Assembly (NCBI GenBank): GCA_040954595.2 | Contig: CM082594.2 | Span: forward strand, 9,490,296-9,554,295 | Length of the DNA stretch: 64,000 nt | Direction: 5' to 3' | Source: Balanoglossus misakiensis | Taxonomy: Eukaryota; Animalia; Hemichordata | Shown here: positions 1-64,000 of the stretch, one piece after another | Layout: each line of letters starts with the position of its first letter | Numbering within the stretch: position 1 is the first letter of the stretch | Program-made: the position numbers and the translations under genes | The notes under the pieces: generated by a model | The model's database searches: none | Seen by the model: the letters and a program-made list of their open reading frames with translations, nothing else | What the model was told of the DNA's origin: nothing

Positions 1-2294
1 GCCATTACAGGTAACCAAATACTAAAATGGTGAAACGTTGCACCTGAAATGTGAATTGAAGAATAGCGTCCAAGTACAGAACTTGAACCACTTCAAGTTG
101 GCTTTTGATGAAACAGAAGTGATTTTTCCGATGTGTTTCACTCAGTTAATCGCTGTTCACTTTGCATAACAATTTATAAAGAAATTATTGCTTGAAACTT
201 TTTCAGATTGAACATTAGTTGCTGAGTAAGTTTGTTAATAAAATGGCAAAATATCATAGTCTATGTTGTAACATTAATGTACACATTTGTTATTTTAAGT
301 TGTCTTAAACCTATACACCTGTGTACAGAGGGCATATCACCTGATGTGATCACACTAATGTGATTGGCTCTCAGCATTCAGCAGTTTTATGCTAGAGAAA
401 CTCAAACACTAAGTTTCAAAGTAAAAATGCTGATATAGTTGTCTACACATTGGAATCAGTTACACTCCCTGAAAGGAAACAGGACTGTATTTTCTGTCGT
501 ATTAACCGAGCTCTGCTATTGTTCTGTGGAGCCTTGCAGGATTACCTTGCAGGCACTAAAATTGCAAACCGGCCCCGACTGATCCACTAATGGTGAACTA
601 TTTCACACATGCACGCTGCTTGCAATGAAGTACTGCTGCCTCTCACAAAGGGTCGGACACCGGATTCTTGTAAAATGATATACAGTACGTCTGCGTACAC
701 TGGACTTTTTTTGTTCATTTTCATGAGCCATAGAACCGATTTACCACGTCGGCAAGCACATCTAATATCTGTCGTCATGGGAACACATGGCAGTGAAGTG
801 AAAAAAAGTGTTCTGTTTGTATCAATACCCTTGAGAATGCAGTTTCTGAAAAGAAAATACAAGCGCCATAAAGTTTGTGAGTGTTTTTGATTGTTGTTTA
901 GGAAAGGATAGGGTTGTCTGATTAGTCTTGAATTCTAGTTTGATTTTAACTTCAAATTTTTCTATATCATCGTTTAGTAATAATTAGTTAGTGCATTATT
1001 GCCAAATTCTGCAAACAGGCTAGATAGATCTCTTTGTAACAATAACTTCAAATAGGTGTTGTTAGTCACTCCCCCTTATGACTTCTCTGTGTTTGCTTAG
1101 GAAAAAGCCTGATTACCTAGAAATTCCTGTCAACTTGTAAAAGAAAACCTTTGAGTTTTTGTACTGTGCTTTTTTCCAGCGTGAGTGCTGTGTGTTTGGA
1201 TTTCCGGCGCACACGAAATTTGAATCGAAATCAGACAGCATTGTGTTACTCTGGTCTGTGGTTGAAAATTGATGATTTCGACACATCAGCAAGGGAAGTG
1301 ATCTTTTTTTCTGTGAGGATGAAGAACTTTGAGCAGCGGCGCATTGTTTTTATGCACTTTAGGACACAGTCTATTTGGCAAAGCCACTGGCTTACAATTG
1401 CTCCATTGTTAATATGGTAGTGATTAGGGGGGTTCTGTAGCAGTGACCTTTTTGGCATCCTTGGGCGAAAATCGCTCCATTCCCACAGTCAGTATTCATT
1501 CCAATGACATTCCTTCCCGGCTACACTAAACTATGTATTCTCCGCCAACAATTTGTGTGGTAAAATGCGGGGAAGCAGATGATGCCTGTGAAAATTGGGT
1601 TCCTCTTGCAGCTGTGTTTTCGTGTCTGTATTTATGAATGTATGTGTGTCCCTGCCTGAATAATTGTGAATGACAATGAAAAATCCAGCCCTCCTTCACC
1701 TCGGCCAATGTCATTAATTGTACCAAGACTTCTAACAACACAGACTGCCGGTACAACCAAATGATTAGTGGGTGTCACCAACCGTTTCATGGAGGTGTTT
1801 TTACCCCTTTTGGATTAAAATCAACCCCCTCCCCTTTAACCAGATTTGCTCAGAAACACGATACCATTACCAGGTACACGCAAGTTGCATCAGACAAATG
1901 TACTTTGCATGTCTGATTGTTTTGTGGTAAACTGTAAATACCACTTTTCCTTCCTCTGTCTTTATAGCTGCTGAAAAGGTCCAGACAGAGTTTCCCTTGC
2001 CAGTCAGAATGTTCAACTCTTTTGAAAGAAGGTTATTACCCTACTGTAGCCATAGCAACATATTCCACTGTGTATTCAGCCAAGATAGAATCTTTACTCA
2101 GGTTGAATCCCCTGTTAATTGTTTGCCCCCCTTCTTATTGCCCAGGGGAAAACAATAAGTCATTTAAAGTGGCTTCATTTGAACAAACAATAAATAGTGT
2201 CTGGTTGGTGGTCAGAGGTGAAATCTTAGCTGTCTACTTTTTCACTGTTCCATATTTGGGTATCTGATTTGAATTGACCCCACCCACTGGATCG

Positions 2295-2370
2295 TGATTG
2301 GTTCAAAGTACATTTGGTAAGCTGTCAGTTATCTCTGTTGGCTGCCAGCCAATCATCTAGAGCTATATGC
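2295..2370 (+). promoter_or_regulatory. Collagen proximal promoter: inverted CCAAT (2297-2301), CCAAT (2349-2353), TATA-like CTATAT (~2363-2368)
   Basis: GATTGG, AGCCAATCA and CTATATG lie 130-200 nt upstream of the ATG, an arrangement like vertebrate fibrillar collagen promoters. TSS not determined. Confidence 0.45.
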
Positions 2371-2464
2371 TCCTTTTAATCCAGCTAGTCTCTATTAGCC
2401 TGGCTTGCCTCTCTGGATTTTTTGCCGGGCTGTAGCTGGTTGAGACTGCAAGATATTTGGCGAG

Positions 2465-2514
2465 TGCAAAGAATTTACAGGTCGTCGTTTTGAGCGGCCA
2501 TGTATAGCTTTGTG
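2465..2514 (+). promoter_or_regulatory. Collagen 5' stem-loop (LARP6-type) enclosing the start codon
   Basis: TGCAAAG-AATTTACA-GGTCGTC-GTTTT-GAGCGGCC-ATGTATAG-CTTTGTG. Lower stem GCAAAG/CTTTGT and upper stem GGTCG/CGGCC. Resembles vertebrate CCACAAAG-AGTCTACA-...-ATGTTCAG-CTTTGTGG (recalled). Confidence 0.7.
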
Positions 2515-2593
2515 GATAATACCCATCGGAGCCGATGGATGCTCTTAGCGTTTGTAGGTTTATGTTTTCTGGCAGCCCTGGCAGAAGGACAAA
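2500..2593 (+). CDS. Collagen exon 1, signal peptide [31 protein letters not shown]
   Basis: GCCATG start context, N-terminus like COL1A1 MFSFVD, hydrophobic core, phase-1 donor A|GTGAGT. Confidence 0.9.
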
Positions 2594-5500
2594 GTGAGTA
2601 CAACTTTTCTGTTTAATTCCTTAGTCTTCTTGCAAGCGATTCTGTCTTATTCCAAAGTTTGCATGGATAAGAGGTATCCTTAAGCATGCTGTGGTTGCCT
2701 GACTTTTTTTTTACTTCAAAGAACGGTGCCAAACTTTTGTTTTAAAATTGAGAATAAGCAGGCAAGAAGGAAAATAGCTCAAGTAGGATGGGTTAGATGT
2801 AGCATCAGTAGCATGGTTCTGAGATGAGTTCAAAAGTGAGAAAGAAAACAGCTGAGATTCAGTGTGACCATCAGTGCCACAAGGTTTTGAGTAGCTTATT
2901 CACGTCGTCAAGTCACAGTTGTAATAAATGCCAGATGCTCTGTCTAGCTGAGAAAGGCAGAGGTCGCCTTGAAGGGCGAGATGCTCTGCATGACAGAGTT
3001 GACTGCCTGTGAAAATAGCCGAATGATATTTGATAAACTTTTACAGTGATAAGTTCACGCGATGACAAATACCTCTGCAGCTCGCACACAGGGCTGCTGT
3101 GCAGGGGGGCCTGCTTGTGGAGATGAGCTGCCAGTATCTTATCCTGAACCCTGGGTGTCTTATGTAATAAGAGTTGATTAGCAGAAACCTGCTTAATGAG
3201 TGTGCTGTCTTTGTTGACCCTCCCCTCCCCCTCTTTCAATCTCAAACACATTCATGTGGTCATTCATTCCAAGGAGTTGTGGTTAGGTCGGCAATTGAGC
3301 TTGGAGAGGGGAGCCTATTTGAATTCCACATCTTTAGAATTCCTGCCTTCTGAGTGGATTGAACTTGTGCATACTGCCTGCCTCTGTTTCAAATCAGGCC
3401 AAGTTACACAACTCCACATATATTGAGGTTGACCAGAGCCACTCTCTGTAAACAAATATTCAAGTTTTACACATGTTAAATTTCTTCACCAAAGATAACA
3501 TGAATGTAAATGTTTCTGACAAACAATAAAATTATGAGGAGCAAATTCTCGTCACGTATATTGAGTAGCGTGCTGGAGTTTCTCATTTCAGTGGCAGTTT
3601 GAGAAATGTTTTCACTGACATAAAATGATTTAAGAGCTGCTATTACAGTTTGTCATGTGTTGATGTCAATCAACCACCATTCAGTGTGATTTGCAGCCAT
3701 ATTTTATAGCCACTGGTGCAGTATTAATTCTTGCTATCAGGGGAAAGATACCGCTGGTATCTAATCAAAACAGTCCTATCTTTTCAGAAAAGATAAATAT
3801 TTTCCTTGATTTTGCTTTTTGTATTAATCTTGGCCCTTACAAGTATTAATCCCTGACCTCACCATGAAAACATGAATTTCATTATTTCCATTGGTAAACA
3901 TTTATTTGCAATTATTTGCCTCACTTCATTCTTCGAAAATTGTTTTTGAAGTGTCAACCAATGAAAACACTACACTGTGTTTTGCAGATTCGGTAGGTGG
4001 TGACAGTCTTTCTTTAAGTGCTGTCATAGGTTAAGTGATCTTTGCTCTTTATTCTGCGGACAAAATTGTTTTGTGACAATCAGCTGTTCTTTTCTTAGCA
4101 AGTATTAAGAGACCTGTTTTCTTCAGTTATACCCTTTCACAGTTGGAATATTGGAATAGTCAATTGACAGCTGGGATGTTGTCGTTTTCTACTCAAAGAC
4201 CGTAGATTGCTCAATTGTTTTCAGTTTTCCAGCATTTCAATGGAGAATACTTTCCAACTTACATAACTTCACTTATCTTCATTCCCCATTCAGGGATCAG
4301 AGGGGCCATTAACCTTTCTTGGACCATAATTATTCTTTTCATGAAAAAGTTTCAATGGACAACTCTCCCGGGAGAACCCAACAGCCTGTAGAATTTAAGA
4401 ATTACAATGAAGTGTATACTTAGATGGCGATTCCAAGTCTAGCAAACATGTAATGATTAGGGTCGTCTCATCATTTAACAGACAATATCAGTTTTCTTGG
4501 GTGCACATGATAAATTTGTCCCATTTTAAGATCTTTGAATACAATATTGCATAGTTCACAGTTGCCCCATTACTTAGGCAGTCTTGCAATAATGATACAC
4601 CAGTTATTTGCATATCCAATAATGCATCTGTGTAGTTATTGGTGTTGCAAATCTGAAATACCTCATGATAAATTAATTTCACAGTAGCTAGTGAGCTTAC
4701 TGGCAACTGGATCCAGCCTAAGCACGTCTGGTATACTTCCGCTATTTAGCATTTACATGTTAGTGTCATGACAGTTTGAACCCAATGACAATAGTCAAGT
4801 GACTGCCCCGTTGTCACTTTTTGAAAGACTTTTTTCAGTTATCTTATTTGTCAAGATTGCATACAAGATGACTGTAAGATCTTGTAAACAGAGAAACTGT
4901 CAATTAAAATAACAATACACGTCCTGCGCCTGCTTGTAGATTTGAGAAGCTTCACTAGTCTATCTTGGATTGGGAGTAATGGCGGACACAAAAGTGTCTT
5001 TAAAGGGACAAAGTGATTGGCTTTTGACAGTTCTTTGGTTAGGTTTGTTTCCTGTGGGAAGTAATGCACATCTGTCAACCAAGTATTAAATCACTATTCA
5101 AAAAAGTTAATATCACCCAAATAATAATAAGTGACAAAGCTAGTCTCTTTAATAAAAGTCATTCCATAATTATTAGAAATAATGATATTTTATGTCAATA
5201 TAATGAAAAGTCTGTAAATTATTTTGAAAGAGCTAGTGGGTGTGTTTTCTCAAGGAGCACAGCTATAGAAGTTGACCGAGCAAAAGTATTTCAAATGTTG
5301 GCTTTTTGCTGACTGGCTTGTTGAAAACTCACTGACTGTGCGTGGGTGGTCTGACTTTATAATTCCAAACGCAACTCCCACTTTCTAGCAAGTCAACTTT
5401 CTTCCTTACTCTTTGACTCCTGCCATTCACAATAACAAAGTTTTCTTTCTCGGAATAGCTCTCTGAGACGTGACTCTTGTCTAAAAATCTTGAGAAGATT

Positions 5501-8500
5501 ATTTTAAACCCAAAACATACCATGGTTCCCTGTGAAGCTGACTGTTATCAACCATACTTGCATAACTTGTAAACAAATGCTAGATATTTGATAATCAATC
5601 AAGGCCTCTTGGACCACCACAATGGATGAATTAGTCATATGTGTGATCATAGTTATGTAATATTCATTGTTAAAGAGTTAATTTTTCACAGGGATTTAAA
5701 CTTATTTATGCCAGTTTGATGAATCCTGTTTATAAAAACCCGGTAAAGGACATGATTAAAGCACAAGATAAATGTATGCCCCTTGTATCAGATGCAGGTA
5801 ATTCTTTGATCATGATCAGGTGATAACAATCAGGGATTATTTGACAGCACCTTATATGTCATTACATAATTATAAGTTCTGATTTGAAAACAACTGGCGC
5901 AAGTGGACCGCACACTGTTTTGACGTACAGTGGAATATTTAGTCTGGAGAGACAGTTGAGTTTGTCATTGAGGTCAGGGAAACACTAAGGAGTCTGGGAG
6001 CTTTTCTCATCCTCGTATTTGGTGTCCAAGGCAACACCACCCAAGTATTAGGTAGTACACTGTACACACAAAGCTAGAGATGCCTATGGATTATCTTTCT
6101 ATGGTGAGCCAAAGTTGAAAGTTCAGAACTGGTCACTTAGAAGTCCCTCTGTGATATTAGCGTGTAAAGTACACTTCCAATTTAGATAAGGAATTCTGCA
6201 ATAACCCAGTAACCACATTTCAAATGTGAACGATCTGTTTATTTGGGTCTGGGGTCAATTCCCTTGGTGGTAGGAAAACTGCAACTGGAGAGCTCAAATG
6301 ATGTGATTTCTGTAAATAAGGGGTGATATTTTGCAGCTATATAAACTACTCGATGAAAGAAACTTACTTTATGGCAGTTTGTTAGTATAAGGCGGTAGTC
6401 ATCGGACATGCAATAATGGAAAATTGGCACAAGTTTTATCAAACTATGACTGGTCAAGAAAATGTTATACTCGGCAAGTTTTGAACGAATTGGTTTCAAA
6501 ATAAAAACTAGAAACATCTAGAATGTCTTTTACAAGTCTCATTTTGCCAGTCTGACAGTGTAACTTACAAATGGCGAGAGAATTTTGGGTGGAAACCCCC
6601 GATATTGAGACACAAATACTCGAAAAGAAACATTCACTTCTTGATCATGATGCAAAGTTGAAGAAAGATTCAATGACCCTTATTAAAGTATGTCTTACTG
6701 TGCAGAATCTCAGTGTGAGTTGTAAAGAAAAACCTTCAAGAATTTGATATCGATATGTTTATACGCAGAGTTGACCGGTAGCCTGTTCTTTCTGGAAATC
6801 AATGGAAACTTTTTACAGAAATCCGTTGTATCTGATAGTTTAACATTGAGTGACATTGCTTTTGGACTAAAATGTTCATTATTTCTGCATTTTAAATGAC
6901 TTAAATTTAGCAAATTCACCACAAGAATATACCCCATGATGTGAGCTTGAATTGAATGGTGTCATTTCAGTGCGTTTGACTTCTTAATTGGATAAAACCT
7001 TGTGGTTTTTTATGAACACAATAAACGCTTGACTGCCAAACTACAAGTGATTTTAAAGATACTGCCTTCATATATAGCTTGTAAGTCATTCATCACTTGG
7101 GAGAACGACATCCTAGTGTACAGGTCGGCATGGCGATATCAGTTTCGCTGAATTGTGGTGAAATTTCATGAATTCTAATGTGGGAACTCAAGACTTTCCA
7201 GCTGTCAGAAAACGTGAAATTAAGGAGCAGAGATGTCTGGGATTGTAGTGGACCTCATTTTATGCAGTGTCCCCTCTAGCACTTTGACTTGACCCCTGAA
7301 CATTCCGATGAATACATTACAAGCTGAGAGCTGAAAAATGCAGAACGGAAGTGCAGACGCAACCAGGGGGGTTCAATGTGTCAGTTTATACAAGGCAAGT
7401 TGTGGCCTGCACGGCTGCTGACATCGTGGGTCCAGTCGACTCAAATCGCTTCATGTGCTTTTGATTTTAGGTGCATTCTTAGCAAGTCTCGAGAAAGGCC
7501 GGGTTTTCCTGTAATGTCTGGCCACTGGTTTTTGGCATTCTTTGTTAAGGAGCAAGCAGGAAACCGAACCTTTGTTGAGAACCCATTATGAACCCGCTGA
7601 GTCTCGAAAAGGTCTATTAGGAAAGTTGAACTTTTGTGTATAAGCATGCACCAAGTGAATGAATAGACATTGCGTTTAGACGGATACAATTTCCCTTTCA
7701 CAGTGGCTTTGTTGTCTGTCTTCTTTTAACCTGAGGTGCTGAATTTTTGCGCCTGGATGCTTGCTGAAACTTAAACTAAGTCCAGTCTTCGCCACTTTTT
7801 AAACTATGTGTTTCAGAAATGCATCAGTAACATGCATTTGCCAGTGAAGTTCTAAATTGTTCATACACAATATTACGCATAACCGTATATAATTCTTTTA
7901 ATGTAACTTCGTTATTCAGATAGCTTTGATAAAGGTTGATGACATGTCTACTGAGGTTGTAGTCCTGAAGATGGAACCTGCAACGTGTTTTTCTAATGTG
8001 CAATACGATCCAAAGGCCACGCAACTTAGAAATTCTTTCATCTCATTCACGTCCGATTGTCAAGAAATATAATTACAAACTTTGTAAAGAATGCGTAGGC
8101 ATATGTTAATTGGTGAGATTTTGCTTTCCTATACAAAGGTGAAGAGTTGGGTAATCTCTTAGAGGTTAAGGGTTAAGTGATCTGCGAGATTGCGCGGTCA
8201 AACGCCAGCAAATGATATCAGTGTCGGAACATTCTCTGAAACTTTATTGCTAGAAAGTATGTGGGAAGACAATTTTTGCTGTACATTTACATTTAGATCT
8301 GCAATCCATTATATTCCATCATGATAAAATTACATTTATTATATTAAGAATGATGGGAATAAAAATCAGGGAAAAGTTCCCAAATTAAAATTAGGAATAT
8401 GTAAAGTCAGAATATTTTGTGGTTTAGTTCATAATTTGTCCCCAAAAAATCTTGAATTACAAATAAGTAGATGTATCAAGATTCAAATGTTCCTCATCTT

Positions 8501-11500
8501 TGCCAGTGAGAAAACTGATGAAAAACCAGGCTGTATATATTTAACTACTGTATACGTATCAAATACCAGGTCATGTGTTTCCAAGAACTCTCCACTGTGG
8601 TCTGTCCTTTGGTCAAGCAAGGTCAACATCCAAGCTTGTTTCTATCCTTTGGTCAAGCGAGGTCAGAACCTCACTCTGTCTCGTGAAGCAAGGCCAAAAT
8701 TGCTTTGTCTGGACCGGACGAGGGGTCATGTCCAACATTTGTTTGAGTGACTTTATTGTGATATGCCTGACCAAGATTTTACATTTTACAAAGTTTTAAG
8801 TTTCTCATATGTTGATAGTAAGGTCAAATAGACGTAACTCTGACCTTGTCTATGTTATTTTTTTCTGTCTGCATCCTTTTACATGCAATTGAGCATGGAG
8901 AACATATTAAACTTTTATTTGCCAAATTGTTATGACATCCATGGAAAACAGTGATAATATGACATCAACTCTGAATTATGACATGTGAATGATATTTTGT
9001 ACAAATCAAGATTTTACGCCTCAGTTTAGAGGTAAACCTGGATGCAAATCTAAAAAAAAATGTAGGAATAATATCACAGCATTCCAAGTCGCCCACCCAA
9101 GTCTAGTTCAGCCAGGACTCAGATTATTTCCACGCCTCAGAACGCCTAATAATTTGATATGAATGATCACAAGCATTTGTGTTGTAGTTTATACTAGTGT
9201 TTGAGTGTTAACCCTTTGCATCTCTCCCCGGAGGGATAGAGTTTCCCCGGTCACACACACACTGGTGCAGAAGTCACGCCTGTTTTTGTTTAGGTTCATG
9301 TCGGCCTAACAGATGGTTGTCTGGCATCATCAGACTGGGTCTGTTTGGTCTACTGTGCAGTCGATTCCTCAAAACTCATTAAAAAGGGTTTATGTTCCCT
9401 ACAGCTGCACTCAACTGATGTAGGTTCACTGTTTAGGGCATATGCCATCAAGTGTTACCCAGGGTTCTGGGAATTTATTTCTGGAATTTTAAACCACTGT
9501 ATCGCGGAAAGTTTTTGAAGGTGCCCAGGGAAAAAATGGGAATCATTCTCAGAAAGTCCCGGAAAGTTGATCCATTTATTCCTGTTGGTGTGCATTGATC
9601 AAGTCACACAACTGCTGTGTGATCCAATCCTGAGTAAATGATGACTCTTTAAACTTCAAGCATGCCTGATGAAACTCCAGAAAAACTTCTGGAAAGCCAT
9701 AGAATTTAGACAGAGCTTTGGACCTTGATAGCTTTATGAAGGCTGCTTGTCCGGAAGTCTTGTCATAGAGGTTGGCTGCCTGGTGGCAGTTTGTAAAAAA
9801 AAGCGTCTGGGGAAATTGGGCAAGGTTTCCTCCAGGCATGCATTGCCTAACCTTGAATAAAAAGTTTTAAAGAAACTTGCATTGATGGTTTTAATTGTAA
9901 GCTACCACAAACCTTGCACTGATGGTCTAGACTGAAAACATCTGAATTTTGAAAGACATTTCACACCAGTGATCATACGACCACTGCTGCATCTCAGACC
10001 CATGCTTAACTGTTGATAATGTAATAGTAGTAGCTAGCGTTCAGTAGTCGTAGTGACGTAGCCCTTTCTTCTTACAGCAAAATATCTGGCAAAGTCAGTG
10101 ATCAACGACTTTGATGAATACAATGACTATAAAATGAGGTTTCAATGTTACACAAATTTCCTGGAGACTTGTAGCCCGTGAAATTCAAGGCTGCACTGTC
10201 AAAAGACCAGGGCCAACTTTGAATGACAGGGAAGGTGAAAAAGAAAAGAGTATTGTAGCAAAAAAGAATTCCTCACATTTGGCTGATAACCTTAGTAGCG
10301 ACTCAAAATGACAATCTCACAGATTCAATTAATTGCTACTAACCAAATTGCTAGACCTGCTAAAAAACAAACATGAAATGCTAACATTGATTTTGGCCGT
10401 CGTGAATGATAAAGTCTACACTACCTAAATTATGAGAACAGAGTACTATTTTTTTCATTCATTCATTCAAGGAAAATTAAGTTTGGCACTTGGGTGTTAA
10501 AACTTTGAAACTTGACTGTTTATTTGGGGTATTGAAGGTTGTATATATAGAACTTTTCTTGCGCATTACTTTTTGTGAGCAGCATATAATTTATAGTAAA
10601 TTGCGGTTAAAATGGTCTGTTAATTCATCCAAGGCATTTTCTTGAATTCTATGTTTCTGTTATGGTCTAAGATGTTGGTAATTCCTTTTCTCAGTGTACA
10701 AATATATTGTGTGTGACTGAGCTTTCCACTGACACTTGCAGTGTGACAAGGAATTTCTGAAATTTCATTGCTATGGTTACCAGCATCTTCCATCCATAAC
10801 AGGAATATTGGGATTACGGAAATTTGCATGGCTGCCTTGATATGAATAAAATGCATGATGACTTTTGTTTTGGATATGAATGACAAGTCATATGGATATC
10901 CATGTATTTTAAATAATCTTATAAATATTATCTGCGCATCTTTGCATACGGCTTCAGCTTTTATTTTTTATTCCTTACAATCGCAGCTGCTGCTTTCTAT
11001 TACAGCATAACGCTTTCTTTCTTTCAGGCGCCATGCACGTGCTTAAATATGTAAAGAGTTCACAGATTTTTTTTCTTGCAGTGTGTTCGTTGCGTAGTCG
11101 TTAATTGTAGTTGTTTAACCGTGTCCAAACTGATGCATGTCCGATTTACAGAAACTGGTTTTGGCCAGACCCGCTGAACTCCTTCACTGCACTTATACCA
11201 CGCCAGCCAATACACTGGGTGTTTGCACAGGACCTGCACCAGAGCTCTCCACAAGGCTTTACGTTGGCTGAGAAACTGAATTCACCTGTTATATTCCCCC
11301 CTACACAGTCAAGCTTTACTACTCTTGAGTAACTGATTTTTTGCTTCCTCTCCCCTTTTTTGATAAAGAAATGTTCACTTTTTGTGCTGTTTCTTGGCCC
11401 AAAGTATCATATCTTCATGATATTCTTGTTTCATCATTTTTGTCTGCATAAGCTCCATTTCATCGAGCCATTTGCCAATTCCATTTTACCCACTATGCCA

Positions 11501-14500
11501 ATGTCATATGTCATTATCTGCTGTGCCAATCCCCAGTTACCTGCATAATGCCCATCTCATACACTCTGAGACTCAGGAGCTGCAAGATGCATTGATGCTA
11601 TTCTAATGGCCTTGCCTCATCTTATACCACTTTTTATTAGTTTTAGTGCAAGCACCCAGTGTGCGTTTTGATATTTTTTGTTTTTCTTTGTTTTGTTTTG
11701 TTGTGTGTGCGCGTGCGTGTGTGTACGTGTGAGGATGATTTCATAAGTTTTGCGTTTCAGTGTCACTGTCACAGATCCCCATTGTTAGTGTCATATCTTG
11801 TAATTTTTCCCAACAGGTTTCAAATTAGTTCTTACATTCTCTGTCTATCTCCCCCCGTACTCCCATCGCCTCATTTTGAACATCTCACAACACTATCATG
11901 CTTTGTCATTTTACACGATGACCAAACCCATCTTAAAGGGGCAGTGTGATGGCCTTGGTCTGCCGATTTAAAAACTTTTAAAAACTACGACATCTCACAC
12001 ATCCAGTAGCAGTGGAGTCCCCAACTCACATCACACATACAGTTATTCCCGGTGTTATTTCCCAATCTTACAATCCGTGAAAGTGTCCTTTCCCAACACA
12101 CCCAACCACGGAAGTAAGTGACTGTCCCAACACACAAGACAAGCAATGGAAACACCGTCATGTCACGCAATCCATGTACGCTTGCCACACACTGAACAAG
12201 ACAGGAGGCAGTGTGCGGTACGTGCCGTTCGAGGCCAAACTGACTAAAATCACGGTTTCTTTTCATCTGTTCTTTCTGTTTCTCAGCCAACATAAGTCCA
12301 AGAGCAGGTGAGATAAGTGTTAGTGCATTCTCCTCTAGTACCCCATGGCTTATATCTCTCTCTTCAACCCACCCACCCACCCTCCCTCCTCCAAGAACAC
12401 TACCCTTTTCTAAGATTCCCACGCTTGCCTCAGCTACACTATACAACCTTAAAGCCCTAAGATATTTTATAAGCAAGTTTTTTTCAATCTGTAATTTTCT
12501 GTTGTGTACTCTGTTCTTCTGTACCAGTTATGTACATTGCAAGTGTAGATTTTTTCTGGATTTAACACCGAAATAAAATGATATTGTAGTTTTAGTCTGG
12601 TTTGAAGTTATTTTAGTTTGCAGTTTTGCTCTGTAAGCATATTTCATCTAGCATTAACTTGTCATCAATACTGAACAGCGAGTTGTCTGTGATTCTCGAA
12701 AGAAAAATAAAACCAATGTGTCTTTGTGCAAAAAGATTGAAAGATTCCTGTACAACCTTCATCTATTCAATATTATTCTGTATTGCGGACATTTTGAGTT
12801 GAAACACAGAACAGAAACATTGTTTCGTATTTTGGCAGGGAGGTGCAATCTCATTGGTTGTCACCTTTTGCACCAAAGAAATTGACCAATCACAGACTAG
12901 ACTGGAATATCTGTCCAAATCACAGACAACTTTGCAAGTAGATCAGTTCCAGCTTGTGAGACAACCAGAAGAACTTCCACACTGTATTGTCAACTTTGGA
13001 TTAGTCCTGCAAAATTCTCTTTACCAAAACACTACAATAATTTCCCATTGCTCACCACTGTCATTTCTATAAAAGTTTCAGGGAACTACCATCATTTTGC
13101 CATCTTCACAAACACTAGATAAGTTAGTTCTGTCATTCAGTGTCAACATGTTTTAGTCAAACTTCACCAAGAGTAATTTGCTCACAGCTGGAACATTTGC
13201 TGGCAATAACATACAAATATACACCCATTCCCATTTAAGTATAGCTTCAACATTTAAATGAAATGGTTTCTGATAGAGTTGTAAACTAAAACATTGAAGG
13301 TTGGGGGCGCTATAACACTTTTGCGTGTGCCACATGCCAAGCTCTGAACTTCTGAAGAAAATTATAGTAGTATGTTATGGTTGTATGTATGTGTGTGAAC
13401 TGTTGAAACTGTTATAATTGAAAGAAAGAGAAGGAAAATTTTAATGAAATGATTCTGTTGAAGCGCTATTTTCATCACTTAATTCATCTCAAACTCTGCA
13501 TAAAGATTGGCAAGGCATGAACTTAGAACTTTCCAAAAACTTTCTTGAGGTAGATTATGTGTGAGCTGGATGCTTTTAATGTGCACCAGTCCTTTTACAA
13601 CCGTATTGTGGGACCAGCAGACAAAAAGACGGGGTGAAGGGTTATAAATTGATAAGCTAAGCCAGGCCGAGGTACTGAAGATGACTCATTAAAAACGTCA
13701 AACCTTGGATGTGCCAGAGAAGTTTTCTCCGACTATAACTTTGAATATTATCGCGCTTGCAAAGCAAAGGTATGTTTATGTGATATCTAAGTGTTGTGTG
13801 TGGGGAGTTTGGCCTTGAGTGTTTCATTGCAATGGTAGAGATGTGTTTGATAATTCTGTCGATTCATGGGTTCGATAGATGAGGGATAATAAAGAGTAAA
13901 TGAGGTTACAGGGATTATTTATATGTTCGAGTTGATAAAGTTTAATATAGGGGACTGAACTTTAAAATTTACCATGATTGACCACTTTTGGTACCAGCAA
14001 GGATTGGCTATTTAGTCACATTCCTAGCTCCTCCAGTACAGCATTGCACAGTATTTACTAGAACAGCTACCGTCTCTAAAATCTCAGTTATTCCCCTGTC
14101 CCTCCAGGTGAAATCGCGGCAGTCAGTGACCTCCCATGCCTGTATCTAGGAAAGATCTATTTTCACAGAGAGGAGTGGCAGGCAAATGCATGCTCCAACT
14201 GTACTTGTAGAAACTCTACGACCACTTGTATAAGTCGTACATGTGAAATACCTAGGTGTTCAGATCCATATACACCCGAGGGAGCTTGTTGTGCAAGATG
14301 TCCTGAGAGTGAGTACAGATTTTTTTAAACTTTTTTTCTTTTTCTGCTATTTTTTTCTTTTCATTTCTTCATTTTTTCACTTTATGTGAATTTGTGCACA
14401 TTTTGAAATCCCATTGTCTATGTCTATTAATGTTGCGATTTTTAGATAAAAAATACTTTTAACCCCATTCAGTATGGGGTGTCTTTCTTGTTTTTTATAT

Positions 14501-17500
14501 GTCAACTGTCAACCTTTTCAAACTTTTGAATATTTTGTTCTTGTTTCATCCATCCATTTTGAGTCTATCCTGTTTCCTTTGTTTTGTTGCATTCCATTGT
14601 CTTTGCAATTTTGCAATCATCTTTTCCACCCTTTGTCATTGTGTTCTCATCAGTGTGTCGATATCTTCAACAAGCAAACCTGTCACTCATATCTCTATGT
14701 CAACATTTTTCGAGCATTTTTCGAGACATCTCCCTCCCATCTGTTAAAGGTCCGGATGTTAAAATACTGATGATTACCATGAGACGATCTCTGAAAAGCT
14801 TCCACTTTCCTTCCTCTGTTCACTTATCCAGCATGTGCACACATGTAACATGCACACCTGGACTGGTACACCTGGGATTTTTTTGGTGTGAAAGTTAATT
14901 CCCATGCATTCAGGTATGCATGGGATATCACTTTGGCATTACGTATTTCATCCAAGAAAATGTTACATGAACACCAATATATTGCGCTTGAAAATCTCAT
15001 GTGTATGGATAACACATTCTGTTTTTCCACAGATGTTGTTATTATCGATCTGAAAGTGGATCTTCCTCCTGAGGCTATGACTATCGAAGGGTTGACAAAC
15101 AACAAAATCACATTTGATGTCATCGGATTGTACAATGAAATCAGTACCAGTCTAACTGGGGAAAACTTGTGGCGAATGAACGTCTTTGGCAGCAAAAGTC
15201 CTGATGGCACCAAGGGGAAAAAACACTCGTTAGTTCGAAACGCTTTAGACGAGGACCAAGTGGACACACCTGTGACGCTTGGCTCACCTTTAACCTTCCT
15301 GGATGTGATGGCGAATATGGACATGAAGAATTTGCTTTGCAGTGATCTAAAGTATCTTTGCGTGAAACTGATCAAAGATCCAAAATCAAAGCCTAAATTT
15401 GAATTTGAAGGGCAACCACCCGAAGTTCTACAAGCATGTGCAGAACTTCCATGTAAAGGTAAGCGTCAGAAAAGGTTCTCTCAGTCTTCCATTCTGTAGA
15501 GGTGCATGCAAAAGGAATAACTTTCAATGACCAGGCTGAGTTTGATAGTAAAATCAACCAAAAAATGGGAGCTATTAGTATACTAACACCAATGATCTTT
15601 GAATCCTTTTATTTCTAGGTGTGATAATCACAGGAAATACAGTAAGTGTTCCTGATGGCACCATGGTACAAGAGAACACACCCTTCAACCCTATAAGTCT
15701 TGGTATAACCTACGAAAGTGACCCTCAGGGTTCATCCATATTCGGTACGGACCTTTGGAAACTAGAGCTGTATGGTAACCCAAGACCAGACGGAACAGGT
15801 AAACCGGTTCCCATAGAAACCCAGGCTCTGTCTCCAGTGCAACGTAGCCAGGCGCTGGCAGGCGGTGTGCCGATTGAGTTTTCACCGATTTCCACAAATG
15901 TCGACATGACTGGCATTGCCTGTGAAGATGTGCCGTATTTCTGTATGACGTTGTCCAAAGGCAATAAGCCAAGCCGAGAGTTCACTCTGACTGGGGATCC
16001 TGACGAGCGCGTCTTCACTGGATGTGCTGCTATTCCCTGCAAACGTAAGTTGCAATATAGCTGTCCACTCTGACTGAATTATCTGTATTTTAAACATCTG
16101 TTTTGAGGTCCAAACTTCCAGATCTCAGGGCTACACTATAGTTTTGGGGTCTGCACTTTTGGATAACCACTCTTAACTACTGCATAAAGGGGCAAGACTA
16201 CACTTTCTATGTCTGAACTGTAATTTCTTAGGTACCCCTGAAAAAGAATTTTACTTTTCAGAGATGATCATTATTTTTTTTAATCTTCCCTCCAGCAAAT
16301 AATCAACTGAATGTGGTTGACACAAAGTTGAACATCGATCCGCTGCCTGAGGTTAAAGAAGGAAGCCCGACCAACCCCGTGGACTTCAGCGTTGACGTGA
16401 CTTCTGATCCGACAAGTACGGACATCGACGGCGACGACTTGTGGAAGTTGAAAACATTGCTGAGTACCTCTCCTGATGCCAGCACAGACCGAGAAGTCCT
16501 CAGCGAGGACGTGTTGCCGCCACCAGACAAGGACAAGGACTTGCCGTCAGCCTCCACTATCAAGTTCCCTGACTTGACCACGAATGTCGACATGAGAAAC
16601 AAAGACTGCGATGAAGCCAAATACTTCTGTGTTGAATTGAGCAAAGATCCTGCAGCTGATCCAGACTATACGATGACAGGACGATCTCAAGATTTAGTAG
16701 ACTGTGTTCCTATGGATTGTACTGAAGGTAAAGAATGTTCGAACTTAAATTGGCCTCTGTATATCGAAACATTCTCTGTTCATAGTGACAAATTCAATCT
16801 TCGTTATGTACAAAATAAGTGTTTCAATGTATGAGAATATCTGCAGTTATCATCTTTTCTATTTTTGTTATTTTTTCCTGTAGCTGACAAGGAGTTAAAC
16901 GTGATCGACACAGATATAAAAGTAGATGAGCCACCTGTCGTTGAAGAAGGCACACCATCAAATCCTATCGACTTCGACGTTGACGTGACTTCTGACCCAA
17001 GAAGTGACGACATTGACGGTGATGACTTATGGAAAGTTAGAACACTACTGAGTTCGACTCCGGACGGACAAACAGACCGAGATATCCTCAGCGAAGATGT
17101 GTTGCCCCCACGAGACAAAGACAAAGACCTGCCGTCAGACTCAACTATCACTTTCCCCGACCTGAATACAAATGTGGACATGAGAAACAAAGACTGCGAT
17201 GAAGCCAAATACTTCTGTGTTGAAATGAGCAAAGATGACAGAGCCAATCCTGATTACACCATGACAGGACGACCTGAAGATTTGGTAGACTGTGTTCCTC
17301 TGGACTGTAAAGAAGGTATCTCCAAACTATGATTTGATATTCACCTTTGAACACCACGATTTTTCCTGCCAAAATTCTGGTACAAAATTTTCTTATTTTG
17401 CATATTTTTCTCAAATTTTTTCCTTAATTTTGGACCAAGTTGACATAATTTTTCATTGGCAGCCGTTTTTGATTAACATTTCAGAAAAATTACAGAAAAA

Positions 17501-20500
17501 GTTATGAGGGTTAATTTTGTGAAAGTGTTTCAATGAATGAGAATATCATCATTTCTATTTTTAATATTTTTCCCTGTAGCTGACAAGGAGTTAAACGTGA
17601 TCGACACAGATATAAAAGTAGATGAGCCACCTGTCGTTGAAGAAGGCAAACCATCAAATCCTATCGACTTTGACGTTGACGTGACTTCTGACCCAAGAAG
17701 TGACGACATCGATGGTGATGACTTGTGGAAAGTGAGAACACTACTGAGTTCGACTCCCGACGGACAAACAGACCGAGATATCCTCAGCGAAGATGTGTTG
17801 CCCCCAAGAGACAAAGACAAAGACCTGCCGTCGGACTCAACTATCACTTTTCCCGACCTGAATACAAATGTGGACATGAGAAACAAAGACTGCGATGAAG
17901 CCAAATACTTCTGTGTTGAAATGAGCAAAGATGACAGAGCCAATCCTGATTATGCCATGACAGGACGACCTGAAGATTTGGTAGACTGTGTACCTCTGGA
18001 CTGTAAAGAAGGTATCTATCATTTTTTCTTGCCAAATGCTGGTGCCAAATTTCCTTATTTTTGCACATTTTTCTCTCATTTTTCCTTTATTCCTCATGCC
18101 GAGTATTTTCAACTGTGAATATTCATCTGAACTTTATTTTTTCGTATTTTCCAGAGGATAAACCTGTCAATGTGGTCGAGACAGACCTAACTCCTCACAG
18201 TAATTATCCAGTCAAAGAGGGATCGCCGAACAACCCAGTTGATTTTGACGTACAACTGGAGTCTGATCCGACGGGAGGCGACGCAGACGGAAACAACCTG
18301 TGGAAAGTGAAAACGTTCACCAGTTCGACACCAGATGGTCGCAACGACAGAAATACGCTTGACGAGCAGACCCTGAGGCCGACTCAGTCGGATCAAGATT
18401 TGCCTGCCGGCGATTCCACAACCTTTTACAACCTGCGAGCAAACGTGGACATGACAACTCTGAAGTGTGGTGAAGTCGACTACCTGTGCGTAGAAGTCCA
18501 AAAGGAATACAATGCTGATCCTGATTTTGACTTGCAAGGAAGTCTTGTGGACTGTATACCCTTACGGTGCACTAAAGGTTTGTCTGTTGCCATGGGGACG
18601 CGTCGATTCTACCAGCCCCTCTGCTAGTGGTCATCTCCTCTGCCCGCTTAGTTTGGGTCTGACCTCGGCGCCTTCAGTGGTGTAGTTAGAGAGCCACACA
18701 ATATTGAGAAATTGGAGGAGGTTTAGGAGACAGGGTTTCCACTGAAAGGGCTTTCCTCCATCTCTGCCAATCGATCAAAAACGCTTCTGATGTTTTTATG
18801 TATGCTAGTATCTTGGTACAGCAGTTTGTGTCCTCTATATCATTGCTTTCCAAACTCTGATGAGCACTCTGGTTCCAACCCCTGAAACTTCTTTTCAGCC
18901 CCCATCCACTTTTGTCGTCTGTGAAATTGGCCAAAGGTGCCAGATCCTCTTGTGTCACTCCCATCATAGAATCACAGTTTCTACACTGCTGTAGACTGTG
19001 AAGTTCTTTTACCAGCTCCTAACCACTTGCAGCATACGGAATCGTGGTTCTGGTGAAGGTTCTTTAAGTGGTTGAGGCACCCTTTCTTTTCCATTGATTT
19101 CACATACGGAGGTCGCTCTTCCGGATCTGTAGGCCTTTCTGCATACATTTACATTCCCACCACTGACTTCACCACTGTGTCCTCAGACTATACACTTTCT
19201 GTCACTTAAATCTCAGACAGGTGAACTTTTCAGCACTGTGCCAAGTGGTATCCATGCTCGAAAGAAGATGGTCCTACTGCATGCAGAGATGATCGTACAT
19301 GTACTTTGTTACAAACACACACATCACACATTCCCCTCCCCCACAAACAGCTGAGTATTACCGTGCATGCCTCCACTGTAGACAACACAATTTTGTCTTG
19401 CACAACATTCCACGTTTAGTCACAACACAGGTTCCAACAACTGCAGCATCGATGGGCCACCGCTATTACTGTGAAACCGTTTTTCTCTTTACAGTGTGTA
19501 TTTTCAAAATGTTTTTAAACTGTTGTAAATCATTGATAAGTTTTTTGACTGTTTTCAGTTGTCACCTAATCTGTTTTGTCTTCTGCTTTTTTTTCATGAA
19601 ATCTGATTATCAGGAGGTGATACGGTGAGTAATTTCATCATTTTCAACGCCATAGTGATTTTCCTTTGCTGTTGTGATAAAAGTCATTAGCAAAAACGAA
19701 AATGTAGATAGATTTGTAGAGTGGACAAAGAACATTGGAATAATGATGATCAGTTAAAGATCAGATTTTTGCCATAACTTGCATGTGGTTTGATTGGCAT
19801 GATAATTTTCATTTGGATGGACTGGACAATGCCAATTTACTATTGTCACAAGCATTTTCATTTTTATTTTCATGAAGACATTGGTTTTAATTGGCATGAA
19901 CATGCATGTCTGTTAGAATGTCTTTTGATTGCTGTGAAAGTGTTTAGTGTTTTGCATGATGAGGCAGTTTCCTTTTAAACCATGTTGAGTTACTATGGTT
20001 ACTCAATCAGTTGCCATGACAAAATTGCCTTGTTTGCTAGCGAACAATCTTGTTGCGATGACAACAATGTAAGTTTCAACAAAAACGACAGCATTTACTT
20101 TGTGATCCATCTCTGAGCAGAATTTTATCAGCATGGCTATACACTCAAATTGATTAGTTCAGAAAATTAAATTTGATAAACATGACATTATTTTTTTTAC
20201 CTTAATTAGCATGATTTGATTAGCATGACGTTGATTGATTTGATTTTGCATGACAATGAGTTTTTCATCTTGATTAGCATGACATCAGTTGATTTGATTT
20301 GATTTGTTTTGACAAATTAATATTGCTATGACAACAATATAGCGTACAATTTGCATGTTATTGTAATTACAAATGATTGAAATTGCTCCAAGTTTCTTCT
20401 GTTTGATCTACATTACAATTATGTTAGTTTGATGGTTCTGGTATACGAAACCCCCTGGACACATCATATACGTTTAACCAAATCTATCCGAAACTCTGGG

Positions 20501-23500
20501 TAACTTGTGGGTGGAAAATGTCTGCATGGGAAGTGTCTTGGGGGTAACCGTCTTGATTGATTCAAAGAATATCTCCATGACATACACAATTAGGAAAGTT
20601 TGGTGCCATGGTAACAATGTGGTTCCATGACAACAAAATGGTTGCAACGACAAACAGTTTGACTGGCATGACAAAGGGTTTATAGGACATCAGTGACGAG
20701 GTTTGCATGGGGTTTGATTGGCATGACAACAAACTTATTTTGTTTGGCATGACAACAAACAAGTTGATTTACTGCACAAGATGATTGCCATGACAACATT
20801 CAATTAGATTGCCACAACAATGAAACATATTGATTGCCATGACAATTGGTCTTGTTTGATTGGCATGACAACATATACCTTTGATTGCTGTGACAATGTA
20901 CTATTTGATTGCCATGACAACATTTGTTTCCAATTATTTTATCCACTTGGCAGCCTGATCAAGGAGAGAAAGGAGATCCAGGTGAAGTGGTGAGTGTCGG
21001 GTGAAATGCCAAAAAAAAAAAAAAAAACTAAAAAAATATGAAGTCTGTGTTTTCAGTTATTGTCAATGGATAAAATATGCATACACAATCTCAGGTTGGG
21101 TGGTGATACGAGATATGTTCTGATCATTCTGTCAGAACACATTACTGCCCCAGTGCATTTAACTGAATATTCTTCCCTCTCCTTCCTATACACACATATC
21201 AAATCAACACCCACCTTCCCCAGACATCAAACCAAGACAAATATGCCAATACTTTCCCCTCATATCAAACCAAGCCTCAAAATACACCCCCTGAAAAATC
21301 AGATCATATCTCTCACCACATGGACGTGCACCAACCTAGATTGATATGTATGCAAACTTGCACTGCTTTGAATCACATAATGACATTTCTTGGGATAGGT
21401 GAAAGTTTATTACAGCATTACTGTTGTGCAATCCACATTGCCAGTATTTTACGTTTTTTTTACAAATTACATTCTCATAATTATACAAATTATGATACAA
21501 TGTGCGTTGGACAACAGTGTTTCTTTGAAAGATGTTGACCTCTATGTCTCTTGTCTTTTGTCACAAATGATCCCTCAGTCCTTGTCATCAACTCTATAAC
21601 CATTTCATCATCAAGTAATTCCTTATTTTCCAATTCCATATACCTATAGTACAACTTCAAATCAGCAATGCCTGCAACTTTTTTGATATTTTATGTCAGT
21701 ATTTTGCTCCCTATAGCAACATGCATTTCAACATGCTTCAAAGAGTAGAACATTTAATATACATGTATGGGGGAAATACAACAAATACGACATTCGATAT
21801 CAAAAAGTTACAGCTGGCTCCCATCTCTTTAATGTGTGTGAAGTATAAAAACCTGTTTATTAAAAGAAATCTGTCCTTACTAGAGAGGTGTCCTGATTAG
21901 AGTGGTTTCTATAGAAAGATGTGTTCTTTGTGGTTTCTTTGTGGGAAAAAATAATACCTGTTTCAACAACAGTTTGGTAGTACATGCTTCAATGTGCACT
22001 GCTGTAAACTGAAAGTTGATGTTTTATTTTTTCAGCCTGATGGAAACGGACCAATTGGTGAACCAGGAATACCAGGAGAGACGGTAAGTCTTTTCCTAGA
22101 TTTTGATGAAATCTGCCCTCATCTTTTTTCCATTAAACACTTGGGGAATGCCAAGTTTTTTTTTCCATGGAAAATTCAAAACATTGAGACAGCTTCATTT
22201 GTTTTAGCCATCAATACAAGTTCTTTATTCTGCAGTTGTTAGTCGTTTGAAATTTGAAAACTATCTGTGACCTGCAATATGACACAACAGCACTGAACAA
22301 CAATTTTAACATTTTCTGTTTTAGGGCCCAAGAGGACCAGCAGGTTCCAGAGGCCCATCAGGACCACCCGGACCTCGAGTAAGTAAAATCCTCTCCTGGT
22401 TTCGTTTTAACGGTATTTGCTCATATTTTGCTAACTATGTCAAATACATGACTGTACAATGTATGTAGTCAGCTGCAGTACAAAGCCTTCAAATTCTATG
22501 CAACTCATCTTAGAAGCTGCTTGGCGAATTAAAATGAATCACTTTGTTCGTTTCCTTTGCAGGGTGACCAAGGTAATCCAGGACGAGATGGCAGACCAGG
22601 TCAGCCTGGACCACCAGGCCCACCCGGACCCCAAGGTATTGGATCATCACCCTCAGGTGGCGGTGAGAAAGGTCCCGGATTTGGCCAAGTTCAACAACCA
22701 GTTGCTATGATGCCAGGTCCTTCTGGACCAAGAGGTCCCACTGGCCCTCCAGGTCCAAGAGTAAGTATACAAGGGGCAAAGTTGCTCTCTTTTTGGGGTA
22801 TCTTGGTTTCTTTTGATATACATGTACATTTATATTTGTATAAGTCATTGTAATATTAGAGTGCGATTTACAATTGAAGCAAATCTCACGGTTTTGGCTG
22901 GCATGTTGTAAACCACACAACTTGAAGACGCGTATATGCTCTGAGGCATAGCACCAGGCTAATTTATAAACATCGTCAGAGCCATTTTGCAGACACACCT
23001 TCACTAATTTTGTTCCACCATGAATTTCTCCAAGTCTAGCGTTGTTTTTAAACCGTTAATCTAGCAGGGAACATGTCATTAACAATGACTTTTTCCTTGC
23101 CCAACAGGGATCACAAGGTTTTGCCGGTCCACCAGGTGAACCAGGAGAGATGGGACCACCAGTAAGTATATTTTTCTTGAGAATCTTTTATTTGTTTAGG
23201 CATATTGGGTTATTTTATACCCGGAAAACTTTCATATTTTGATATTGTAATAATAACCTATATCAGTGAGGGCTTGTTTATGGGCCTTAAATATTTGTAC
23301 ACATCACAAAAGCGAAAAATGCAAAATTGATCAGTTTTTAATGATTTTTTTCTGTAGGGTTTGATGGGTCCTCGCGGTCAACAAGGTCTTACAGGTGATC
23401 CAGGTGAAGAAGTAAGTGAAATTCAACTTTTTAAAGTGTAAATGAGTTTAAAACTGTCATATGCACATGAGTGATGATTCAAGCTTTGATAATCATTGGC

Positions 23501-26500
23501 TTTGCATGTTACTGTAACATCGTGGCACTTTCACAGTTTAAATATATCCTGTTGCTTTCCTAGGGTGAACGTGGTGAAGATGGTAGACCCGGTCCCCCAG
23601 GTCCAGTTGGTCCCCAAGGTGGGCGTGGTTCCTCAGGACTTCCCGGAATGCCAGGACCTAAGGGTCACAGGGTAAGCTGTATTCTTATCCTTTGATGATG
23701 TGGAAACGTGAGCTTAAAATGATGTGCTTTATGCTTATTAAAAGTATTGGGTGTGTACCCGGTAATGCTATTTTGGATATGAGCCCTGGCGCTTTGTATT
23801 TAAAATTCACAGCGTTCAGTGTTTGCTCTGTCTACAAATGTAGTTTGTCTGTGCAAGGCATTCAGGGAAATGGGAACTTGTAGTTGTCACTGATGGTTGA
23901 TTCTTTTGTTTTTATGTCACCAGGGTTGGAATGGAAACGATGGAAAACCAGGTGAGGCAGGAGCACCAGGAGATCGGGTAAGTCCTAATTAACCCTCCCC
24001 CCCCCCTCCCACTACTAAAAGTTAGTTCAGTCCACATTGTTTGCAGTGGAATTTGTGGAGCATACACATGAAAATGGGGGGAGACTGAATTGCATGTCGT
24101 CTGCAGTATTATAAACAGATAATACTAGTACATATATAAATCACCAAAAGTTGTACTACTAATTTGAAAGTATCTGATTACTGTTACTGTCATGAACTTG
24201 TTGGATGTGCTTTTCCAATCACTTTGAAATGCTGTGAAGCACAGTCTCTGATACATTACCCTGATGTAGGTATCTTGAGGATCGTGACTGAAAGTTCACA
24301 GCAAAAAATTGTTTTTGTTTTAGAAAGTTGTCTTGATAAAAAGAGATGGTCTTGATGACAAGCTTACAGGATAACTGTCAAGTGTTTAATATTTTGATTT
24401 TGTTTGGTTACAGGGTGAAAGTGGTTCCCCTGGACAATCAGGTTTACCTGGACAACCGGTAGGTGCTGAACTTTGGAAAGAAGTTCATCCATGCAGATCT
24501 ATCGAGAAACAATGCCGTTGATTGGATTAATTGACTGCTGTGAAATCCTTTGATTGGGCCAATTTGTTGAAATACAGGATCATTTATGGGCCTTGGAATA
24601 ATGTTAGAATTTATGTAATAGTTTTCAAAAGGGATAGTATTTAATATAATGTTTTTGATACATTCACTTGTAGGGATCAAGAGGATTGCCAGGCGAAAGA
24701 GGAAACCCAGGAAGTAATGGAGAACCTGTAAGTAACAAATGTCCCACCTTAAGTTAGCTTTTATGCCTCTGTATATATGAAGATTTGTGATCATTTGATT
24801 ATCATCAACTTTAATACAAAACAGACTTGAGAAAAGATATAATCACTTTGCAAATCACTACCAGATTTTTCCCTTGGCCAATAGTCTGCATAAAGAGAAC
24901 TGTGATTGAAATATTACCCGGACAAACACTGTGATGTGTGTGATACTGACAATTAAGACATAAAATGTATCTTTTCTTGCAGGGAGCAAGAGGATCTGAT
25001 GGCCCACCTGGAGCTTCAGGACCACCGGTAAGTACAATCTGTCAACAGAAAGGGTTCGTTGTCTCACAGCTGAATGTGCCTTGTTTTGGTCTGACCTTTG
25101 TGATAATTAATCAACTGCATAATATTCATTCATAATGTTTGTACTAATGTTACTTGCTTGTAGTTTTGAATGAGTTCTTCGTGTCTGGACTGTTTTTAGG
25201 GATCACCAGGTCAGTCAGGACAACCAGGATTTCCAGGCAGTCCAGGAGCAAAGGGAGAATCAGGAAAACCCGGAAACACAGGTCCATCCGGTCCACAAGG
25301 TGCCAGAGGAGAGGCTGGTCCAGTCGGTCCACCCGGATCTTCCGGTCAAAGAGTGAGTAACGTTTGAATTTAACAAAAGCAGCAATGTAGGTTTACTTAG
25401 CAGTGAACAGTTAAATGTTTACTAACTGTTTTTTTATGTTTGATTTCTGTGAAATGGAATTTTTAATCAGACACCCTGGAACCTGTGTACATTAGAATTT
25501 TTTCAATGAATATTCTATCTCTCCCTATTAGGGTCCACCTGGTGTAAATGGCGTTCCCGGAGGCAAAGGTGAAACTGTAAGTATAAATGATCATTGCTGT
25601 ATCCTGTCAGTACGTCACTTTGTAATACTGTGCTTTATATCACAAAACTATGCTGTCAGATTATTTTGTGGTACTATTTTAAACTCAAAAATATTTTGGA
25701 TGCCATGCACTCATAAGACAAAATATATCAATTATTAATTATCAAATTCTCTCTTTCTTTCCCAGGGTTCTTCAGGTATGCCAGGTTCACCTGGTTTTCA
25801 AGGACCACCTGGCGCACCTGTAAGTACATTATATCTCTTCCTGATTGGCTCGATTTCAGATTTTTTATCCTCTAAGGATCACTGCATTGGCTGTTAAACT
25901 CAAAACTTGATTTAGTGGGTTACAAAGCTTGTACATGTTCAAGAATGGTGTGCTTTTTTCACTAACTTGCTAACAATTATTATTTTTCTTGTGTGATTTC
26001 AGGGTATTGCAGGAAGTGCTGGTCCAACTGGAGCCAAAGGTTCTCAGGTAAGCCTGAAATATGAACCACTTTAATAATAAACCACTGGTGCTGTGAATGG
26101 ATCCTTATCTTTGAAGTCACCGTAATTCACATTTCATGACAACATATTGACTGTGTTCGTCTCAAAAAATAATTGAAACATGCACATTTTTATCGATAAA
26201 TTTATGGCAAAACGATTGATCTTTTTATTTTCCAGGGAGACCCAGGTATTAGTGGAATGAAAGGAGAACAGGGCCCATCTGGTCTGCCAGTAAGTACTCT
26301 ATTGATTTTATGTAGATATTTATGACCTTACAAGAATTGAATATAGTCTGATCACGATTTCTGTTTGCATCCACCATTTTGAATTGATATTTTCGCTTGT
26401 TCCTCCATGGGTAACTTTAGAGGGGTCAGACTTGCAAGTTTCAGACAGAGCAAGAAGAAACTTTTCGTATTTTGTCTGTATATATAATCATCAGTTAGTG

Positions 26501-29500
26501 AATATAATCAGTGCTATGATGTGGTTGTGGTATTGTTTAATATAAATAAGTTTTTCAATATTTCTTCTAATTAAAACATAATTTTTTTCTCACCAGGGTA
26601 ACCCTGGTCCAAGAGGTTTGTCAGGAAACCCAGGAGACGATGGCAAAAGAGTAAGTCACTGCATGATTATATCAATAGTTCTCTCAACACTTCTTTTTTT
26701 ATTTTTCAGTATTTCTATTTGTATTTTATATTTCTTAAATTTTCATCTGCGATATGCAATGACAAATTAATTTTGTATTTTGTTTCCAGGGAGACCGTGG
26801 TGATCCTGGTCCACCAGGTGCAGCAGGTGCCCAGGGAGAATCTGTAAGTATAACTCTCTCACCACTATGGTTTAGTCCAAATCCATTGTTTTCTATGGTA
26901 AAGTTGGACCTCTTAAGAGGATACTCAGAGAAGATAATCAGAGAAGACTAGTAAATTTGTTTGACGTTACATTGTAACTTTCTGTTTTGGTAAATTACCA
27001 TGGAAACCACATCAATACCCTACATATTTTGCTGTTTCCTCTAGGGATCTCAAGGTTTACCAGGTTTCCCAGGACAGCCAGGTAGCGTTGGACCAAAGGT
27101 AAGATTTAAATAGAATCCTGTATGCAGATGTTATCATCAGACTTTTCACCGCAATCAGTTTAACGAATCCCCTATACAGGCAAAAACACATGCCTATTCT
27201 ACAGCCCACACTCCAACAACAAAACATATGCTTGACTTTCTATCTCTGTCTAGCTTTCTCATCCTCATGTCAATCATTTTGTCGTTTCCAGGGTGACACT
27301 GGAGATAGAGGCAATCCAGGTCCATCAGGTCTGAAGGGACCCGCTGTAAGTAAATGGTTTCTACCTGCTCACTAGTTTATACTTTAAGTAAAATTCTTTA
27401 TCCCAGATTCCTGGGTTACTTTAAAGGGGAAACATGGTTTATTCCAGATTGACAGTTTTCTGAAAACCAAAATGAACTCATTAGAACATAACAGTGAAAT
27501 AGTTGCGCAAAAAAAATACGCTAACATTTTTCTGTGATTTTGCTATTTATGGATGGAGACAATAAACATCCGACAAACATGGAAATAAAAGAATTATTTA
27601 GGTTACAATTTACACTTTCATATTTACAGGGTGACACAGGAAGACAAGGACCACAGGGTATGCCTGGACCAAGAGTAAGTTGGCTCACTGTATTATCACT
27701 CTATGCACGAAAATGGTTCAATTATTGGCATATATGAGAGAAACGGTGGAATTAACCAAAATTTTACAACACTGGTAATAGTCAGAATTGCAAACTAAAA
27801 CAGAAGTGGAAGGTGCAGCTGATGTATTTCGATGCAAATTGATTCACCTCAGCAGATGCGTACCAGATAATTATTTTTCATGAAACAAAGTTTGTGAGAT
27901 GTAAGTTTTGTTTGAAATCAGAGATTCCTCACAAGTTGTGTGTCTTTAATTGGTATGTTGAGTGTATCGCTTGAAATTTTGATATGGACGTTTCGTTTAT
28001 GTTTTGTCAGGGTATGACAGGCGCTCCAGGTAAAGATGGCCAACAGGGAAGAAGTGGTGCTCCAGGTATTCCTGGCGACGATGGACGAGCTGGAAGTGAA
28101 GGAATGCCTGTAAGTCCAAGTGATGATAGAGGAGCAATCAACAACATTTTCACTTTAAAAAAACCACATGCCAATAGTGCTAGATGTATGTGTGTATATG
28201 TACAATGTGTGTATGTTCCTTCTAACTGTAACATCATCTTCTTCAATTTTTCTTTAGGGTCTGCCTGGCAAGAGTGGTATTATGGGTATGCCTGGTCCCA
28301 AAGGTCCTCAGGTAAGACATCTTCAGAACGACATCATGTGGAACAATTATAGTCTGAATGTTGTGTAGGATATTCTCAATTATCCTCATCAGAATTTCAT
28401 TCAGTGCAGTTTGTAATCCGTTCTTTTCTATCATTTACTTATAAATCTGATGATATTTTTTTTTTCCATTTAGGGTGACCCTGGCAAAGATGGTTCAACT
28501 GGTCAAACAGGTCCCAGAGGAGCAAGGGTAAGGCAATAAATGTTAATGCAGATTTTGAGGGTTTATTATAATTACAGAGAAGTCATATGGAGTAGGTACA
28601 GACTGGAAGAAGTTCAGTATGCGCGCACAGTTCAGTATGCACTTATCGTTTATTTTACTCTGTTGTTTTCCGGTTGTATGTAGGGAGAGCCCGGCAAAGA
28701 TGGTGATCCCGGACTTCCAGGTTTGGTGGGACCCCGTGGTGCAACTGGTGAAAGAGGTGCTCCTGGTGCCGCTGGTGGTCAAGGTTCTATGGGTCCATCT
28801 GGAATGCCAGGTGCACCTGGTGAAGCCGGACCGGCAGGAGAAGCAGGTGTTCAGGGTGATGTGGGACCACCTGGTCCAGCAGGTCCAAGGGTGAGTGATT
28901 GGGTTTACTTGTCTATACTTTTGATATTCCAAAGTTCACTGTTTCAGAATTTTTGTTTCCATTTCTGATCTTGACCAGTATGTGCTGTTTTGCAGATATT
29001 GTGAGAAAATCTAGGGCAATTTGAGCAGTCGCTAGAATTTCTTTTTTATACCTCTCAATGGAATCTCAACATGAGGGATTATTTTCACTGGTTATTCGTA
29101 ATTTTGTTTTGGAAGACACCCCTATAACAAAATATGTTGTCATTAGACTTTGCCTGATTGGACGTGTTCTTAGTCAACTTATGTTTAAAATAAACTTGAG
29201 GTTCTGATATTTAATTGTCTCTGATTTACACAAAATTTATGATTATGTTGTAGGGCATCAAGATATTTTGTCTACGTGCTGCTTCGCAGCAATTCCAAGG
29301 GTAGTTGACAGTTGTCAATTCTCTTGCACCAAGCTTTGCAAATTTGAGAACACACCCTTTTTCTTTATTTTGCCAGTCATTTTAAATAGGACCAGCAACC
29401 TTGCTTGTGGGTTTGCATTTTCTGAAGAAGTCAACACAGTGTGATATGCAAACCCCTTGAACAGAATTCAGGTTTTATTTTTTCATTTTTCCCATTCTGA

Positions 29501-32500
29501 CGTTTAGGGTAGCACAGGTCAGCAAGGAGATCGAGGTCCATCCGGCGCGAGAGGACCTCGTGGCGCACAAGGTCCACAGGGTGACAGAGGAGATGATGGC
29601 GATAAGGTCAGTGGCGGAGGGTTATATACTTCTTATCATTCCACAATCACTCATATGTTGTTTGTACTGTTTGTACGTACAGGGTGAAAGAGGTTTTCCG
29701 GGAGACAGGGGGCGAGTTGGTGCCACTGGAAGACGTGGCCTTCCGGGATCAGCCGGAGAGGCCGGTGCAGAAGGTCAAAAGGTTGGCTAACAACTGCACT
29801 GCATGCACTAACTTTGTACACTGCATGTAAACGTGCATGTGCATGCATGGAAACACGATGGGAATACATTATGTCAAACTCGCATTTATCATTGTACAAA
29901 GTTTCAGGACTATGTTTTGGGTAGAAATTTTGGCCACTGTGAAAAGTTCCCACGTTGCACAGGACGGCAGCTAACCAACTAACCAGCAGAAACCAAAAGA
30001 CAGAATTCATTGAATACCAAGCGAGGACTGCACTGAGCTTCAGCGATCAAAAATATCCAACTCCTGGCTAGCAATATTTGAATCCAGCCATGAAAAGCGT
30101 GATTTTCAGAACATCAAACTTTAAGAACTGAAAATTGCGAAGGAAAGCCCACTGAAAACTGCATGTCTATTTTCAAAATTTATGAAAAATGAAAATTGCA
30201 TGTTGTCGTCAAGGTGAAGACCGAAACACAACCATTAAATGCATGTCCGTTGCCATGGAAAATAGATTACTGCATGACTGCAGGGGAATAAACGCCAATG
30301 AAAATGCATGTCATTGGTCAAGGGTACAATTCGTCTATCTCTCTTCCAGCTTGCATTATTACATTGTTCTTATAATGGTAGAGGGGTAAAACATTTTTAT
30401 CCACCAAACCTTTGGTGGACTTTTGCAGCAATATATCTATGCAACAAGATATGTTCAATCAGTGATGTAGATAGATAAGCTTTGTAAGAGTGAAGAAGAA
30501 ACTATAGTTGATACACAGAGATCAAAAACCAAACCTTGTAGCTGGTTATATGGCAAGCACAGCAGGCATTCGACATTGTGACCAGCTAATACAATAATAT
30601 CTACATCACTGATTCAATTATGGCAGACGGGCCTCGCATTCTCATTCTCAGTTACTTCTGGATGTTATTTTTCCTCTGAAACATTATGATTATGCATGTG
30701 TTTACAGGTAGAGCAGTAAGATTAAAATATCTTGTGAACTTTACTTCCATTGAAAACAGTGCAGAGTTACTTTTTTCAAATGTCTCTTTATAAATAAGTT
30801 TTCTGGTTTTTCTTCATTTTCTTTTTGATCATGCACTACAACAGGTGGTGTTCACTGCTTATGACTTGTCGCATGTTGTGCCTTGTCCAATACGGTAGTG
30901 TTAGTTGCACATTTAAAGTCTTTCTTCTTCCGTTTTCTCCTTTCTTGAAAACAGGGTACATCCGGTGCCCCAGGTCTACCAGGTAAACAAGGCGACATGG
31001 GAATCCAGGTTAGTTAGTAAGCTTTCATTTACAAGTAGGTTGCTTCAACAGATGGCATAGTTGTTTTGAATAGAGAACATATTGTATATCTTGATGACTG
31101 AAAAGTTTCAATGCTTTAGAATGTTGGGCAGATCATGAAGAGAGTCCTCTAGCCCAAAATCATACCTTCTTCCCCAGAGAAAAAAATACTTCAAAAGTTG
31201 ATGAGATCAGCTCTCTCTGGCCAACCAAATTGGCGTTTTTGTTTCATGTCTTGAATTGAGAAGTTAACTGACGGACATTCTACTGATTCTAATAATATTG
31301 ACTAATGTGTCTGAGGCATTGATGAGTAAATATTTGATTTGATTTTCAGGGTCTGCCAGGTCCACAAGGTCTAACTGGTGCTCAAGGTTCCAAAGGAGAC
31401 GCTGTAAGTCTGAATGACAGTCAAAGTGGAAAAAAGCTCTTGATCTTTGTTCAGTGGATGATTCCAAGCTCCAGAATATATTTAGACATCATTTTGCGGT
31501 GAATTTGAACATCTTGACAATCACGTAAATTTTAGGAATTACACTCAAACCAGCAATGTTGTTCTGACCAAAACAGCAAACACTGTAGTGTAAATCAGCA
31601 TCTGCAGTATACCGCAAATGGATTTTTTGTTTATGAAGTTCCACATTTTTATTTGACAGGGAGATTCAGGTGATCCGGGTCCATCCGGTCTGCCAGGAAG
31701 ACCAGGCAATCCAGTAAGTAGAATTTAAATTTTATGGAATTATCCAAGTGAGAGTTACAAAGCAGGTCTCATCTCCTGCAAGGATTTTGCGTGCCATTTT
31801 GTCTGGAATATTTTGGGTGTCTTTACAATACATGACAAAAAGTTGTCCTTTCTTCCCAGGGTCCAAATGGTCCAATAGGTCCAGCCGGTCCCACAGGTCC
31901 ATCAGGAGACAAAGGAGCACTGGGTCCAGCTGGTGCTCCAGGCCCAAGAGGTTCCAGAGGAGAAACAGTAAGAGCCTTTGTTTTCTTCTATTGATAATTT
32001 GCTTGTCATAAGGGTGGCCATTTTAGTTTGTTTTAAAGTTATACATGTATGTCTCCCATCATCTGCGCTTTGGCAAGCTGGCTGAAAAATGAAAATACTT
32101 AAAACAGCTATGTTTGCTAATTAAACTTGGTTTTGAGGGGTGACTCACAATCCCTCGGGGTTACAGACGTATGCTGTTGCCCTCATGGCCTGTCAATATG
32201 TGTATACTGATCACCAACCCATGCCAACCAGGCCATCATAAAAATGTCTGTTGTTTCTTACAGGGAGAACCAGGAGAGCCAGGCAGACAAGGTCAATCCG
32301 GAGACCCAGGCCCATTGGTAAGTATAACTACTTATTTTATGGCAGTGTTTCCTCACATATGAAAAAAAAAATCAACATTTTAGTGAATGTTAAATGATCT
32401 GGGGAAAATCACTAAAAGATGATCTTATTTTTGGAAGTGCCTGTTAATTTGTGTATTTCTAATTTGTATTTATAGGGAAGACCGGGAAGTCCCGGAAGAG

Positions 32501-35500
32501 CAGGCAGACCAGGAGAACCAGGACCCAAGGTAACATTCCCAAATCTCTGTCAACTGTCTAGTTTTGTGAAATGTTTCATAGCACAAGTGGAAAAGCGTCT
32601 GATTGTGATTTTACCTTGAGTAATGTAATGAATGTTTTTTGATTGGTAGGGTGAAGAAGGTGAAGCAGGTACACCAGGTGAACGTGGAGATCAAGGAGAA
32701 ACAGTGAGTACCTTTTCAATTTCTGAAAAAATCTGGTCTATTTTTACCATATAAAGGATAAAATTAGCAAAAAGTTACAAGTTTAACGATCGCTATGGAG
32801 ATAATCCCATGTTGACAATTTCTTTTATCAGGGTGACCCCGGTATTGCTGGCGAGAAAGGAGATAGAGGAGATCGTGGTCTACCTGTAAGTGCATTTTAC
32901 TTCACTTTCCTGTCCTCTGTCTGTGCCTTCTTTGCGCACTCCATTTTCATGCTTCAATACAATGCATTCCTGGAATGTTCCCTGATGTCTAACCACTCTT
33001 TGACAATCCTTAAAATGTCCTGGAAAATTTGAACTCATCCTTAAAAATACTGGAAAATTGATCCACAAAAACATTTGTGATGCACTTATTACATGCTCGC
33101 AACATTTTGAACTGAAATACTCCTGGAAACACCCCTGAAACTGGAATATGTTTCTTTAGTATTTTTTTTAGAATGATATGAATCATTTGATTGTGCTTTT
33201 TCTTTCTAGGGTCCACTTGGCGGTACAGGTCCGAGAGGTGTTCCTGGTGCTGAAGGTACTGTGGTAAGTTGAACAGTCTGTTTATACCTTTAATATTATG
33301 ATTGATCATCACAATGATCTTTACACACAAGAGATTTTCAACAGGACAATTCAGAGATACATTTGAGCAACTTCGTGAGATTTCTTTTCAGTGTTGGACA
33401 TGTGTCTAACAGAATGACCTTTGTTTTCTCTCTAGGGTCCAGTTGGTGAGAAAGGAGATGCCGGAGAACCAGGTCTAGCTGGTGCCAAGGTATGGAACAT
33501 TTTTTGTCAGACATAACCTGGTGGCCCGCCCTGACTATATACTTCTGCAGCTGGAAGGCTATCCTCAGTGAAACATAATGATACAAATGTTCTGTATTCT
33601 GTCTCTCATTTGCTGTGTTCCAGAATATGCAGATACGTGTAGTTCATCATCATTTATCAGTGCTTTTGAAGTACATTGTAGCCATGCAAAACTTCCAGAT
33701 TTGACATTGTTTTGTCCTGATTCCTTAGGGTGAGCCAGGTACAGATGGAGATCCCGGAAGACCCGGACCTGCCGGTGATCCAGGTTTGGAAGGACCGCTC
33801 GGACCAAAGGGAGACCCAGGAAAAGATGGTAAAGATGTAAGTATATCTATTTTTAACCATTTCTGTACAAGAATGAAAAACAAGCCTCAACAACATGTAA
33901 TCATTAATAGTTCTGAATTTCACCTCTAACTTTGTGTCTTTGTTCTTCATTTCAGGGTACACCAGGTACTCCTGGACCATCAGGTATTGTAGGAAATCTC
34001 GGAGGACCGGTAAGTCTGCAAAGTTTCACTGATGAAAATTCAGTTTTCGTAAACATTATCATGACAAGAGAGAACCACCGGTGGTGTGCGTGTTGATCTT
34101 TTTTAGCCCTTTTCTGATTTAATTGAGTCCAAATCATCGACATGATCCCAGGTCACGGTCGAGGACCTCACCATATCCTGTCACATCTTAACAGAGCATG
34201 TAGATCCAGGTTTTCTTTGATTCTATATTGTTCCATTCCACCTCAGCAATGCTATGACTGTGTGTGTAACTGTTTCCATTTTCTCTTCTAGGGTCCCGCT
34301 GGTCCCAGAGGTCTTTCAGGTCAAAAGGGAGAGCCTGGCTCAGCAGTGAGTATCTCACCTTTAGTCAAATGATCATTGCAATCCGTTCTAATATTATTCT
34401 GATTATGATAATTATATAATTATACTTTAATTATTTTACCAGGGTGAACAAGGCAAGAGAGGAGCTCCTGGTCCCGTGGGTCAATCTGGTCCAACAGGTC
34501 AATCAGGAGCCCCTGGTGCTCCTGGTAACCGTGGTGAACCAGGTCCAGAGGTAAGATTTCATTTTGGGCAGCTTCTTAAAGTTGCCTACTCTGTTGGTGA
34601 GATAAATGCTTTTGCTCCTGTCATACTCATGTAGTGTTGTGTGTATTTCAGCAGAATATGAATGAAAAATTAAGCGTTTGTCAGACCAGTTTTCGTTGAT
34701 AGGATGTAGCTTCCATCAGAAATAAATTTCTGTGGCAATGAAAGACTCTGTTGTTCCTAATTGTGTTTTTCACTTGATTGTAGGGTCCAGCTGGTCGGGA
34801 TGGTATCCCAGGTTTGGAAGGACAACCAGGTGGTAAAGGTGATCGTGGTCCATCGGGTGCCCCAGGTGCTAGTGGTATGCCAGGCCATATGGTGAGTATA
34901 TGCAGAAGCGTGGAATCTTAAGTTTGTCGCAAGATGTACTTCTGTTTTCAATCTTGCCTATATGTCTATGGTTACCGCATATCCATTAACTGTTGGATAC
35001 CATCAAGGCAACATCACAAGCTTTCCCATAAATCAAGCCTCAGTCCTCATCTTTGAGCTCCCAGCTGAACATAAGTTTAAATCTTCTTATTTGCAGGGTC
35101 CTCCAGGTCCAGCAGGCAGTGATGGTGCCCCTGGTGGTGATGGTGATCCAGGTGCTCCAGGTCCAGTTGGTCCAGAAGGTCCAAGAGGTGCAAGGGGTCC
35201 CTCTGTAAGTTGACTTGAATGTAACATTCAAACCACCTCAACCCCATCTCTACCATGAATGATTGACCAAACCTTGGCTCATTTCGGCCAAATTGCCACT
35301 TCAGTTGGGTTCTTTTGGCCAGGCACAAATATAGGCTACATGTTATTATACATGTGACATCATACTTTGTCTCTTTTCAGGGAGAAAATGGACTTCCAGG
35401 TCCTACAGGTGCGACAGGTCCAGCTGGTGCTAGAGTAAGTATAGACAGGATGCAATTCTTGGAAAAAAATCCTTATTTTTCACTTTTTTAGTTAATAGCC

Positions 35501-38500
35501 CCTGATACATGATCTGTTAACGTAGTACGTCGCGCCTCAGAAATCAGTTATCAAACTATGGAATCAAGATGTGCAGAAAATTAATCTGTTTTCTTCTTTT
35601 CTTTCTTTCTTCAGGGTACCAAAGGTCATCGTGGTTTCAATGGTATGCCTGGTAACCCAGGTATTTCTGTGAGTACCCACAATACATCAGTCATTTACAT
35701 TACCCACAGTGCATCAGTCATTCACACGGTTATCAAAACCGTTTTTCACCTGGGTGCTGTCATTGCACAGCTTCAACAATACCATTGAAATTTCCATTTC
35801 CAAAAGTGCAAAGATGCACTATGATTTGTCACAATTTTCACTATTCTGATTGGACCTAACACCTGTATTTTCATGCAGGGCGCTGCTGGTGAGAATGGTG
35901 CTCCTGGACCACCTGGTCCACCTGGGCCACGGGTAAGTCAATGCCTTTCTCTGTGTTTTTTATCAAAGTATACAAGCTCGATGAATTGTCACAATTTGAA
36001 GTTAACTAAAATATGCCTAACATCATACGTAGCACACATTTTATTCTTAGACGTGTGAAAATTTTTCATTGGTAGTGAACTAATGTCTTTTGAGAAAATG
36101 AGAGGCAACGACTCTTAATTATGATGTGTATTTTTTGATATAGGGTGAATCTGGTATCAGAGGTCCACCTGGAAGCAATGGTAAAGATGGACAGATGGGT
36201 CCAGGAGGTCCACCTGTAAGTGAACATTGATTGATTGATTTATTGATTTATGTGCATTTACTACATGTTCACCTCATAGATCACAAAAATTGAGTATTTT
36301 AATTGTTATCCATTTAATTATTTTCTAGGGTTTGAGAGGAGCTAGAGGTGACAGTGGAGATGATGTAAGTAAACGTATCTGAATATTAAAAAAATACTCT
36401 GCAGTTTCTATCAGTCCAAAACAGACATCCGGTATCCCAAAACTGTACAGTAAGAAACTTAGACAAAAATGAAGACCAAAAATTTCGCACAACTTCTTTG
36501 CAGTAAACCAACCATTTATCTAGTTTGTTTGCAAATAGCTCATTTTTTCTTGTTATCTTTTTTGTCCTTCAGGGTCAAGTTGGTCCCCCAGGTCCACCCG
36601 GTCCACCTGTAAGTATTATGTCTTTGCAAATTCATCACACAATGATTTTAGGTAGTATGCGTCTTGGGAACAGTTATGTTATGTTTAGACACAATTGCTC
36701 ATAGCAAAAGCATTTTACTGACGTAACCCTTTTCTGGACTTTTTTTTCTTTCACACAGGGTCCACCTGGTTCCGTGGTGAGTACGATTTCCTTTTCTGTC
36801 ACCTGCAGATTTTTAAAGTGAATTAAACCAGATATCCCCACAAATTTGTGGAGAGACGTTGGGAAACAAATCACATCAATTCAGTATCACAGAGTGTCTG
36901 TTTTATACATACTAGTATCTTGTAACCAATATTAAACACGTATGATGGTGAAATGTCCTATGTCATAAAAACATTACTGATTGTTATTGTTTAAAACGGG
37001 ATGAAAATACTAATCATTCGTACATCTTACAATGTTTTGTGCTTCTTTCACACAGCCTGAGTTCAGACAATATCCAGCTTACTTTTCCAACTACGGAGGA
37101 GTCAAAGGACCAGTAAGTGTGATTTCTTTGTAACTCTCGACACATTACATTTTCACCTCTCAAACTTCATAAAATAACAGCGAAATGCTTGAAATACAAA
37201 ACACGACTAACATGTTTTGTTTGGGTTTGTTTGTTCACTGTAGCAAGGAGACCAGCCACTTCCTGATGGTGAAGAGTTCCAAGCCGACAGCATTTCTCAG
37301 AAGTTGCACGACATCGAAGTTATGGCCTCACTGCAGTCACTTAACGATCAAATTGAGTCGATTCAGAGCCCAACTGGAACCAAGAAGAACCCTGCTAGAA
37401 CCTGTCATGACCTTGCACTCTGCCATCCAGATTGGCCAAGCGGTGAGTGTCTTAATTTTATCTTCCCTCTAATGCTTGCCTGGTTTAACACACAAATGCT
37501 GTCAGTCAAGAATTCATTGATTAATGTTAATTGATTATATTTGTTTGTTTGTTGATAGGTAACTATTGGATTGATCCTAACCAGGGATGTGCTGTTGATG
37601 CTATTGAAGTATTCTGTGACTTTGAAACCAAGGAAACTTGTGTGTATCCAAGGAAAGCAGAGGTATGTAGATGTTTGTTTTGAATATCATGGTTTTCCAA
37701 ATAATGTAATATTATTAATTAATTAATGTAATCACACAAGAAGTTAGCTGTAAACATAATTTTTTTGAAAATTGACCTCTCTGTTGTCTTAACCAAACAC
37801 ATATATATATATTTTTTTAATTTAATCCAGGCTACCCGTAAGAACTACTACACAGGACCGAGTAAATATGTCTGGTTTGGTGATAGCATGAAAGGTGGAT
37901 TCCAGGTATGAAAATGAATTTTAATTTAATTATAATTATTTCTTATATGATTCATTACCTTATGCTGATATTTTAACGCTTCATTGAAGTGTATTTACAT
38001 ATACAGTATCATTAGATACCTAAAACTCTCCTCAGATTGTGTTTGACATTCTCAAGACATTGGATTGGTCCAAATATTTTCCACCAACAACACTGACATT
38101 GGATTGGTCCAAATATGTTCCACCAACAACACTGCATCATGGGAAATATCACAAGAATCAGTGTTTGATATACCGGTACAGAAGAAATTCAAAACTCTGA
38201 AAATATTCTGAAAGACCTGACAGCTGCCGTCCCTTCAATCCCAAAAGCAATCAGACCATTTGAACCGCTTTCAATCTATAATTTACATTTTGTTGTTCTG
38301 ATTTCAGTTCACATACGACATCGAAGTTGTCCAGTTTACATTCCTTCGTCTTCTGAGTACAAAAGCTAAGCAAAACGTCACCTATCACTGCAAGAACTCA
38401 GTTGGATATTACGACGCAGAGAATGATAACTTGAAGAAGGCTGTGAAGTTCCTTTCAGACGCAGATGTAGAACTAGTTGCAGAGGGTAGATCTCGCTTCC

Positions 38501-38942
38501 AATACGATGTCCTCAAGGATACATGTACAGTAAGTAGAACTTCAAGATTTGTGACATGTCCATCCTGATCTTACATCCTGGCATTTTCATTTGCATGAAT
38601 CTGCTATTTTGATTGACAGTGAGTTGCCGCTCGACTGAGGTTCTGGCAAAAGTTTGCATTTTCAACCACTTTTTTGAGATTTATTTGAACACACAACAGT
38701 GTTCAGTTCTGCATCAAGTCTGCTGATCAGACAAACGACAAAATTTGTAGATTTCAGCTACTTATTCTTGCGTGTTTTATTCACTTCTTTTACAGTTACA
38801 CAACGGCGAATGGGGAGAGACAGTGTTTGAATACTCATCACCCAAAACAACCCGCTTCCCGATAGTGGATATAGCACCCATTGACATTGGTGGTGACGAT
38901 CAAGAATTTGGTTTAGAAGTAGGACCAGCGTGTTTCTCATAA
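2500..38942 (+). CDS. Fibrillar (clade A-like) procollagen alpha chain with VWC + 6 SURF modules, similar to sea urchin 2alpha/5alpha chains; ~66 exons, ~2,340 aa
   Basis: Continuous spliced frame from ATG 2500 to TAA 38940-38942 through GT-AG introns. Contains a signal peptide, VWC, six 4-Cys modules, 45/54/99/108-nt Gly-X-Y exons, two KGHR cross-link motifs and a COLFI domain. Confidence 0.95.
12287..12307 (+). CDS. Candidate 21-nt symmetric microexon (T)NISPRA(G)
   Basis: Long pyrimidine tract plus CAG acceptor, CAG|GTGAGA donor, phase 1-1, open frame between exon 1 and the VWC exon. Confidence 0.6.
14108..14308 (+). CDS. VWC (chordin-type cysteine-rich) exon of the N-propeptide
   Basis: [55 protein letters not shown], with the CxxCxC and CCxxC motifs. 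201 nt, phase 1-1. Confidence 0.92.
15033..15458 (+). CDS. SURF-like module 1 exon
   Basis: 426 nt, phase 1-1. 4-Cys pattern G..LW...C...YLC...C...C. Flanked by AG and GTAAGC. Confidence 0.85.
15619..16044 (+). CDS. SURF-like module 2 exon
   Basis: 426 nt, phase 1-1. GTDLWKL...CEDVPYFC...CAAIPC. Confidence 0.85.
16296..16727 (+). CDS. SURF-like module 3 exon
   Basis: 432 nt, phase 1-1. GDDLWKL...CDEAKYFC...CVPMDC. Confidence 0.85.
16884..17315 (+). CDS. SURF-like module 4 exon
   Basis: 432 nt, phase 1-1. Near-identical to module 5. Confidence 0.85.
17580..18011 (+). CDS. SURF-like module 5 exon
   Basis: 432 nt, phase 1-1. Differs from module 4 by 2 aa (T>K, T>A). Confidence 0.85.
18155..18577 (+). 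CDS. SURF-like module 6 exon
   Basis: 423 nt, phase 1-1. GNNLWKV...CGEVDYLC...CIPLRC. Weak donor AAG|GTTTGT. Confidence 0.82.
19614..19624 (+). CDS. 11-nt microexon (G)GDT converting phase 1 to phase 0
   Basis: CAG|GAGGTGATACG|GTGAGT after a pyrimidine tract. Needed to join the phase-1 SURF exons to the phase-0 minor-helix exons. Confidence 0.78.
19781..20925 (+). repeat. Degenerate intronic array of GATTG(G/C)CATGACAAC-like units, rich in GCATG and X-box-like sites
   Basis: 17 GCATG counted by eye in ~1.1 kb, plus several TTGCCATGACAA variants. Confidence 0.7.
20954..22760 (+). CDS. Minor triple helix, N-telopeptide and helix start exons
   Basis: Exons 20954-20989 ([12 protein letters not shown]), 22036-22083, 22325-22378 and 22563-22760 (...[35 protein letters not shown]). 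Confidence 0.9.
23108..28890 (+). CDS. Major triple helix exons equivalent to vertebrate exons 8-30
   Basis: Exons 23108-23161, 23358-23411, 23564-23671 (KGHR), 23924-23977, 24414-24458, 24674-24727, 24983-25027, 25200-25352, 25532-25576, 25766-25819, 26003-26047, 26236-26289, 26597-26650, 26790-26843, 27045-27098, 27292-27345, 27630-27674, 28011-28109, 28258-28311, 28474-28527, 28684-28890. All phase 0 and starting with Gly. Confidence 0.93.
26850..26915. mobile_element. Degenerate copy of the short piggyBac-like MITE family
   Basis: ATGGTTTAGTCCAAATCCATTGTTTTCTATGGTAAAGTTGGACCTC matches the reverse complement of the element at 54526-54618. Confidence 0.6.
29508..29606 (+). CDS. Helix exon '31A' (99 nt), putative mutually exclusive: [33 protein letters not shown]
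   Basis: TTTAG acceptor, AAG|GTCAGT donor, 11 perfect Gly-X-Y triplets. Confidence 0.88.
29683..29781 (+). CDS. Helix exon '31B' (99 nt), putative mutually exclusive: [33 protein letters not shown]
   Basis: TACAG acceptor, weak AAG|GTTGGC donor, 11 triplets. Homologous to vertebrate exon 31 (GERGFPGER...GAK). Confidence 0.9.
29800..30700 (+). promoter_or_regulatory. Intronic splicing-regulatory cluster (TGCATG x11, ACTAAC x2)
   Basis: TGCATG at ~29800, 29822, 29834, 29840, 29844, 30160, 30197, 30240, 30271, 30305, 30693. ACTAAC at ~29807 and ~29978-29985. Confidence 0.7.
30955..36776 (+). CDS. Major triple helix exons equivalent to vertebrate exons 32-49
   Basis: Exons 30955-31008, 31350-31403, 31660-31713, 31860-31967, 32264-32317, 32476-32529, 32650-32703, 32832-32885, 33210-33263, 33436-33489, 33729-33836, 33956-34009, 34292-34345, 34443-34550, 34784-34891, 35097-35204, 35381-35434, 35615-35668 (KGHR), 35879-35932, 36144-36215, 36329-36364, 36573-36608, 36759-36776. 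Confidence 0.93.
37056..38942 (+). CDS. C-telopeptide and COLFI C-propeptide exons
   Basis: Exons 37056-37112, 37244-37442 (FQA-D; [12 protein letters not shown]), 37559-37662 (YWIDPNQGC), 37831-37905, 38308-38529 (QFTFLRLLS...QNVTYHC), 38796-38942 (...[10 protein letters not shown]). Confidence 0.95.
38056..38133. repeat. Two-copy intronic tandem duplication (~38 nt)
   Basis: GACATTGGATTGGTCCAAATAT(T/G)TTCCACCAACAACACTG occurs twice. Confidence 0.85.
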
Positions 38943-40089
38943 ACGTCATGTTTGAACTGTAAAATTTCAACAGCTGCTATCTATGTTGCAGTGACCTTAT
39001 ACTCAGATCAAGATTTGTCTTGAAATTTTACAGCTGTATAATATTTTTATCATCTGACCATGGTGTTGCTGAAATAAAGCAGAATTTTTTTCAACCAATA
39101 TTTCTAATGGTGCTCAAGATTATTAAGTTTTAGGAATAGTGAAAGACAAACTGTTTTGTACAAGTTTTTTAAATGAGATTTTATGTAATCTTTTTAAGAA
39201 GTTTACATTTCCCTTTCGGTATTGGTGCTAGTTTTTATATTATCTGGATTTCAAATGGTGCTACAATAGAGCCTACCTCTAATATTAGAGAAAAAAAAGA
39301 CAAAAAATTATTGTGAGCATGAACCTGTACTACTACGAATGTACGTGACCATTATATGTGTCATTATAAAATGAAAGTTTCAGGCAAAGTTGGGAAAACA
39401 GTGGTATTCTGTAATGTAGGAAATTGTTTGACACTCAGAGAATAGAGAAGGTGACTGGTTCAGATTGTGATACAGTTTTTCATTTGATGCAAATTTGGAC
39501 AGACAAAGATGAAATGTGAACAGATCTTTTGAGGTTCCAAGAACGAAAGCAACATCGACGAGGTTTGTCAAATGAATGCGACCGTGTAGAGTTCAGATTC
39601 ATGCACAGACGAAGTTGCTATTTTTATAAAATCAACGAGGAAAAATACATTTTTGAGGACCATTATGACAATATTTGATGTACTTGTTTGTTTGATTCTT
39701 TGTACTTAATTATCAAACGCTGTTATGACGTCCCAACAAGTCTTTAACAGGGTTAACAGGGTTCTGTAAGTTAAAAATAGTTCCAGTGTTTCACGTCTTC
39801 TCAGAGTGTTTACAAATTTGAAGAAAAAAATGGCTGCATTTTTAAATTAAATCATTTTCCAGTAGTTGCCTGGGGTTGCATTTTCTGTGTCATATTGTAT
39901 ACTGGCCTCAAATGACGTGGCCTGAATTTTTTAGGACAGCAGGAATTTCTTATGTAGATGTTTTCATGTCATCGATACCCCACAAGCCAATCGCTTCATT
40001 AAATATTGTATTTTATTGTAAACACTTGTATTTTCAAACATTGGCAGACTTACTTTGACTTGATTCCTTGCTATTTTCCAAGTCTATCA

Positions 40090-40095
40090 AATAAA
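40090..40095 (+). terminator. Probable collagen polyadenylation signal (a proximal AATAAA also occurs at 39073)
   Basis: AATAAA followed ~25 nt later by a GT-rich tract TTGTTATGTGATGATTGTGT. Confidence 0.55.
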
Positions 40096-40367
40096 GCCTA
40101 CCTGCTAATTTCCTTAATTTGTTATGTGATGATTGTGTATTAATTACTTAATCCTAATTAGTTCTATTGGCACTTGTCGGTTGTAGCTGATCATTTTTTT
40201 CATCATCATCTGATATAAAGTTCAACTTCATTTTATTGCTTATTGTTTATTGTTTAATTAAGGAAATTGACCGGTGATGCTGTTATGTTGTTGCTAAACT
40301 ATTACAGATAAATAGATGGTGTGCTATCCATCAGATTACTATTAACACAAAGTGGGGCCCCTGTTAC

Positions 40368-40472
40368 ATACATGTACCTGAAAAAGAAGAACTTTGCCAT
40401 TTTTATGATCCCTACATGTACCTGAAAAAGAAAAACTATGCCATTTTTATGATCCCTACATGATCCCTACAT
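40368..40472. repeat. Short tandem duplication (~44-nt unit)
   Basis: TACATGTACCTGAAAAAGAANAACTNTGCCATTTTTATGATCCC occurs twice, plus an extra TACATGATCCC. Confidence 0.8.
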
Positions 40473-41164
40473 GGGCTTTCATCCTGGTGCTTCAATAAGT
40501 ATCAATCCCCAACACCTGCACAAATTTTGAAACCTATTACTGCCAGGTTTTGAATTCATCTGATCCATCGAATACACCAGGATGTACACAGTCATATAGG
40601 GGCCATATTAGACTTACTTGCTGGATGTACGGTGACTTGTTGATGTTGCTAAGCGACCATCTCCAACAGGTCCGGGGTGACGGTGGTTGTACAGCATACA
40701 AGCACTCACCTATTGACTTGATGATGTTACTGTCCATCTTCAACATTGTATACCAGTCATGCAACACTTAGGAACTCACCTCACTGAATCCAATTCAGTT
40801 GCATGTGATAAAACAAAGTTCAAACTTGGGGCCCCAATACTTTTAAACGTGTCCTCAATTTGTACCCCCTTTCAATCACGAGTTTCGCAAGATGGGATGG
40901 TAAAACAAATGGTAATATCCAGTTTTCTTTGTTTGTAGGCCATTGCAGGTTGCATATTGAGATACCACTGACAGAACCGAAAGACTCAACTCACCAATGC
41001 AGTGATGATATCTTGCTTGAAACATCTGTAAATCCTGGCATTCCTTGTAATAAATGTTTATATCCAATTGGCACACATATTTTGAGTCCTTTGCATCAAA
41101 TGTTATTGTTTTTGCTTTAACAGCAATGTTCAGAGTCAAATGTTCAGTCAAATGAACATGCATC

Positions 41165-41352
41165 CGTTTTTAAAATCGAAGATTTCCTGGGGTAGTCCAA
41201 TATTCCGTCCGTTCTGATACCATTTTCAAAATCGAAGATTTCCTGGGGTAATCAAATATTCCACCATTTTCAAAATCGAAGATTTCCTGGGGTAATCAAA
41301 TATTCCATCCGTTCTGATCCCATTTTAAAAATCGAAGATTTCCTGGGGTAGT
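41165..41352. repeat. Minisatellite, 4 copies of an AAAATCGAAGATTTCCTGGGGTA core
   Basis: Core visible at ~41172, 41228, 41271 and 41329, with related linkers of 2 lengths. Confidence 0.9.
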
Positions 41353-41472
41353 TTTCCTGTGATATTCCAAGCTAAATTCCACTGTATGTTCTTCAGAATT
41401 CTGCCACTGAATGATTATAAGAGAAAAGGTAAATTAAGCATTTTGATTTGTGACCTAGCAACCAAAGTGTGG

Positions 41473-41654
41473 TTAAAGGTATACGGTCACCTCCTATTTA
41501 AATATCGCCATATATAGTTGAAATGGCGTCTTTGAGTGTTATAAAGAACGCTTTATTTTCGCGTGTGCCACCCACTGAAATTCTGTGATTGGTTAGATCT
41601 CGATTTACCATGGTAACTGTGGCTAAATTTGTATAGGTGACCGTATACCTTTAA
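41473..41654. mobile_element. MITE with perfect TIRs and TTAA ends (Kolobok-like, AGG...CCT)
   Basis: TTAAAGGTATACGGTCACCT ... AGGTGACCGTATACCTTTAA, no ORF. A diverged relative lies at 53213-53361. Confidence 0.85.
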
Positions 41655-44042
41655 CCTTTATAAGCAAGTGATAAACATTTCCCAGTGAAAAAAGTTGGTG
41701 TGGGGGGGGGGGGAATAAAAGCACTAAGTTTTAGGGATTTGAAGAAAAAGTTTTGATATAGAAGCTAGGTAAATATATTTGTTGCATTCTCGATCTTCCA
41801 GCCCCCCCCCCCCCCTCCTCTAATATTATCAAATTGGACCACCCATCGTGATGACCGTGACCCTAAGTAAGGTCATGTAACCCTTTCTGCTCAGAACACG
41901 CGCGTACACAACGCGTACACGGCTGTGTGGAGGGACCGACCGACAGTGCGCAAAAAATGGTTCTTCTTTCCCACAAAATGATAAATTTAGAACATTATTG
42001 GCAACTGTACGAAATACAGATGGTATATGAAAGGTTTTGGCTAGTATTTGTGTGCTTTCTTGCCCAAAGAGTTGAAATTTGGTCGTGGGCGCCCAGTACC
42101 GTTCACCGAAGTTAGTAAATTTTCTGAGCAGGGAAAGTGCATCGTCTGACGTTCGCACGAGTCGTTGGCTTGACTAGAGTCTCGCAATAAATCTCTGTTT
42201 TCAAGAAGCGCATCAGTCTGCCCGAACTTACAGAGACTTTGAGGCAAGCGAAGATGGGACACATAGTCTAAATGAGCCAATAAGAATCACTGTAAAGGCA
42301 GCGGGCGGCTCGATAAAGTTTGTGTAGGTTTCATAATATTGACAAATTGAACGTGACTTCTAATGAATGGGTTAAAAAACTGTCGTCTCTCTACCATTAT
42401 ATTCGCTATTTTGAAGATATTAATAAAAACTTTCAAATTTTGTCATAACCCCAACAAAAGGCATATGCACCTGTTTGTCTGGTCGATATTTTTAACGTGT
42501 CTACCTTTATGCTTTTACTTACCGGAGCCATTTCGGTCAAAAAGTCAAACCCTCGTGGCCATCTTTTCCTAAACGTCCGAACGACAATGAGCATGATGAG
42601 AAAAGTCCAGGTGGTGAATTGACCAATCACTGAGAAGCAAGTTTCCTTATTTGGCAACAAAGTTACTATCGCGTCCTCTCAAGCGCATCGTCCTTAGAAA
42701 CGACGTTAAAAACCGCTTAAAATGTCTAATTTGTCAATTTTTTGGTCAACATCGATCAATCAAATCACTATGGTCTCCCAAAAGTGGTGATAGAATACCA
42801 TAGTATTCTGTCTTGTCATTTGAGGAGACATTTGGTCGACTATATGCTTTCACCTTCATACAAAGTATGCGCATATCTATTGAAACTGTACTTATCTGCT
42901 AGAATATCAATTTTGGTATTGGAAAATCTTTTTGTTTTACGTATACATTTAATAATTTTTTTGGAGAGATGTTGCCAAAGTAAAAGTACATACTCATTTA
43001 GAACTTTGACGTCCAACGAGGGCGCTATTACCCATATTATGCTCTTGAACGAACTATAGAAACATGTACTGTAAACACAGCCTGCAAAAAGCTGACACTG
43101 TTGGTGCTGACAATTAAATTGCCTGACCTTTGGAGTTAAATTTAGCTGTGAAAAAGTCAATTAAAAACGTTGAATACCAGGCACTTGTCAATTTGCAGTG
43201 GAGGGCGAACATGAAACCATATTGATATATAGAAAATAGAAATACTTGAAAGTGATCATCAATATACACATAAAGTTCATCCAAGCAAGCTTGAAATAAT
43301 TCTCAGCTGGTTCAAGTATTTTACCTTTGAATCAAGAGACGTATACTCAAGATCCCTACAGTGCTTTGGTAAGAATTTGCTGCCCCCGCACCATATTGTA
43401 AGTAACACATCATATGGATTTTTCAAAGGCAAAACCAGGATGTGGCCTTTACTGTTTTCTGCTTTTAAAACAGTAGGCTCTCTGTCTATTCATTGATTGT
43501 ATAAAACACAAACAACTACAATACTTTTCCTCCAGCCTGCTTGTACCACTACAAACTACTATCTGCAACAGATGTTTGTTCTGTTACACATATGTCAATT
43601 TTTCCTGTTCATGCATTGACTTCATTCACAGTGACTGTGTTTGAAGTGTGCAGACTGTCATTCAAAACGCACAGAAAATCCCTCGACAAGTCATTGTCCT
43701 TCCTGTTTATTCGTCAAATAATTGTTACAAGTTCCTTGTGAGCATATGTCACCCAAAAACTTTCACAAAAGGTGCAATATGTTAACATTAACAACCTGGG
43801 CTGATAAAAACCTGTAACTTTCTGGTCAGGTTCCACATTCAGTTTTCCTGTTCAGTCAAGGGCAACCAAGGAAAAAGTGGCGTACATAGGTAAGTTGCTA
43901 TTTAGATGTGTCTCTTTAATTCATATTTTTAATTTTTGTTACTGAGTACATGATATATTGTCTTGTTTATTGTCTGACATTCTTGTTGTAGGAATCTTTC
44001 TGATCATTTTGTCATACTGATATCATCTACTCTCATCATAAG

Positions 44043-44859
44043 ATGATACGTTGCCTGGTGGCCTTAATCGCAGCTATTTTGGTTGTCAAAGGTAAGGAAC
44101 TAAAATATGCTGTTTCATGTTTGGCAAACACCAAAACCAGTGGATCTAGCCAGGAATAGCAAAATGTGCTTATTTCATCAATTAAAACTGTCAGACTTAT
44201 ATAATTTGAATGTCCAACATTTGCCTTTTCTCAGTTGATGGACAATGTTTGAATTTTGGTTCAGCCATAGCCCATGACCATTATCTGACAGAGGCTATTT
44301 GGGATGACTGCGTCACGGACATGGATCTGCCATATTCTGATTGTTACGACATCTGCTTTTCCAAAATGGTAATTAATTGTGACTTTACAGAATGGGAATG
44401 TTAATTACATAGTATGCACTTCGGATACCCATCTACATGTAGATGGGTGGGATGAGATGAGATACATAATGATAAATGAGCAAAATGTTAATGAGTTCGC
44501 AAGTCTAGAAAGACCATAATGATATAAGATACACAGAACAGCACAAGAAATTCTAGTTGCTGGAGTACAAACAAAAATATGTCCTAACTATTCTAAAACT
44601 TTACCACAACTGCATAGAGATGTAAACAATGGCTACTTGTTCGTTCAGTGGATGGATTAGGCCTTCAAGTGTTTTCTTTATTTCCATATTTCAGTGGTAC
44701 TGTCGCTGCACACACTCGACTGATGACTGTTTGGCCATCATCACTGGCAACGATGTTGGAACAATTCAAGAAATCTGCAATGAAGTATTTGCCAAATTTG
44801 AAGGTCCTGATGCAATACCTGTGCCACAATGTAACAGTCAAGACAAATGCTTTCCTTGA
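44043..44859 (+). CDS. Small secreted acidic cysteine-rich protein (115 aa, 10 Cys in the mature part), family unknown
   Basis: Exons 44043-44091, 44235-44368 and 44695-44859 join in phase to give MIRCLVALIAAILVVKVDG-QCLNFGSAIAHDHYLTEAIWDDC...QCNSQDKCFP*. Upstream UTR donor at ~43890 and AATAAA at ~45000. Confidence 0.8.
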
Positions 44860-46309
44860 AAAAAGGGAAGTTCGATCTTTAAGAAAATTGTGTTTCCATT
44901 TGATCCAAATTAGATATTAAGTATTGGTAGTTATTATTATTATTGGTGTTATTATTGGTTTAAATTTTCAATGTATTCTTTGCATGATATTTGTTTCCAA
45001 ATAAAATATTAAGAAAATTTATGATTGAAAGTCATTTCCTCATCTTTCTTTTCTCTTTTTGTGTGTGTGTCACAAATAAAAGCGACAGACATCGATATAC
45101 ACTATTAAATGCTACATTGTATTATCAAAAATTAACCATTAAGAATACAGATTGAAGATGTTAATACATCAAGTGCAGTACTTGTGTGGCAATGTCTAAT
45201 TCTGGAAATATTAAGAAGTGATATTTTATCTAAAGTTAATTTTTCATGTTCTTCTATCAAATATCGAAAATCTTCTGAGTATTATTGTCAAAAACAGCTT
45301 ATTTCCACGTAGCGCCTTATCTTTGGCATGTTTGTCATTTAAAAGAAAGCAAACGGTTACAGGTCACCAAAGATAAAATAAAAATTACATATCTACACAA
45401 AGACTAATTTCCTTACTTTAACAAGACCAATATGGCACTCTGAATATCACTGTTATGACTGAAATTTAATCAAAGAATCATAAACATGCGTTGTATGAAA
45501 TGTGAACTATGATATTTTGATTACGCTTATGTATAATTGCAAACAGTCATGAATGATCACAAGTTAAATGAAACCGAACTTGCCTGTCAAAATTCCTTCA
45601 CAGACATATTTTCCTAACACTTAAAAACTAATTGATTGAGAGATTGATTGCATGAATATCAAATGTAATTGGCAATATGCTGTCATTGCACAGTTGCTAG
45701 ACACAAATTCGACGACTATATTTGCTAGCATATACCATAACATCACATAGAAACAGAAGTAGATGTAAACAATAATTGCACCAACGGAAACATGGGATCT
45801 ACTGTACAATTAAAGGTGTTTGTATCTGAGCTATGATATTACATTTTGACCATGGCCCCTTCACTGAGAGTTCAGTCAAACATACACATGCACAGACACA
45901 CACAAGCACACACAACCACTACAAGAGTTGTTGAAATAAATTCCACTCATACCATCAGCTGAGTCATCCTGTCCACCAGCGGTGCCATCTGCTCAGGATT
46001 TACAAGATTGAGATTTGAACTCTAAACCAGCTACCATAGTTGAAAGTAAATATACCAATTGCGAAAAGATTCTAAATATGATGATGAATCTACAAGAAAA
46101 TGCTTCTTGATGACTGCAGACCAGCAGTCCATTACTCAATTTGATTCATCAACTGACAGGCAATATGTAAACGTTACTTCCTGTCATTAAAGAAAGAGCG
46201 AGCTCATCTCTTGGTCATTAGGTAATTAACCTTGAAAAAATTAAAGCCAAACATTTTCCTGTCAGATGAAGGTCTCTTCAAATGCCAGGTTCTGTAGAGA
46301 AACATCTGA

Positions 46310-46665
46310 CATCATTTAAATATGCAGATTTCTGTCACATCCTTCACCTATTGCCTCATATGGTTCACTTTTCACATGACTTGATGGCTAGGTGTCACTT
46401 AATTATTGTCTATATGGATGCACGGTGGTATCAACAGAACCTGAGAATTAATTATCACATGATGTCCACATGGCATCCAATTGTTATCATGTACTGTCTA
46501 TGTGACATCTGCTGATTGCGTCCACATGACGTTGCACTGTCACATCCTGATCATTTGACATCTCTGAGTTATCACATGCTGTCCATATGACATCTGCTAT
46601 TGCCATTCAAATTGTCCAAATGACATATTTGTCACTCGTTCTTGCACGTGAGCTGCTGCCATGAC
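46310..46665. repeat. Degenerate TGTC(C)ACATG/TGACATC-rich simple array
   Basis: Many variants of GTCACAT, GTCCACATG and TGACATC over ~350 nt. Confidence 0.55.
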
Positions 46666-46786
46666 AAAAATCATTGTTCATGGGAAAATAGTCATCAAAT
46701 GCCAGGATGTGAAGCATCTCTTCAGAAATTGTCCCTCAATCTGTCCATTAAATTTCTTTTGTGACCTCCGAGGCTTCTGCAACAAA

Positions 46787-49519
46787 TTATTCTGCATTGT
46801 TCAGTCTTTTGACATACTCTTCTCCCCATTCGCGGATCAAACCCTATGAAAACAGAAAGACATATGGCAGCCATCAATCCAACTGTCTTAACTCTTTTAA
46901 ATTATACAATTGCATTATGATAATACTCAAGACAATATGGTGTTCTTTTTAATTAATATGAAGCCAATATAGTTTTGATTCCAGAAATTTATTGTCAGAT
47001 GTTATTAAATTAAGATTACCTCTGCATAGTCCAGTGGTTTCTTTAATTTATCAAAAAGATAGGACATATCATTGTCTGAATACACAAAATCTGTCAATTC
47101 AGCAGGTATTTGCTGGAAAGAAAAAAAATGACATTTAAAAACAATTAGATGTGTGTAGCAAGAGAAGTTAGATTATGATTTTTAAAACTGGTGCATTGTA
47201 TTAAATAATCATGTAAACTTTTGAAATTGTAATTAGTTTAATCCTGATAAGAATAAAATGATTTGGTGAAAACATGATTACCTACCATGGGTCTAGATCC
47301 TTCAGGCATAGAAGCTTTCCTTGACAAGTAGAGTATGAGTGATGCCACCACCTTCAGGTTCCGTTGTTGGACAGTGTCCAGTGGAGTTTTGACGAAACCG
47401 TAATCAACTGGTCTTATAAACAGCTATAGAGGATGCAAGAGTTGGCCAAAGGGATATTAGGATTGAAAGAGTATTACAGTTCAAAGGTATATCAAAGAAA
47501 TGCTGGTAGTAAATTGTAGAAGATTATTCATCAACTTCATATGCAATTAGTGCACATGATAACACTACACAATCTTGATTCTGAGCGAAAATAGTTACTG
47601 GTAAAGTCATGTTAAACAAGTTTGGTTAAGACAAATTTTCCTGTACTCAGGTTCCTCCGTATAGTTTCGTACACATACATATTGGTCCCAAGTGTTGAAT
47701 AATTTTTTAATGGTTACTACAAATACTTAATACTTACAGTAGCAACTATACTTCTAGCAAAGAACAACATAACCAACATCATGTAAGCTTTCTGGTCGGT
47801 CATGTTTATGTTGCGACCCACATGGTCAAAATCTAATAATTGCTGGAAAATAAAAATATAGTGAACTGATCAGTTACACGTTCTCCCAGTGATGCACAGC
47901 ACTATTAAAGCTAAAATAATTCTCAAACATTTTAGTGTCGAACATCTAGTTATTTATTATAAAATAAGATGAAGCCTTCGATTTACCATTTCTGTGCCGT
48001 AGAAGTAGCCACTTGGAAACTGTACACCTTCTTGTATCATTTCATAGACAGCTGCTTTCTTGTGTGTTCCAAGAACACCAGCCGCAGGCTAAACAAAATA
48101 GAACAAATGTCATTAAAGGACAGTTTTCAATCAGTTTGCATATTGAAAGTCCCTAGGAAGACATGTATCAATGAAACACAATGATAACTGGTTATAGTTA
48201 ATTGGACCAGAAAGTCTATCTTATAAGAACAAAACACTTACCATGATTTCTGTAAGCTGATATGATACGTTTTCTAGGATATATGTCAATTCTTGCAAAA
48301 TCTTCTTTTCTTCTGAAGCACTTGTTTCAGATGTGATCTGCAATAAACCATGAACATATGTAGCTTTGCAGGAATCACATCATGAGAAAACTTGCAATTA
48401 CCAGCAAAGGTGACAATGTGACAGCTAAGCTTACTGAAGTCTGAACCATGTTTATACTTACATAGTAGTCAAGCGACGACTTCAGAATATCACGGAGGAC
48501 GTCAAATTTGTTTGTTTTTTCCTAATTAATACAAATAAAGAAACGAATTCATGAATAATAATATGAAGTTGGTAACTGAATATAATGATGTAATTTATGA
48601 TTGAATCACTAATTAAAGAAACAGATTTCAAGTACTGCACCAATTTTGAACATTTCGTACATAATTATTAATGTTAAGCTTCTCTTCTACAATAGAGTAC
48701 CAAGTATTAGAAAATACTCACATCCAAGAAAATTCTATGCAGGGCTGCGACTGCTTCCTTCAACATAATTCCAAATAAAAACACTTCTTTACTGTCGCCA
48801 TGTTTTCTCTGCAAAGTGAAATAATGGAAACAAGTTATGTGGTTGAGCTGACAGAACCTACATGTTGATACTCTACATTTACGATTTGAAAGACGTGCAG
48901 CAAATTGCACGACTGATTCTCTATACACTGACCTTAGCTGCTGCTTTCTTAGCGGCAACAGAAAACCATGACATGTAAAACAGCTGACGAAGTTTTCGTA
49001 CTGCCCCTGAAGACAAACATCCAAAAGTGTTAAAAAAGCTTGTAACTGTATCCACAGATTCTGGCAACATCAGAGAACTTTGTAGCCAATGGTGACTTTC
49101 CACTTGGGGGTCCAAGTGAAAAGATTGTGCCAACTCAATGTCTCTAGCAAGTTACAAAAATTTTGGTGTAGTAACTCTGGATTGATACTTACAGTTGCCA
49201 GGAAACGGGATTTCAACTTTCCTTTTTTTCGGAGCTGGAAATAATGTAAATATTCATTTTAATATAATTCACAAAAGAGGTCATTTTAATGGCTTTCTGC
49301 TACTTCAGTGGTGTGTGGTATCCACACAACTACCATGCAAACAAATCGACTCTCACACTAATTTGATCTTTGATATAAAGGAGTGATGATAAAGGTAATT
49401 ATGTTGTCAGTTCCAGAAATCAAAAAGTTGAAAGCAAATTGGTTTACCACCGGGTCAATGTGTTTAAAAAATGGAGCAAAACAACTTACCTTCAGGAGTA
49501 ACTGATTTCACCTTCTTTC
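46787..49519 (-). CDS. Distal C-terminal exons of the minus-strand gene (uncharacterised domain, preceded by a PKKRKV motif)
   Basis: Phase-compatible exons 49490-49519, 49193-49234, 48933-49006, 48462-48521, 48242-48337, 47987-48088, 47738-47842, 47286-47423, 47020-47112 and 46787-46843 (GLIREWGEEYVKRLNNAE*). Confidence 0.8.
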
Positions 49520-52500
49520 CTGTGTTTGTGAGAAATTAATGGAAATAGAAACATAGAAATATGCTCGGGAGGAAAATTGTCTATCAAAGTTCTATCATGT
49601 TCATCACAATATCCTCCAAATTACAACAGAAATGTCATATCAGCCAGTGGGTCAGACATTATTGGTTGAATGTAAATCCATTTTATCTGTTTGCCATATC
49701 CTTTTAAGTCATAGGTTATCATTCAAGCCAATCACAGATTTTATTTGTTGGCCACAAAAAATGAAATGTGCCATTGCATGGTTATTTAGAGGTCAATATT
49801 GTGGAGTATGTGCTAAAAAGAACCCAATATTAGTCATTACTAAACTACTGATGGCAATTGTCTGTGTCATGGTCAGGTAATAACTGTTTACCCCATGTTA
49901 CTTAGCAACCATATGGGCACTACTTAGGTCAAAGGTCAATAGATTAATGACAAAAGCCTGTCACACAAATCTTTTCAGGTCTATTTTATTGGACAAAGCA
50001 TTATCCATGCCATTGTGAAATTAATAAATGTTTTTTTCTTCTAATGTACCCTGAAACTTTAAACCTGCAAAGACATTTGACGCGTTCATATAGTTACAAT
50101 TTAACACAGTATCTGAAATAAATGCCTTTTTATTCAGAAACATATTTACAAAAAGATTACAAAAACAAATATGTGCAAAATTGTTGACCATGTATCAGAG
50201 AATATAAAATAATACTATGCCTGACAAAAATATCAATTTACACATTTTTCTGTATAATTTACTAAGTGTGAGGAAAAAATTGACTAATAAATTAAATTTG
50301 GAACTTTGTATTATGATTTTTTTTATATAATGTTCAAGCCATTTGATAAAAATATTAACATGAGCAAGATTTTGCTAATGGACGTCTTTGGTGCAGTGAT
50401 TTAACTTGGCAAGTGGCCGTTGTAAAATTGATCTCTAATAAACATAATTGGACGGTACGTTCTATGAAAGAATACATATATATACTATATACACAGATGA
50501 AAATTTATAAAGCCTCGAGGTTGTAGCTGTTCACTTTTTAATTTTGTTTCCATTGAAAATTCATCTATTTTTTTTTGGTAGATGTAATTTATTTATACAG
50601 ACTGTTTTGTGGAATTGTGGAGTTACATCATATTTGGTGTTTTAGTACTGTGGTGATCTAGGATTTCGGTCACATGATCAACATGTATGAGTGTGATTCT
50701 ATAAATGATAATATTTACGTTGCTATGGCATCAGGATGTTCATTTGGGAAAATAAACTAAAGGATAACTACATGTGTGTTACGATGTACACTTTTATGTG
50801 AATCTAAAAAGTTTAACCAGGGAACGATTTCGCTTAATCGCACTACTTTTTTTCTCATCGCTATGGCTGACAGAAAAATCACAGTCATTCGAAAGTCTTA
50901 CACTGACAGAATACTATCTCTACACATGCTGAAAGTGAGCAAAATTTTGGCAACATGGAAAAGAAAGATGCCTACTTTTGTCCATTTTTGGGTGTTGCGT
51001 CAACTAGCCTATCAAGGGGTTTATTGCCAAGGTCAAAGGTCAAGAAAACTTGTATAGAAGGCCACAGTAATGGCATTCTACATTTTACATCGCTTTAAAA
51101 CATGAAAAAAAAATAGGTGGGTAAGCGGGCAAATAAAACACACACAAATATAAAATAAACTAAAACTTCCTTTCACTTGACAGTTTATCTAATGTAGTGG
51201 AGTCTGCAAGAACAGAAGTTTGATGTAACGCAAAATACAACTGACTCTGGTGACATTAAACAATTTGAACTTAGTATGGGGTTAAATCCATGCATGTCAA
51301 AGGTCATCAGGGTCAGAGTTCAACACTAACTTAACATTTGATTTTCTCTATTTGCCCAGTAGTTTGCAGCCAGGCAATGATCAATTTCAGCCAAAAACAT
51401 TGTGTGTGTGCTTTGCTAAAATCTTCCAGCAAAAATGCATTAATGACGATGTGAAACATATCATTGAATTACTGTGGCCTAATGAGGATTTTTGAAAGTT
51501 TATGTTTGTTTTATTCTTTTTAAGGACAATTTAAACATAAAGTCAAAACTGTACTAACTGGAAGTCAAGTTGTTTTAATCTTCATTTCAGAACATAGGTA
51601 GGTGTAATACTGTGTTTGAATACAAAGGAAAATTAAACAAGAGTATATCTTTGATTGTAAGCTAGCCTGAATAACCCTAAAATGTGTTTTTAAATAAAAG
51701 CTTCCATTTTTTTTAAATGTTTGCAAAACATTTTTTCGCTTGTAAACTTTGTCTCTTTCTTGAAATTATAGCATAAAGAAAAAAACAAAAGTGATACTTT
51801 TGAGTTGGAATAGTACTATTAATGGACACGTTCTTGATAAAATTATAATGTTTTGTCATGTGCTGGCTCTTAGCATGTGTGAATTTTAATGTGAATAAAT
51901 TTATTTGAAGTTCATTTCTTGTTTTTGAAAATTCAGGAAGGCCAACCCATGAACCAACCCAGGACCCCCGGACTTCCCAACCCTGGAGGGACGCTAGAAT
52001 CCCCCCAGCTGTTTGTAGACATCTTGTATGCCAGAAAACATGAATTCTCTCTCACAAACGCCAAAGTCTGCTCAGTTACGCAACACTACAGGGACCCTCC
52101 ATCTCCTGTTTTCAGACAAGCATCACTAAACAACTATCTGCCCTAGTCGGATAGTTTGGACGGACCATGAAATCTCCTTTCACTCTCATCTCTGCTCAGA
52201 TATGCCCAGTAACAATAGCTCAACAATCTCCATCTCTAATTCCTCCCAAACAAAATATTGCAATACTTTTTTTGTATAGAATAACAGACCATTTGCAGAG
52301 AACCGTAGATTCTTATGAAAGGTCACATCAGAGATGGAGGGAATGTGGTTTTTCACTTTAAAATGTTTACATTTACAAGATACTCGGTATTAAATGACAC
52401 TCCTCAGCTGACTGACTGCAACCCTCACTTTTTTGAAAGAATGCTATTATCATCAGAAACATATCTTAGGATGGCTACCTGTATTACAACATTTAAGGAA

Positions 52501-52789
52501 TTCACAAAATGCTCTGAGAAGTATTTTAAATGTCTCCTCTCAATATCCGACTGCACAACCCAAAACATGGCTGGAGATGGAAACATCTTTTGTTACATCA
52601 TTATTATGATTCTAACGCTAAGAAATCAAGAATCCACAAACTATCAAAGAAAGAACAGTTTCACTGTAAGGACAGATACATTCCGCGATTTTGTTCCAAA
52701 ATTTCTTCCATTTTTTATTCCCATTCCCTTTCTCTGTACACTGCTTATGTCAAGGCATCATCGTCTTCAGTTTCAGATACAAGAGTTCC

Positions 52790-55700
52790 CTAGTAGTAGT
52801 AGCCATAGTCTGTAAAACAAAGAGAATTTTTACAAAGTAAATATTCCGAAACAGGCTAGTTTTACAGGGGACAGTAGTTATTGATGCCTTGAGCCTTAAG
52901 CAGTGTGTTTGGTGTGATTTTTAAGCGTTTGTGCAGAGAAAGGGAACACGGAGGCTTACATATACGAAGAGATCGGTATAGTATCTGTCCTTACTATCCA
53001 ACTGTGTCGCAGGCCAATCAACCTGTGTAGATCACAAAGTTCAGACAATTAGTGTAAATCAATCAATTATGCAAATATATGATCATACTTTACATTCATT
53101 ATGAAATGTAATACTATTTTCCTTGCTATTCATCATCTGGGTGAAACTATCCAGTTTCAAGTCAGTCATACAGATAGAACATTTCAGTATATTTGATATG
53201 ACTTTATACACTTTAAAGGAGTGCAATCACCTCTAATTTACATATATCCATATATGGTTATGTAGTGGTGCACTTTTTGTGCAGCCACCCAACTGAAAAT
53301 CTGTGATTGGCTAGAATGCTTGGTAACTGTGGTTGTCTTCACAGGTACAATATACTCTTCAGAGGTACACAATGTGACACAGTATCGTAGTAAAAACAGA
53401 CACAGAAAGAGGAAAGACTTCACGGGTGACAGTACAGAGATAGACGTGGTGATAGGTCAATATTTGCCACAATTACGCTACAGAATATCAACACACCACT
53501 TAAGGATAAAGTAGGAAGCATAAATAAAGTGATGCTGCTTCTAACAGACGTGGTTTTTTTTACTTACTTGGCGCCTTTAAAGGTTCAACTTCCTGAGGAC
53601 CTGCGGGGTGCTGTGGTATTCTATGCCTATAGTGTCGGTAATACCGAAATTGCAAAAAAGAAATAAACACAAATCAAGGGAGAGATTTGAGATGAAACAA
53701 AATCCTACCTTGGTGACCTACTTGTCTACGCCTATAATGTGAGAAAATGAAAAATGAAGGTGAATTCACTGAACAACATGCAAAATAATAATGATATTTT
53801 CACAATCTGATTGGTCTTTTAAATAATAAGTTATATTCCTTGTCTGTAATGAAACATGCACTGGCAGAGAACGATGATGACAATGAAACTGTTACTTATC
53901 TAGGTACGTCTTATCAACGGGTACTGGAGCTAGATTTGACGACAGCATGAGTATTTTGTAACTTTGCCACAAGATTGACTTCCATGTATGCAGGTATTAA
54001 TGTATAGAGAGGAGTGCATGCAATGTATTTCTGAATTGTAACTTTGAATTTGTATAATGATCTGATTCTTACTTACGAGTCTAGCGGAGGTAGTGCGTAA
54101 CCGCCCATCCTTGGCAATGAATAGTGATGATGATGGACAGACGGAGGTCGACGTGAACCTCGAAACGTTAAGACTTGTGGTTCAGGTGCGGCCGCTGCTG
54201 CTACTACAGGTACTGCTGCTGATGATTGGAAAGGTGATGATTTGGGTATACTGCTCAGCATCATCTGTTGCATTATAATCTGATGCATCTGCGCGTTCTG
54301 GATCATCATCATTTCCATCATATCTGAGTGGAGAAAACAAAAGATGTCCAACATTGCTCTCATGTAATTCCAGTCAAATTTGGCAGAAAGCTAAATCAGT
54401 TCAATGGATTTGAATGGAAAAAAACTTGCACTGTGTACTGTTTAGATAGAACATCAAAACACTAAACAAAAACAACTTCACTCCAGAGGTTTTTCTATTT
54501 TAGAGATCGAGGTTCTTTCGGAAGTTTAACCCTTTCACCCCCAGTTCCATCTATGGAGGTCCAACCTTCCCATAGAAAACAATGGGTTTGGACTGAACCA
54601 TGGTGGTGAAAGGGTTAATTCTTACCTTGCTTCGTATTGGACGGCGCTTGCGGAGGTGGTATTTGTTGGATCAAAGCTGCAGGGTTCTGTTGAGGTGCTG
54701 GTAGCTGTTGAATAATCGTCGGTTGTTGCTGCTGTGGAAGTTGCTGCGGGGGTTGGCCGAGCGATTGGAAATAAAGCCCGGCACCATCACCCCCACCTCC
54801 TCCTCCTCCTCCCCTGGGCCCCCGACTCGCCCTGTTACTCTCATTACGTATCACGTGTTCGACTATTTGCCGCTGTGGCATGGTGTTGTAAATGTTTTGA
54901 TTGTCTGGAAGGGAACGCGGCGTGGGAATGGGCGAAAGATTTCGTCTGTAGTTACCACCGTATGAACGGGGTCTATAGTTCATCTCCTCGCTCTGTTCCC
55001 TCTGTAATAAAAAAAAAATAAAGAAATAAATCCCATGCCCTTGAGACTTACTCACCTACTTGGTTGACGCCCCACCCCCCAAAAAAATTCCCCCACATTA
55101 GGGTTCAGAGTCTACAAACTGGTTGCATAGTATAGAACAATGTTTTATTATATCATCTACTTGAGGTTTGGCATTTTAATACAGGGTAAATTGTCCTACA
55201 TATTTTAGTGATATTACCCCACTCCTCAAACACAAAGTTTAGCTGAATTTACAACAAATCTGATAAATCCAGGTTATAATAGAAATCTCAATTAATTTCC
55301 AATTTAAACTTTCGCAATGTGACTAAAGGGAAGTTCTTGAACATCTTGAGGAACACGGTGCTTACATCAGAAGAAAAAGATCGAACTCACCCTAAGTTGA
55401 TTGAGTAAGGCTTGCCGTCTGCTCAAAGCGTGTTGTAAATGTAACTGACTACCAGAACCTGTTCTCCAAAAAAGAAAAAAGAAGCAAGAATTAAATGGTC
55501 AATCTCAACAAGAACTAAATGATTTCTTCTGCCCACTTTAATAGATAATAACATTGATATACCAAGGGCCTGGTAAAATGAAATACCAGTATTCTATCTC
55601 AATCATGCACAGAGTCAAAAGCCCTGATACTTACAAATGAGGTGCCTGACACAGAAACACCAACCATGCTTATTATATCAGCAGGATACTGCTGTCTAAC

Positions 55701-57409
55701 ACTAACGTAACCAATTTCAACGCGGATACCCACAGCAGTTGAAGTCTCCATGACAACATACATAAACATGCCAAACTTGGCATTTTCAATTGGCTTCAAT
55801 GACAGTCATTTGTTTGCTATAAATAGATTGGCACATGCCAATTAGAGCTATAATTCGTCTTTACAACTGATAATTTTGTGTAAGCTACGAAGGCAGCCAG
55901 TTTGTCTCTCGATGGAAAAAACAACAACTTGGTAACGTGTGAGATAATGGTATCCAACAGAAATGACAGCCAGATAAGGCAGTGAACAAATCCCTTCTAC
56001 GCAAATCGTAAAATAAATCACTTATAGATCCCATAGCCGCAAATCCTCCGCACACACCAAGGAATAAATCACACAGCAATCACGTAATGATGCCAACATA
56101 ACACGGTTGTACAGAAAATCTCTTTAATGGAAGTATTTCAGATGCATTAGCAAACAGAACTAAGCCTAAATTATCCCTGAACAGTTTTGAAAATGCCGAT
56201 GCGTCTCTAAGTATGACAGTGCGTATATTTCTTCTTCCTTTTCTTGGTGTTCACATCATCTGATCTAAACGCAAGAATATGCTTTTTTTGTAGGTACTTA
56301 TGTCATGACTGACATTAACAGCGTTTAGTGACAAAAAGTAAATATGACATCTATAGGAAAATGGTTGTTTCCAGTGTGAACATGGCGGTGAATTGGAAAC
56401 GGAATCTGATACCAGATGTTATCAATCTGTAGTTGACATGAGACACTGACACTTAATTTTTGTAAGGCTTTGTGTGTGTAGGGTTCCTTTGTGTCTCGTT
56501 GTTTTAACTTCCCTAACAGCTTTGCTTTTGAAGTTGTGAACTAAATCTGGTCGTTTATTATGGAGACGGTTGTTCAATTGTAATATTGTGATGGCTGGTT
56601 TTAGACTGCACCAGGTGCAAGACCATTACACGTTGCAACTTAACTCACTTGGATTGGGAACGTGTTGGGATTTATTCATAACGCTGACGGAAGGTATACG
56701 GCCAGTTGCTTGGTAGCTTTAAGCAATTCACCCCCAACTTACCTGTGTCAAGTGGGTGCAACCAATAGCACTAAAATCAACGAGGCTGCACCACGAAAAA
56801 AAAAGAAGAAATAAAAGAACAAAAGAATGACAGCAAATGGCGTCTTCTCTCACCTGATTTCGTTTTTCCTGATCCAGCTGTTGATACGTCCCGTTCTGTA
56901 TCTAGTTTCTGAAATAATCCAAATAATATCACTTAATGAGTAACATTTTTCATAGCAGCTTCCAAAAAAAGCTGTGGCTATATTGCCCTTTGCCTTGATG
57001 AATGAATGACCAGTGAGTGGTGTTGGTAGGCTAAGGTACATGGTTGACATGGTGTTTCTTGACACAGGTCAATGAAATCAAGCAAAAGGCTATGCTGGAA
57101 ACCCATGATAGGGTACACACTGCAAATATTTGAAGAGCTCTAATGGTTATACAGTCAAGCACTTGGCAAATAAATATAAAACTAGGTGCAGTGAAGAAAG
57201 AGCTCCTGGCAACCAGGTTCATATATGACCTTGGCATCACAACACGAGGTACCCACAAATACCGGGTATATTACGGTGAAGTTGGTAGACGTCTAGTGTC
57301 CAGCCAATAAGAATGACGTGTACATATATAAACAAGTTTCTAAAATAAAAACATTCCATATCCCACTTGCCGAACCCACCAAAGGACCAGTCTCTGCCAC
57401 GTTCGTCAT
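52790..57409 (-). CDS. C21orf58: C21orf58/PRR29-like DUF4587 protein, proximal exons
   Basis: Exons 56854-56908 (KLDTER), 55391-55458 (LQHALSRRQALLNQLR), 54626-55001 (Pro/Gln-rich), 54077-54323 (DMMEMMMIQNAQMHQIIMQQMML, the DUF4587 motif) and 53568-53626. Tentative first exon 57371-57409 (GC donor) and tentative short last exon 52790-52809 (NYGYYY*). Confidence 0.7.
53213..53361. mobile_element. Diverged copy of the Kolobok-like MITE
   Basis: Starts TTAAAGGAGTGCAATCACCT. Shares the internal CCACCC.ACTGAAA.TCTGTGATTGG.TAGA...TGGTAACTGTGG sequence with 41473-41654. Confidence 0.7.
54526..54618. mobile_element. Short piggyBac-like MITE (TTAA-CCC...GGG-TTAA)
   Basis: TTAACCCTTTCACC ... GGTGAAAGGGTTAA, a perfect 14-bp inverted repeat including TTAA. 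Confidence 0.85.
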
Positions 57410-57636
57410 TTTGACAAGTCTCACGTATCGACCAACTCTGTCACACTCTCAAACGCCGCAGTCTTCATGTTGGCAGAACGGCCCCTTCTCCGCTCAAAGT
57501 CGTCATTTCTTCGCATGCGGTACAAACGTTACGATAAAGGTAGCTGTGCTCCAGAAAAGCTCTCTCGAGACGAGACAAGAAGAGCAACGCTGACCAACAA
57601 CGTTGTGAAGATCTCAGGCTGCGTACTAGTCATTAC

Positions 57637-57657
57637 GTTTCCCCTAGCAACACCAAT
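57637..57657 (-). promoter_or_regulatory. X-box (RFX)-like site and CCAAT in a CpG-richer putative promoter of the DUF4587 gene
   Basis: GTTTCCCCTAGCAAC and ACCAATCA ~230 nt upstream of the candidate ATG at 57409. Confidence 0.45.
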
Positions 57658-58663
57658 CACTAAACATTCAAGTGAACATCTTTGGTGTACTGAGCACGGG
57701 ACTCAATGACAGCCCCTCTGCCTGTATTTTTTTTTTTAGAGTTTGATCCTTTTGTGTGCACGACAACAATAATCTTTTGTTGTGTTTTCATGATTCAACT
57801 ATTATTTACAAATAATGGTTTCACAAACGTTAACAAAGGGAAAGCCTTCTACCAGAGCAGTGAATGGCTGAGTGTCTGAACCTTGCCTGTCTCTAGGTGG
57901 AAACTATGTTAATGTCCTCCCTTCATAGAATAGCAGCCTAGTCTTTTTCGGATTATCTTGTTTATACAGGCTATGTTTTAATATCCAAATGGCAATAAAT
58001 CATGACAAATTCTGTAAGATGTGTTCACGCTGACGGTAACGTGAATGCTTATTATATACGTCATGAGAAATTTTCATAATTATTGAATCAAATTATGTAG
58101 CCCAGAGGTTGACAGCCATGTTCTGTGTGAGAGGTTAACAAAACTGACATTGAGCTCAATTGATTTGATTGCTTTGATCATCTGTCAGTTTTGACCTGCT
58201 CGCTCGCAACCACAAAGATCTGGCTACAGCCATGGTGATGTCTAAACTGAAGTGAAAGACACTAAATTGTCCACTGGCAAGTGAAACTGTTCTCCATTTT
58301 TAATGAAAACTGTAAAACAACAAATCTTGAACGCCTCACTGACCACTAGCGTCACACTGACACTATAGAGGGAGCTAAACTAACAAACAACATCGACAAA
58401 GACAGTTATATTCGAAATACCCTGTTAAATATGACAAAAGATATTACCTAGTATGCTTTCGCGTTCATTTTAAGAAAACAGACAATCAAATCGTGTCTTT
58501 AACGCAAAGTGATGTGGTCAAATTTGTCGTAACTTCAACTTTTAGCAATTTCATGAGTATAAAACGTTAAACATCTGATAATTTTTACTTCCTCAATGCT
58601 GATATTCAAATGTTAAATGAATGATTTTTTTACAACTCGCTCCAACTAATTGCCACACAAGAT

Positions 58664-58711
58664 GAGACCCTCTAGTGGCGAACGTTGGCCACGTTCTGAC
58701 ACCATGGCAAC
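58664..58711. promoter_or_regulatory. CTCF-like motif adjacent to an X-box half-site
   Basis: Minus strand CGCCACTAGAGGGTCTC. CCATGGCAAC at 58702-58711. Confidence 0.4.
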
Positions 58712-61700
58712 GAACGGCTGTTTACAGCTTGTGCGGACAGAAAAGAAGACTCCCTAGGGAAGCTTTGATTATCTCTCGGCAGTGGAAAAAAAACATAAAG
58801 CATTCATAAAAAGAGGATGGTCATGTAGGTGATTATAGTAAAAGCGCAAAAGAATAATTCGCCCACCCTTTCTGTTTATGCTGTAACCAACGGATACACC
58901 AAGTGGCCAGTTTATGTCTTGTGCAATGACCGTAGTTTTGTGGAATGACTTCTAACACAACACTCATCTCTCCATACACAGATCTTTTTACGATAACATT
59001 GAAAAGAGTGATGTTTTTGCAATCTAGTGTCAAGTATTACCGGGCGAATGAACACACAAAGTGGTGTTTTTTATTTCTTGTTTAGATTCGATCTCATCTC
59101 AATAGATTTGTATCCGAGTAACACTGACTTACTGACTGGTAACCTTCAATGCGACCGACTGTAACGACTTGCCACGTACAATGCTGGGTGGATCCCTTGG
59201 CAAATAACGGTACTGACAAACACTGTGCCCTTGATTTGAAGTATTCATGTGAAGAAACATTTTAGTACTTGTTGAAATTATTGTCAGTACCAGGACAGTT
59301 AGGTGGGACGTTTTGGGGCGCTTTGCTAATCGAGAAATTTGAAAATTTAGATTTAAAATAAAGCGAGACCCCTAACTTCTGTGCTAGATAACGGCACCAT
59401 GATTTTGTCAGATGCAAATCTTGATGAATTCTGAACTTCATTGTCTAATAAGGCTGAAGTCACTATGTTCTCTAAAAAGGACTTAGATACGATTATTTTC
59501 TCCCATTGCCTATAAACTTCTGATGGGTTTTCTATGGTCATAAATTAGCATTTCACACAGTAGAGCTGAATCACACACTAGATAGGGTCTATCTCTAGTA
59601 CGACACTGCCTTTGTGAAGATGATTTGCTCTCAAAGGCTTAACCTTGAACTATCAAAGAAATGCATTTAGCTTTATGAGGACTGCCCTGCCTAGAGCTCT
59701 TTATTAATACTGAACATCGCCAACCAACCATGTCAACAGTCTATTTTACAAAGAACCAATATGGATGTCTTCTTTAAGAAACCGGTGATTGCTTTGACAT
59801 TGTTCAGATTAAAATGTCAAACCTCACGTTCTCTAGTAGAGAATGAAGTTGCCATATTGGGTTGTGTTTCAAACAATGTTATCTGAAAATTGAAATCGAT
59901 TTATCAGAGATACATAGCAACAGAAAGCTGATTTGTGAAATTTATTCCCTGGTGATACAGACATGAAATGAACACATGCAATGAATACGTCTATGAAATT
60001 TGAAAGCGGTCTGGAAACTTCAATGGTGCATGAGTTTAGTCAGGAATCTATGCCACAACTTTTTCTGTTCTATTTTGGGTTCTATCCTATACATACACAC
60101 TCCATTTCACAAGAACTTTGGATTACATAAATCACTAAATCTTCCAACTATTGCCGTTTATGCTTCCCGAAATAGCAGGTGTCTTTAGAGCGACTGTTGT
60201 CATGCAGTCAGCACAGTTTCCATAGTTACAGACTTCCATGAACGTCTGTGGACAAACCCATGTGTGAAGGAGGATGAACGAGATGAATCATTTTTGGTAT
60301 TTATTAACACTGAATGTGGGAGTCGACTTTTAAATCTAACAAATAACCAAGAACAGGCTCGACTTACTTTGCGTGCAAGGCTTATGAGTCGCACAATGTC
60401 CAGCATTCAGGAACATGAAATGTGAATCGTGAGATATACACCGTACGTCTCGGTGTACGAAGAATCTTAATCCTGTACAAGGAGGAAGTTTTTATACCTC
60501 CCATTAAAGCTGTTCATCAGAGCGGATACGGTTAATCGACGCTTTCACGATGTTGAAAAGCAGCGAGATCACGATGAGAGAAATGATTGCCTCTGGAAGT
60601 CATTATGAGCTCTTCATGGGGAAAACACACTCAGGCAATCAATCATGTCACTCCAACTTTTATATGTAGGGTCAGAAAAATCAAAATTACTGTCATATTT
60701 TTCAGCATACTACTGCATCATTAAAAGCATTTTTTCTGTTTTCTATTCATTTTTGTGTGAAGAAATGGTTCAAACTGTGTGAAGTCCATTGATCACCAGG
60801 GAGTCTACCCCCGGTATATATGCTAATATTTTCATTCCAATTTCCATTAACTATTTTGAAAGTGCTCATTTCAATTATGGAAACCATTTTCACTTGGGCA
60901 GGCAGCACCATTTTTAATGCCAGTAACCTTACTGTAACCAGAAGTATATTAGCAATGGAGAAACTTAATGTCATCCTAAACCAGACATTATTTTTGCTCA
61001 GATTTTATTTCTTTTGCCTAAAAAGTCTGAAATAGGCCACAGACAAAGCTGCGGTAGGGTCTTTGGGATCTTCGATTTTAGTGCTATGGACAATACATGT
61101 CTAACACCAGGAGTTTGCACAAACATTTTTGTATGGGCTTTGTAAAAGTGAGCAGTTAGGGATTTGTCTCTTTAGTGGACAGTGAGGACAACAGGACTAG
61201 CAGTTTGGCATACAATTGCAAAAAGCAGGATATGACACCCCCCTGCTGATCCATAGGCTTCGCACAATTTCAACCATTCACTCACAAAAAAGAATCGCAA
61301 ATAGAAAAAAAAAGAGTTTTCAAATCAGTGACGTATATCCAGACTCCCTATCATGTAGGTTGTTGACATCGGAATAATATCAGGGTGCAGATCGGTCATT
61401 CCAAAAGAATTGTGGCCTGTTAAATCGGGGAATTTGGTCATCTGTATCAACAAACTCTGAAAGCAAATCGGGGACATTTGAAACTATAGTCGATAGAGTC
61501 TATAGGCATACATGTCTTCTAATACTATAGAATTTCAAGTGGGAGATTGTATGTGGTCACATTGCAAAGTTGTGATCAAAACGCAGCCAAAGAATCATTC
61601 GAAATTCTACCTGGCAAAAGATTTGGCATAATCTACCTGTACATTTTCAAATGATGCACATCAAACATGACCAACACTGGGTACAAAAAAGTTGCAATCT

Positions 61701-62614
61701 ACAGGGGGAAACATGTCAGTTTCAACTCTGGTATATAGATGTACGCCTAGACCTTTATGCACACCGAGATAGCCCTCTGAACATACTATAGAAACATGTA
61801 TTGACACTTAGCAACAAAGTCAGTCCTTGATAATAACTAAGTAATAAATTTGGACAGGTACACTATTGTTATAACAACCACTTGTTTCATCCAAATAAGT
61901 AACAGCCCACTTTACAAAGTTTGCCGTTTACAGGTGAAGTTGCTAGGCTTGGCAGGATATCTGAGTTTTGATATTTCTGCATGTGAAAAGTACCATTTTC
62001 TCCCTTCATACTATGCTAGATATTCGACTTTCGGTGTCAGAGCTGTTTTCTAACACTTGCTGCAGTGACTTAAGTTTGCTTTAGTCATGGCGAGGTAATC
62101 TCATTTGAAAGGCAGCATATCCATAGTGATGTCAAATGGCATACCGATATATGGATGTAATTTGTTATTTATTGAAATGTATTTTGCTCTTTCCGCTGAA
62201 CTGTAAATTTATACAAACCTGACACATTTGTTCTTGTTATTTAGCTTTTGTAAAATATTGTGACAAAGACATCCACCCACTTCAAAGAATAAACCATGAA
62301 AGCAGTTTAATCATGATTCTCAAACATCTCCTTTTTTTGCTGTTCAAATTTTTATCACTTAACCGCACGCCGCCGTGGCAACCTGACATCACAGGTACTT
62401 ATACTTAAAGCACTGCATCACAATATTTACACAATGCACATTGTGCCCATAAGAAAAGTTGCATGTGCAAGATTTTACAATGTAATGGGTGTGGTTAACA
62501 CATTATTGCATACTACTATATACACAAGATTTTATACATGGTGTCATAAATAATGAAATTCATTCCTCATAAGAATGGATGAAGCGTTAAATTCAACAGT
62601 TGGTTTTGCCCCCT

Positions 62615-62688
62615 TTAACCATGGATTAGTCCAAATCCAAGTGTTTTCTATGGTAAAGTTGGACGAAAGGTGGTCAAAGGGTCTTTAA
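62615..62688. mobile_element. Third, degenerate copy of the piggyBac-like MITE
   Basis: AACCATGGATTAGTCCAAATCCAAGTGTTTTCTATGGTAAAGTTGGAC matches the 26850 and 54526 copies. Confidence 0.6.
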
Positions 62689-64000
62689 AAGTACATGTAC
62701 AGGTGCCGTAGCTTACAGGTTGATTTTCAGCATAATGTCCTTATGAAGAAGTAATAACCTATGAAACAACTTTAATAGTACAATTTCACTTCATTTTGTG
62801 TAATTTGACAGTCTTTGATAAATAAAATGCCCTGGAAAATGACAAATGGGATATGTTACCTAATATCAAAGCTTTATTGAGTGAAATATTATTTGCAATT
62901 TGAATTTTATACAATACCATAGCTAATGGTGAAACTTACAGGGTTACGCTTTGAGAACGTTTTAATGGGAAACTGGTATTGCATTTTAGTAAGTAAAAAC
63001 CCATTACAATATCATTTCCTTTGTTCATAAATTGTTCGTCTTTAGAGGTAATAGATTTGGAGTTCTTTGGAAACTTGAGTATGAATAAGTTAATGTGAAA
63101 GCATACGAGTTGACGTAAATATCTGGGTTTGTGAGTAAAGTCAATCTTGTGTAAATGTTGCGTTTAACATAGAAATTATCTGTATTGTCAAGTCTTTGTG
63201 CTTACCTTTTCAAGTTCATGTTCATACTTTTTATACTATTGAATGATATGTTACAATGGCTTCAGAAGTCAATGCCAAGTCACAAGGCATGAAATGCAGA
63301 TAACACAAGATAAGCAACATACTTACTAAATTGGTCTATAGCTATTCTGTCTTCCATCAATATCCATGGTTTTGAAATTTCTAGTGGCGCAGAATTCTGC
63401 TCTAGAAGTCTACATAAAAATCCTGATTTGTGGCGTACTCATTGTGGTCGTATAAAATTCACGTCTTTGTAAGAGTGTCCTTCCACCTGCCAATACTGGC
63501 GAATTAAAGACGTTATCGAATCACGCAAGAACCCCCTAGAAGTCTACGAATTGTCAAGCGTCTCGGGCCAATCAGTGGGTCCACTTCACTGCATTCAAAT
63601 AAAGAGTCGGGCTAATTGGATAGAGGGAACAGTTTATCTGATAGTGTATTTGCGATACACTGGGTCCAAAGGAAGGGGAGGGTCTAGTTGAATGCAGGGT
63701 TCAAATGGGACAGCCGATGACATTGACAGTGAGCAATGGTAATTCTAGCCCCAATTGCAGCAATGAACTTGATCCAAGGGTTGCTAATTGCATGGCACTG
63801 TATTTGATCTCATTGCATTGCACTCACTTTGTTTCAAGGGCACACAAATCTACAGATACAGTACCCTTGATCCAATCCACTGCAATGCACGCTAAATAAA
63901 ATCACATCACTATAAATTTGATGGAAACATTGCTGATGTTGCAAAGCGATAGAGCGACTTTGTACCAAGTCCATTTTGTCCTGTGAGCCTTTGAATTTTC

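What the first reader, a model, noticed from the sequence alone, without database searches (positions are those of the whole stretch)
2465..2514. Invertebrate homologue of the LARP6-binding collagen 5' stem-loop
Seen: CAAAG-AATTTACA-[GGTCG..CGGCC hairpin]-ATGTATAG-CTTTGTGG encloses the AUG. Established (recalled): vertebrate COL1A1, COL1A2 and COL3A1 have CACAAAG-AGUCUACA-[stem]-AUGUUCAG-CUUUGUGG, which binds LARP6 and is usually described as a vertebrate element. Here the non-coding 5' arm and bulge are similar, while the upper stem has a different sequence that still pairs, and the vertebrate upstream AUG is absent. Inference: this translational control predates the chordate-ambulacrarian split.
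Basis: partly seen in the sequence, partly recalled or inferred. Interest (0 to 1): 0.85.

Follow-up and report, generated by a model that had tools for sequence, protein, structure and literature searches.

The report
Collagen start-codon hairpin in acorn worm
The fibrillar collagen gene of an acorn-worm-like animal (a hemichordate) carries around its start codon a close copy of the RNA hairpin through which the protein LARP6 controls collagen production in vertebrates, so this device is likely older than vertebrates, although LARP6 binding and transcription of the hairpin are untested here.

Summary
Window 2464-2515 (+) is predicted to fold into two stems around an internal loop, with the ATG (2500) in the 3' strand of the upper stem (dG -17.6 kcal/mol; 0 of 200 shuffles fold as well). 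The gene is a fibrillar procollagen with a signal peptide MYSFVD..., VWC, SURF-type modules, 54-bp Gly-X-Y exons and COLFI. Its closest known protein is from the hemichordate Ptychodera flava.

Against the human COL1A1 5' stem-loop printed in PMC11988235, the non-coding 5' arm matches 11 of 13 bases and the 3' arm 15 of 18. Four of the five loop bases critical for LARP6 are kept; the critical C is a U. The upper stem differs in sequence but still pairs, and there is no upstream AUG. The codons AGC-TTT-GTG equal the human ones (p about 0.014 from this gene's codon usage).

It is most likely a homologue of the vertebrate element, which the LARP6 literature calls vertebrate-only. Three things were not shown: the transcription start, RNA-level conservation in relatives (no relative's DNA was reachable) and LARP6 binding. 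Two 1992 sea-urchin collagen papers that might anticipate this could not be read. Verdict: a real new variant of a known kind, interest about 0.6.

The parts
2464..2515 (+). Whole element: a 52-nt equivalent of the 48-nt vertebrate collagen 5' stem-loop
   Evidence: dG -17.6, z -3.80, 0 of 200 shuffles fold as well. Compared by eye with the human COL1A1 ligand printed in PMC11988235.
2466..2471 (+). Stem 1, 5' strand (GCAAAG, non-coding); pairs with 2508-2513
   Evidence: pair probabilities 0.73-0.78. The human element has 8 bp here.
2472..2476 (+). Internal loop, 5' side (B1 equivalent, AAUUU; human AGUCU). U2476 is predicted to pair with A2504.
   Evidence: The critical B1 A and both U positions are kept (critical bases).
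2477..2485 (+). Stem 2, 5' strand (ACAGGUCGU). The first three bases ACA are as in human; the rest differs but still pairs.
2486..2493 (+). Apical loop, 8 nt (human: 5 nt)
2494..2503 (+). Stem 2, 3' strand, with bulged A2500. Contains the start codon ATG 2500-2502.
2504..2507 (+). Internal loop, 3' side (B2 equivalent, AUAG; human UCAG). The critical A and G are kept; the critical C is U2505.
2508..2513 (+). Stem 1, 3' strand (CUUUGU), within codons 3-5 (AGC UUU GUG)
   Evidence: The codons are identical to the human COL1A1 primer sequence. Chance of this codon choice is 0.014.
2500..2594 (+). Coding part of exon 1: signal peptide [31 protein letters not shown] plus 2 nt. The donor GTGAGT starts at 2595.
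   Evidence: 26 of 31 residues are identical to P. flava XP_070535949.1.
2297..2369 (+). Promoter-like motifs: ATTGG at 2297, CCAAT at 2349, TATATG at 2364. The inferred transcription start is about 2387-2397.
   Evidence: motif positions only. The start site is inferred and not measured.
14126..14304 (+). VWC-domain exon of the N-propeptide
   Evidence: Pfam VWC, E 1.2e-11. 68% identical to P. flava.
15032..18597 (+). Six exons of four-cysteine SURF-type modules
   Evidence: tblastn of the P. flava, Glandiceps and Acanthaster proteins. SURF modules are described in PMC2852846. No Pfam family matches.
22325..36215 (+). Gly-X-Y triple-helix exons, mostly 54 bp or multiples of 54 bp
37244..38939 (+). 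C-propeptide (COLFI) exons and the stop codon
   Evidence: PF01410, E 3e-16 to 3e-26.

Best explanation
The 52 bases at 2464-2515 are predicted to fold into a two-stem hairpin with an internal loop that encloses the start codon of a hemichordate-type fibrillar procollagen gene; this is likely a homologue of the vertebrate collagen 5' stem-loop and would work by hiding the AUG and probably by recruiting the animal's single LARP6 protein.

Shown here:
- the sequence, the predicted fold and its excess stability;
- the gene's identity;
- the base-by-base resemblance to the human element.

Inferred:
- that the 5' arm is transcribed (a TATA-like box at 2364 would put the cap about 70-80 nt upstream of the hairpin);
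- that the RNA folds this way in vivo;
- that the hairpin throttles initiation;
- that LARP6 binds the internal loop and couples translation of the collagen mRNA to the ER, as described for vertebrates.
For: 1. Position. The hairpin spans the 5'UTR/CDS junction of a gene with VWC, Gly-X-Y and COLFI parts. The AUG lies in the 3' strand of the upper stem next to the loop, as in the human element.

2. Architecture. It has two stems and an internal loop that is 5+4 nt in the vertebrate register. It is 52 nt against 48 nt in human.

3. Stability. 0 of 200 shuffles of the 52-mer fold as well. 45 of 3000 UTR shuffles recreate the nested two-stem architecture. The fold persists in a 197-nt context.

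4. Sequence. The non-coding arm CAAAGA.U.UACA matches 11 of 13 bases. The 3' arm from ATG to GGA matches 15 of 18 bases. The three loop differences, read with the closing pair set aside, are all transitions.

5. Critical bases. Four of the five bases whose mutation abolishes LARP6 binding are kept: B1 A, B1 U, B2 A and B2 G.

6. Upper stem. Beyond ACA/UGU its sequence is different but complementary (9-10 pairs). This fits the report that stem sequence does not matter for binding.

7. Synonymous sites. Ser-Phe-Val use AGC-TTT-GTG exactly as in human COL1A1. This gene's own codon usage gives p = 0.014 for that choice, which points to constraint on the RNA and not only on the peptide.

8. Relatives. 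P. flava starts MYSFVD. Starfish VWC/SURF collagen-type proteins start MYSFVG, MYSYVG, MFVFVG and MCAFVG. Residue 6 varies between D and G, whose codons both begin with G, as the stem would require (inference; no DNA seen).

9. LARP6. Invertebrates have a single LARP6 gene (PMC7928011, passages). An algal LARP6 La module binds the human 5'SL at low micromolar affinity (PMC11988235, abstract).
Against: - The critical B2 C is a U here. C>A abolishes binding in human; C>U was not reported in the texts read.
- Stem 1 is 6 bp (7 with a weak U-G pair, probability 0.045) against 8 bp in human.
- Stem 2 has a bulged A and the apical loop is 8 nt, not 5.
- The uAUGs typical of vertebrate type I mRNAs are absent.
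- Stefanovic et al. report that RRM loop 3, needed for 5'SL binding, is 22 aa in vertebrate LARP6 but only 4 aa in invertebrate LARP6. The 2025 NMR study calls the RNK motif conserved among vertebrates and the binding surface lineage-specific.
- Five of the 11 matching bases in the 5' arm (CAAAG) follow automatically from complementarity to the coding arm. Read alone, the loop identity (3 of 5 and 2 of 4) is weak.
- Sea-urchin VWC proteins among the hits (S. purpuratus, Lytechinus, Diadema) do not start with this motif.
- There is only one RNA sequence, so no covariation test was possible.
Confidence: 0.55

Rival explanations
1. It is a homologous hairpin that is independent of LARP6. The start-codon hairpin would be ancestral to deuterostome clade-A fibrillar collagens and act only as a structural brake on initiation, or bind some other factor. 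LARP6 recruitment would then be a later vertebrate innovation.
For: - The critical B2 C is changed to U.
- Vertebrate-specific LARP6 features are used for binding: RRM loop 3 is 22 aa against 4 aa in invertebrates, and there is a vertebrate-conserved RNK motif and a 'lineage-specific' surface.
- Earlier scan notes (unchecked leads) describe COL2A1 hairpins that have lost LARP6-type features.
- The AUG is buried in a -17.6 kcal/mol structure.
Against: - Four of the five critical loop bases and the loop geometry are kept over a very long divergence. The upper stem drifted freely over the same time, which suggests the loop itself is read by something.
- The La domain alone binds the human element with nanomolar affinity.
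- Even an algal La module binds the human element weakly.
Confidence: 0.3
2. There is no functional RNA element. The 3' arm would be conserved only because the signal peptide start M-x-S-F-V-D is conserved as protein, and the complementary 5' arm would be chance.
For: - The whole exon-1 peptide, not just the hairpin codons, is 26 of 31 identical to P. flava.
- 45 of 3000 UTR shuffles give a similar architecture.
- The window-scale z-score for 2460-2520 is only -2.29.
- No RNA evidence exists.
Against: - The architecture has p about 0.015 and the synonymous codon identity p about 0.014.
- The 5' arm matches 11 of 13 bases at the same register, and the loop sizes are the same.
- 0 of 200 shuffles of the exact element fold as well.
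- The N-terminal residues of signal peptides are not normally conserved between phyla (general knowledge).
Confidence: 0.1
3. It is a DNA-level element, or the transcription start lies inside or downstream of the 5' arm. The inverted repeat would then be a promoter-proximal or first-exon protein-binding site and not an RNA structure.
For: The transcription start is unknown. The TATA-like motif (TATATG at 2364) is non-canonical. Yamada et al. 1983, cited, originally called the vertebrate element a 'regulatory signal' without settling its level of action.
Against: - In vertebrates the element acts as RNA.
- The CCAAT and TATA-like motifs lie 100-150 nt upstream of the hairpin. This gives a cap-to-hairpin distance of about 70-80 nt, like the 75-85 nt reported for vertebrates.
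- There is no ATG between 2368 and 2499, as expected of a real leader.
Confidence: 0.05

Closest known systems
Collagen 5' stem-loop (5'SL) of vertebrate COL1A1, COL1A2 and COL3A1 mRNAs, the LARP6 binding site (Yamada 1983; Stefanovic 1999; Cai 2010; read here: PMC4615758, PMC4813270, PMC12288881, PMC11988235)
   Same: - It sits at the 5'UTR/CDS junction of a fibrillar procollagen mRNA.
- It has two stems around a 5+4-nt internal loop.
- The AUG is in the 3' strand of the upper stem, directly before the loop.
- The lower-stem core is CAAAG/CUUUG.
- ACA/UGU is at the base of the upper stem.
- Loop bases A, U, U (5' side) and A, G (3' side) are kept.
- Codons 3-5 are AGC UUU GUG.
- The inferred distance from the cap is similar.
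   Different: - Host is a hemichordate-type animal.
- It is 52 nt, not 48.
- Stem 1 is 6 bp, not 8.
- The upper stem has an unrelated sequence with one bulged A.
- The apical loop is 8 nt, not 5.
- The loop differs by G>A and C>U on the 5' side, and on the 3' side by U>A and by C>U at the LARP6-critical C.
- A Watson-Crick U-A pair replaces the U-U pair reported by NMR.
- There is no upstream AUG.
- LARP6 binding is untested.
Start-codon hairpins of COL2A1 mRNAs
   Same: These are also said to lie outside the canonical COL1/COL3 set, which suggests the hairpin belongs to clade-A fibrillar collagens in general.
   Different: They are vertebrate genes. I could not verify them: the held text of PMC2289160 (10,579 characters) contains none of the search terms, and the scan notes are unchecked.
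Iron-responsive element (IRE) in the 5'UTR of ferritin mRNA, as a comparison of mechanism only
   Same: It is a small hairpin with an internal loop or bulge in an mRNA leader, read by one dedicated protein to control initiation (recalled; the IRE literature is cited in PMC4615758).
   Different: The sequence and the protein are unrelated, the IRE does not contain the start codon, and there is no homology.

Membership tests
Collagen 5' stem-loop (LARP6-binding 5'SL) | Lies in a fibrillar procollagen mRNA and spans the 5'UTR/coding junction, with the start codon inside the structure | tested here: met
   The ATG at 2500 lies in the 3' strand of stem 2. The gene has VWC, Gly-X-Y and COLFI parts.
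Collagen 5' stem-loop (LARP6-binding 5'SL) | Two helical stems flanking a 9-nt internal loop (5 + 4); about 48 nt in total | tested here: met
   Predicted fold. In the vertebrate register the loop is AAUUU / AUAG. ViennaRNA closes U2476-A2504, where NMR reports a tentatively assigned U-U pair next to stem 2 in the human alpha2(I)-based model RNA. The element is 52 nt against 48 nt.
Collagen 5' stem-loop (LARP6-binding 5'SL) | All five loop nucleotides whose single mutation abolishes LARP6 binding (B1 A, B1 U, B2 C, B2 A, B2 G) | tested here: not met
   Four of five are present. The B2 C is U2505. The tested human mutant was C>A; the effect of C>U was not found in the texts read.
Collagen 5' stem-loop (LARP6-binding 5'SL) | Located 75-85 nt from the cap | tested here: inconclusive
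   TATATG at 2364 and Inr-like motifs at 2376 and 2385 would give about 70-80 nt. No transcript data were available.
Collagen 5' stem-loop (LARP6-binding 5'SL) | High-affinity, loop-specific binding by LARP6 | not testable with these tools
   No genome is held for the window, no LARP6 sequence could be obtained, and this needs a binding assay.
Collagen 5' stem-loop (LARP6-binding 5'SL) | Conservation of the structure in orthologues (covariation) | not testable with these tools
   No DNA of relatives was reachable. Only protein N-termini were seen: P. flava MYSFVD; starfish MYSFVG, MYSYVG and MFVFVG.
Collagen 5' stem-loop (LARP6-binding 5'SL) | Short upstream ORFs / an AUG in the 5' strand of stem 2 (typical of type I mRNAs, not required for binding) | tested here: not met
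   There is no ATG between 2368 and 2499. The human ligand has AUG in the 5' strand of stem 2.
Clade-A type fibrillar procollagen with VWC + SURF N-propeptide (ambulacrarian type) | Signal peptide, VWC, four-cysteine SURF modules, long Gly-X-Y helix in 54-bp exons, COLFI C-propeptide | tested here: met
   SURF modules are described for sea urchins in PMC2852846. The nearest proteins are P. flava XP_070535949.1 (72-74% in orthologous modules), Glandiceps talaboti and A. planci collagen alpha-1(II)-like.

The most novel reading that the evidence does not exclude
The LARP6-collagen 5' stem-loop system is not a vertebrate invention tied to type I collagen. It would be an ancestral deuterostome device, more than half a billion years old, that already controlled translation of the clade-A fibrillar procollagen in the common ancestor of chordates and ambulacrarians. 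Hemichordate and starfish collagen mRNAs would still be read by their single LARP6.
Probability: 0.4. Interest if true: 0.8.

Novelty: new variant of a known kind. Interest (0 to 1): 0.6.

Why it matters
Reviews of the LARP6 field state that the 5' stem-loop arose in vertebrates with type I collagen and occurs only in COL1A1, COL1A2 and COL3A1. LARP6 inhibitors are being pursued as anti-fibrotic drugs on the strength of that specificity.

A hemichordate copy with a drifted upper stem but a nearly intact internal loop has three consequences:
- It dates the element to before the chordate-ambulacrarian split.
- It is a natural mutagenesis experiment showing which positions are truly constrained. 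The loop A, U, U and A, G, the CAAAG/CUUUG stem and ACA/UGU are kept. Stem 2, the apical loop and the uAUG are free.
- It makes testable whether the short-loop invertebrate LARP6 can read the element, which bears on how the non-canonical La-domain surface evolved.

It would also explain why the first residues of fibrillar collagen signal peptides (M-x-S-F-V-D/G) are so oddly conserved across phyla.

Tried and rejected
- Rfam scan of 2000-3000 at E up to 10: only two chance-level matches (SNORD46, Pseudomonadales-1), no collagen family.
- Whole genome of the window: none is held.
- Sequencing runs: no RNA holder was listed for 2300-2700, so no reads could be laid and the transcription start was not mapped.
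- Earlier notes of this scan: nothing by place or by sequence. Word searches gave only vertebrate COL2A1 leads.
0 of 117 continue with TGG after the pattern and none looks like collagen, so all are chance matches in unrelated DNA.
- Word-indexed protein searches. The SURF exon with 'longer' gave 1 hit, P. flava. P0002 residues 1-95 with 'near' gave only itself. The COLFI exon with 'longer' gave 0 hits among 53 candidates. Full-length relatives with names were therefore not obtained this way.
- Papers not held: Exposito et al. 1992 (PubMed 1639795 and 1380962), Stefanovic 1999 (PMC104393), Cai 2010 (PMC2826804), Bousquet-Antonelli 2009 (PMC2673062).
- Literature searches linking LARP6 or the stem-loop with invertebrate collagens found no relevant paper. 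The searches were: LARP6 + stem-loop + collagen + sea urchin, 1 irrelevant paper; the same with 'invertebrate' in place of 'sea urchin', 10 papers held, 9 listed, none by title or abstract on an invertebrate collagen hairpin, and the passages I read in four of them (PMC4615758, PMC4288179, PMC11988235, PMC12288881) mention none; sea urchin + fibrillar collagen + untranslated + stem-loop, 0; a six-term variant, 1 irrelevant; translation initiation site + inverted repeat + sea urchin, 0; LARP6 + echinoderm, 3 irrelevant; LARP6 + hemichord, 0.
No vertebrate sequences could be obtained as loci, and I did not type the paper's human sequence into any tool. The comparison with it is by eye.
- A minus-strand ORF over the site (2395-2526, 43 aa) was considered and rejected: it has no support and lies antisense to a clear exon 1.

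Full report
**What is there.**
ViennaRNA folds 2466-2513 into a bipartite hairpin. Stem 1 is GCAAAG paired with CUUUGU (6 bp). The internal loop is AAUU on the 5' side and UAG on the 3' side. Stem 2 is 2476-2485 paired with 2494-2504, with A2500 bulged. The apical loop is 8 nt.

For 2460-2520 the energy is -17.6 kcal/mol, z -2.29, and 6 of 200 shuffles fold as well. For the exact 52 nt at 2464-2515, z is -3.80 and 0 of 200 shuffles fold as well. The same hairpin appears in the MFE and centroid folds of a 197-nt context, with pair probabilities of about 0.78. The ATG at 2500 sits in the 3' strand of stem 2.

**The gene and the organism.**
The ATG opens [31 protein letters not shown], followed by a GTGAGT donor at 2595. 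Downstream on the same strand lie:
- a VWC exon (Pfam E 1.2e-11);
- six exons of about 140-aa four-cysteine modules;
- about 14 kb of 54-bp-type Gly-X-Y exons;
- three COLFI exons ending at 38939.

This is a fibrillar procollagen of the VWC + SURF type that Exposito's review describes for sea urchins (PMC2852846, passages).

The only word-index hit of a SURF exon was XP_070535949.1 of the hemichordate Ptychodera flava. That protein starts [31 protein letters not shown], then has VWC and SURF modules. Orthologous modules are 72-74% identical to P. flava and 52-58% identical to Glandiceps talaboti. The window therefore comes from an enteropneust that is neither of these two species. No genome is held for it.

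**Comparison with the vertebrate element.**
The Methods of PMC11988235 print the 48-nt human COL1A1 5'SL ligand. Primer tables print the human and mouse COL1A1 start regions (PMC8199077). I aligned these by eye and typed none of them into a tool. The result, part by part:
- Stem 1, 5' strand: 5 of 8 bases identical (core CAAAG).
- Loop, 5' side: AGUCU in human, AAUUU here.
- Base of stem 2: ACA in both.
- The AUGU stretch: identical.
- Loop, 3' side: UCAG in human, AUAG here.
- Stem 1, 3' strand: CUUUGUGG in both.

Overall the non-coding arm matches 11 of 13 bases, and the arm from ATG onward matches 15 of 18. The rest of stem 2 is unrelated in sequence but still pairs. The human AUG in the 5' strand of stem 2 is absent, and there is no ATG at all between 2368 and 2499.

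The bases whose single mutation abolishes LARP6 binding are B1 A, B1 U, B2 C, B2 A and B2 G (PMC4615758 and PMC4813270, passages). Four of these are present here. The C is a U. Where NMR tentatively places a U-U pair next to stem 2 in the human alpha2(I)-based model RNA (PMC12288881), the window can form a U-A pair.

**Is it more than chance or coding constraint?**
A two-arm pattern written after seeing the match occurs once in the window and in 0 of 100 shuffles.

A fairer test kept the coding part fixed and shuffled the putative leader. 45 of 3000 shuffles gave a nested two-stem structure pairing both CUUUG and UGU.

The codons for Ser-Phe-Val are AGC-TTT-GTG, as in human. From this gene's own usage (73 Ser, 9 Phe and 27 Val codons) that choice has probability 0.014.

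Five of the 11 matches in the 5' arm follow from complementarity alone, and loop identity taken alone is weak. The case therefore rests on position, architecture and sequence together.

**Relatives.**
An exhaustive HMMER search with the first 95 residues of the P. flava protein found 237 proteins at E up to 0.001, of which 150 were listed.

Among all 175 proteins held afterwards, 18 begin with M-x-x-[F/Y]-V-[D/G/Q/H] within the first 14 residues. They are:
- the three P. flava isoforms;
- starfish proteins: A. planci collagen alpha-1(II)-like, with MYSFVG after MRAS; Asterias MYSYVG (2); Asterias MFVFVG (5);
- an unnamed MCAFVG and an unnamed MTLFVG;
- fish COL1A1-like and COL3A1-like N-termini.

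Patiria has MYSLVS. Sea-urchin VWC hits (S. purpuratus, Lytechinus, Diadema) and a spider collagen lack the motif. The alternation of D and G at residue 6 (both codons start with G) is what an RNA stem would tolerate. No DNA of any relative could be fetched, so this is inference.

**Mechanism.**
In vertebrates the element lowers basal initiation and binds LARP6. LARP6 then recruits further factors and targets translation to the ER (PMC4813270).

By homology I propose the same for this gene. The hairpin would hide the AUG, and the conserved loop would be read by the single invertebrate LARP6 (PMC7928011).

Against LARP6 binding:
- the C-to-U change in the loop;
- the short RRM loop 3 of invertebrate LARP6;
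- the vertebrate-conserved RNK motif.

For it:
- the La domain alone suffices in human;
- an algal La module binds the human 5'SL weakly.

My odds:
- homologous element read by LARP6: 0.55;
- homologous but LARP6-independent: 0.30;
- chance plus peptide conservation: 0.10;
- DNA-level element or downstream start: 0.05.

**Novelty.**
The LARP6 papers read here say the element belongs to vertebrates and to COL1A1, COL1A2 and COL3A1 only. Seven searches of the held library found no relevant paper on an invertebrate collagen stem-loop.

The two 1992 sea-urchin collagen cDNA papers are not held, and I cannot exclude that they noted a similarity. Supplements were not consulted.

I file this as a new variant of a known kind.

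**Limits.**
- There is one RNA sequence only.
- There are no transcript data: no RNA holder was listed.
- There is no LARP6 sequence from this lineage.
- The comparison with the human element was made by eye.

Noticed in passing
window 2523-2538 (+): A second, perfect 6-bp hairpin (CCAUCG / CGAUGG, loop GAGC) lies 8 nt after the collagen hairpin, inside signal-peptide codons H-R-S-R-W (dG -8.7; 6 of 200 shuffles fold as well). P. flava has H-R-N-R-W, so the one amino-acid difference falls in the loop codon. It may be part of a larger structured start region.
   Followed up: partly
window 16880-17320 and 17576-18013 (+): Two neighbouring SURF-module exons are about 96% identical at DNA level while their downstream introns diverge. 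This looks like a recent tandem exon duplication in the N-propeptide.
   Followed up: partly
window 2500-2592 (+): The signal-peptide exon is 26 of 31 residues identical to P. flava. That is more conserved than the VWC exon (68%) or the SURF exons (72-74%), which is unusual for a signal peptide.
   Followed up: partly
proteins P0002-P0004, P0051, P0011 (relatives): NCBI models of P. flava and Asterias annotate the signal peptide + VWC + SURF part as separate 'uncharacterized' or 'chordin-like' proteins of 320-1500 aa without a collagen helix. Either these are split gene models, or real short isoforms share the collagen first exon and would therefore share the hairpin.
   Followed up: no
window 54618-55055 (-): A minus-strand ORF of 146 aa has a Gly run and Arg/Pro-rich low-complexity sequence. 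It appears to be an unrelated gene downstream of the collagen gene and was not examined.
   Followed up: no
window 2297-2369 (+): ATTGG, CCAAT and TATATG are spaced as in a CCAAT/TATA promoter about 100-200 nt upstream of the ATG. The only upstream ATG (2367) overlaps the TATA-like box.
   Followed up: partly

Follow-up and report, generated by a model that had tools for sequence, protein, structure and literature searches.

A tandem pair of 99-nt Gly-X-Y exons in the major triple helix of an acorn-worm fibrillar collagen gene is probably spliced as equal-length alternatives

The window, a stretch of 64,000 nt of Balanoglossus misakiensis DNA that contains no N, holds an entire collagen gene, which a six-frame scan places on the + strand. 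The N-propeptide exons (2539..22715) encode a signal peptide (2539-2593), a VWC domain (about 14110-14310; Pfam VWC 43.9 bits, over the cut-off), six SURF-like exons (15033-18577) whose modules measure about 140 residues and hold four cysteines each, an 11-nt micro-exon (GGDT; 19614-19624), a minor helix and the N-telopeptide. The major triple helix (22716..36776) is built from 47 exons, all of them with AG/GT borders, and it is followed by the C-telopeptide and C-propeptide exons (37056..38943), which carry a COLFI domain (Pfam COLFI 90.5 bits, over the cut-off). The four-cysteine modules are read as SURF modules because they match fibrosurfin at about 30%; the nearest protein is XP_070535949 from Ptychodera flava, which is 72% identical across the first SURF module and has nearly the same signal peptide. 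The attributes of an A-clade chain are present: an uninterrupted helix of about 1014 residues when one of the two exons described below is used, together with COLFI, VWC and a minor helix. The domain order, the VWC domain, the exon lengths of 45, 54, 99 and 108 nt and the resemblance to the Saccoglossus row that bears the label COL2A1 in file S1 of PMC10381214 suggest that the chain is an A-clade fibrillar collagen.

Within the helix, exon A (29508..29606, +, donor AAG/GTCAGT) and exon B (29683..29781, +, donor AAG/GTTGGC) lie side by side between a 207-nt helix exon upstream (28684..28890, +) and a 54-nt helix exon downstream (30955..31008, +, donor CAG/GTTAGT); the introns are 617 nt before A (28891..29507), 76 nt between A and B (29607..29682) and 1173 nt after B (29782..30954). 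As the original prediction stated, both exons are intact: each is 99 nt long, bounded by AG and GT, begins with GG and encodes 11 Gly-X-Y triplets free of stops, at helix positions 496-528. The two exons are adjacent, both are in phase 0, they are equal in length and they encode one and the same slot of homologues, which is the arrangement expected of tandem-duplicated mutually exclusive exons. Between them, 53 of 99 nt and 5 of 22 non-Gly residues are identical. A had been described as divergent, without Phe and with a different charge pattern, and this description is borne out: A has a net charge of 0, an acidic cluster at its C-terminal end, no large hydrophobic residues, Pro confined to X positions and one RGD, while B has a net charge of +2, contains Phe, Val and Leu, and carries two Pro at Y positions, where hydroxylation is possible. 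A PDB search with B gave ambiguous matches, as expected for repeats. A scan of the introns from 20955 to 37113 turned up no additional hidden Gly-X-Y exon.

The major helix of fibrillar collagens is regarded as a fixed ruler of 338 triplets. Joining the 47 helix exons reproduced the counts given beforehand, with 338 triplets (1014 residues) when either A or B is used and 349 when both are; skipping both leaves 327, and the 338th triplet is Gly-Ser-Val. The two KGHR motifs, which presumably correspond to the vertebrate cross-linking lysines 87 and 930, stand at helix positions 84 and 927 in a one-exon chain, 843 residues apart; inclusion of both exons moves the second to 960 and widens the spacing to 876, and omission of both narrows it to 810. 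In the Acanthaster protein P0100 (XP_022088426), the KGHR motifs also stand at 84 and 927, with the same spacing of 843 as in the one-exon chain. Similarly, Saccoglossus, a crinoid and human COL2A1 and COL3A1 each show a single 11-triplet unit between flanks that match those of the window (PMC10381214 file S1). None of the aligned rows carries a 33-residue insert, as follows from the human row, where the gap at the slot spans just 3 columns; the rows are single gene models, in which isoforms are invisible. Scoring of the D-stagger placed 234 among the top two values for A and for B and outside the top eight for A and B together, but 234 is near the top with neither exon as well, at a z of about 2, so the scoring does not discriminate.

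The slots of homologues bear on the origin of the pair. The claim that B is the ancestral-type exon agrees with four A-clade slots, which share 6-8 of 22 non-Gly residues with B against 3-4 of 22 with A: human COL2A1 (7 with B, 4 with A), Saccoglossus (6 and 4), the crinoid (8 and 3, by eye) and P0037 (6 and 3). The Acanthaster slot goes against this trend (3 with B, 4 with A), and twelve type V/XI slots average 6.3 with B versus 1.7 with A, a comparison that is biased, since a B-like pattern was the basis for choosing these slots. A keeps Arg-Y3, Asp-Y10 and Lys-Y11, a pattern that, with Asp or Glu at Y10, was found by eye in five of six A-clade slots. Between A and B, all 22 bases at positions 1-2 of the Gly codons match, against 26 of 66 at the X and Y positions. 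Because the X/Y divergence is near saturation and yet every glycine is intact, A was under selection; in simulations of neutral decay, none of 5000 runs kept 11 glycines without a stop when all of the change was placed on A, and 2 of 5000 did so when half was, a result that bears on past selection on A and not on its current use. A is thus an old tandem duplicate that selection kept as collagen, at least until recently. No closer source of A was found in the gene or the window, the best candidate in the gene matching 59 of 99 nt against a background of 46.8 +/- 3.9; a recent duplication from elsewhere in the gene was rejected. A hemichordate orthologue of the helix was found neither among 95 matches (best 66%, no acorn worm named) nor in the best 120 of 6692 matches, which were generic collagens and among which a self-match would have scored 528 bits. 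None of 21 metagenome loci with 39-76% identity fitted the A/B slot, and an orthologue search of low recall, which missed a query row lying within its range, returned three matches, none a collagen.

The surroundings of the pair differ from the rest of the helix in intron length, donors and intronic motifs. Among the 46 helix introns, whose median is 194.5 nt, the 617-, 76- and 1173-nt introns rank 2, 46 and 1 by length. A pyrimidine at donor position +3 occurs in just three of 46 donors, those of A, of B and of the exon that follows (P ~0.003); B has the lowest donor score of the 46 and A the fourth lowest, which is partly a codon effect because all five exons that end in AAG have non-consensus donors. 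The acceptors of A and B are normal, standing 15th and 7th from the bottom among the 46. The intron 3' of B contains 11 TGCATG in sense and 3 in antisense, compared with 3 in 8839 positions when the 43 helix introns away from the cluster are counted (Poisson 3e-12); TGCATG is the top hexamer there, shuffles expect 0.84, and none of 1000 shuffles reaches 11. Five of the sites lie within 19-68 nt of the B donor, five at 30160-30310 and one at 30693, and none of 1000 shuffles reaches five in the first 100 nt 3' of B. No repeat copy of this intron is present elsewhere in the window. UGCAUG is the RBFOX motif (PMC4165533), and the (U)GCAUG cluster in the proximal intron, by which RBFOX-regulated exons are recognised, is found behind B, making B a candidate for such regulation. 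In addition, the intron 3' of B has four CTAAC, a modest enrichment that 12 of 1000 shuffles equal, while the 617-nt intron 5' of A has no noteworthy enriched hexamer.

Introns of 76 nt are spliceable in many animals. In the one between A and B, motif matching finds a sole branch-point-like motif, 30 nt from the 3' end and about 47 nt from the donor, a motif that 9 of the 46 helix introns lack; in the steric-hindrance class of mutually exclusive exons, the distance from donor to branch point is less than 50 nt (PMC5740500). An RNA fold of 29580-29860 has a z of -3.1. RNA structure as the splicing mechanism was rejected, the donors of A and B showing no more pairing than the remaining 44 donors (ranks 24-34 of 46) and 25 of the 57 inverted repeats offering no convincing docking/selector pair. 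It has been reported that verified exon clusters of C. elegans have long flanking introns, weak sites and often UGCAUG (PMC4165533), and that the intron downstream of let-2 exon 10 promotes this exon (PMC4165533, PMC3469465). A search for papers that deal with RBFOX in amphioxus and in sea urchin returned none.

It can be seen above that the exon pair is real, and it is probably regulated; on the genomic DNA, A and B are likely to be spliced one or the other, which would yield two chains of 1014 residues that differ solely at helix 496-528. Of the switch first proposed, which was to exchange a receptor-binding segment at constant length, the either/or part holds as likely in view of the intron lengths, the donors and the UGCAUG cluster, whereas the receptor part is not supported. 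RBFOX-type proteins, perhaps together with a QKI/STAR protein, would bind the UGCAUG/CUAAC cluster just 3' of B, and the bound regulators would rescue the weak B donor in certain cell types or stages; A would be the default where such regulators are absent. This direction, in which B is activated and A is the default form, is perhaps somewhat the better bet, and it is uncertain because unc-32 of C. elegans shows the opposite, RBFOX bound downstream favouring the upstream exon (PMC4165533). The 76-nt intron, whose putative branch point lies some 47 nt past the donor, may hinder the joining of A to B, and the chances that such a steric block operates are about even. Nonsense-mediated decay would be unable to police double or zero inclusion because 99 nt preserves the frame. 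The pressure would instead fall on the protein, where chains with equal C-propeptides and 11 triplets more or fewer would form a trimer out of register with shifted cross-link geometry.

Inclusion of both exons, whether constant or with A as a cassette that can be skipped, would give a 349-triplet helix or a mixture of 338 and 349 triplets, and it is compatible with the normal acceptors of both exons, the preserved frame, the AG/GT ends and branch-like motif of the 76-nt intron, and the variation of fibrillar helix lengths, which range from 997 to 1020 residues in human (PMC2852846) and reach 1011 residues in P0100. However, the second KGHR would be shifted by 33 residues off the 843 spacing shared with the starfish, the insert is absent from every homologue examined, and a constitutive pair would explain neither the UGCAUG cluster nor the length of the flanking introns; joint inclusion is quite unlikely. 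It is very unlikely that B alone is used and A is a once-functional relic, silent or spliced in traces: B is indeed the ancestral-type copy, and the gene models examined all have a B-like or unassignable slot, but A has lost none of its 11 Gly, has the exact length and retains both splice sites although its X/Y positions have diverged almost to saturation, and a sole constitutive B would hardly be expected to have the weakest donor and 11 UGCAUG behind it. That alleles, or exons of two genes, were set in tandem by the assembly is scarcely credible given a window without N, a well-formed intron as spacer and flanks that are unique in the window; allelic mis-assembly in particular was rejected because an identity of 53 in 99 nt is far below the allelic level.

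The remaining alternative accepts that the exons are exclusive, as in the preferred reading, of which it is a sub-case, and sees their function in turning a cell-receptor site on and off, or the inverse by way of the RGD of A. The slot itself had been correctly assigned, as alignment places it at the position of GFPGER in human COL2A1. We take the vertebrate GFOGER to lie at helix 502-507 and the slot to be exon 31, an offset of +3 setting the GFPG of B (499) on 502. In favour of a receptor switch, the slot thus holds GFPGER in human COL2A1, and A is without the Phe motif and gains an RGD at helix 522. Against it, although the slot is at the GFOGER position, B shows no GFOGER site in its sequence: it has GFPGDR, in which Asp replaces the metal-binding Glu, and the alpha1 I domain has been reported to show no binding to GFOGDR (PMC3406685). 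Moreover, alphaI integrins have been reported as absent from echinoderms and lancelet and as first present in tunicates, hemichordates not being named in the accessible part of that report (PMC4237329), and five other RGD are already in the helix. A receptor function is therefore unlikely, and the GFOGER-type switch of the original prediction is not upheld. In the preferred reading of equal-length alternatives, the A/B swap is likely to act on the charge at the fibril surface, on how much hydroxyproline is present and on packing rather than on a GFOGER-type integrin site, and likely to alter local stability, packing and matrix partners.

To our knowledge, alternative splicing in fibrillar collagens is confined to the propeptides. 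Human COL5A1 has a pair which we take to be exons 64A and 64B. As here, that pair consists of homologous exons of equal length, 69 nt, in a fibrillar collagen gene (PMC5740500), but it belongs to the C-propeptide, a non-helical part that is removed, and leaves the fibril rod unaltered. Hatje et al. 2017 list helix exons of COL24A1, COL9A3, COL4A2 and COL13A1 in mutually exclusive clusters, COL24A1 being fibrillar (PMC5740500). The partner in COL24A1 is a 42-nt intronic candidate that, unlike its 54-nt mate, is not Gly-X-Y, and COL9A3 and COL4A2 are similar in this respect; just one candidate, in the non-fibrillar COL13A1, is Gly-X-Y-like. Mutually exclusive collagen exons are known from exons 9 and 10 of C. 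elegans let-2, which encodes alpha2(IV) (PMC2119826). As in the acorn worm, they are tandem homologous collagen exons of lengths divisible by three with a short intron between them, and the STAR-family regulator ASD-2 binds the intron behind the downstream exon in a stage-dependent switch (PMC4165533). The let-2 pair differs in belonging to a network collagen IV, in its 108- and 111-nt exons, which differ mainly in a Gly-X-Y interruption, in its 30-nt intron and in its proven splicing, whereas the acorn-worm pair is fibrillar, identical in length, uninterrupted, separated by 76 nt, followed mostly by UGCAUG and known from genomic DNA alone. Vertebrate COL2A1 and COL3A1 likewise carry equal-length versions of the same 11 triplets, with and without the Phe motif, but they arose by gene duplication and A and B by exon duplication within one gene. 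Within the open-access literature accessible to the search, no length-preserving exon pair in a fibrillar major helix was found; subscription papers and supplements could hold one.

The sea-urchin 1alpha and 2alpha SURF-type collagens (PMC2852846) and Acanthaster XP_022088426 share VWC, SURF modules, minor helix, major helix and COLFI with the present chain. For the sea-urchin chains, alternative splicing has been reported in the N-propeptide, and the accessible part of the same review makes no mention of an alternative major-helix exon in them or of a hemichordate SURF-module collagen (PMC2852846). Among 150 SURF-type proteins matched, one had a helix, Acanthaster P0100, and the records of 20 SURF-type proteins looked up held no collagen isoform sets. 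The P. flava models have five SURF modules and stop before the collagen part, some with VWC and some without. Meanwhile, the 11-nt micro-exon is the sole bridge found between the phase-1 signal, VWC and SURF exons and the phase-0 collagen exons, and it is included in the P. flava model P0097. The intron behind it (19625-20954) holds 7 TGCATG and 17 GCATG, with 1 in antisense, and is thus strand-biased; none of 1000 shuffles reaches its GCATG count, and the cluster is partly a local degenerate repeat. This cluster could link collagen output, or the form of the N-propeptide, to the same regulator as A and B.

A wider reading is possible and is offered tentatively: a single A-clade gene may supply the animal with two kinds of fibril, and with trimers that mix A and B chains, through an RBFOX-controlled exchange of 11 triplets in mid-rod, coupled to RBFOX-type control of the micro-exon, as a splicing route to diversity of the type II/type III kind, for which vertebrates used gene duplication, and as a case of a recurrent habit of fibrillar collagens. 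Saccoglossus has one A-clade chain among three fibrillar rows in file S1 of PMC10381214, and the swap would bear on how acorn worms, with few collagen genes, form both ordinary connective tissue and the cartilage of the gill bars. If true, a length-preserving exchange within the rod would tune the fibril with its stagger unbroken, and A and B would be a natural matched pair of 33 residues for testing the effects of charge and hydroxyproline on packing and stability. Annotation, and likewise proteomics, built on a single model for each gene would overlook such a pair.

Several minor features of the locus were also observed. A Gln/Gly/Pro-rich set of open frames on the minus strand at 53900-55100, of which one tested frame gave no Pfam match, belongs to another gene facing the collagen gene. 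The intron 3' of B contains a 20-nt inverted repeat (30454-30617) that is 95% complementary across a 124-nt spacer, and the end of the helix (36144-36776) is cut into exons of 72, 36, 36 and 18 nt, off the 45/54 pattern. The first intron (2594-14100) measures 11.5 kb, far above any other intron of the gene. The SURF-like exons have lengths that are multiples of three, with the VWC exon as the exception, and SURF modules 4 and 5 are near-identical, which is a recent tandem duplication.

Follow-up and report, generated by a model that had tools for sequence, protein, structure and literature searches.

How does a fibrillar collagen gene with two adjacent, equally long helix exons keep both from entering the same chain? 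A gene in the hemichordate Balanoglossus misakiensis raises this question, and we analyzed it within a 64,000-nt stretch of the genome (the window). The original prediction, made from the letters of the window, was that the 76-nt intron separating the two exons, here called A and B, is short enough to enforce their mutual exclusion sterically. Our analysis leads us to lean toward this reading: A and B appear to be used one at a time, and the 76-nt intron likely cannot be excised owing to its short donor-to-branch distance. We rate the combined claim only a little better than even because it joins two separate judgments, namely that the exons are mutually exclusive, which is very probable, and that, given exclusion, the steric contribution is real, which is probable.

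The gene and its exon pair

The gene was first detected on the plus strand as a multi-exon collagen by a scan for Gly-X-Y runs, and the non-helical exons were added later. The model (Table 1) was built from reading frame, splice signals and homology. With one of exons A and B included, the modeled open frame encodes 2337 aa, in the order signal peptide, vWC, six four-cysteine SURF-like modules, an 11-nt microexon, minor helix, major helix and C-propeptide. Pfam matches identify both the vWC domain of the N-propeptide (VWC, E 1.6e-11) and the COLFI domain of the C-propeptide (E 1.3e-25 and 3.1e-15). The major helix is uninterrupted over 1014 residues and is encoded by phase-0 exons, mostly of 54, 45, 99 and 108 nt. 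Both observations place the gene in clade A, for which a major helix of 1014-1020 residues is described as the norm (PMC2852846). Judged by sequence identity, the closest relatives of the gene are hemichordate proteins, with the seven N-propeptide exons sharing 63-74% identity with Ptychodera flava XP_070535949-51 and 46-56% with Saccoglossus kowalevskii proteins.

Table 1. Features of the collagen gene and of the region around exons A and B (positions in the window)
Feature	Position	Strand	Description
Clade A fibrillar procollagen gene	2500..38942	+	65 exons, 64 introns (gene model)
Exon 1, signal peptide	2500-2593	+	
Upstream constitutive helix exon	28684..28890	+	207 nt, strong donor GTGAGT
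Intron before exon A	28891..29507	+	617 nt, ranks second in length among 45 major-helix introns
Exon A	29508..29606	+	99 nt, phase 0, 11 intact Gly-X-Y triplets, donor GTCAGT
A-B intron	29607..29682	+	76 nt, GT...AG
Predicted branch region	29644..29654	+	candidate A 29649 (position 43, -34) and 29653 (position 47, -30, CACTCAT)
Exon B	29683..29781	+	99 nt, phase 0, 11 intact triplets, donor GTTGGC
Intron after exon B	29782..30954	+	1173 nt, longest of 45 major-helix introns
Downstream constitutive helix exon	30955..31008	+	54 nt

Exons A and B have several hallmarks of an exclusive pair, being equal in length, identical in phase and assigned to the same slot in the protein. Including A alone or B alone gives a helix of 1014 residues and a spacing of 843 residues between the KGH cross-link sites. 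Including both gives 1047 and 876 residues, respectively, and including neither gives 981 and 810. Because either exon alone restores the 1014/843 arrangement, while both or neither would break helix length and spacing, we consider it very probable that A and B are mutually exclusive, each occupying one and the same stretch of 33 residues in the helix of 1014.

A chain in which both exons are constitutive, with a longer helix of 1047 residues, is highly improbable. The reading frame does stay open with both exons, and the similarity between A and B does not detectably exceed that between other helix segments. However, the cross-link spacing would then move from 843 to 876 residues, and a chain of the sea star Acanthaster planci (XP_022088426.1), with a helix of 1011 residues, has the same KGH spacing of 843 as the single-exon chain. 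When the two halves of the Acanthaster chain are aligned to the single-exon chain, their offsets are 0 and +3, not 33 residues apart, and the protein has one segment at the A/B slot (its protein cluster has one member). Weak splice sites, the length of the flanking introns and the TGCATG cluster, all described below, also fit regulation rather than constitutive use.

The splice sites of the pair bear on another alternative, that a single exon is really used and the other is a silent or near-silent relic. Ranked among 63 sites, the acceptors of A and B are the 8th and 9th weakest; the donor of A is the 10th weakest, and that of B (AAG/GTTGGC) is the weakest of all. Against decay, both exons keep all 11 of their glycine codons, have no stops and retain their GT/AG splice ends, even though 46 of the 77 other positions differ between them. 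A dense cluster of regulator motifs also adjoins the pair. We therefore regard a relic as quite unlikely.

An origin of the pair by duplication is plausible, and we go no further because the similarity of A and B is within the background range of unrelated helix pairs. The exons are identical at 53 of 99 nt and at 5 of 22 X/Y residues, a likeness matched by 14.5% of 46,971 unrelated in-register helix pairs at the protein level and by 18% of 44,850 at the DNA level. With only 53 of 99 nt in common, a duplication created during assembly is ruled out as the source of the pair. No third, decayed collagen exon was found in the introns of the gene longer than 300 nt.

Geometry of the short intron

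The A-B intron is the shortest of the gene's 64 introns, followed by one of 97 nt (34346-34442), just as the original prediction had it; the median length is 201 nt (63 introns, exon 1 left out). Among the 45 major-helix introns, the shortest thus lies between the two longest, its neighbors of 617 and 1173 nt. A log-normal fit to the 56 other introns below 500 nt gives a probability of 0.003 that a named intron is 76 nt or shorter, and of 0.14 that the minimum of 57 introns is. The length of 76 nt alone is unexceptional; its position between two redundant exons is exceptional.

The CACTCAT motif to which the original prediction drew attention, about 46 nt from the donor of exon A, lies at 29648-29654; its adenosine, 29653, is the 47th nucleotide of the intron, which puts it 46 nt past the first G. 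Every number in the original prediction was thus confirmed. The intron has adenosines at positions 4, 12, 18, 20, 22, 29, 32, 37, 39, 40, 43, 47, 49, 60, 69, 73 and 75. A T two bases before the branch adenosine is the core of the branch consensus, and the six T-N-A sites of this intron (4, 18, 29, 32, 43 and 47) all lie at or before position 47. When sites closer than 15 nt to the 3' end are set aside, the farthest T-N-A of each of the 63 other introns sits at least 77 nt from the donor. Branch points usually fall 19-35 nt from the 3' splice site (PMC5378181), and the only adenosines of the A-B intron in this range are those at 43, 47 and 49.

A branch motif model, for which 60 of the gene's other introns served as training set, points to the same region. 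It scores position 43 (CAATCAC) at 6.8 bits and position 47 (CACTCAT) at 5.5 bits, compared with a median best score of 4.6 elsewhere, and in all 62 other introns scored the best branch is at least 63 nt from the donor. Motifs of the CACTCAT type are not enriched near the 3' ends of the gene's introns (CTCAY occurs 4 times in 1740 nt, vs 6 times in 2320 nt further up); YTRAY is enriched there (39 in 1740 nt vs 25 in 2320 nt) and is absent from the A-B intron. The A-B intron has no adenosine from -27 to -18, which is also the case in 4 of the 63 other introns, and no T-N-A from -27 to -9, as in 5 of the 63. That a permissive branch has been avoided in this intron is suggestive only. The adenosine at position 60 (-17), which has no T at -2, is a candidate for a poor branch point past the limit of about 50 nt discussed below. 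Internal AG dinucleotides occur only at positions 4 and 12, leaving an AG-free zone of 63 nt that 11 other introns exceed. As a separate observation, no reading frame of the intron contains a stop triplet, and TAA and TGA are absent altogether; the last 70 nt of 2 of 62 other introns are likewise free of these.

How short a donor-to-branch distance must be to prevent splicing has been studied in other systems. A steric limit of about 50 nt has been proposed, with a mapped branch point at 46 nt in a fish OGDH gene counted as close (PMC7969005). Steric exclusion is a known mechanism, and a distance below 50 nt, used as the cut-off in a survey of human mutually exclusive exon (MXE) clusters, was found in 57 of 629 clusters (bioRxiv 10.1101/133215). 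The limit of about 50 nt derives from mammalian and viral substrates and varies with the organism; in C. elegans, introns as short as about 40 nt are removed (PMC4165533). The predicted distance of 43-47 nt in the A-B intron is borderline, at the edge of the mammalian limit.

The claim of steric exclusion thus stands in part: all T-N-A sites lie at or before position 47 and the geometry is unique in the gene, whereas the branch point is a predicted one and its distance borderline. Among the observations that the original prediction named as speaking against it is a branch point close to the AG combined with the same geometry in many constitutive introns; within this gene, the geometry recurs in 0 of 63 other introns. 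Given exclusion, we judge a steric contribution to be probable. In such a mechanism, U1 at the donor of exon A and U2 at the branch site of the A-B intron would not assemble productively together. Joining of A to B would be blocked, and both sites would still be usable with outside partners. A steric block neither selects an exon nor stops double skipping.

The original prediction likened this arrangement to α-tropomyosin and α-actinin, and the comparison may hold for one feature and fails for another. In these genes and in OGDH exons 4a/4b, the donor-to-branch distance is below about 50 nt (PMC7969005, PMC2991248), as is the predicted 43-47 nt here; for OGDH the reported values are 25-41 nt in human and 46 nt in ocean sunfish (PMC7969005, PMC2991248). 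Their branch points, however, are remote from the 3' splice site and are followed by a long pyrimidine tract, whereas in the A-B intron the whole intron is short and the candidate branch points are at the ordinary positions of -30 and -34.

Because the branch would be at an ordinary place and the intron is simply short, the closer model appears to be the short-intron type represented by exons 9 and 10 of the C. elegans α2(IV) collagen gene let-2. There, too, a pair of exons, each a multiple of three nucleotides, lies in the collagenous domain (PMC2119826, PMC4165533). The intervening intron is too short to excise in let-2 (PMC4165533), which is likely also the case for the 76-nt intron here. 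In let-2 the downstream exon has a weak donor and is activated from the intron past the second exon; here, too, the donor of exon B is weak, and candidate regulator sites lie in the intron that follows it. Several differences should be kept in mind. The let-2 product is a type IV rather than a fibrillar collagen (PMC4165533), and its intron of 30 nt is clearly below the organism's minimum of about 40 nt, whereas ours is 76 nt (PMC4165533). The let-2 exons differ mainly at a helix interruption, whereas A and B differ over 11 uninterrupted triplets. The let-2 regulator is ASD-2, of the STAR family, whereas enrichment of TGCATG is seen here (PMC4165533). Finally, exclusivity was established by RT-PCR in let-2 and is predicted here from one genomic sequence.

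The original prediction also held that nonsense-mediated decay (NMD) cannot enforce exclusion since each exon is a multiple of 3. This is true of the spliced A+B product, but may not hold for a transcript that retains the 76-nt intron. The retained unit of exon A, intron and exon B is 274 nt long, shifts the frame and runs into a TGA stop at 29685-29687. A transcript retaining the intron between both exons would thus probably be cleared by NMD through this stop, backing up the block. Because joint inclusion and joint skipping both stay in frame, those two products would be invisible to NMD, and for this reason a hard lock would be needed.

Proposed control of exon choice

A lock that prevents joining of A to B leaves the choice between them to another layer. 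The intron after exon B contains 11 TGCATG motifs, 11 of the 26 found in 63 introns of the gene. Five lie at 29800-29849, within the first 70 nt of the intron, five more at 30160-30310 and one at 30693. No dinucleotide shuffle of 2000 reached 11 (mean 0.8). For comparison, 3 copies of the motif occur on the opposite strand, and intron 1 holds 5 over 11.5 kb. The intron before exon A (28891..29507) has no TGCATG. Among other motifs of the 1173-nt intron, CTAAC shows mild enrichment (4 present, a number reached by 31 of 2000 shuffles), and QKI-type ACTAAY is not (2 present, reached by 321 of 2000). The same intron also holds an inverted repeat of 20 nt (30454-30473 / 30598-30617), 95% complementary and 124 nt apart.

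TGCATG is the Rbfox site, and it activates from a downstream position. We hypothesize that an Rbfox-type protein on this cluster rescues the weak donor of exon B in cells that express it and that exon A would be the default in other cells. Exon choice would then be a second layer, added to the steric block. Both the TGCATG cluster and the weak donor of exon B were found in our analysis and are missing from the original prediction. Rbfox is known to control mutually exclusive exon pairs in worms (PMC4165533), and our search found no publication on Rbfox or UGCAUG in invertebrate deuterostomes.

These same elements could also carry the exclusion by themselves. A and B would then be exclusive although the 76-nt intron is excisable: Rbfox-type activation of B, the weak sites and perhaps a repressor bound to the short intron's UG-rich tract would decide through regulation and competition, and the short length would merely couple the exons. 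This reading draws on the very strong TGCATG cluster, on the weak donor of exon B and on branch candidates at a normal distance from the AG. The small share of human MXE clusters that fall below 50 nt in the survey cited above is also in its favor, as is the measurement of the steric threshold in other organisms. However, it predicts neither that the intron should be the shortest of 64 nor that all branch candidates should lie less than 50 nt from the donor, and an in-frame A+B chain with no NMD safety net favors a hard block. We consider purely regulatory exclusion possible but somewhat unlikely, and continue to prefer a steric block combined with regulated choice.

Two further ways of controlling an exon pair were considered. 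Competing RNA pairings, with a docking site and selectors, could set the exon choice. One duplex, formed by the acceptor region of exon B with a site near 28971 in the upstream intron, outscored each of its 18 control stretches (-27.2 kcal/mol). However, the other 11 of 12 duplexes did not outscore their controls, and 1 in 12 is expected by chance; the local fold z-scores are -1.0 and -0.4, and no common selector pair was found among the inverted repeats. Such pairings are a most improbable explanation. Incompatibility between U2- and U12-type introns is ruled out, as a U12-type donor or branch motif occurs in none of the 64 introns.

Relation to other collagens and possible function

Exon B carries GFPGDR at residue 499, 415 residues after the first cross-link lysine, K84. 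In α-1(I) (PDB 3hqv_A), an alignment places GFPGER from residue 518 and the cross-link lysine at 103, which is the same offset of 415. Exon B is therefore positioned as the counterpart of the vertebrate exon bearing GFOGER, which is exon 31 of COL1A1. Where exon B has GFPGDR, exon A has GQQGDR. A lizard clade A fragment starting GERGHPGERG finds its best placement at the exact start of exon B, and the lizard segment matches B at 6 of 22 positions vs A at 3 of 22. Exon B is thereby weakly indicated as the ancestral exon; the Acanthaster segment, matching them at 3 and 4 of 22 positions, does not discriminate.

Chains of the A and B forms would have equal length and cross-link register and would differ in their surface over 11 triplets. 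Exon A contributes 5 basic and 5 acidic residues and lacks large hydrophobic ones; exon B contributes 6 basic, 4 acidic and 3 hydrophobic residues. Asp is not known to substitute for Glu in the GFPGER motif. A direct switch of α-I integrin binding is unlikely, as B reads GFPGDR rather than GFPGER and integrins with α-I domains are reported to be chordate-only (PMC2784866). The RGD in exon A is not unique either, since the B-form chain has six RGD. Our guess is that the swap alters fibril packing or the binding of another matrix partner.

In its fullest form, the proposal would be that a hemichordate, from a lineage reported to lack integrins with α-I domains, switches tissue by tissue the 33 residues of its main fibrillar collagen that correspond to the GFOGER cell-binding region of vertebrates, through a steric lock together with an Rbfox switch. 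We put this forward as an unlikely but consequential possibility. If it were true, one gene would yield fibrils of identical length and banding with a different surface at a spot in the GFOGER region, and this region would have been a regulated interaction hot spot before vertebrate collagen receptors arose. The clade A major helix is regarded as fixed in length and sequence, its chains having to line up in register; with an either/or exon pair, the sequence would vary at constant length. The locus also offers a compact test of the steric limit in a non-chordate deuterostome, with a predicted distance of 43-47 nt at the mammalian value, and a test of an Rbfox-type switch that would remodel extracellular matrix.

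Steric locking itself is already textbook, and the setting, the major helix of a clade A fibrillar collagen, was not found in print. Our search, which left most subscription journals outside its reach, returned no publication on mutually exclusive exons in the clade A major helix, and in the hemichordate fibrillar collagen literature no item concerned splicing as judged by title or start of the abstract. MXEs do occur in other collagen genes, since human COL24A1, COL9A3 and COL13A1, one of them fibrillar, are listed among genes with MXEs (bioRxiv 10.1101/133215), where they are named with neither the exons nor the domain or mechanism concerned. The helix of COL24A1 is of another, interrupted kind, unlike the 1014-residue clade A type (PMC2852846).

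Protein searches retrieved no orthologous helix among the matches listed. The protein encoded by the 207-nt exon gave 737 matches among 7636 candidates, none above 58% identity among the 120 matches listed. With the C-propeptide exon, 95 of 128 candidates matched, none above 66% identity, and those with names were nearly all vertebrate. A search of representative proteins gave 239 matches, with a single full-length collagen, that of Acanthaster, among the 150 listed. Metagenome data contain at least 19 loci at 42-63% identity. When the Ptychodera N-propeptide was compared with longer proteins, the one match among 7974 scored was a non-collagen sea-urchin protein.

The SURF-module collagens of ambulacrarians (sea urchin, Acanthaster and Ptychodera) resemble the present gene in having a vWC domain and four-cysteine modules before the minor helix, a layout described for sea urchin chains (PMC2852846). 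Unlike the exon pair studied here, the alternative splicing reported for them is in the N-propeptide (PMC2852846). The six SURF-like exons of the B. misakiensis gene are 423-432 nt long and lie at 15033-18577; three were tested and matched no Pfam family, and an ESM Atlas query with a SURF-like module gave no usable match. Two of the exons (16884-17315 and 17580-18011) are near-identical recent duplicates. RefSeq models from Ptychodera and Saccoglossus stop after the SURF-like modules, with no helix, and may represent either split models or a secreted product made of modules only. In Ptychodera isoform X2, the vWC exon alone is skipped.

The microexon of 11 nt (19614-19624) connects the minor helix with the phase-1 exons of the N-propeptide, and the same four residues recur where the Ptychodera model XP_070535949 ends. 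The intron that follows (19625-20953) has 7 TGCATG and 17 GCATG, compared with 1 and 1 on the opposite strand, and part of these sites sit in a repeated GGCATGACAA-like motif. This density suggests a second regulated splice. Joining exon 1 directly to the microexon at 19614, with the vWC exon and all six SURF-like exons skipped, would be in frame and give a short chain of 1413 residues, which resembles the short 1-α form of sea urchin (PMC2852846). Outside the gene, open frames of low complexity with abundant Gln, Pro and Gly on the minus strand at about 53900-55000 are likely exons of another gene.

Follow-up and report, generated by a model that had tools for sequence, protein, structure and literature searches.

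The intron downstream of exon 31B (exon B) in a fibrillar collagen gene of the hemichordate Balanoglossus misakiensis carries eleven sense UGCAUG motifs, and we put at about one half the probability that these form an Rbfox-type downstream intronic enhancer, promoting exon B in a mutually exclusive choice with the adjacent exon 31A (exon A). The cluster is dense, biased towards the sense strand and begins at +19, beyond the weakest of 49 splice donors; the exons are 99 and 99 nt long, and the major helix counts 338 Gly-X-Y triplets when one of them is used. A wider reading, in which an Rbfox (plus STAR) code in a let-2-like layout would swap 11 triplets (helix residues 496-528) of a fibrillar collagen by mutually exclusive splicing, is put forward more tentatively. 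All coordinates refer to the window, the whole 64-kb stretch of DNA that was analysed.

The UGCAUG cluster

The intron after exon B (29782..30954, + strand) is 1173 nt long and ranks first in length among 48 helix-region introns, in line with the first-pass annotation, which had called it the longest of the major helix region at 1.17 kb. TGCATG occurs eleven times on its + strand (at 29800, 29822, 29834, 29840, 29844, 30160, 30197, 30240, 30271, 30305 and 30693), and GCATG twelve times, while the − strand holds only three TGCATG, two of which are by-products of TGCATGCA. The copies fall into a proximal cluster of five (29800..29849, +19 to +68 from the first intron base, three of them inside TGCATGTGCATGCATG), a distal cluster of five (30160..30310, +379 to +529, spaced 31-43 nt apart) and a lone copy at 30693..30698 (+912), all on the + strand; the annotated count of eleven, with five within ~70 nt of the GTTGGC donor, is thus confirmed. 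Within the distal cluster, TGAAAA(Y) stands ahead of three copies, and the flanks vary otherwise.

Neighbouring helix introns had been described as poor in this motif, and the other 47 between-block intervals indeed hold three TGCATG in 10,094 nt. These intervals are the gaps between Gly-X-Y blocks, one of which (22644-22715) is really exon-internal coding sequence, and they predict 0.35 copies in this intron (Poisson P = 1.7e-13). Likewise, none of 5000 dinucleotide-preserving shuffles of the intron reached 11 copies (mean 0.86, maximum 6). In an unbiased k-mer scan, no hexamer was more enriched than TGCATG (P = 5.9e-11), and among heptamers the strongest enrichment was that of TGCATGT, to which 7 of the 11 copies extend. 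Among 1.2-kb windows on the + strand of the whole 64 kb, this intron is the densest, followed by a region with 7 copies at 19701.

The placement of the motifs corresponds to what has been described for Rbfox proteins. According to excerpts of PMC2777236, exon inclusion is promoted by (U)GCAUG located in the intron flank on the downstream side; several copies are common, their effect grows with their number, and published Rbfox enhancers show multiple sense UGCAUG following an exon whose donor is poor. Repeated UGCAUG is used by fibronectin EIIIB and NMHC-B N30, in the latter with copies ~1.5 kb downstream (PMC2777236, in part). Sense (U)GCAUG downstream of the exon is also what we find here, with the first copy at +19, and no GCAUG was found upstream of, between or inside exons A and B. 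Short motifs that cluster in a long intron can also constitute an enhancer, and those found here might then act on DNA as transcription-factor sites; we regard this as very improbable, in view of the strong strand bias (11 sense versus 3 antisense, two of them overlaps) and of a cluster that begins 19 nt past a splice donor, and no transcription factor with such a site could be named.

Origin of the cluster

Part of the cluster arose by local duplication, because the microsatellite-like TGCATGTGCATGCATG holds three of the eleven copies and three distal copies share the TGAAAA(Y) prefix (the D2 and D8 families). Taken further, the same observations would make the whole cluster a functionless by-product of local slippage or duplication, made up of a TGCA-type microsatellite close to the donor and the decayed remains of a short tandem unit at ~+380 to +530, the intron being long by chance. 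This gains some weight from another part of the gene that is rich in GCATG (19701-20930) and is clearly a degenerate tandem array of 24-29-nt units. Here, however, TRF detected no tandem array in the intron, even at score 30, and the hexamer is perfect in 11 copies with only 4 one-mismatch variants and heterogeneous flanking positions, the reverse of a decaying repeat; its position next to the weakest of 49 donors would moreover be a coincidence. We therefore judge an origin without function to be rather unlikely.

A dispersed repeat family, named in the first-pass annotation as grounds for abandoning its reading, was looked for within the 64-kb window: self-BLAST of the intron returned only its own inverted repeat and no second copy. 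An Rfam search of 28800-31400 with E up to 1 gave 0 matches. Two candidate RNA structures were rejected. A hairpin presenting the proximal motifs (arms 29810-29823 and 29890-29903) has z = -0.38, with 67 of 200 shuffles folding as well, and pairing of 29969-29984 with the donor of exon 30955-31008, at -17.1 kcal/mol, was matched by 26% of 300 mononucleotide-shuffled introns.

The collagen gene

By its predicted domain content, the gene is a clade-A fibrillar collagen with a SURF-type N-propeptide. A VWC domain (Pfam E = 3.2e-11) is followed by six SURF-like modules, a 57-aa minor helix, the major helix and a COLFI domain (E = 1.3e-23 and 3.1e-15). The modules correspond to six open frames of ~146 aa between 14849 and 18624, lying between the VWC domain and the minor helix, each encoding a four-cysteine unit that no Pfam model matches; as a query, the module finds matches in Ptychodera flava (52%), Glandiceps and Saccoglossus, and a collagen of Acanthaster that has 7 modules. 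For the C-propeptide, the best named matches are COL2A1/COL1 (60-66%), in an exon search confined to targets of ≤2000 aa whose matches are vertebrate only, and a starfish C-propeptide used as query matches only starfish paralogues and fish. The 69-aa helix exon, used in the same manner, yields only low-complexity collagen matches with identities of ≤58%.

The major helix is uninterrupted and made of 54-, 45-, 99- and 108-nt exons. Leaving out both A and B gives 981 aa, adding one 99-nt exon gives 1014 aa (338 triplets), and including both gives 1047 aa (349 triplets). The prototypal fibrillar major helix has ~338 triplets (PMC2852846), a length that is obtained here only when one of A and B is used, and all 12 of the 12 starfish SURF-collagen entries examined have a helix of 1011 aa.

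The exon pair

Exon A (29508..29606, + strand) and exon B (29683..29781, + strand) are adjacent, both 99 nt long and in phase 0. Each opens with an intact Gly codon, closes with an intact Y codon (A ending in ...GDK and B in ...GQK) and comprises 11 Gly-X-Y triplets, with perfect periodicity and AG/GT boundaries in both. They share 53 of 99 nucleotides and 16 of 33 residues, 11 of these being Gly, and the remaining non-Gly identities (5 of 22) rank the pair within the upper 5-9% of 317 in-register windows, marginally over background. In this background, 6 of 981 residues come from an 18-nt exon (36759-36776) read one base out of place. Exon B is probably in use, because its 11 Gly codons and splice boundaries have stayed intact although only 53 of 99 nt are common to A.

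The introns around the pair are unusual in length. Those upstream of A (28891..29507, 617 nt, + strand) and downstream of B are the two longest of the 48 helix-region introns, followed by one of 436 nt, while the intron between them (29607..29682, 76 nt, + strand) is the shortest, the next having 97 nt. The upstream intron contains neither TGCATG nor GCATG, and the 76-nt intron is likewise free of GCATG and carries TGTTTGTAC twice just ahead of the exon B acceptor. A choice between A and B is supported because the exons are equal in length and in phase 0, the shortest intron of the gene separates them, its two longest introns surround them, and 338 triplets result with one exon only. For verified mutually exclusive exons, weak splice sites and long flanking introns have been reported (PMC4165533, in excerpt). 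Against such a choice stand the related starfish SURF-collagens, where the helix is identical in 5 of 5 isoform pairs and no comparable choice is annotated.

Both exons might instead be constitutive, giving a 349-triplet helix, with the cluster as a constitutive or quantitative enhancer that offsets the poor GTTGGC donor. A and B are in frame together, each with the perfect repeat and boundaries described above, and their similarity is weak. The resulting 1047 aa depart, however, from the 338-triplet prototype (PMC2852846) and from the 1011 aa of the 12 starfish chains, whereas one exon gives exactly 1014 aa, and the intervening intron falls 21 nt short of the next shortest. Constitutive use of both exons is accordingly an unlikely explanation of the pair. 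In what we take to be the exon-size register of vertebrate COL1A1, the exons downstream of the 99-bp exon 31 are matched only if one of A and B is counted.

An exchange of A for B would cover 11 triplets, at helix residues 496-528. At residues 499-504, exon B reads GFPGDR and exon A GQQGDR, and the GFOGER integrin site of the vertebrate alpha1(I) helix lies at 502-507, within the A/B stretch. GFPGDR as an integrin site was nevertheless dropped, as peptides with GFOGDR show no activity towards the alpha1 I domain of vertebrates according to an excerpt of PMC3406685, and it is kept as a positional landmark only. The proteins compared included no intact vertebrate clade-A chain with the GFPGER stretch, and aligning the helix by position with other collagens gave no information, with neither A nor B indicated as the ancestral version.

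A model for exon choice

The donor of exon B (29782..29787, + strand; AAG/GTTGGC) scores -0.79 against a median of 9.68, the lowest of 49 donors, in agreement with its earlier description as weak. That of exon A (AAG/GTCAGT) is the fourth weakest of the 49. Either exon would be joined to the next constitutive helix exon (30955..31008, 54 nt, + strand), which provides the acceptor for A or B and has the donor CAG/GTTAGT.

In the preferred reading, an Rbfox homologue would bind the UGCAUG copies of the intron at 29782-30954 and thereby strengthen the very weak donor of exon B, so that cells expressing the factor would join exon B, rather than A, to the next exon. Where the factor is missing, exon A would prevail through its better donor and B would be skipped. 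The two exons would be used mutually exclusively, with the 76-nt intron hindering the joining of A to B, although the animal may be able to splice an intron of this size. As 99 nt is a multiple of 3, including both exons or skipping both would leave the reading frame intact. The nearby CUAAC motifs, four in number, might add a STAR/QKI-type input.

STAR/QKI-type motifs

The QKI/STAR response element consists of an ACUAAY core and a UAAY half-site within ~20 nt. Two ACTAAC had been annotated in the intron, and they are located at 29807 and 29978 (0.17 expected, P = 0.013); in the window as a whole, ACTAAC is not enriched, with 27 copies versus 32.4 expected. The shorter CTAAC occurs four times in the intron, where 0.71-1.22 are expected (nominal P = 0.006-0.036). 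The first two copies form a candidate STAR pair (29787..29812, + strand) that flanks the first UGCAUG, with CUAAC at 29787 and ACUAAC at 29807-29812 (its CUAAC at 29808). The other two form a candidate bipartite site CUAAC-CAA-CUAAC (29971..29983, + strand), combining 29971 with 29978-29983. Both pairs fit the definition above as sequence matches.

A STAR/QKI-type protein on these pairs (29787/29808 and 29971/29979) could in principle be the chief regulator, in the way that ASD-2 regulates let-2, with UGCAUG in a secondary role. All four CUAAC lie within the first 203 nt of the intron, paired at distances of 21 and 8 nt, and ASD-2 binds CUAAC repeats (PMC3469465, in part) and exerts its effect in the intron that follows let-2 exon 10 (PMC4165533, in part). 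The enrichment is modest, however, the test on the first 203 nt is post hoc, and UGCAUG is enriched by many orders of magnitude more, which makes a leading role for STAR proteins doubtful. Support for a STAR/QKI input of any kind is weak. The first-pass annotation had assigned both motif types to a regulated A/B choice; the Rbfox part of this view fits the layout of published enhancers and the choice itself is backed by the structure of the exon pair, while the QKI/STAR part finds little support.

Implications

A fibrillar collagen gene is usually assumed to yield a single, invariant helix. Known alternative splicing in this family affects the propeptides: the review PMC2852846 cites splicing for the N-propeptide and for no other region, starfish isoforms differ only outside the helix, and a full-text literature search gave no report of mutually exclusive exons inside a fibrillar collagen major helix. 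If the choice proposed here is real, one gene would supply an animal's various cell types with fibril collagens that differ in helix surface. If it is also under Rbfox control, the UGCAUG downstream-enhancer code and a let-2-type layout would be used on collagen genes in a deuterostome invertebrate, and the gene would provide a simple case in which to test how tissues tune the surface of the collagen helix. Should it not be real, the locus would still present a clean, strongly non-random and strand-specific motif cluster that needs an explanation.

Comparison with known systems

In architecture, the gene resembles the ambulacrarian SURF-module fibrillar collagens (the sea-urchin 2-alpha type, and starfish XP_022088426 and its relatives), which share the VWC domain, four-cysteine SURF-like modules, a 57-aa minor helix, a ~338-triplet major helix and COLFI (PMC2852846). 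Known or annotated splicing in those genes removes SURF modules, resulting in isoforms that differ by 65-155 aa, whereas their helices are the same in each of the five pairs and no choice inside the major helix is annotated.

In terms of motif arrangement, fibronectin EIIIB is a close counterpart, as it also belongs to an extracellular-matrix gene and has many UGCAUG, scattered along several hundred nt of the intron that follows the regulated exon, through which Fox-1 promotes inclusion (PMC2777236, in excerpt). EIIIB is a cassette exon rather than one of a pair, and its motifs are conserved across vertebrates and experimentally tested, while those described here are candidate sites. Adjacent, mutually exclusive pairs under Rbfox regulation in which UGCAUG helps to choose one exon include egl-15 5A/5B, FGFR2 IIIb/IIIc, unc-32 7a/7b and alpha-actinin NM/SM (excerpts of PMC4165533, PMC2777236 and PMC2880598). 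Rbfox proteins act on egl-15, FGFR2 and alpha-actinin mainly by repression from upstream or exonic sites, unlike the collagen pair with its GCAUG-free upstream, intervening and exonic sequences; for unc-32, binding of the RBFOX family is to the downstream intron (the same excerpts of PMC4165533, PMC2777236 and PMC2880598), as we propose here.

A precedent for this layout in a collagen is the mutually exclusive pair of exons 9 and 10 of C. elegans let-2, which encodes alpha2(IV) collagen. This is a basement-membrane type IV chain and not a fibrillar one, its factor is a STAR protein with CUAAC repeats (PMC3469465, in part), whereas UGCAUG dominates in the hemichordate intron, and its 30-nt intervening intron is below the minimal intron size of the worm, while the 76 nt here are known as the shortest of the gene. 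The two pairs nevertheless have much in common, as far as the excerpts of PMC4165533 go: similarly sized 3n exons (108/111 nt versus 99/99 nt) are separated by short introns (30 nt versus 76 nt), a weak donor follows the downstream exon (GC versus GTTGGC), and the regulatory sites lie in the intron beyond it, where bound ASD-2 promotes the downstream exon, as an Rbfox homologue may do for exon B.

A clade-A fibrillar collagen gene

The + strand of the window carries one large eukaryotic gene. Its 49 Gly-X-Y blocks lie between 22048 and 36608, each preceded by AG, followed by GT and beginning with a complete Gly codon, with exon sizes (54/45/99/108 nt) as in fibrillar collagens. By Pfam, the gene has a VWC domain (14080-14325, +; E = 3.2e-11) and, in two exons further downstream, COLFI (+; E = 3.1e-15 and 1.3e-23). 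Between the VWC domain and the minor helix are six four-Cys open frames (~146 aa each) that no Pfam model matches. With one such module as query against 1.84 billion representatives, the best match came from Ptychodera flava (52%), followed by Glandiceps (37%), Saccoglossus (36%) and an Acanthaster collagen with seven such modules (32%). This array corresponds to the SURF-type N-propeptide of sea-urchin chains (PMC2852846). The best named matches of the C-propeptide exon are vertebrate COL2A1/COL1 (60-66%). Because of its exon sizes, VWC/COLFI domains, SURF-like modules and C-propeptide matches, the gene is classed, by sequence, as a clade-A fibrillar collagen from an ambulacrarian, in all likelihood an enteropneust hemichordate.

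Two of the six module exons, 16835-17329 and 17537-18013 (+), encode nearly identical protein sequences and so suggest that an exon of the N-propeptide was recently duplicated in tandem; isoforms one module apart (143-155 aa) occur in starfish relatives. The collagen stop codon lies near 38942. The following 25 kb (39000-64000) showed no recognisable second gene, and the six long open frames tested there (41829-57706) matched no Pfam family.

Exons A and B and the length of the helix

The first-pass annotation had proposed a choice between exon A (29508-29606) and exon B (29683-29781), and the sequence anatomy (exon pair, helix length, weak donor and motif cluster) supports this in part. Both exons are 99 nt long, in phase 0, and encode 11 perfect triplets. 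The intron between them (76 nt) is the shortest of 48 (next 97 nt), and the introns flanking the pair are the two longest. Of 49 donors, that of exon B (AAG/GTTGGC) scores lowest (-0.79 versus a median of 9.68) and that of exon A (AAG/GTCAGT) fourth lowest. Only 5/22 non-Gly residues are identical between A and B, within the top 5-9% of in-register windows, and this low identity counts against a simple duplicate pair. A further point against a simple duplicate pair comes from starfish, where the helix is identical in 5/5 isoform pairs, so that these relatives have no annotated choice of this kind. Exon B does not look like a dead exon, since every one of its 11 Gly codons and its two splice boundaries are intact despite only 53/99 nucleotides in common with A.

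The 76-nt intron also holds TGTTTGTAC twice in tandem (29659-29676, +), directly 5′ of the exon B acceptor. This GU-rich pair is a candidate site for factors of the CELF/UNC-75 type, described as acting from the intervening intron in unc-32 (PMC4165533).

With an 18-nt micro-exon at 36759-36776 (+; GPPGSV, strong acceptor, donor GTGAGT), the major helix measures 981 aa without A and B, 1014 aa (338 triplets) with one 99-nt exon, and 349 triplets with both. It is exactly prototypal, at 338 triplets (PMC2852846), only if one of A/B is counted and the 18-nt exon included. Of 14 proteins compared, all 12 named starfish SURF-collagen entries have a helix of 1011 aa; the two left over are an unnamed member lacking Gly-X-Y runs and an incomplete model from a fish. 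As far as the 99-bp exon 31, the exon-size register of vertebrate COL1A1 presumably agrees with this gene; past that point it would do so only with one of A/B counted. Helix residues 499-504 in exon B read GFPGDR, offset by one triplet from the place of GFOGER in alpha1(I) (502-507; PMC8585793), which supports a putative positional homology. We rejected it as evidence of integrin binding because GFOGDR is described as inactive (PMC3406685).

A TGCATG cluster downstream of exon B

The intron 3′ of exon B (29782-30954) is, as the first-pass annotation had claimed, the longest of the 48 helix-region introns (1173 nt; next 617 and 436 nt). Its counts of the Rbfox motif were likewise confirmed: 11 sense-strand TGCATG copies, and few in neighbouring introns (three in 10,094 nt across the other 47 intervals between Gly-X-Y blocks). 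Relative to the donor, the 11 fall at +19 to +68 (five), +379 to +529 (five) and +912 (one). The rate in those other intervals predicts 0.35 copies here (P = 1.7e-13), and 0/5000 dinucleotide-preserving shuffles reach 11 (mean 0.86, maximum 6). There are only three antisense copies, two of them overlaps within TGCATGCA. In a scan of all k-mers, with no motif chosen beforehand, TGCATG was the top hexamer (P = 5.9e-11) and TGCATGT the top heptamer, and the TGCATG result still stands once 4096 hexamers and 48 introns are corrected for.

The ACTAAC evidence is much weaker. The two copies previously noted are present, at a local P of 0.013, with no enrichment of the motif window-wide (27 found versus 32.4 expected). 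The shorter CTAAC, bound by the nematode STAR protein ASD-2 (PMC3469465), occurs four times, as two pairs within the first 203 nt (nominal P 0.006-0.036). Pairing of a CUAAC element with the next donor was dropped, as 26% of shuffles do as well. A GTAAAC at 29826-29832 (+), 45 nt into the intron, overlaps the second UGCAUG; it is at most a decoy site because its use as donor would add 15 in-frame, non-Gly-X-Y codons.

Such a cluster could instead stem from a dispersed repeat. A BLAST of the intron against the 64-kb window yielded no second copy of motif-bearing sequence, TRF found no tandem array in the intron at score 30, and Rfam gave no match. All 11 copies are perfect, with only four one-mismatch variants. 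The ten flanking bases on each side vary, except that a T follows the hexamer in 7/11 copies and TGAAAA(Y) precedes it in three distal ones. In a decaying repeat the reverse would be expected, conserved flanks and many degenerate cores. Local slippage contributed to the proximal cluster, since three proximal copies lie within TGCATGTGCATGCATG.

The only BLAST hit was an internal 20-nt inverted repeat (30454-30473/30598-30617; 95% complementary, 124 nt apart), without TGCATG, another window copy or an Rfam match, and possibly a small insertion of foldback or MITE type. Only 1/200 shuffles folds as well as its 191-nt region (z = -3.0). A hairpin around the proximal motifs was dropped (z = -0.38). 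A second sense-strand GCATG-rich stretch (19701-20930, +; 17 GCATG and 7 TGCATG in 1.2 kb) is a degenerate tandem array of 24-29-nt units such as TGATTGSCATGACAAC. It stops just 5′ of a candidate 36-nt exon (20953-20988; 12 aa) with good splice sites. Leaving this exon out gives a minor helix of 57 aa, the length seen in starfish relatives; with GCAUG lying upstream, Rbfox would be predicted to repress the micro-exon.

A possible mechanism and its known counterparts

We describe sequence anatomy only, from which we infer Rbfox binding, exon choice, exclusivity and tissue pattern. On this reading the UGCAUG cluster would enhance use of the exon B donor in the Rbfox manner. STAR input through the four CUAAC may add to it, and the 76-nt intron may sterically hinder A-B joining. 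Jointly, we give enhancer and A/B choice roughly even odds. This type of element beside a weak-donor exon is already known; if true, the case would place it in a new gene family context. A full-text literature search, with most subscription journals outside its scope and hence no proof of absence, found no report of mutually exclusive exons inside a fibrillar collagen major helix.

The enhancer reading draws on the published downstream-(U)GCAUG rule, the traits of mutually exclusive exons and the layout of let-2. As reviewed in PMC2777236, Fox-1/Rbfox proteins promote inclusion of an exon when (U)GCAUG lies in its downstream intronic flank, in a system conserved from nematodes to mammals; the elements are often multi-copy, more copies act more strongly, and examples of repeated motifs include fibronectin EIIIB and NMHC-B N30, the latter ~1.5 kb away. 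Verified mutually exclusive exons of C. elegans are reported to have weaker splice sites and longer flanking introns, with UGCAUG in 11/29 clusters (PMC4165533). In the same account, a factor bound in the intron 3′ of the downstream exon of collagen IV let-2 promotes that exon. The layout of let-2 is that of the present gene: two 3n exons with a very short intron between them and a weak donor on the second.
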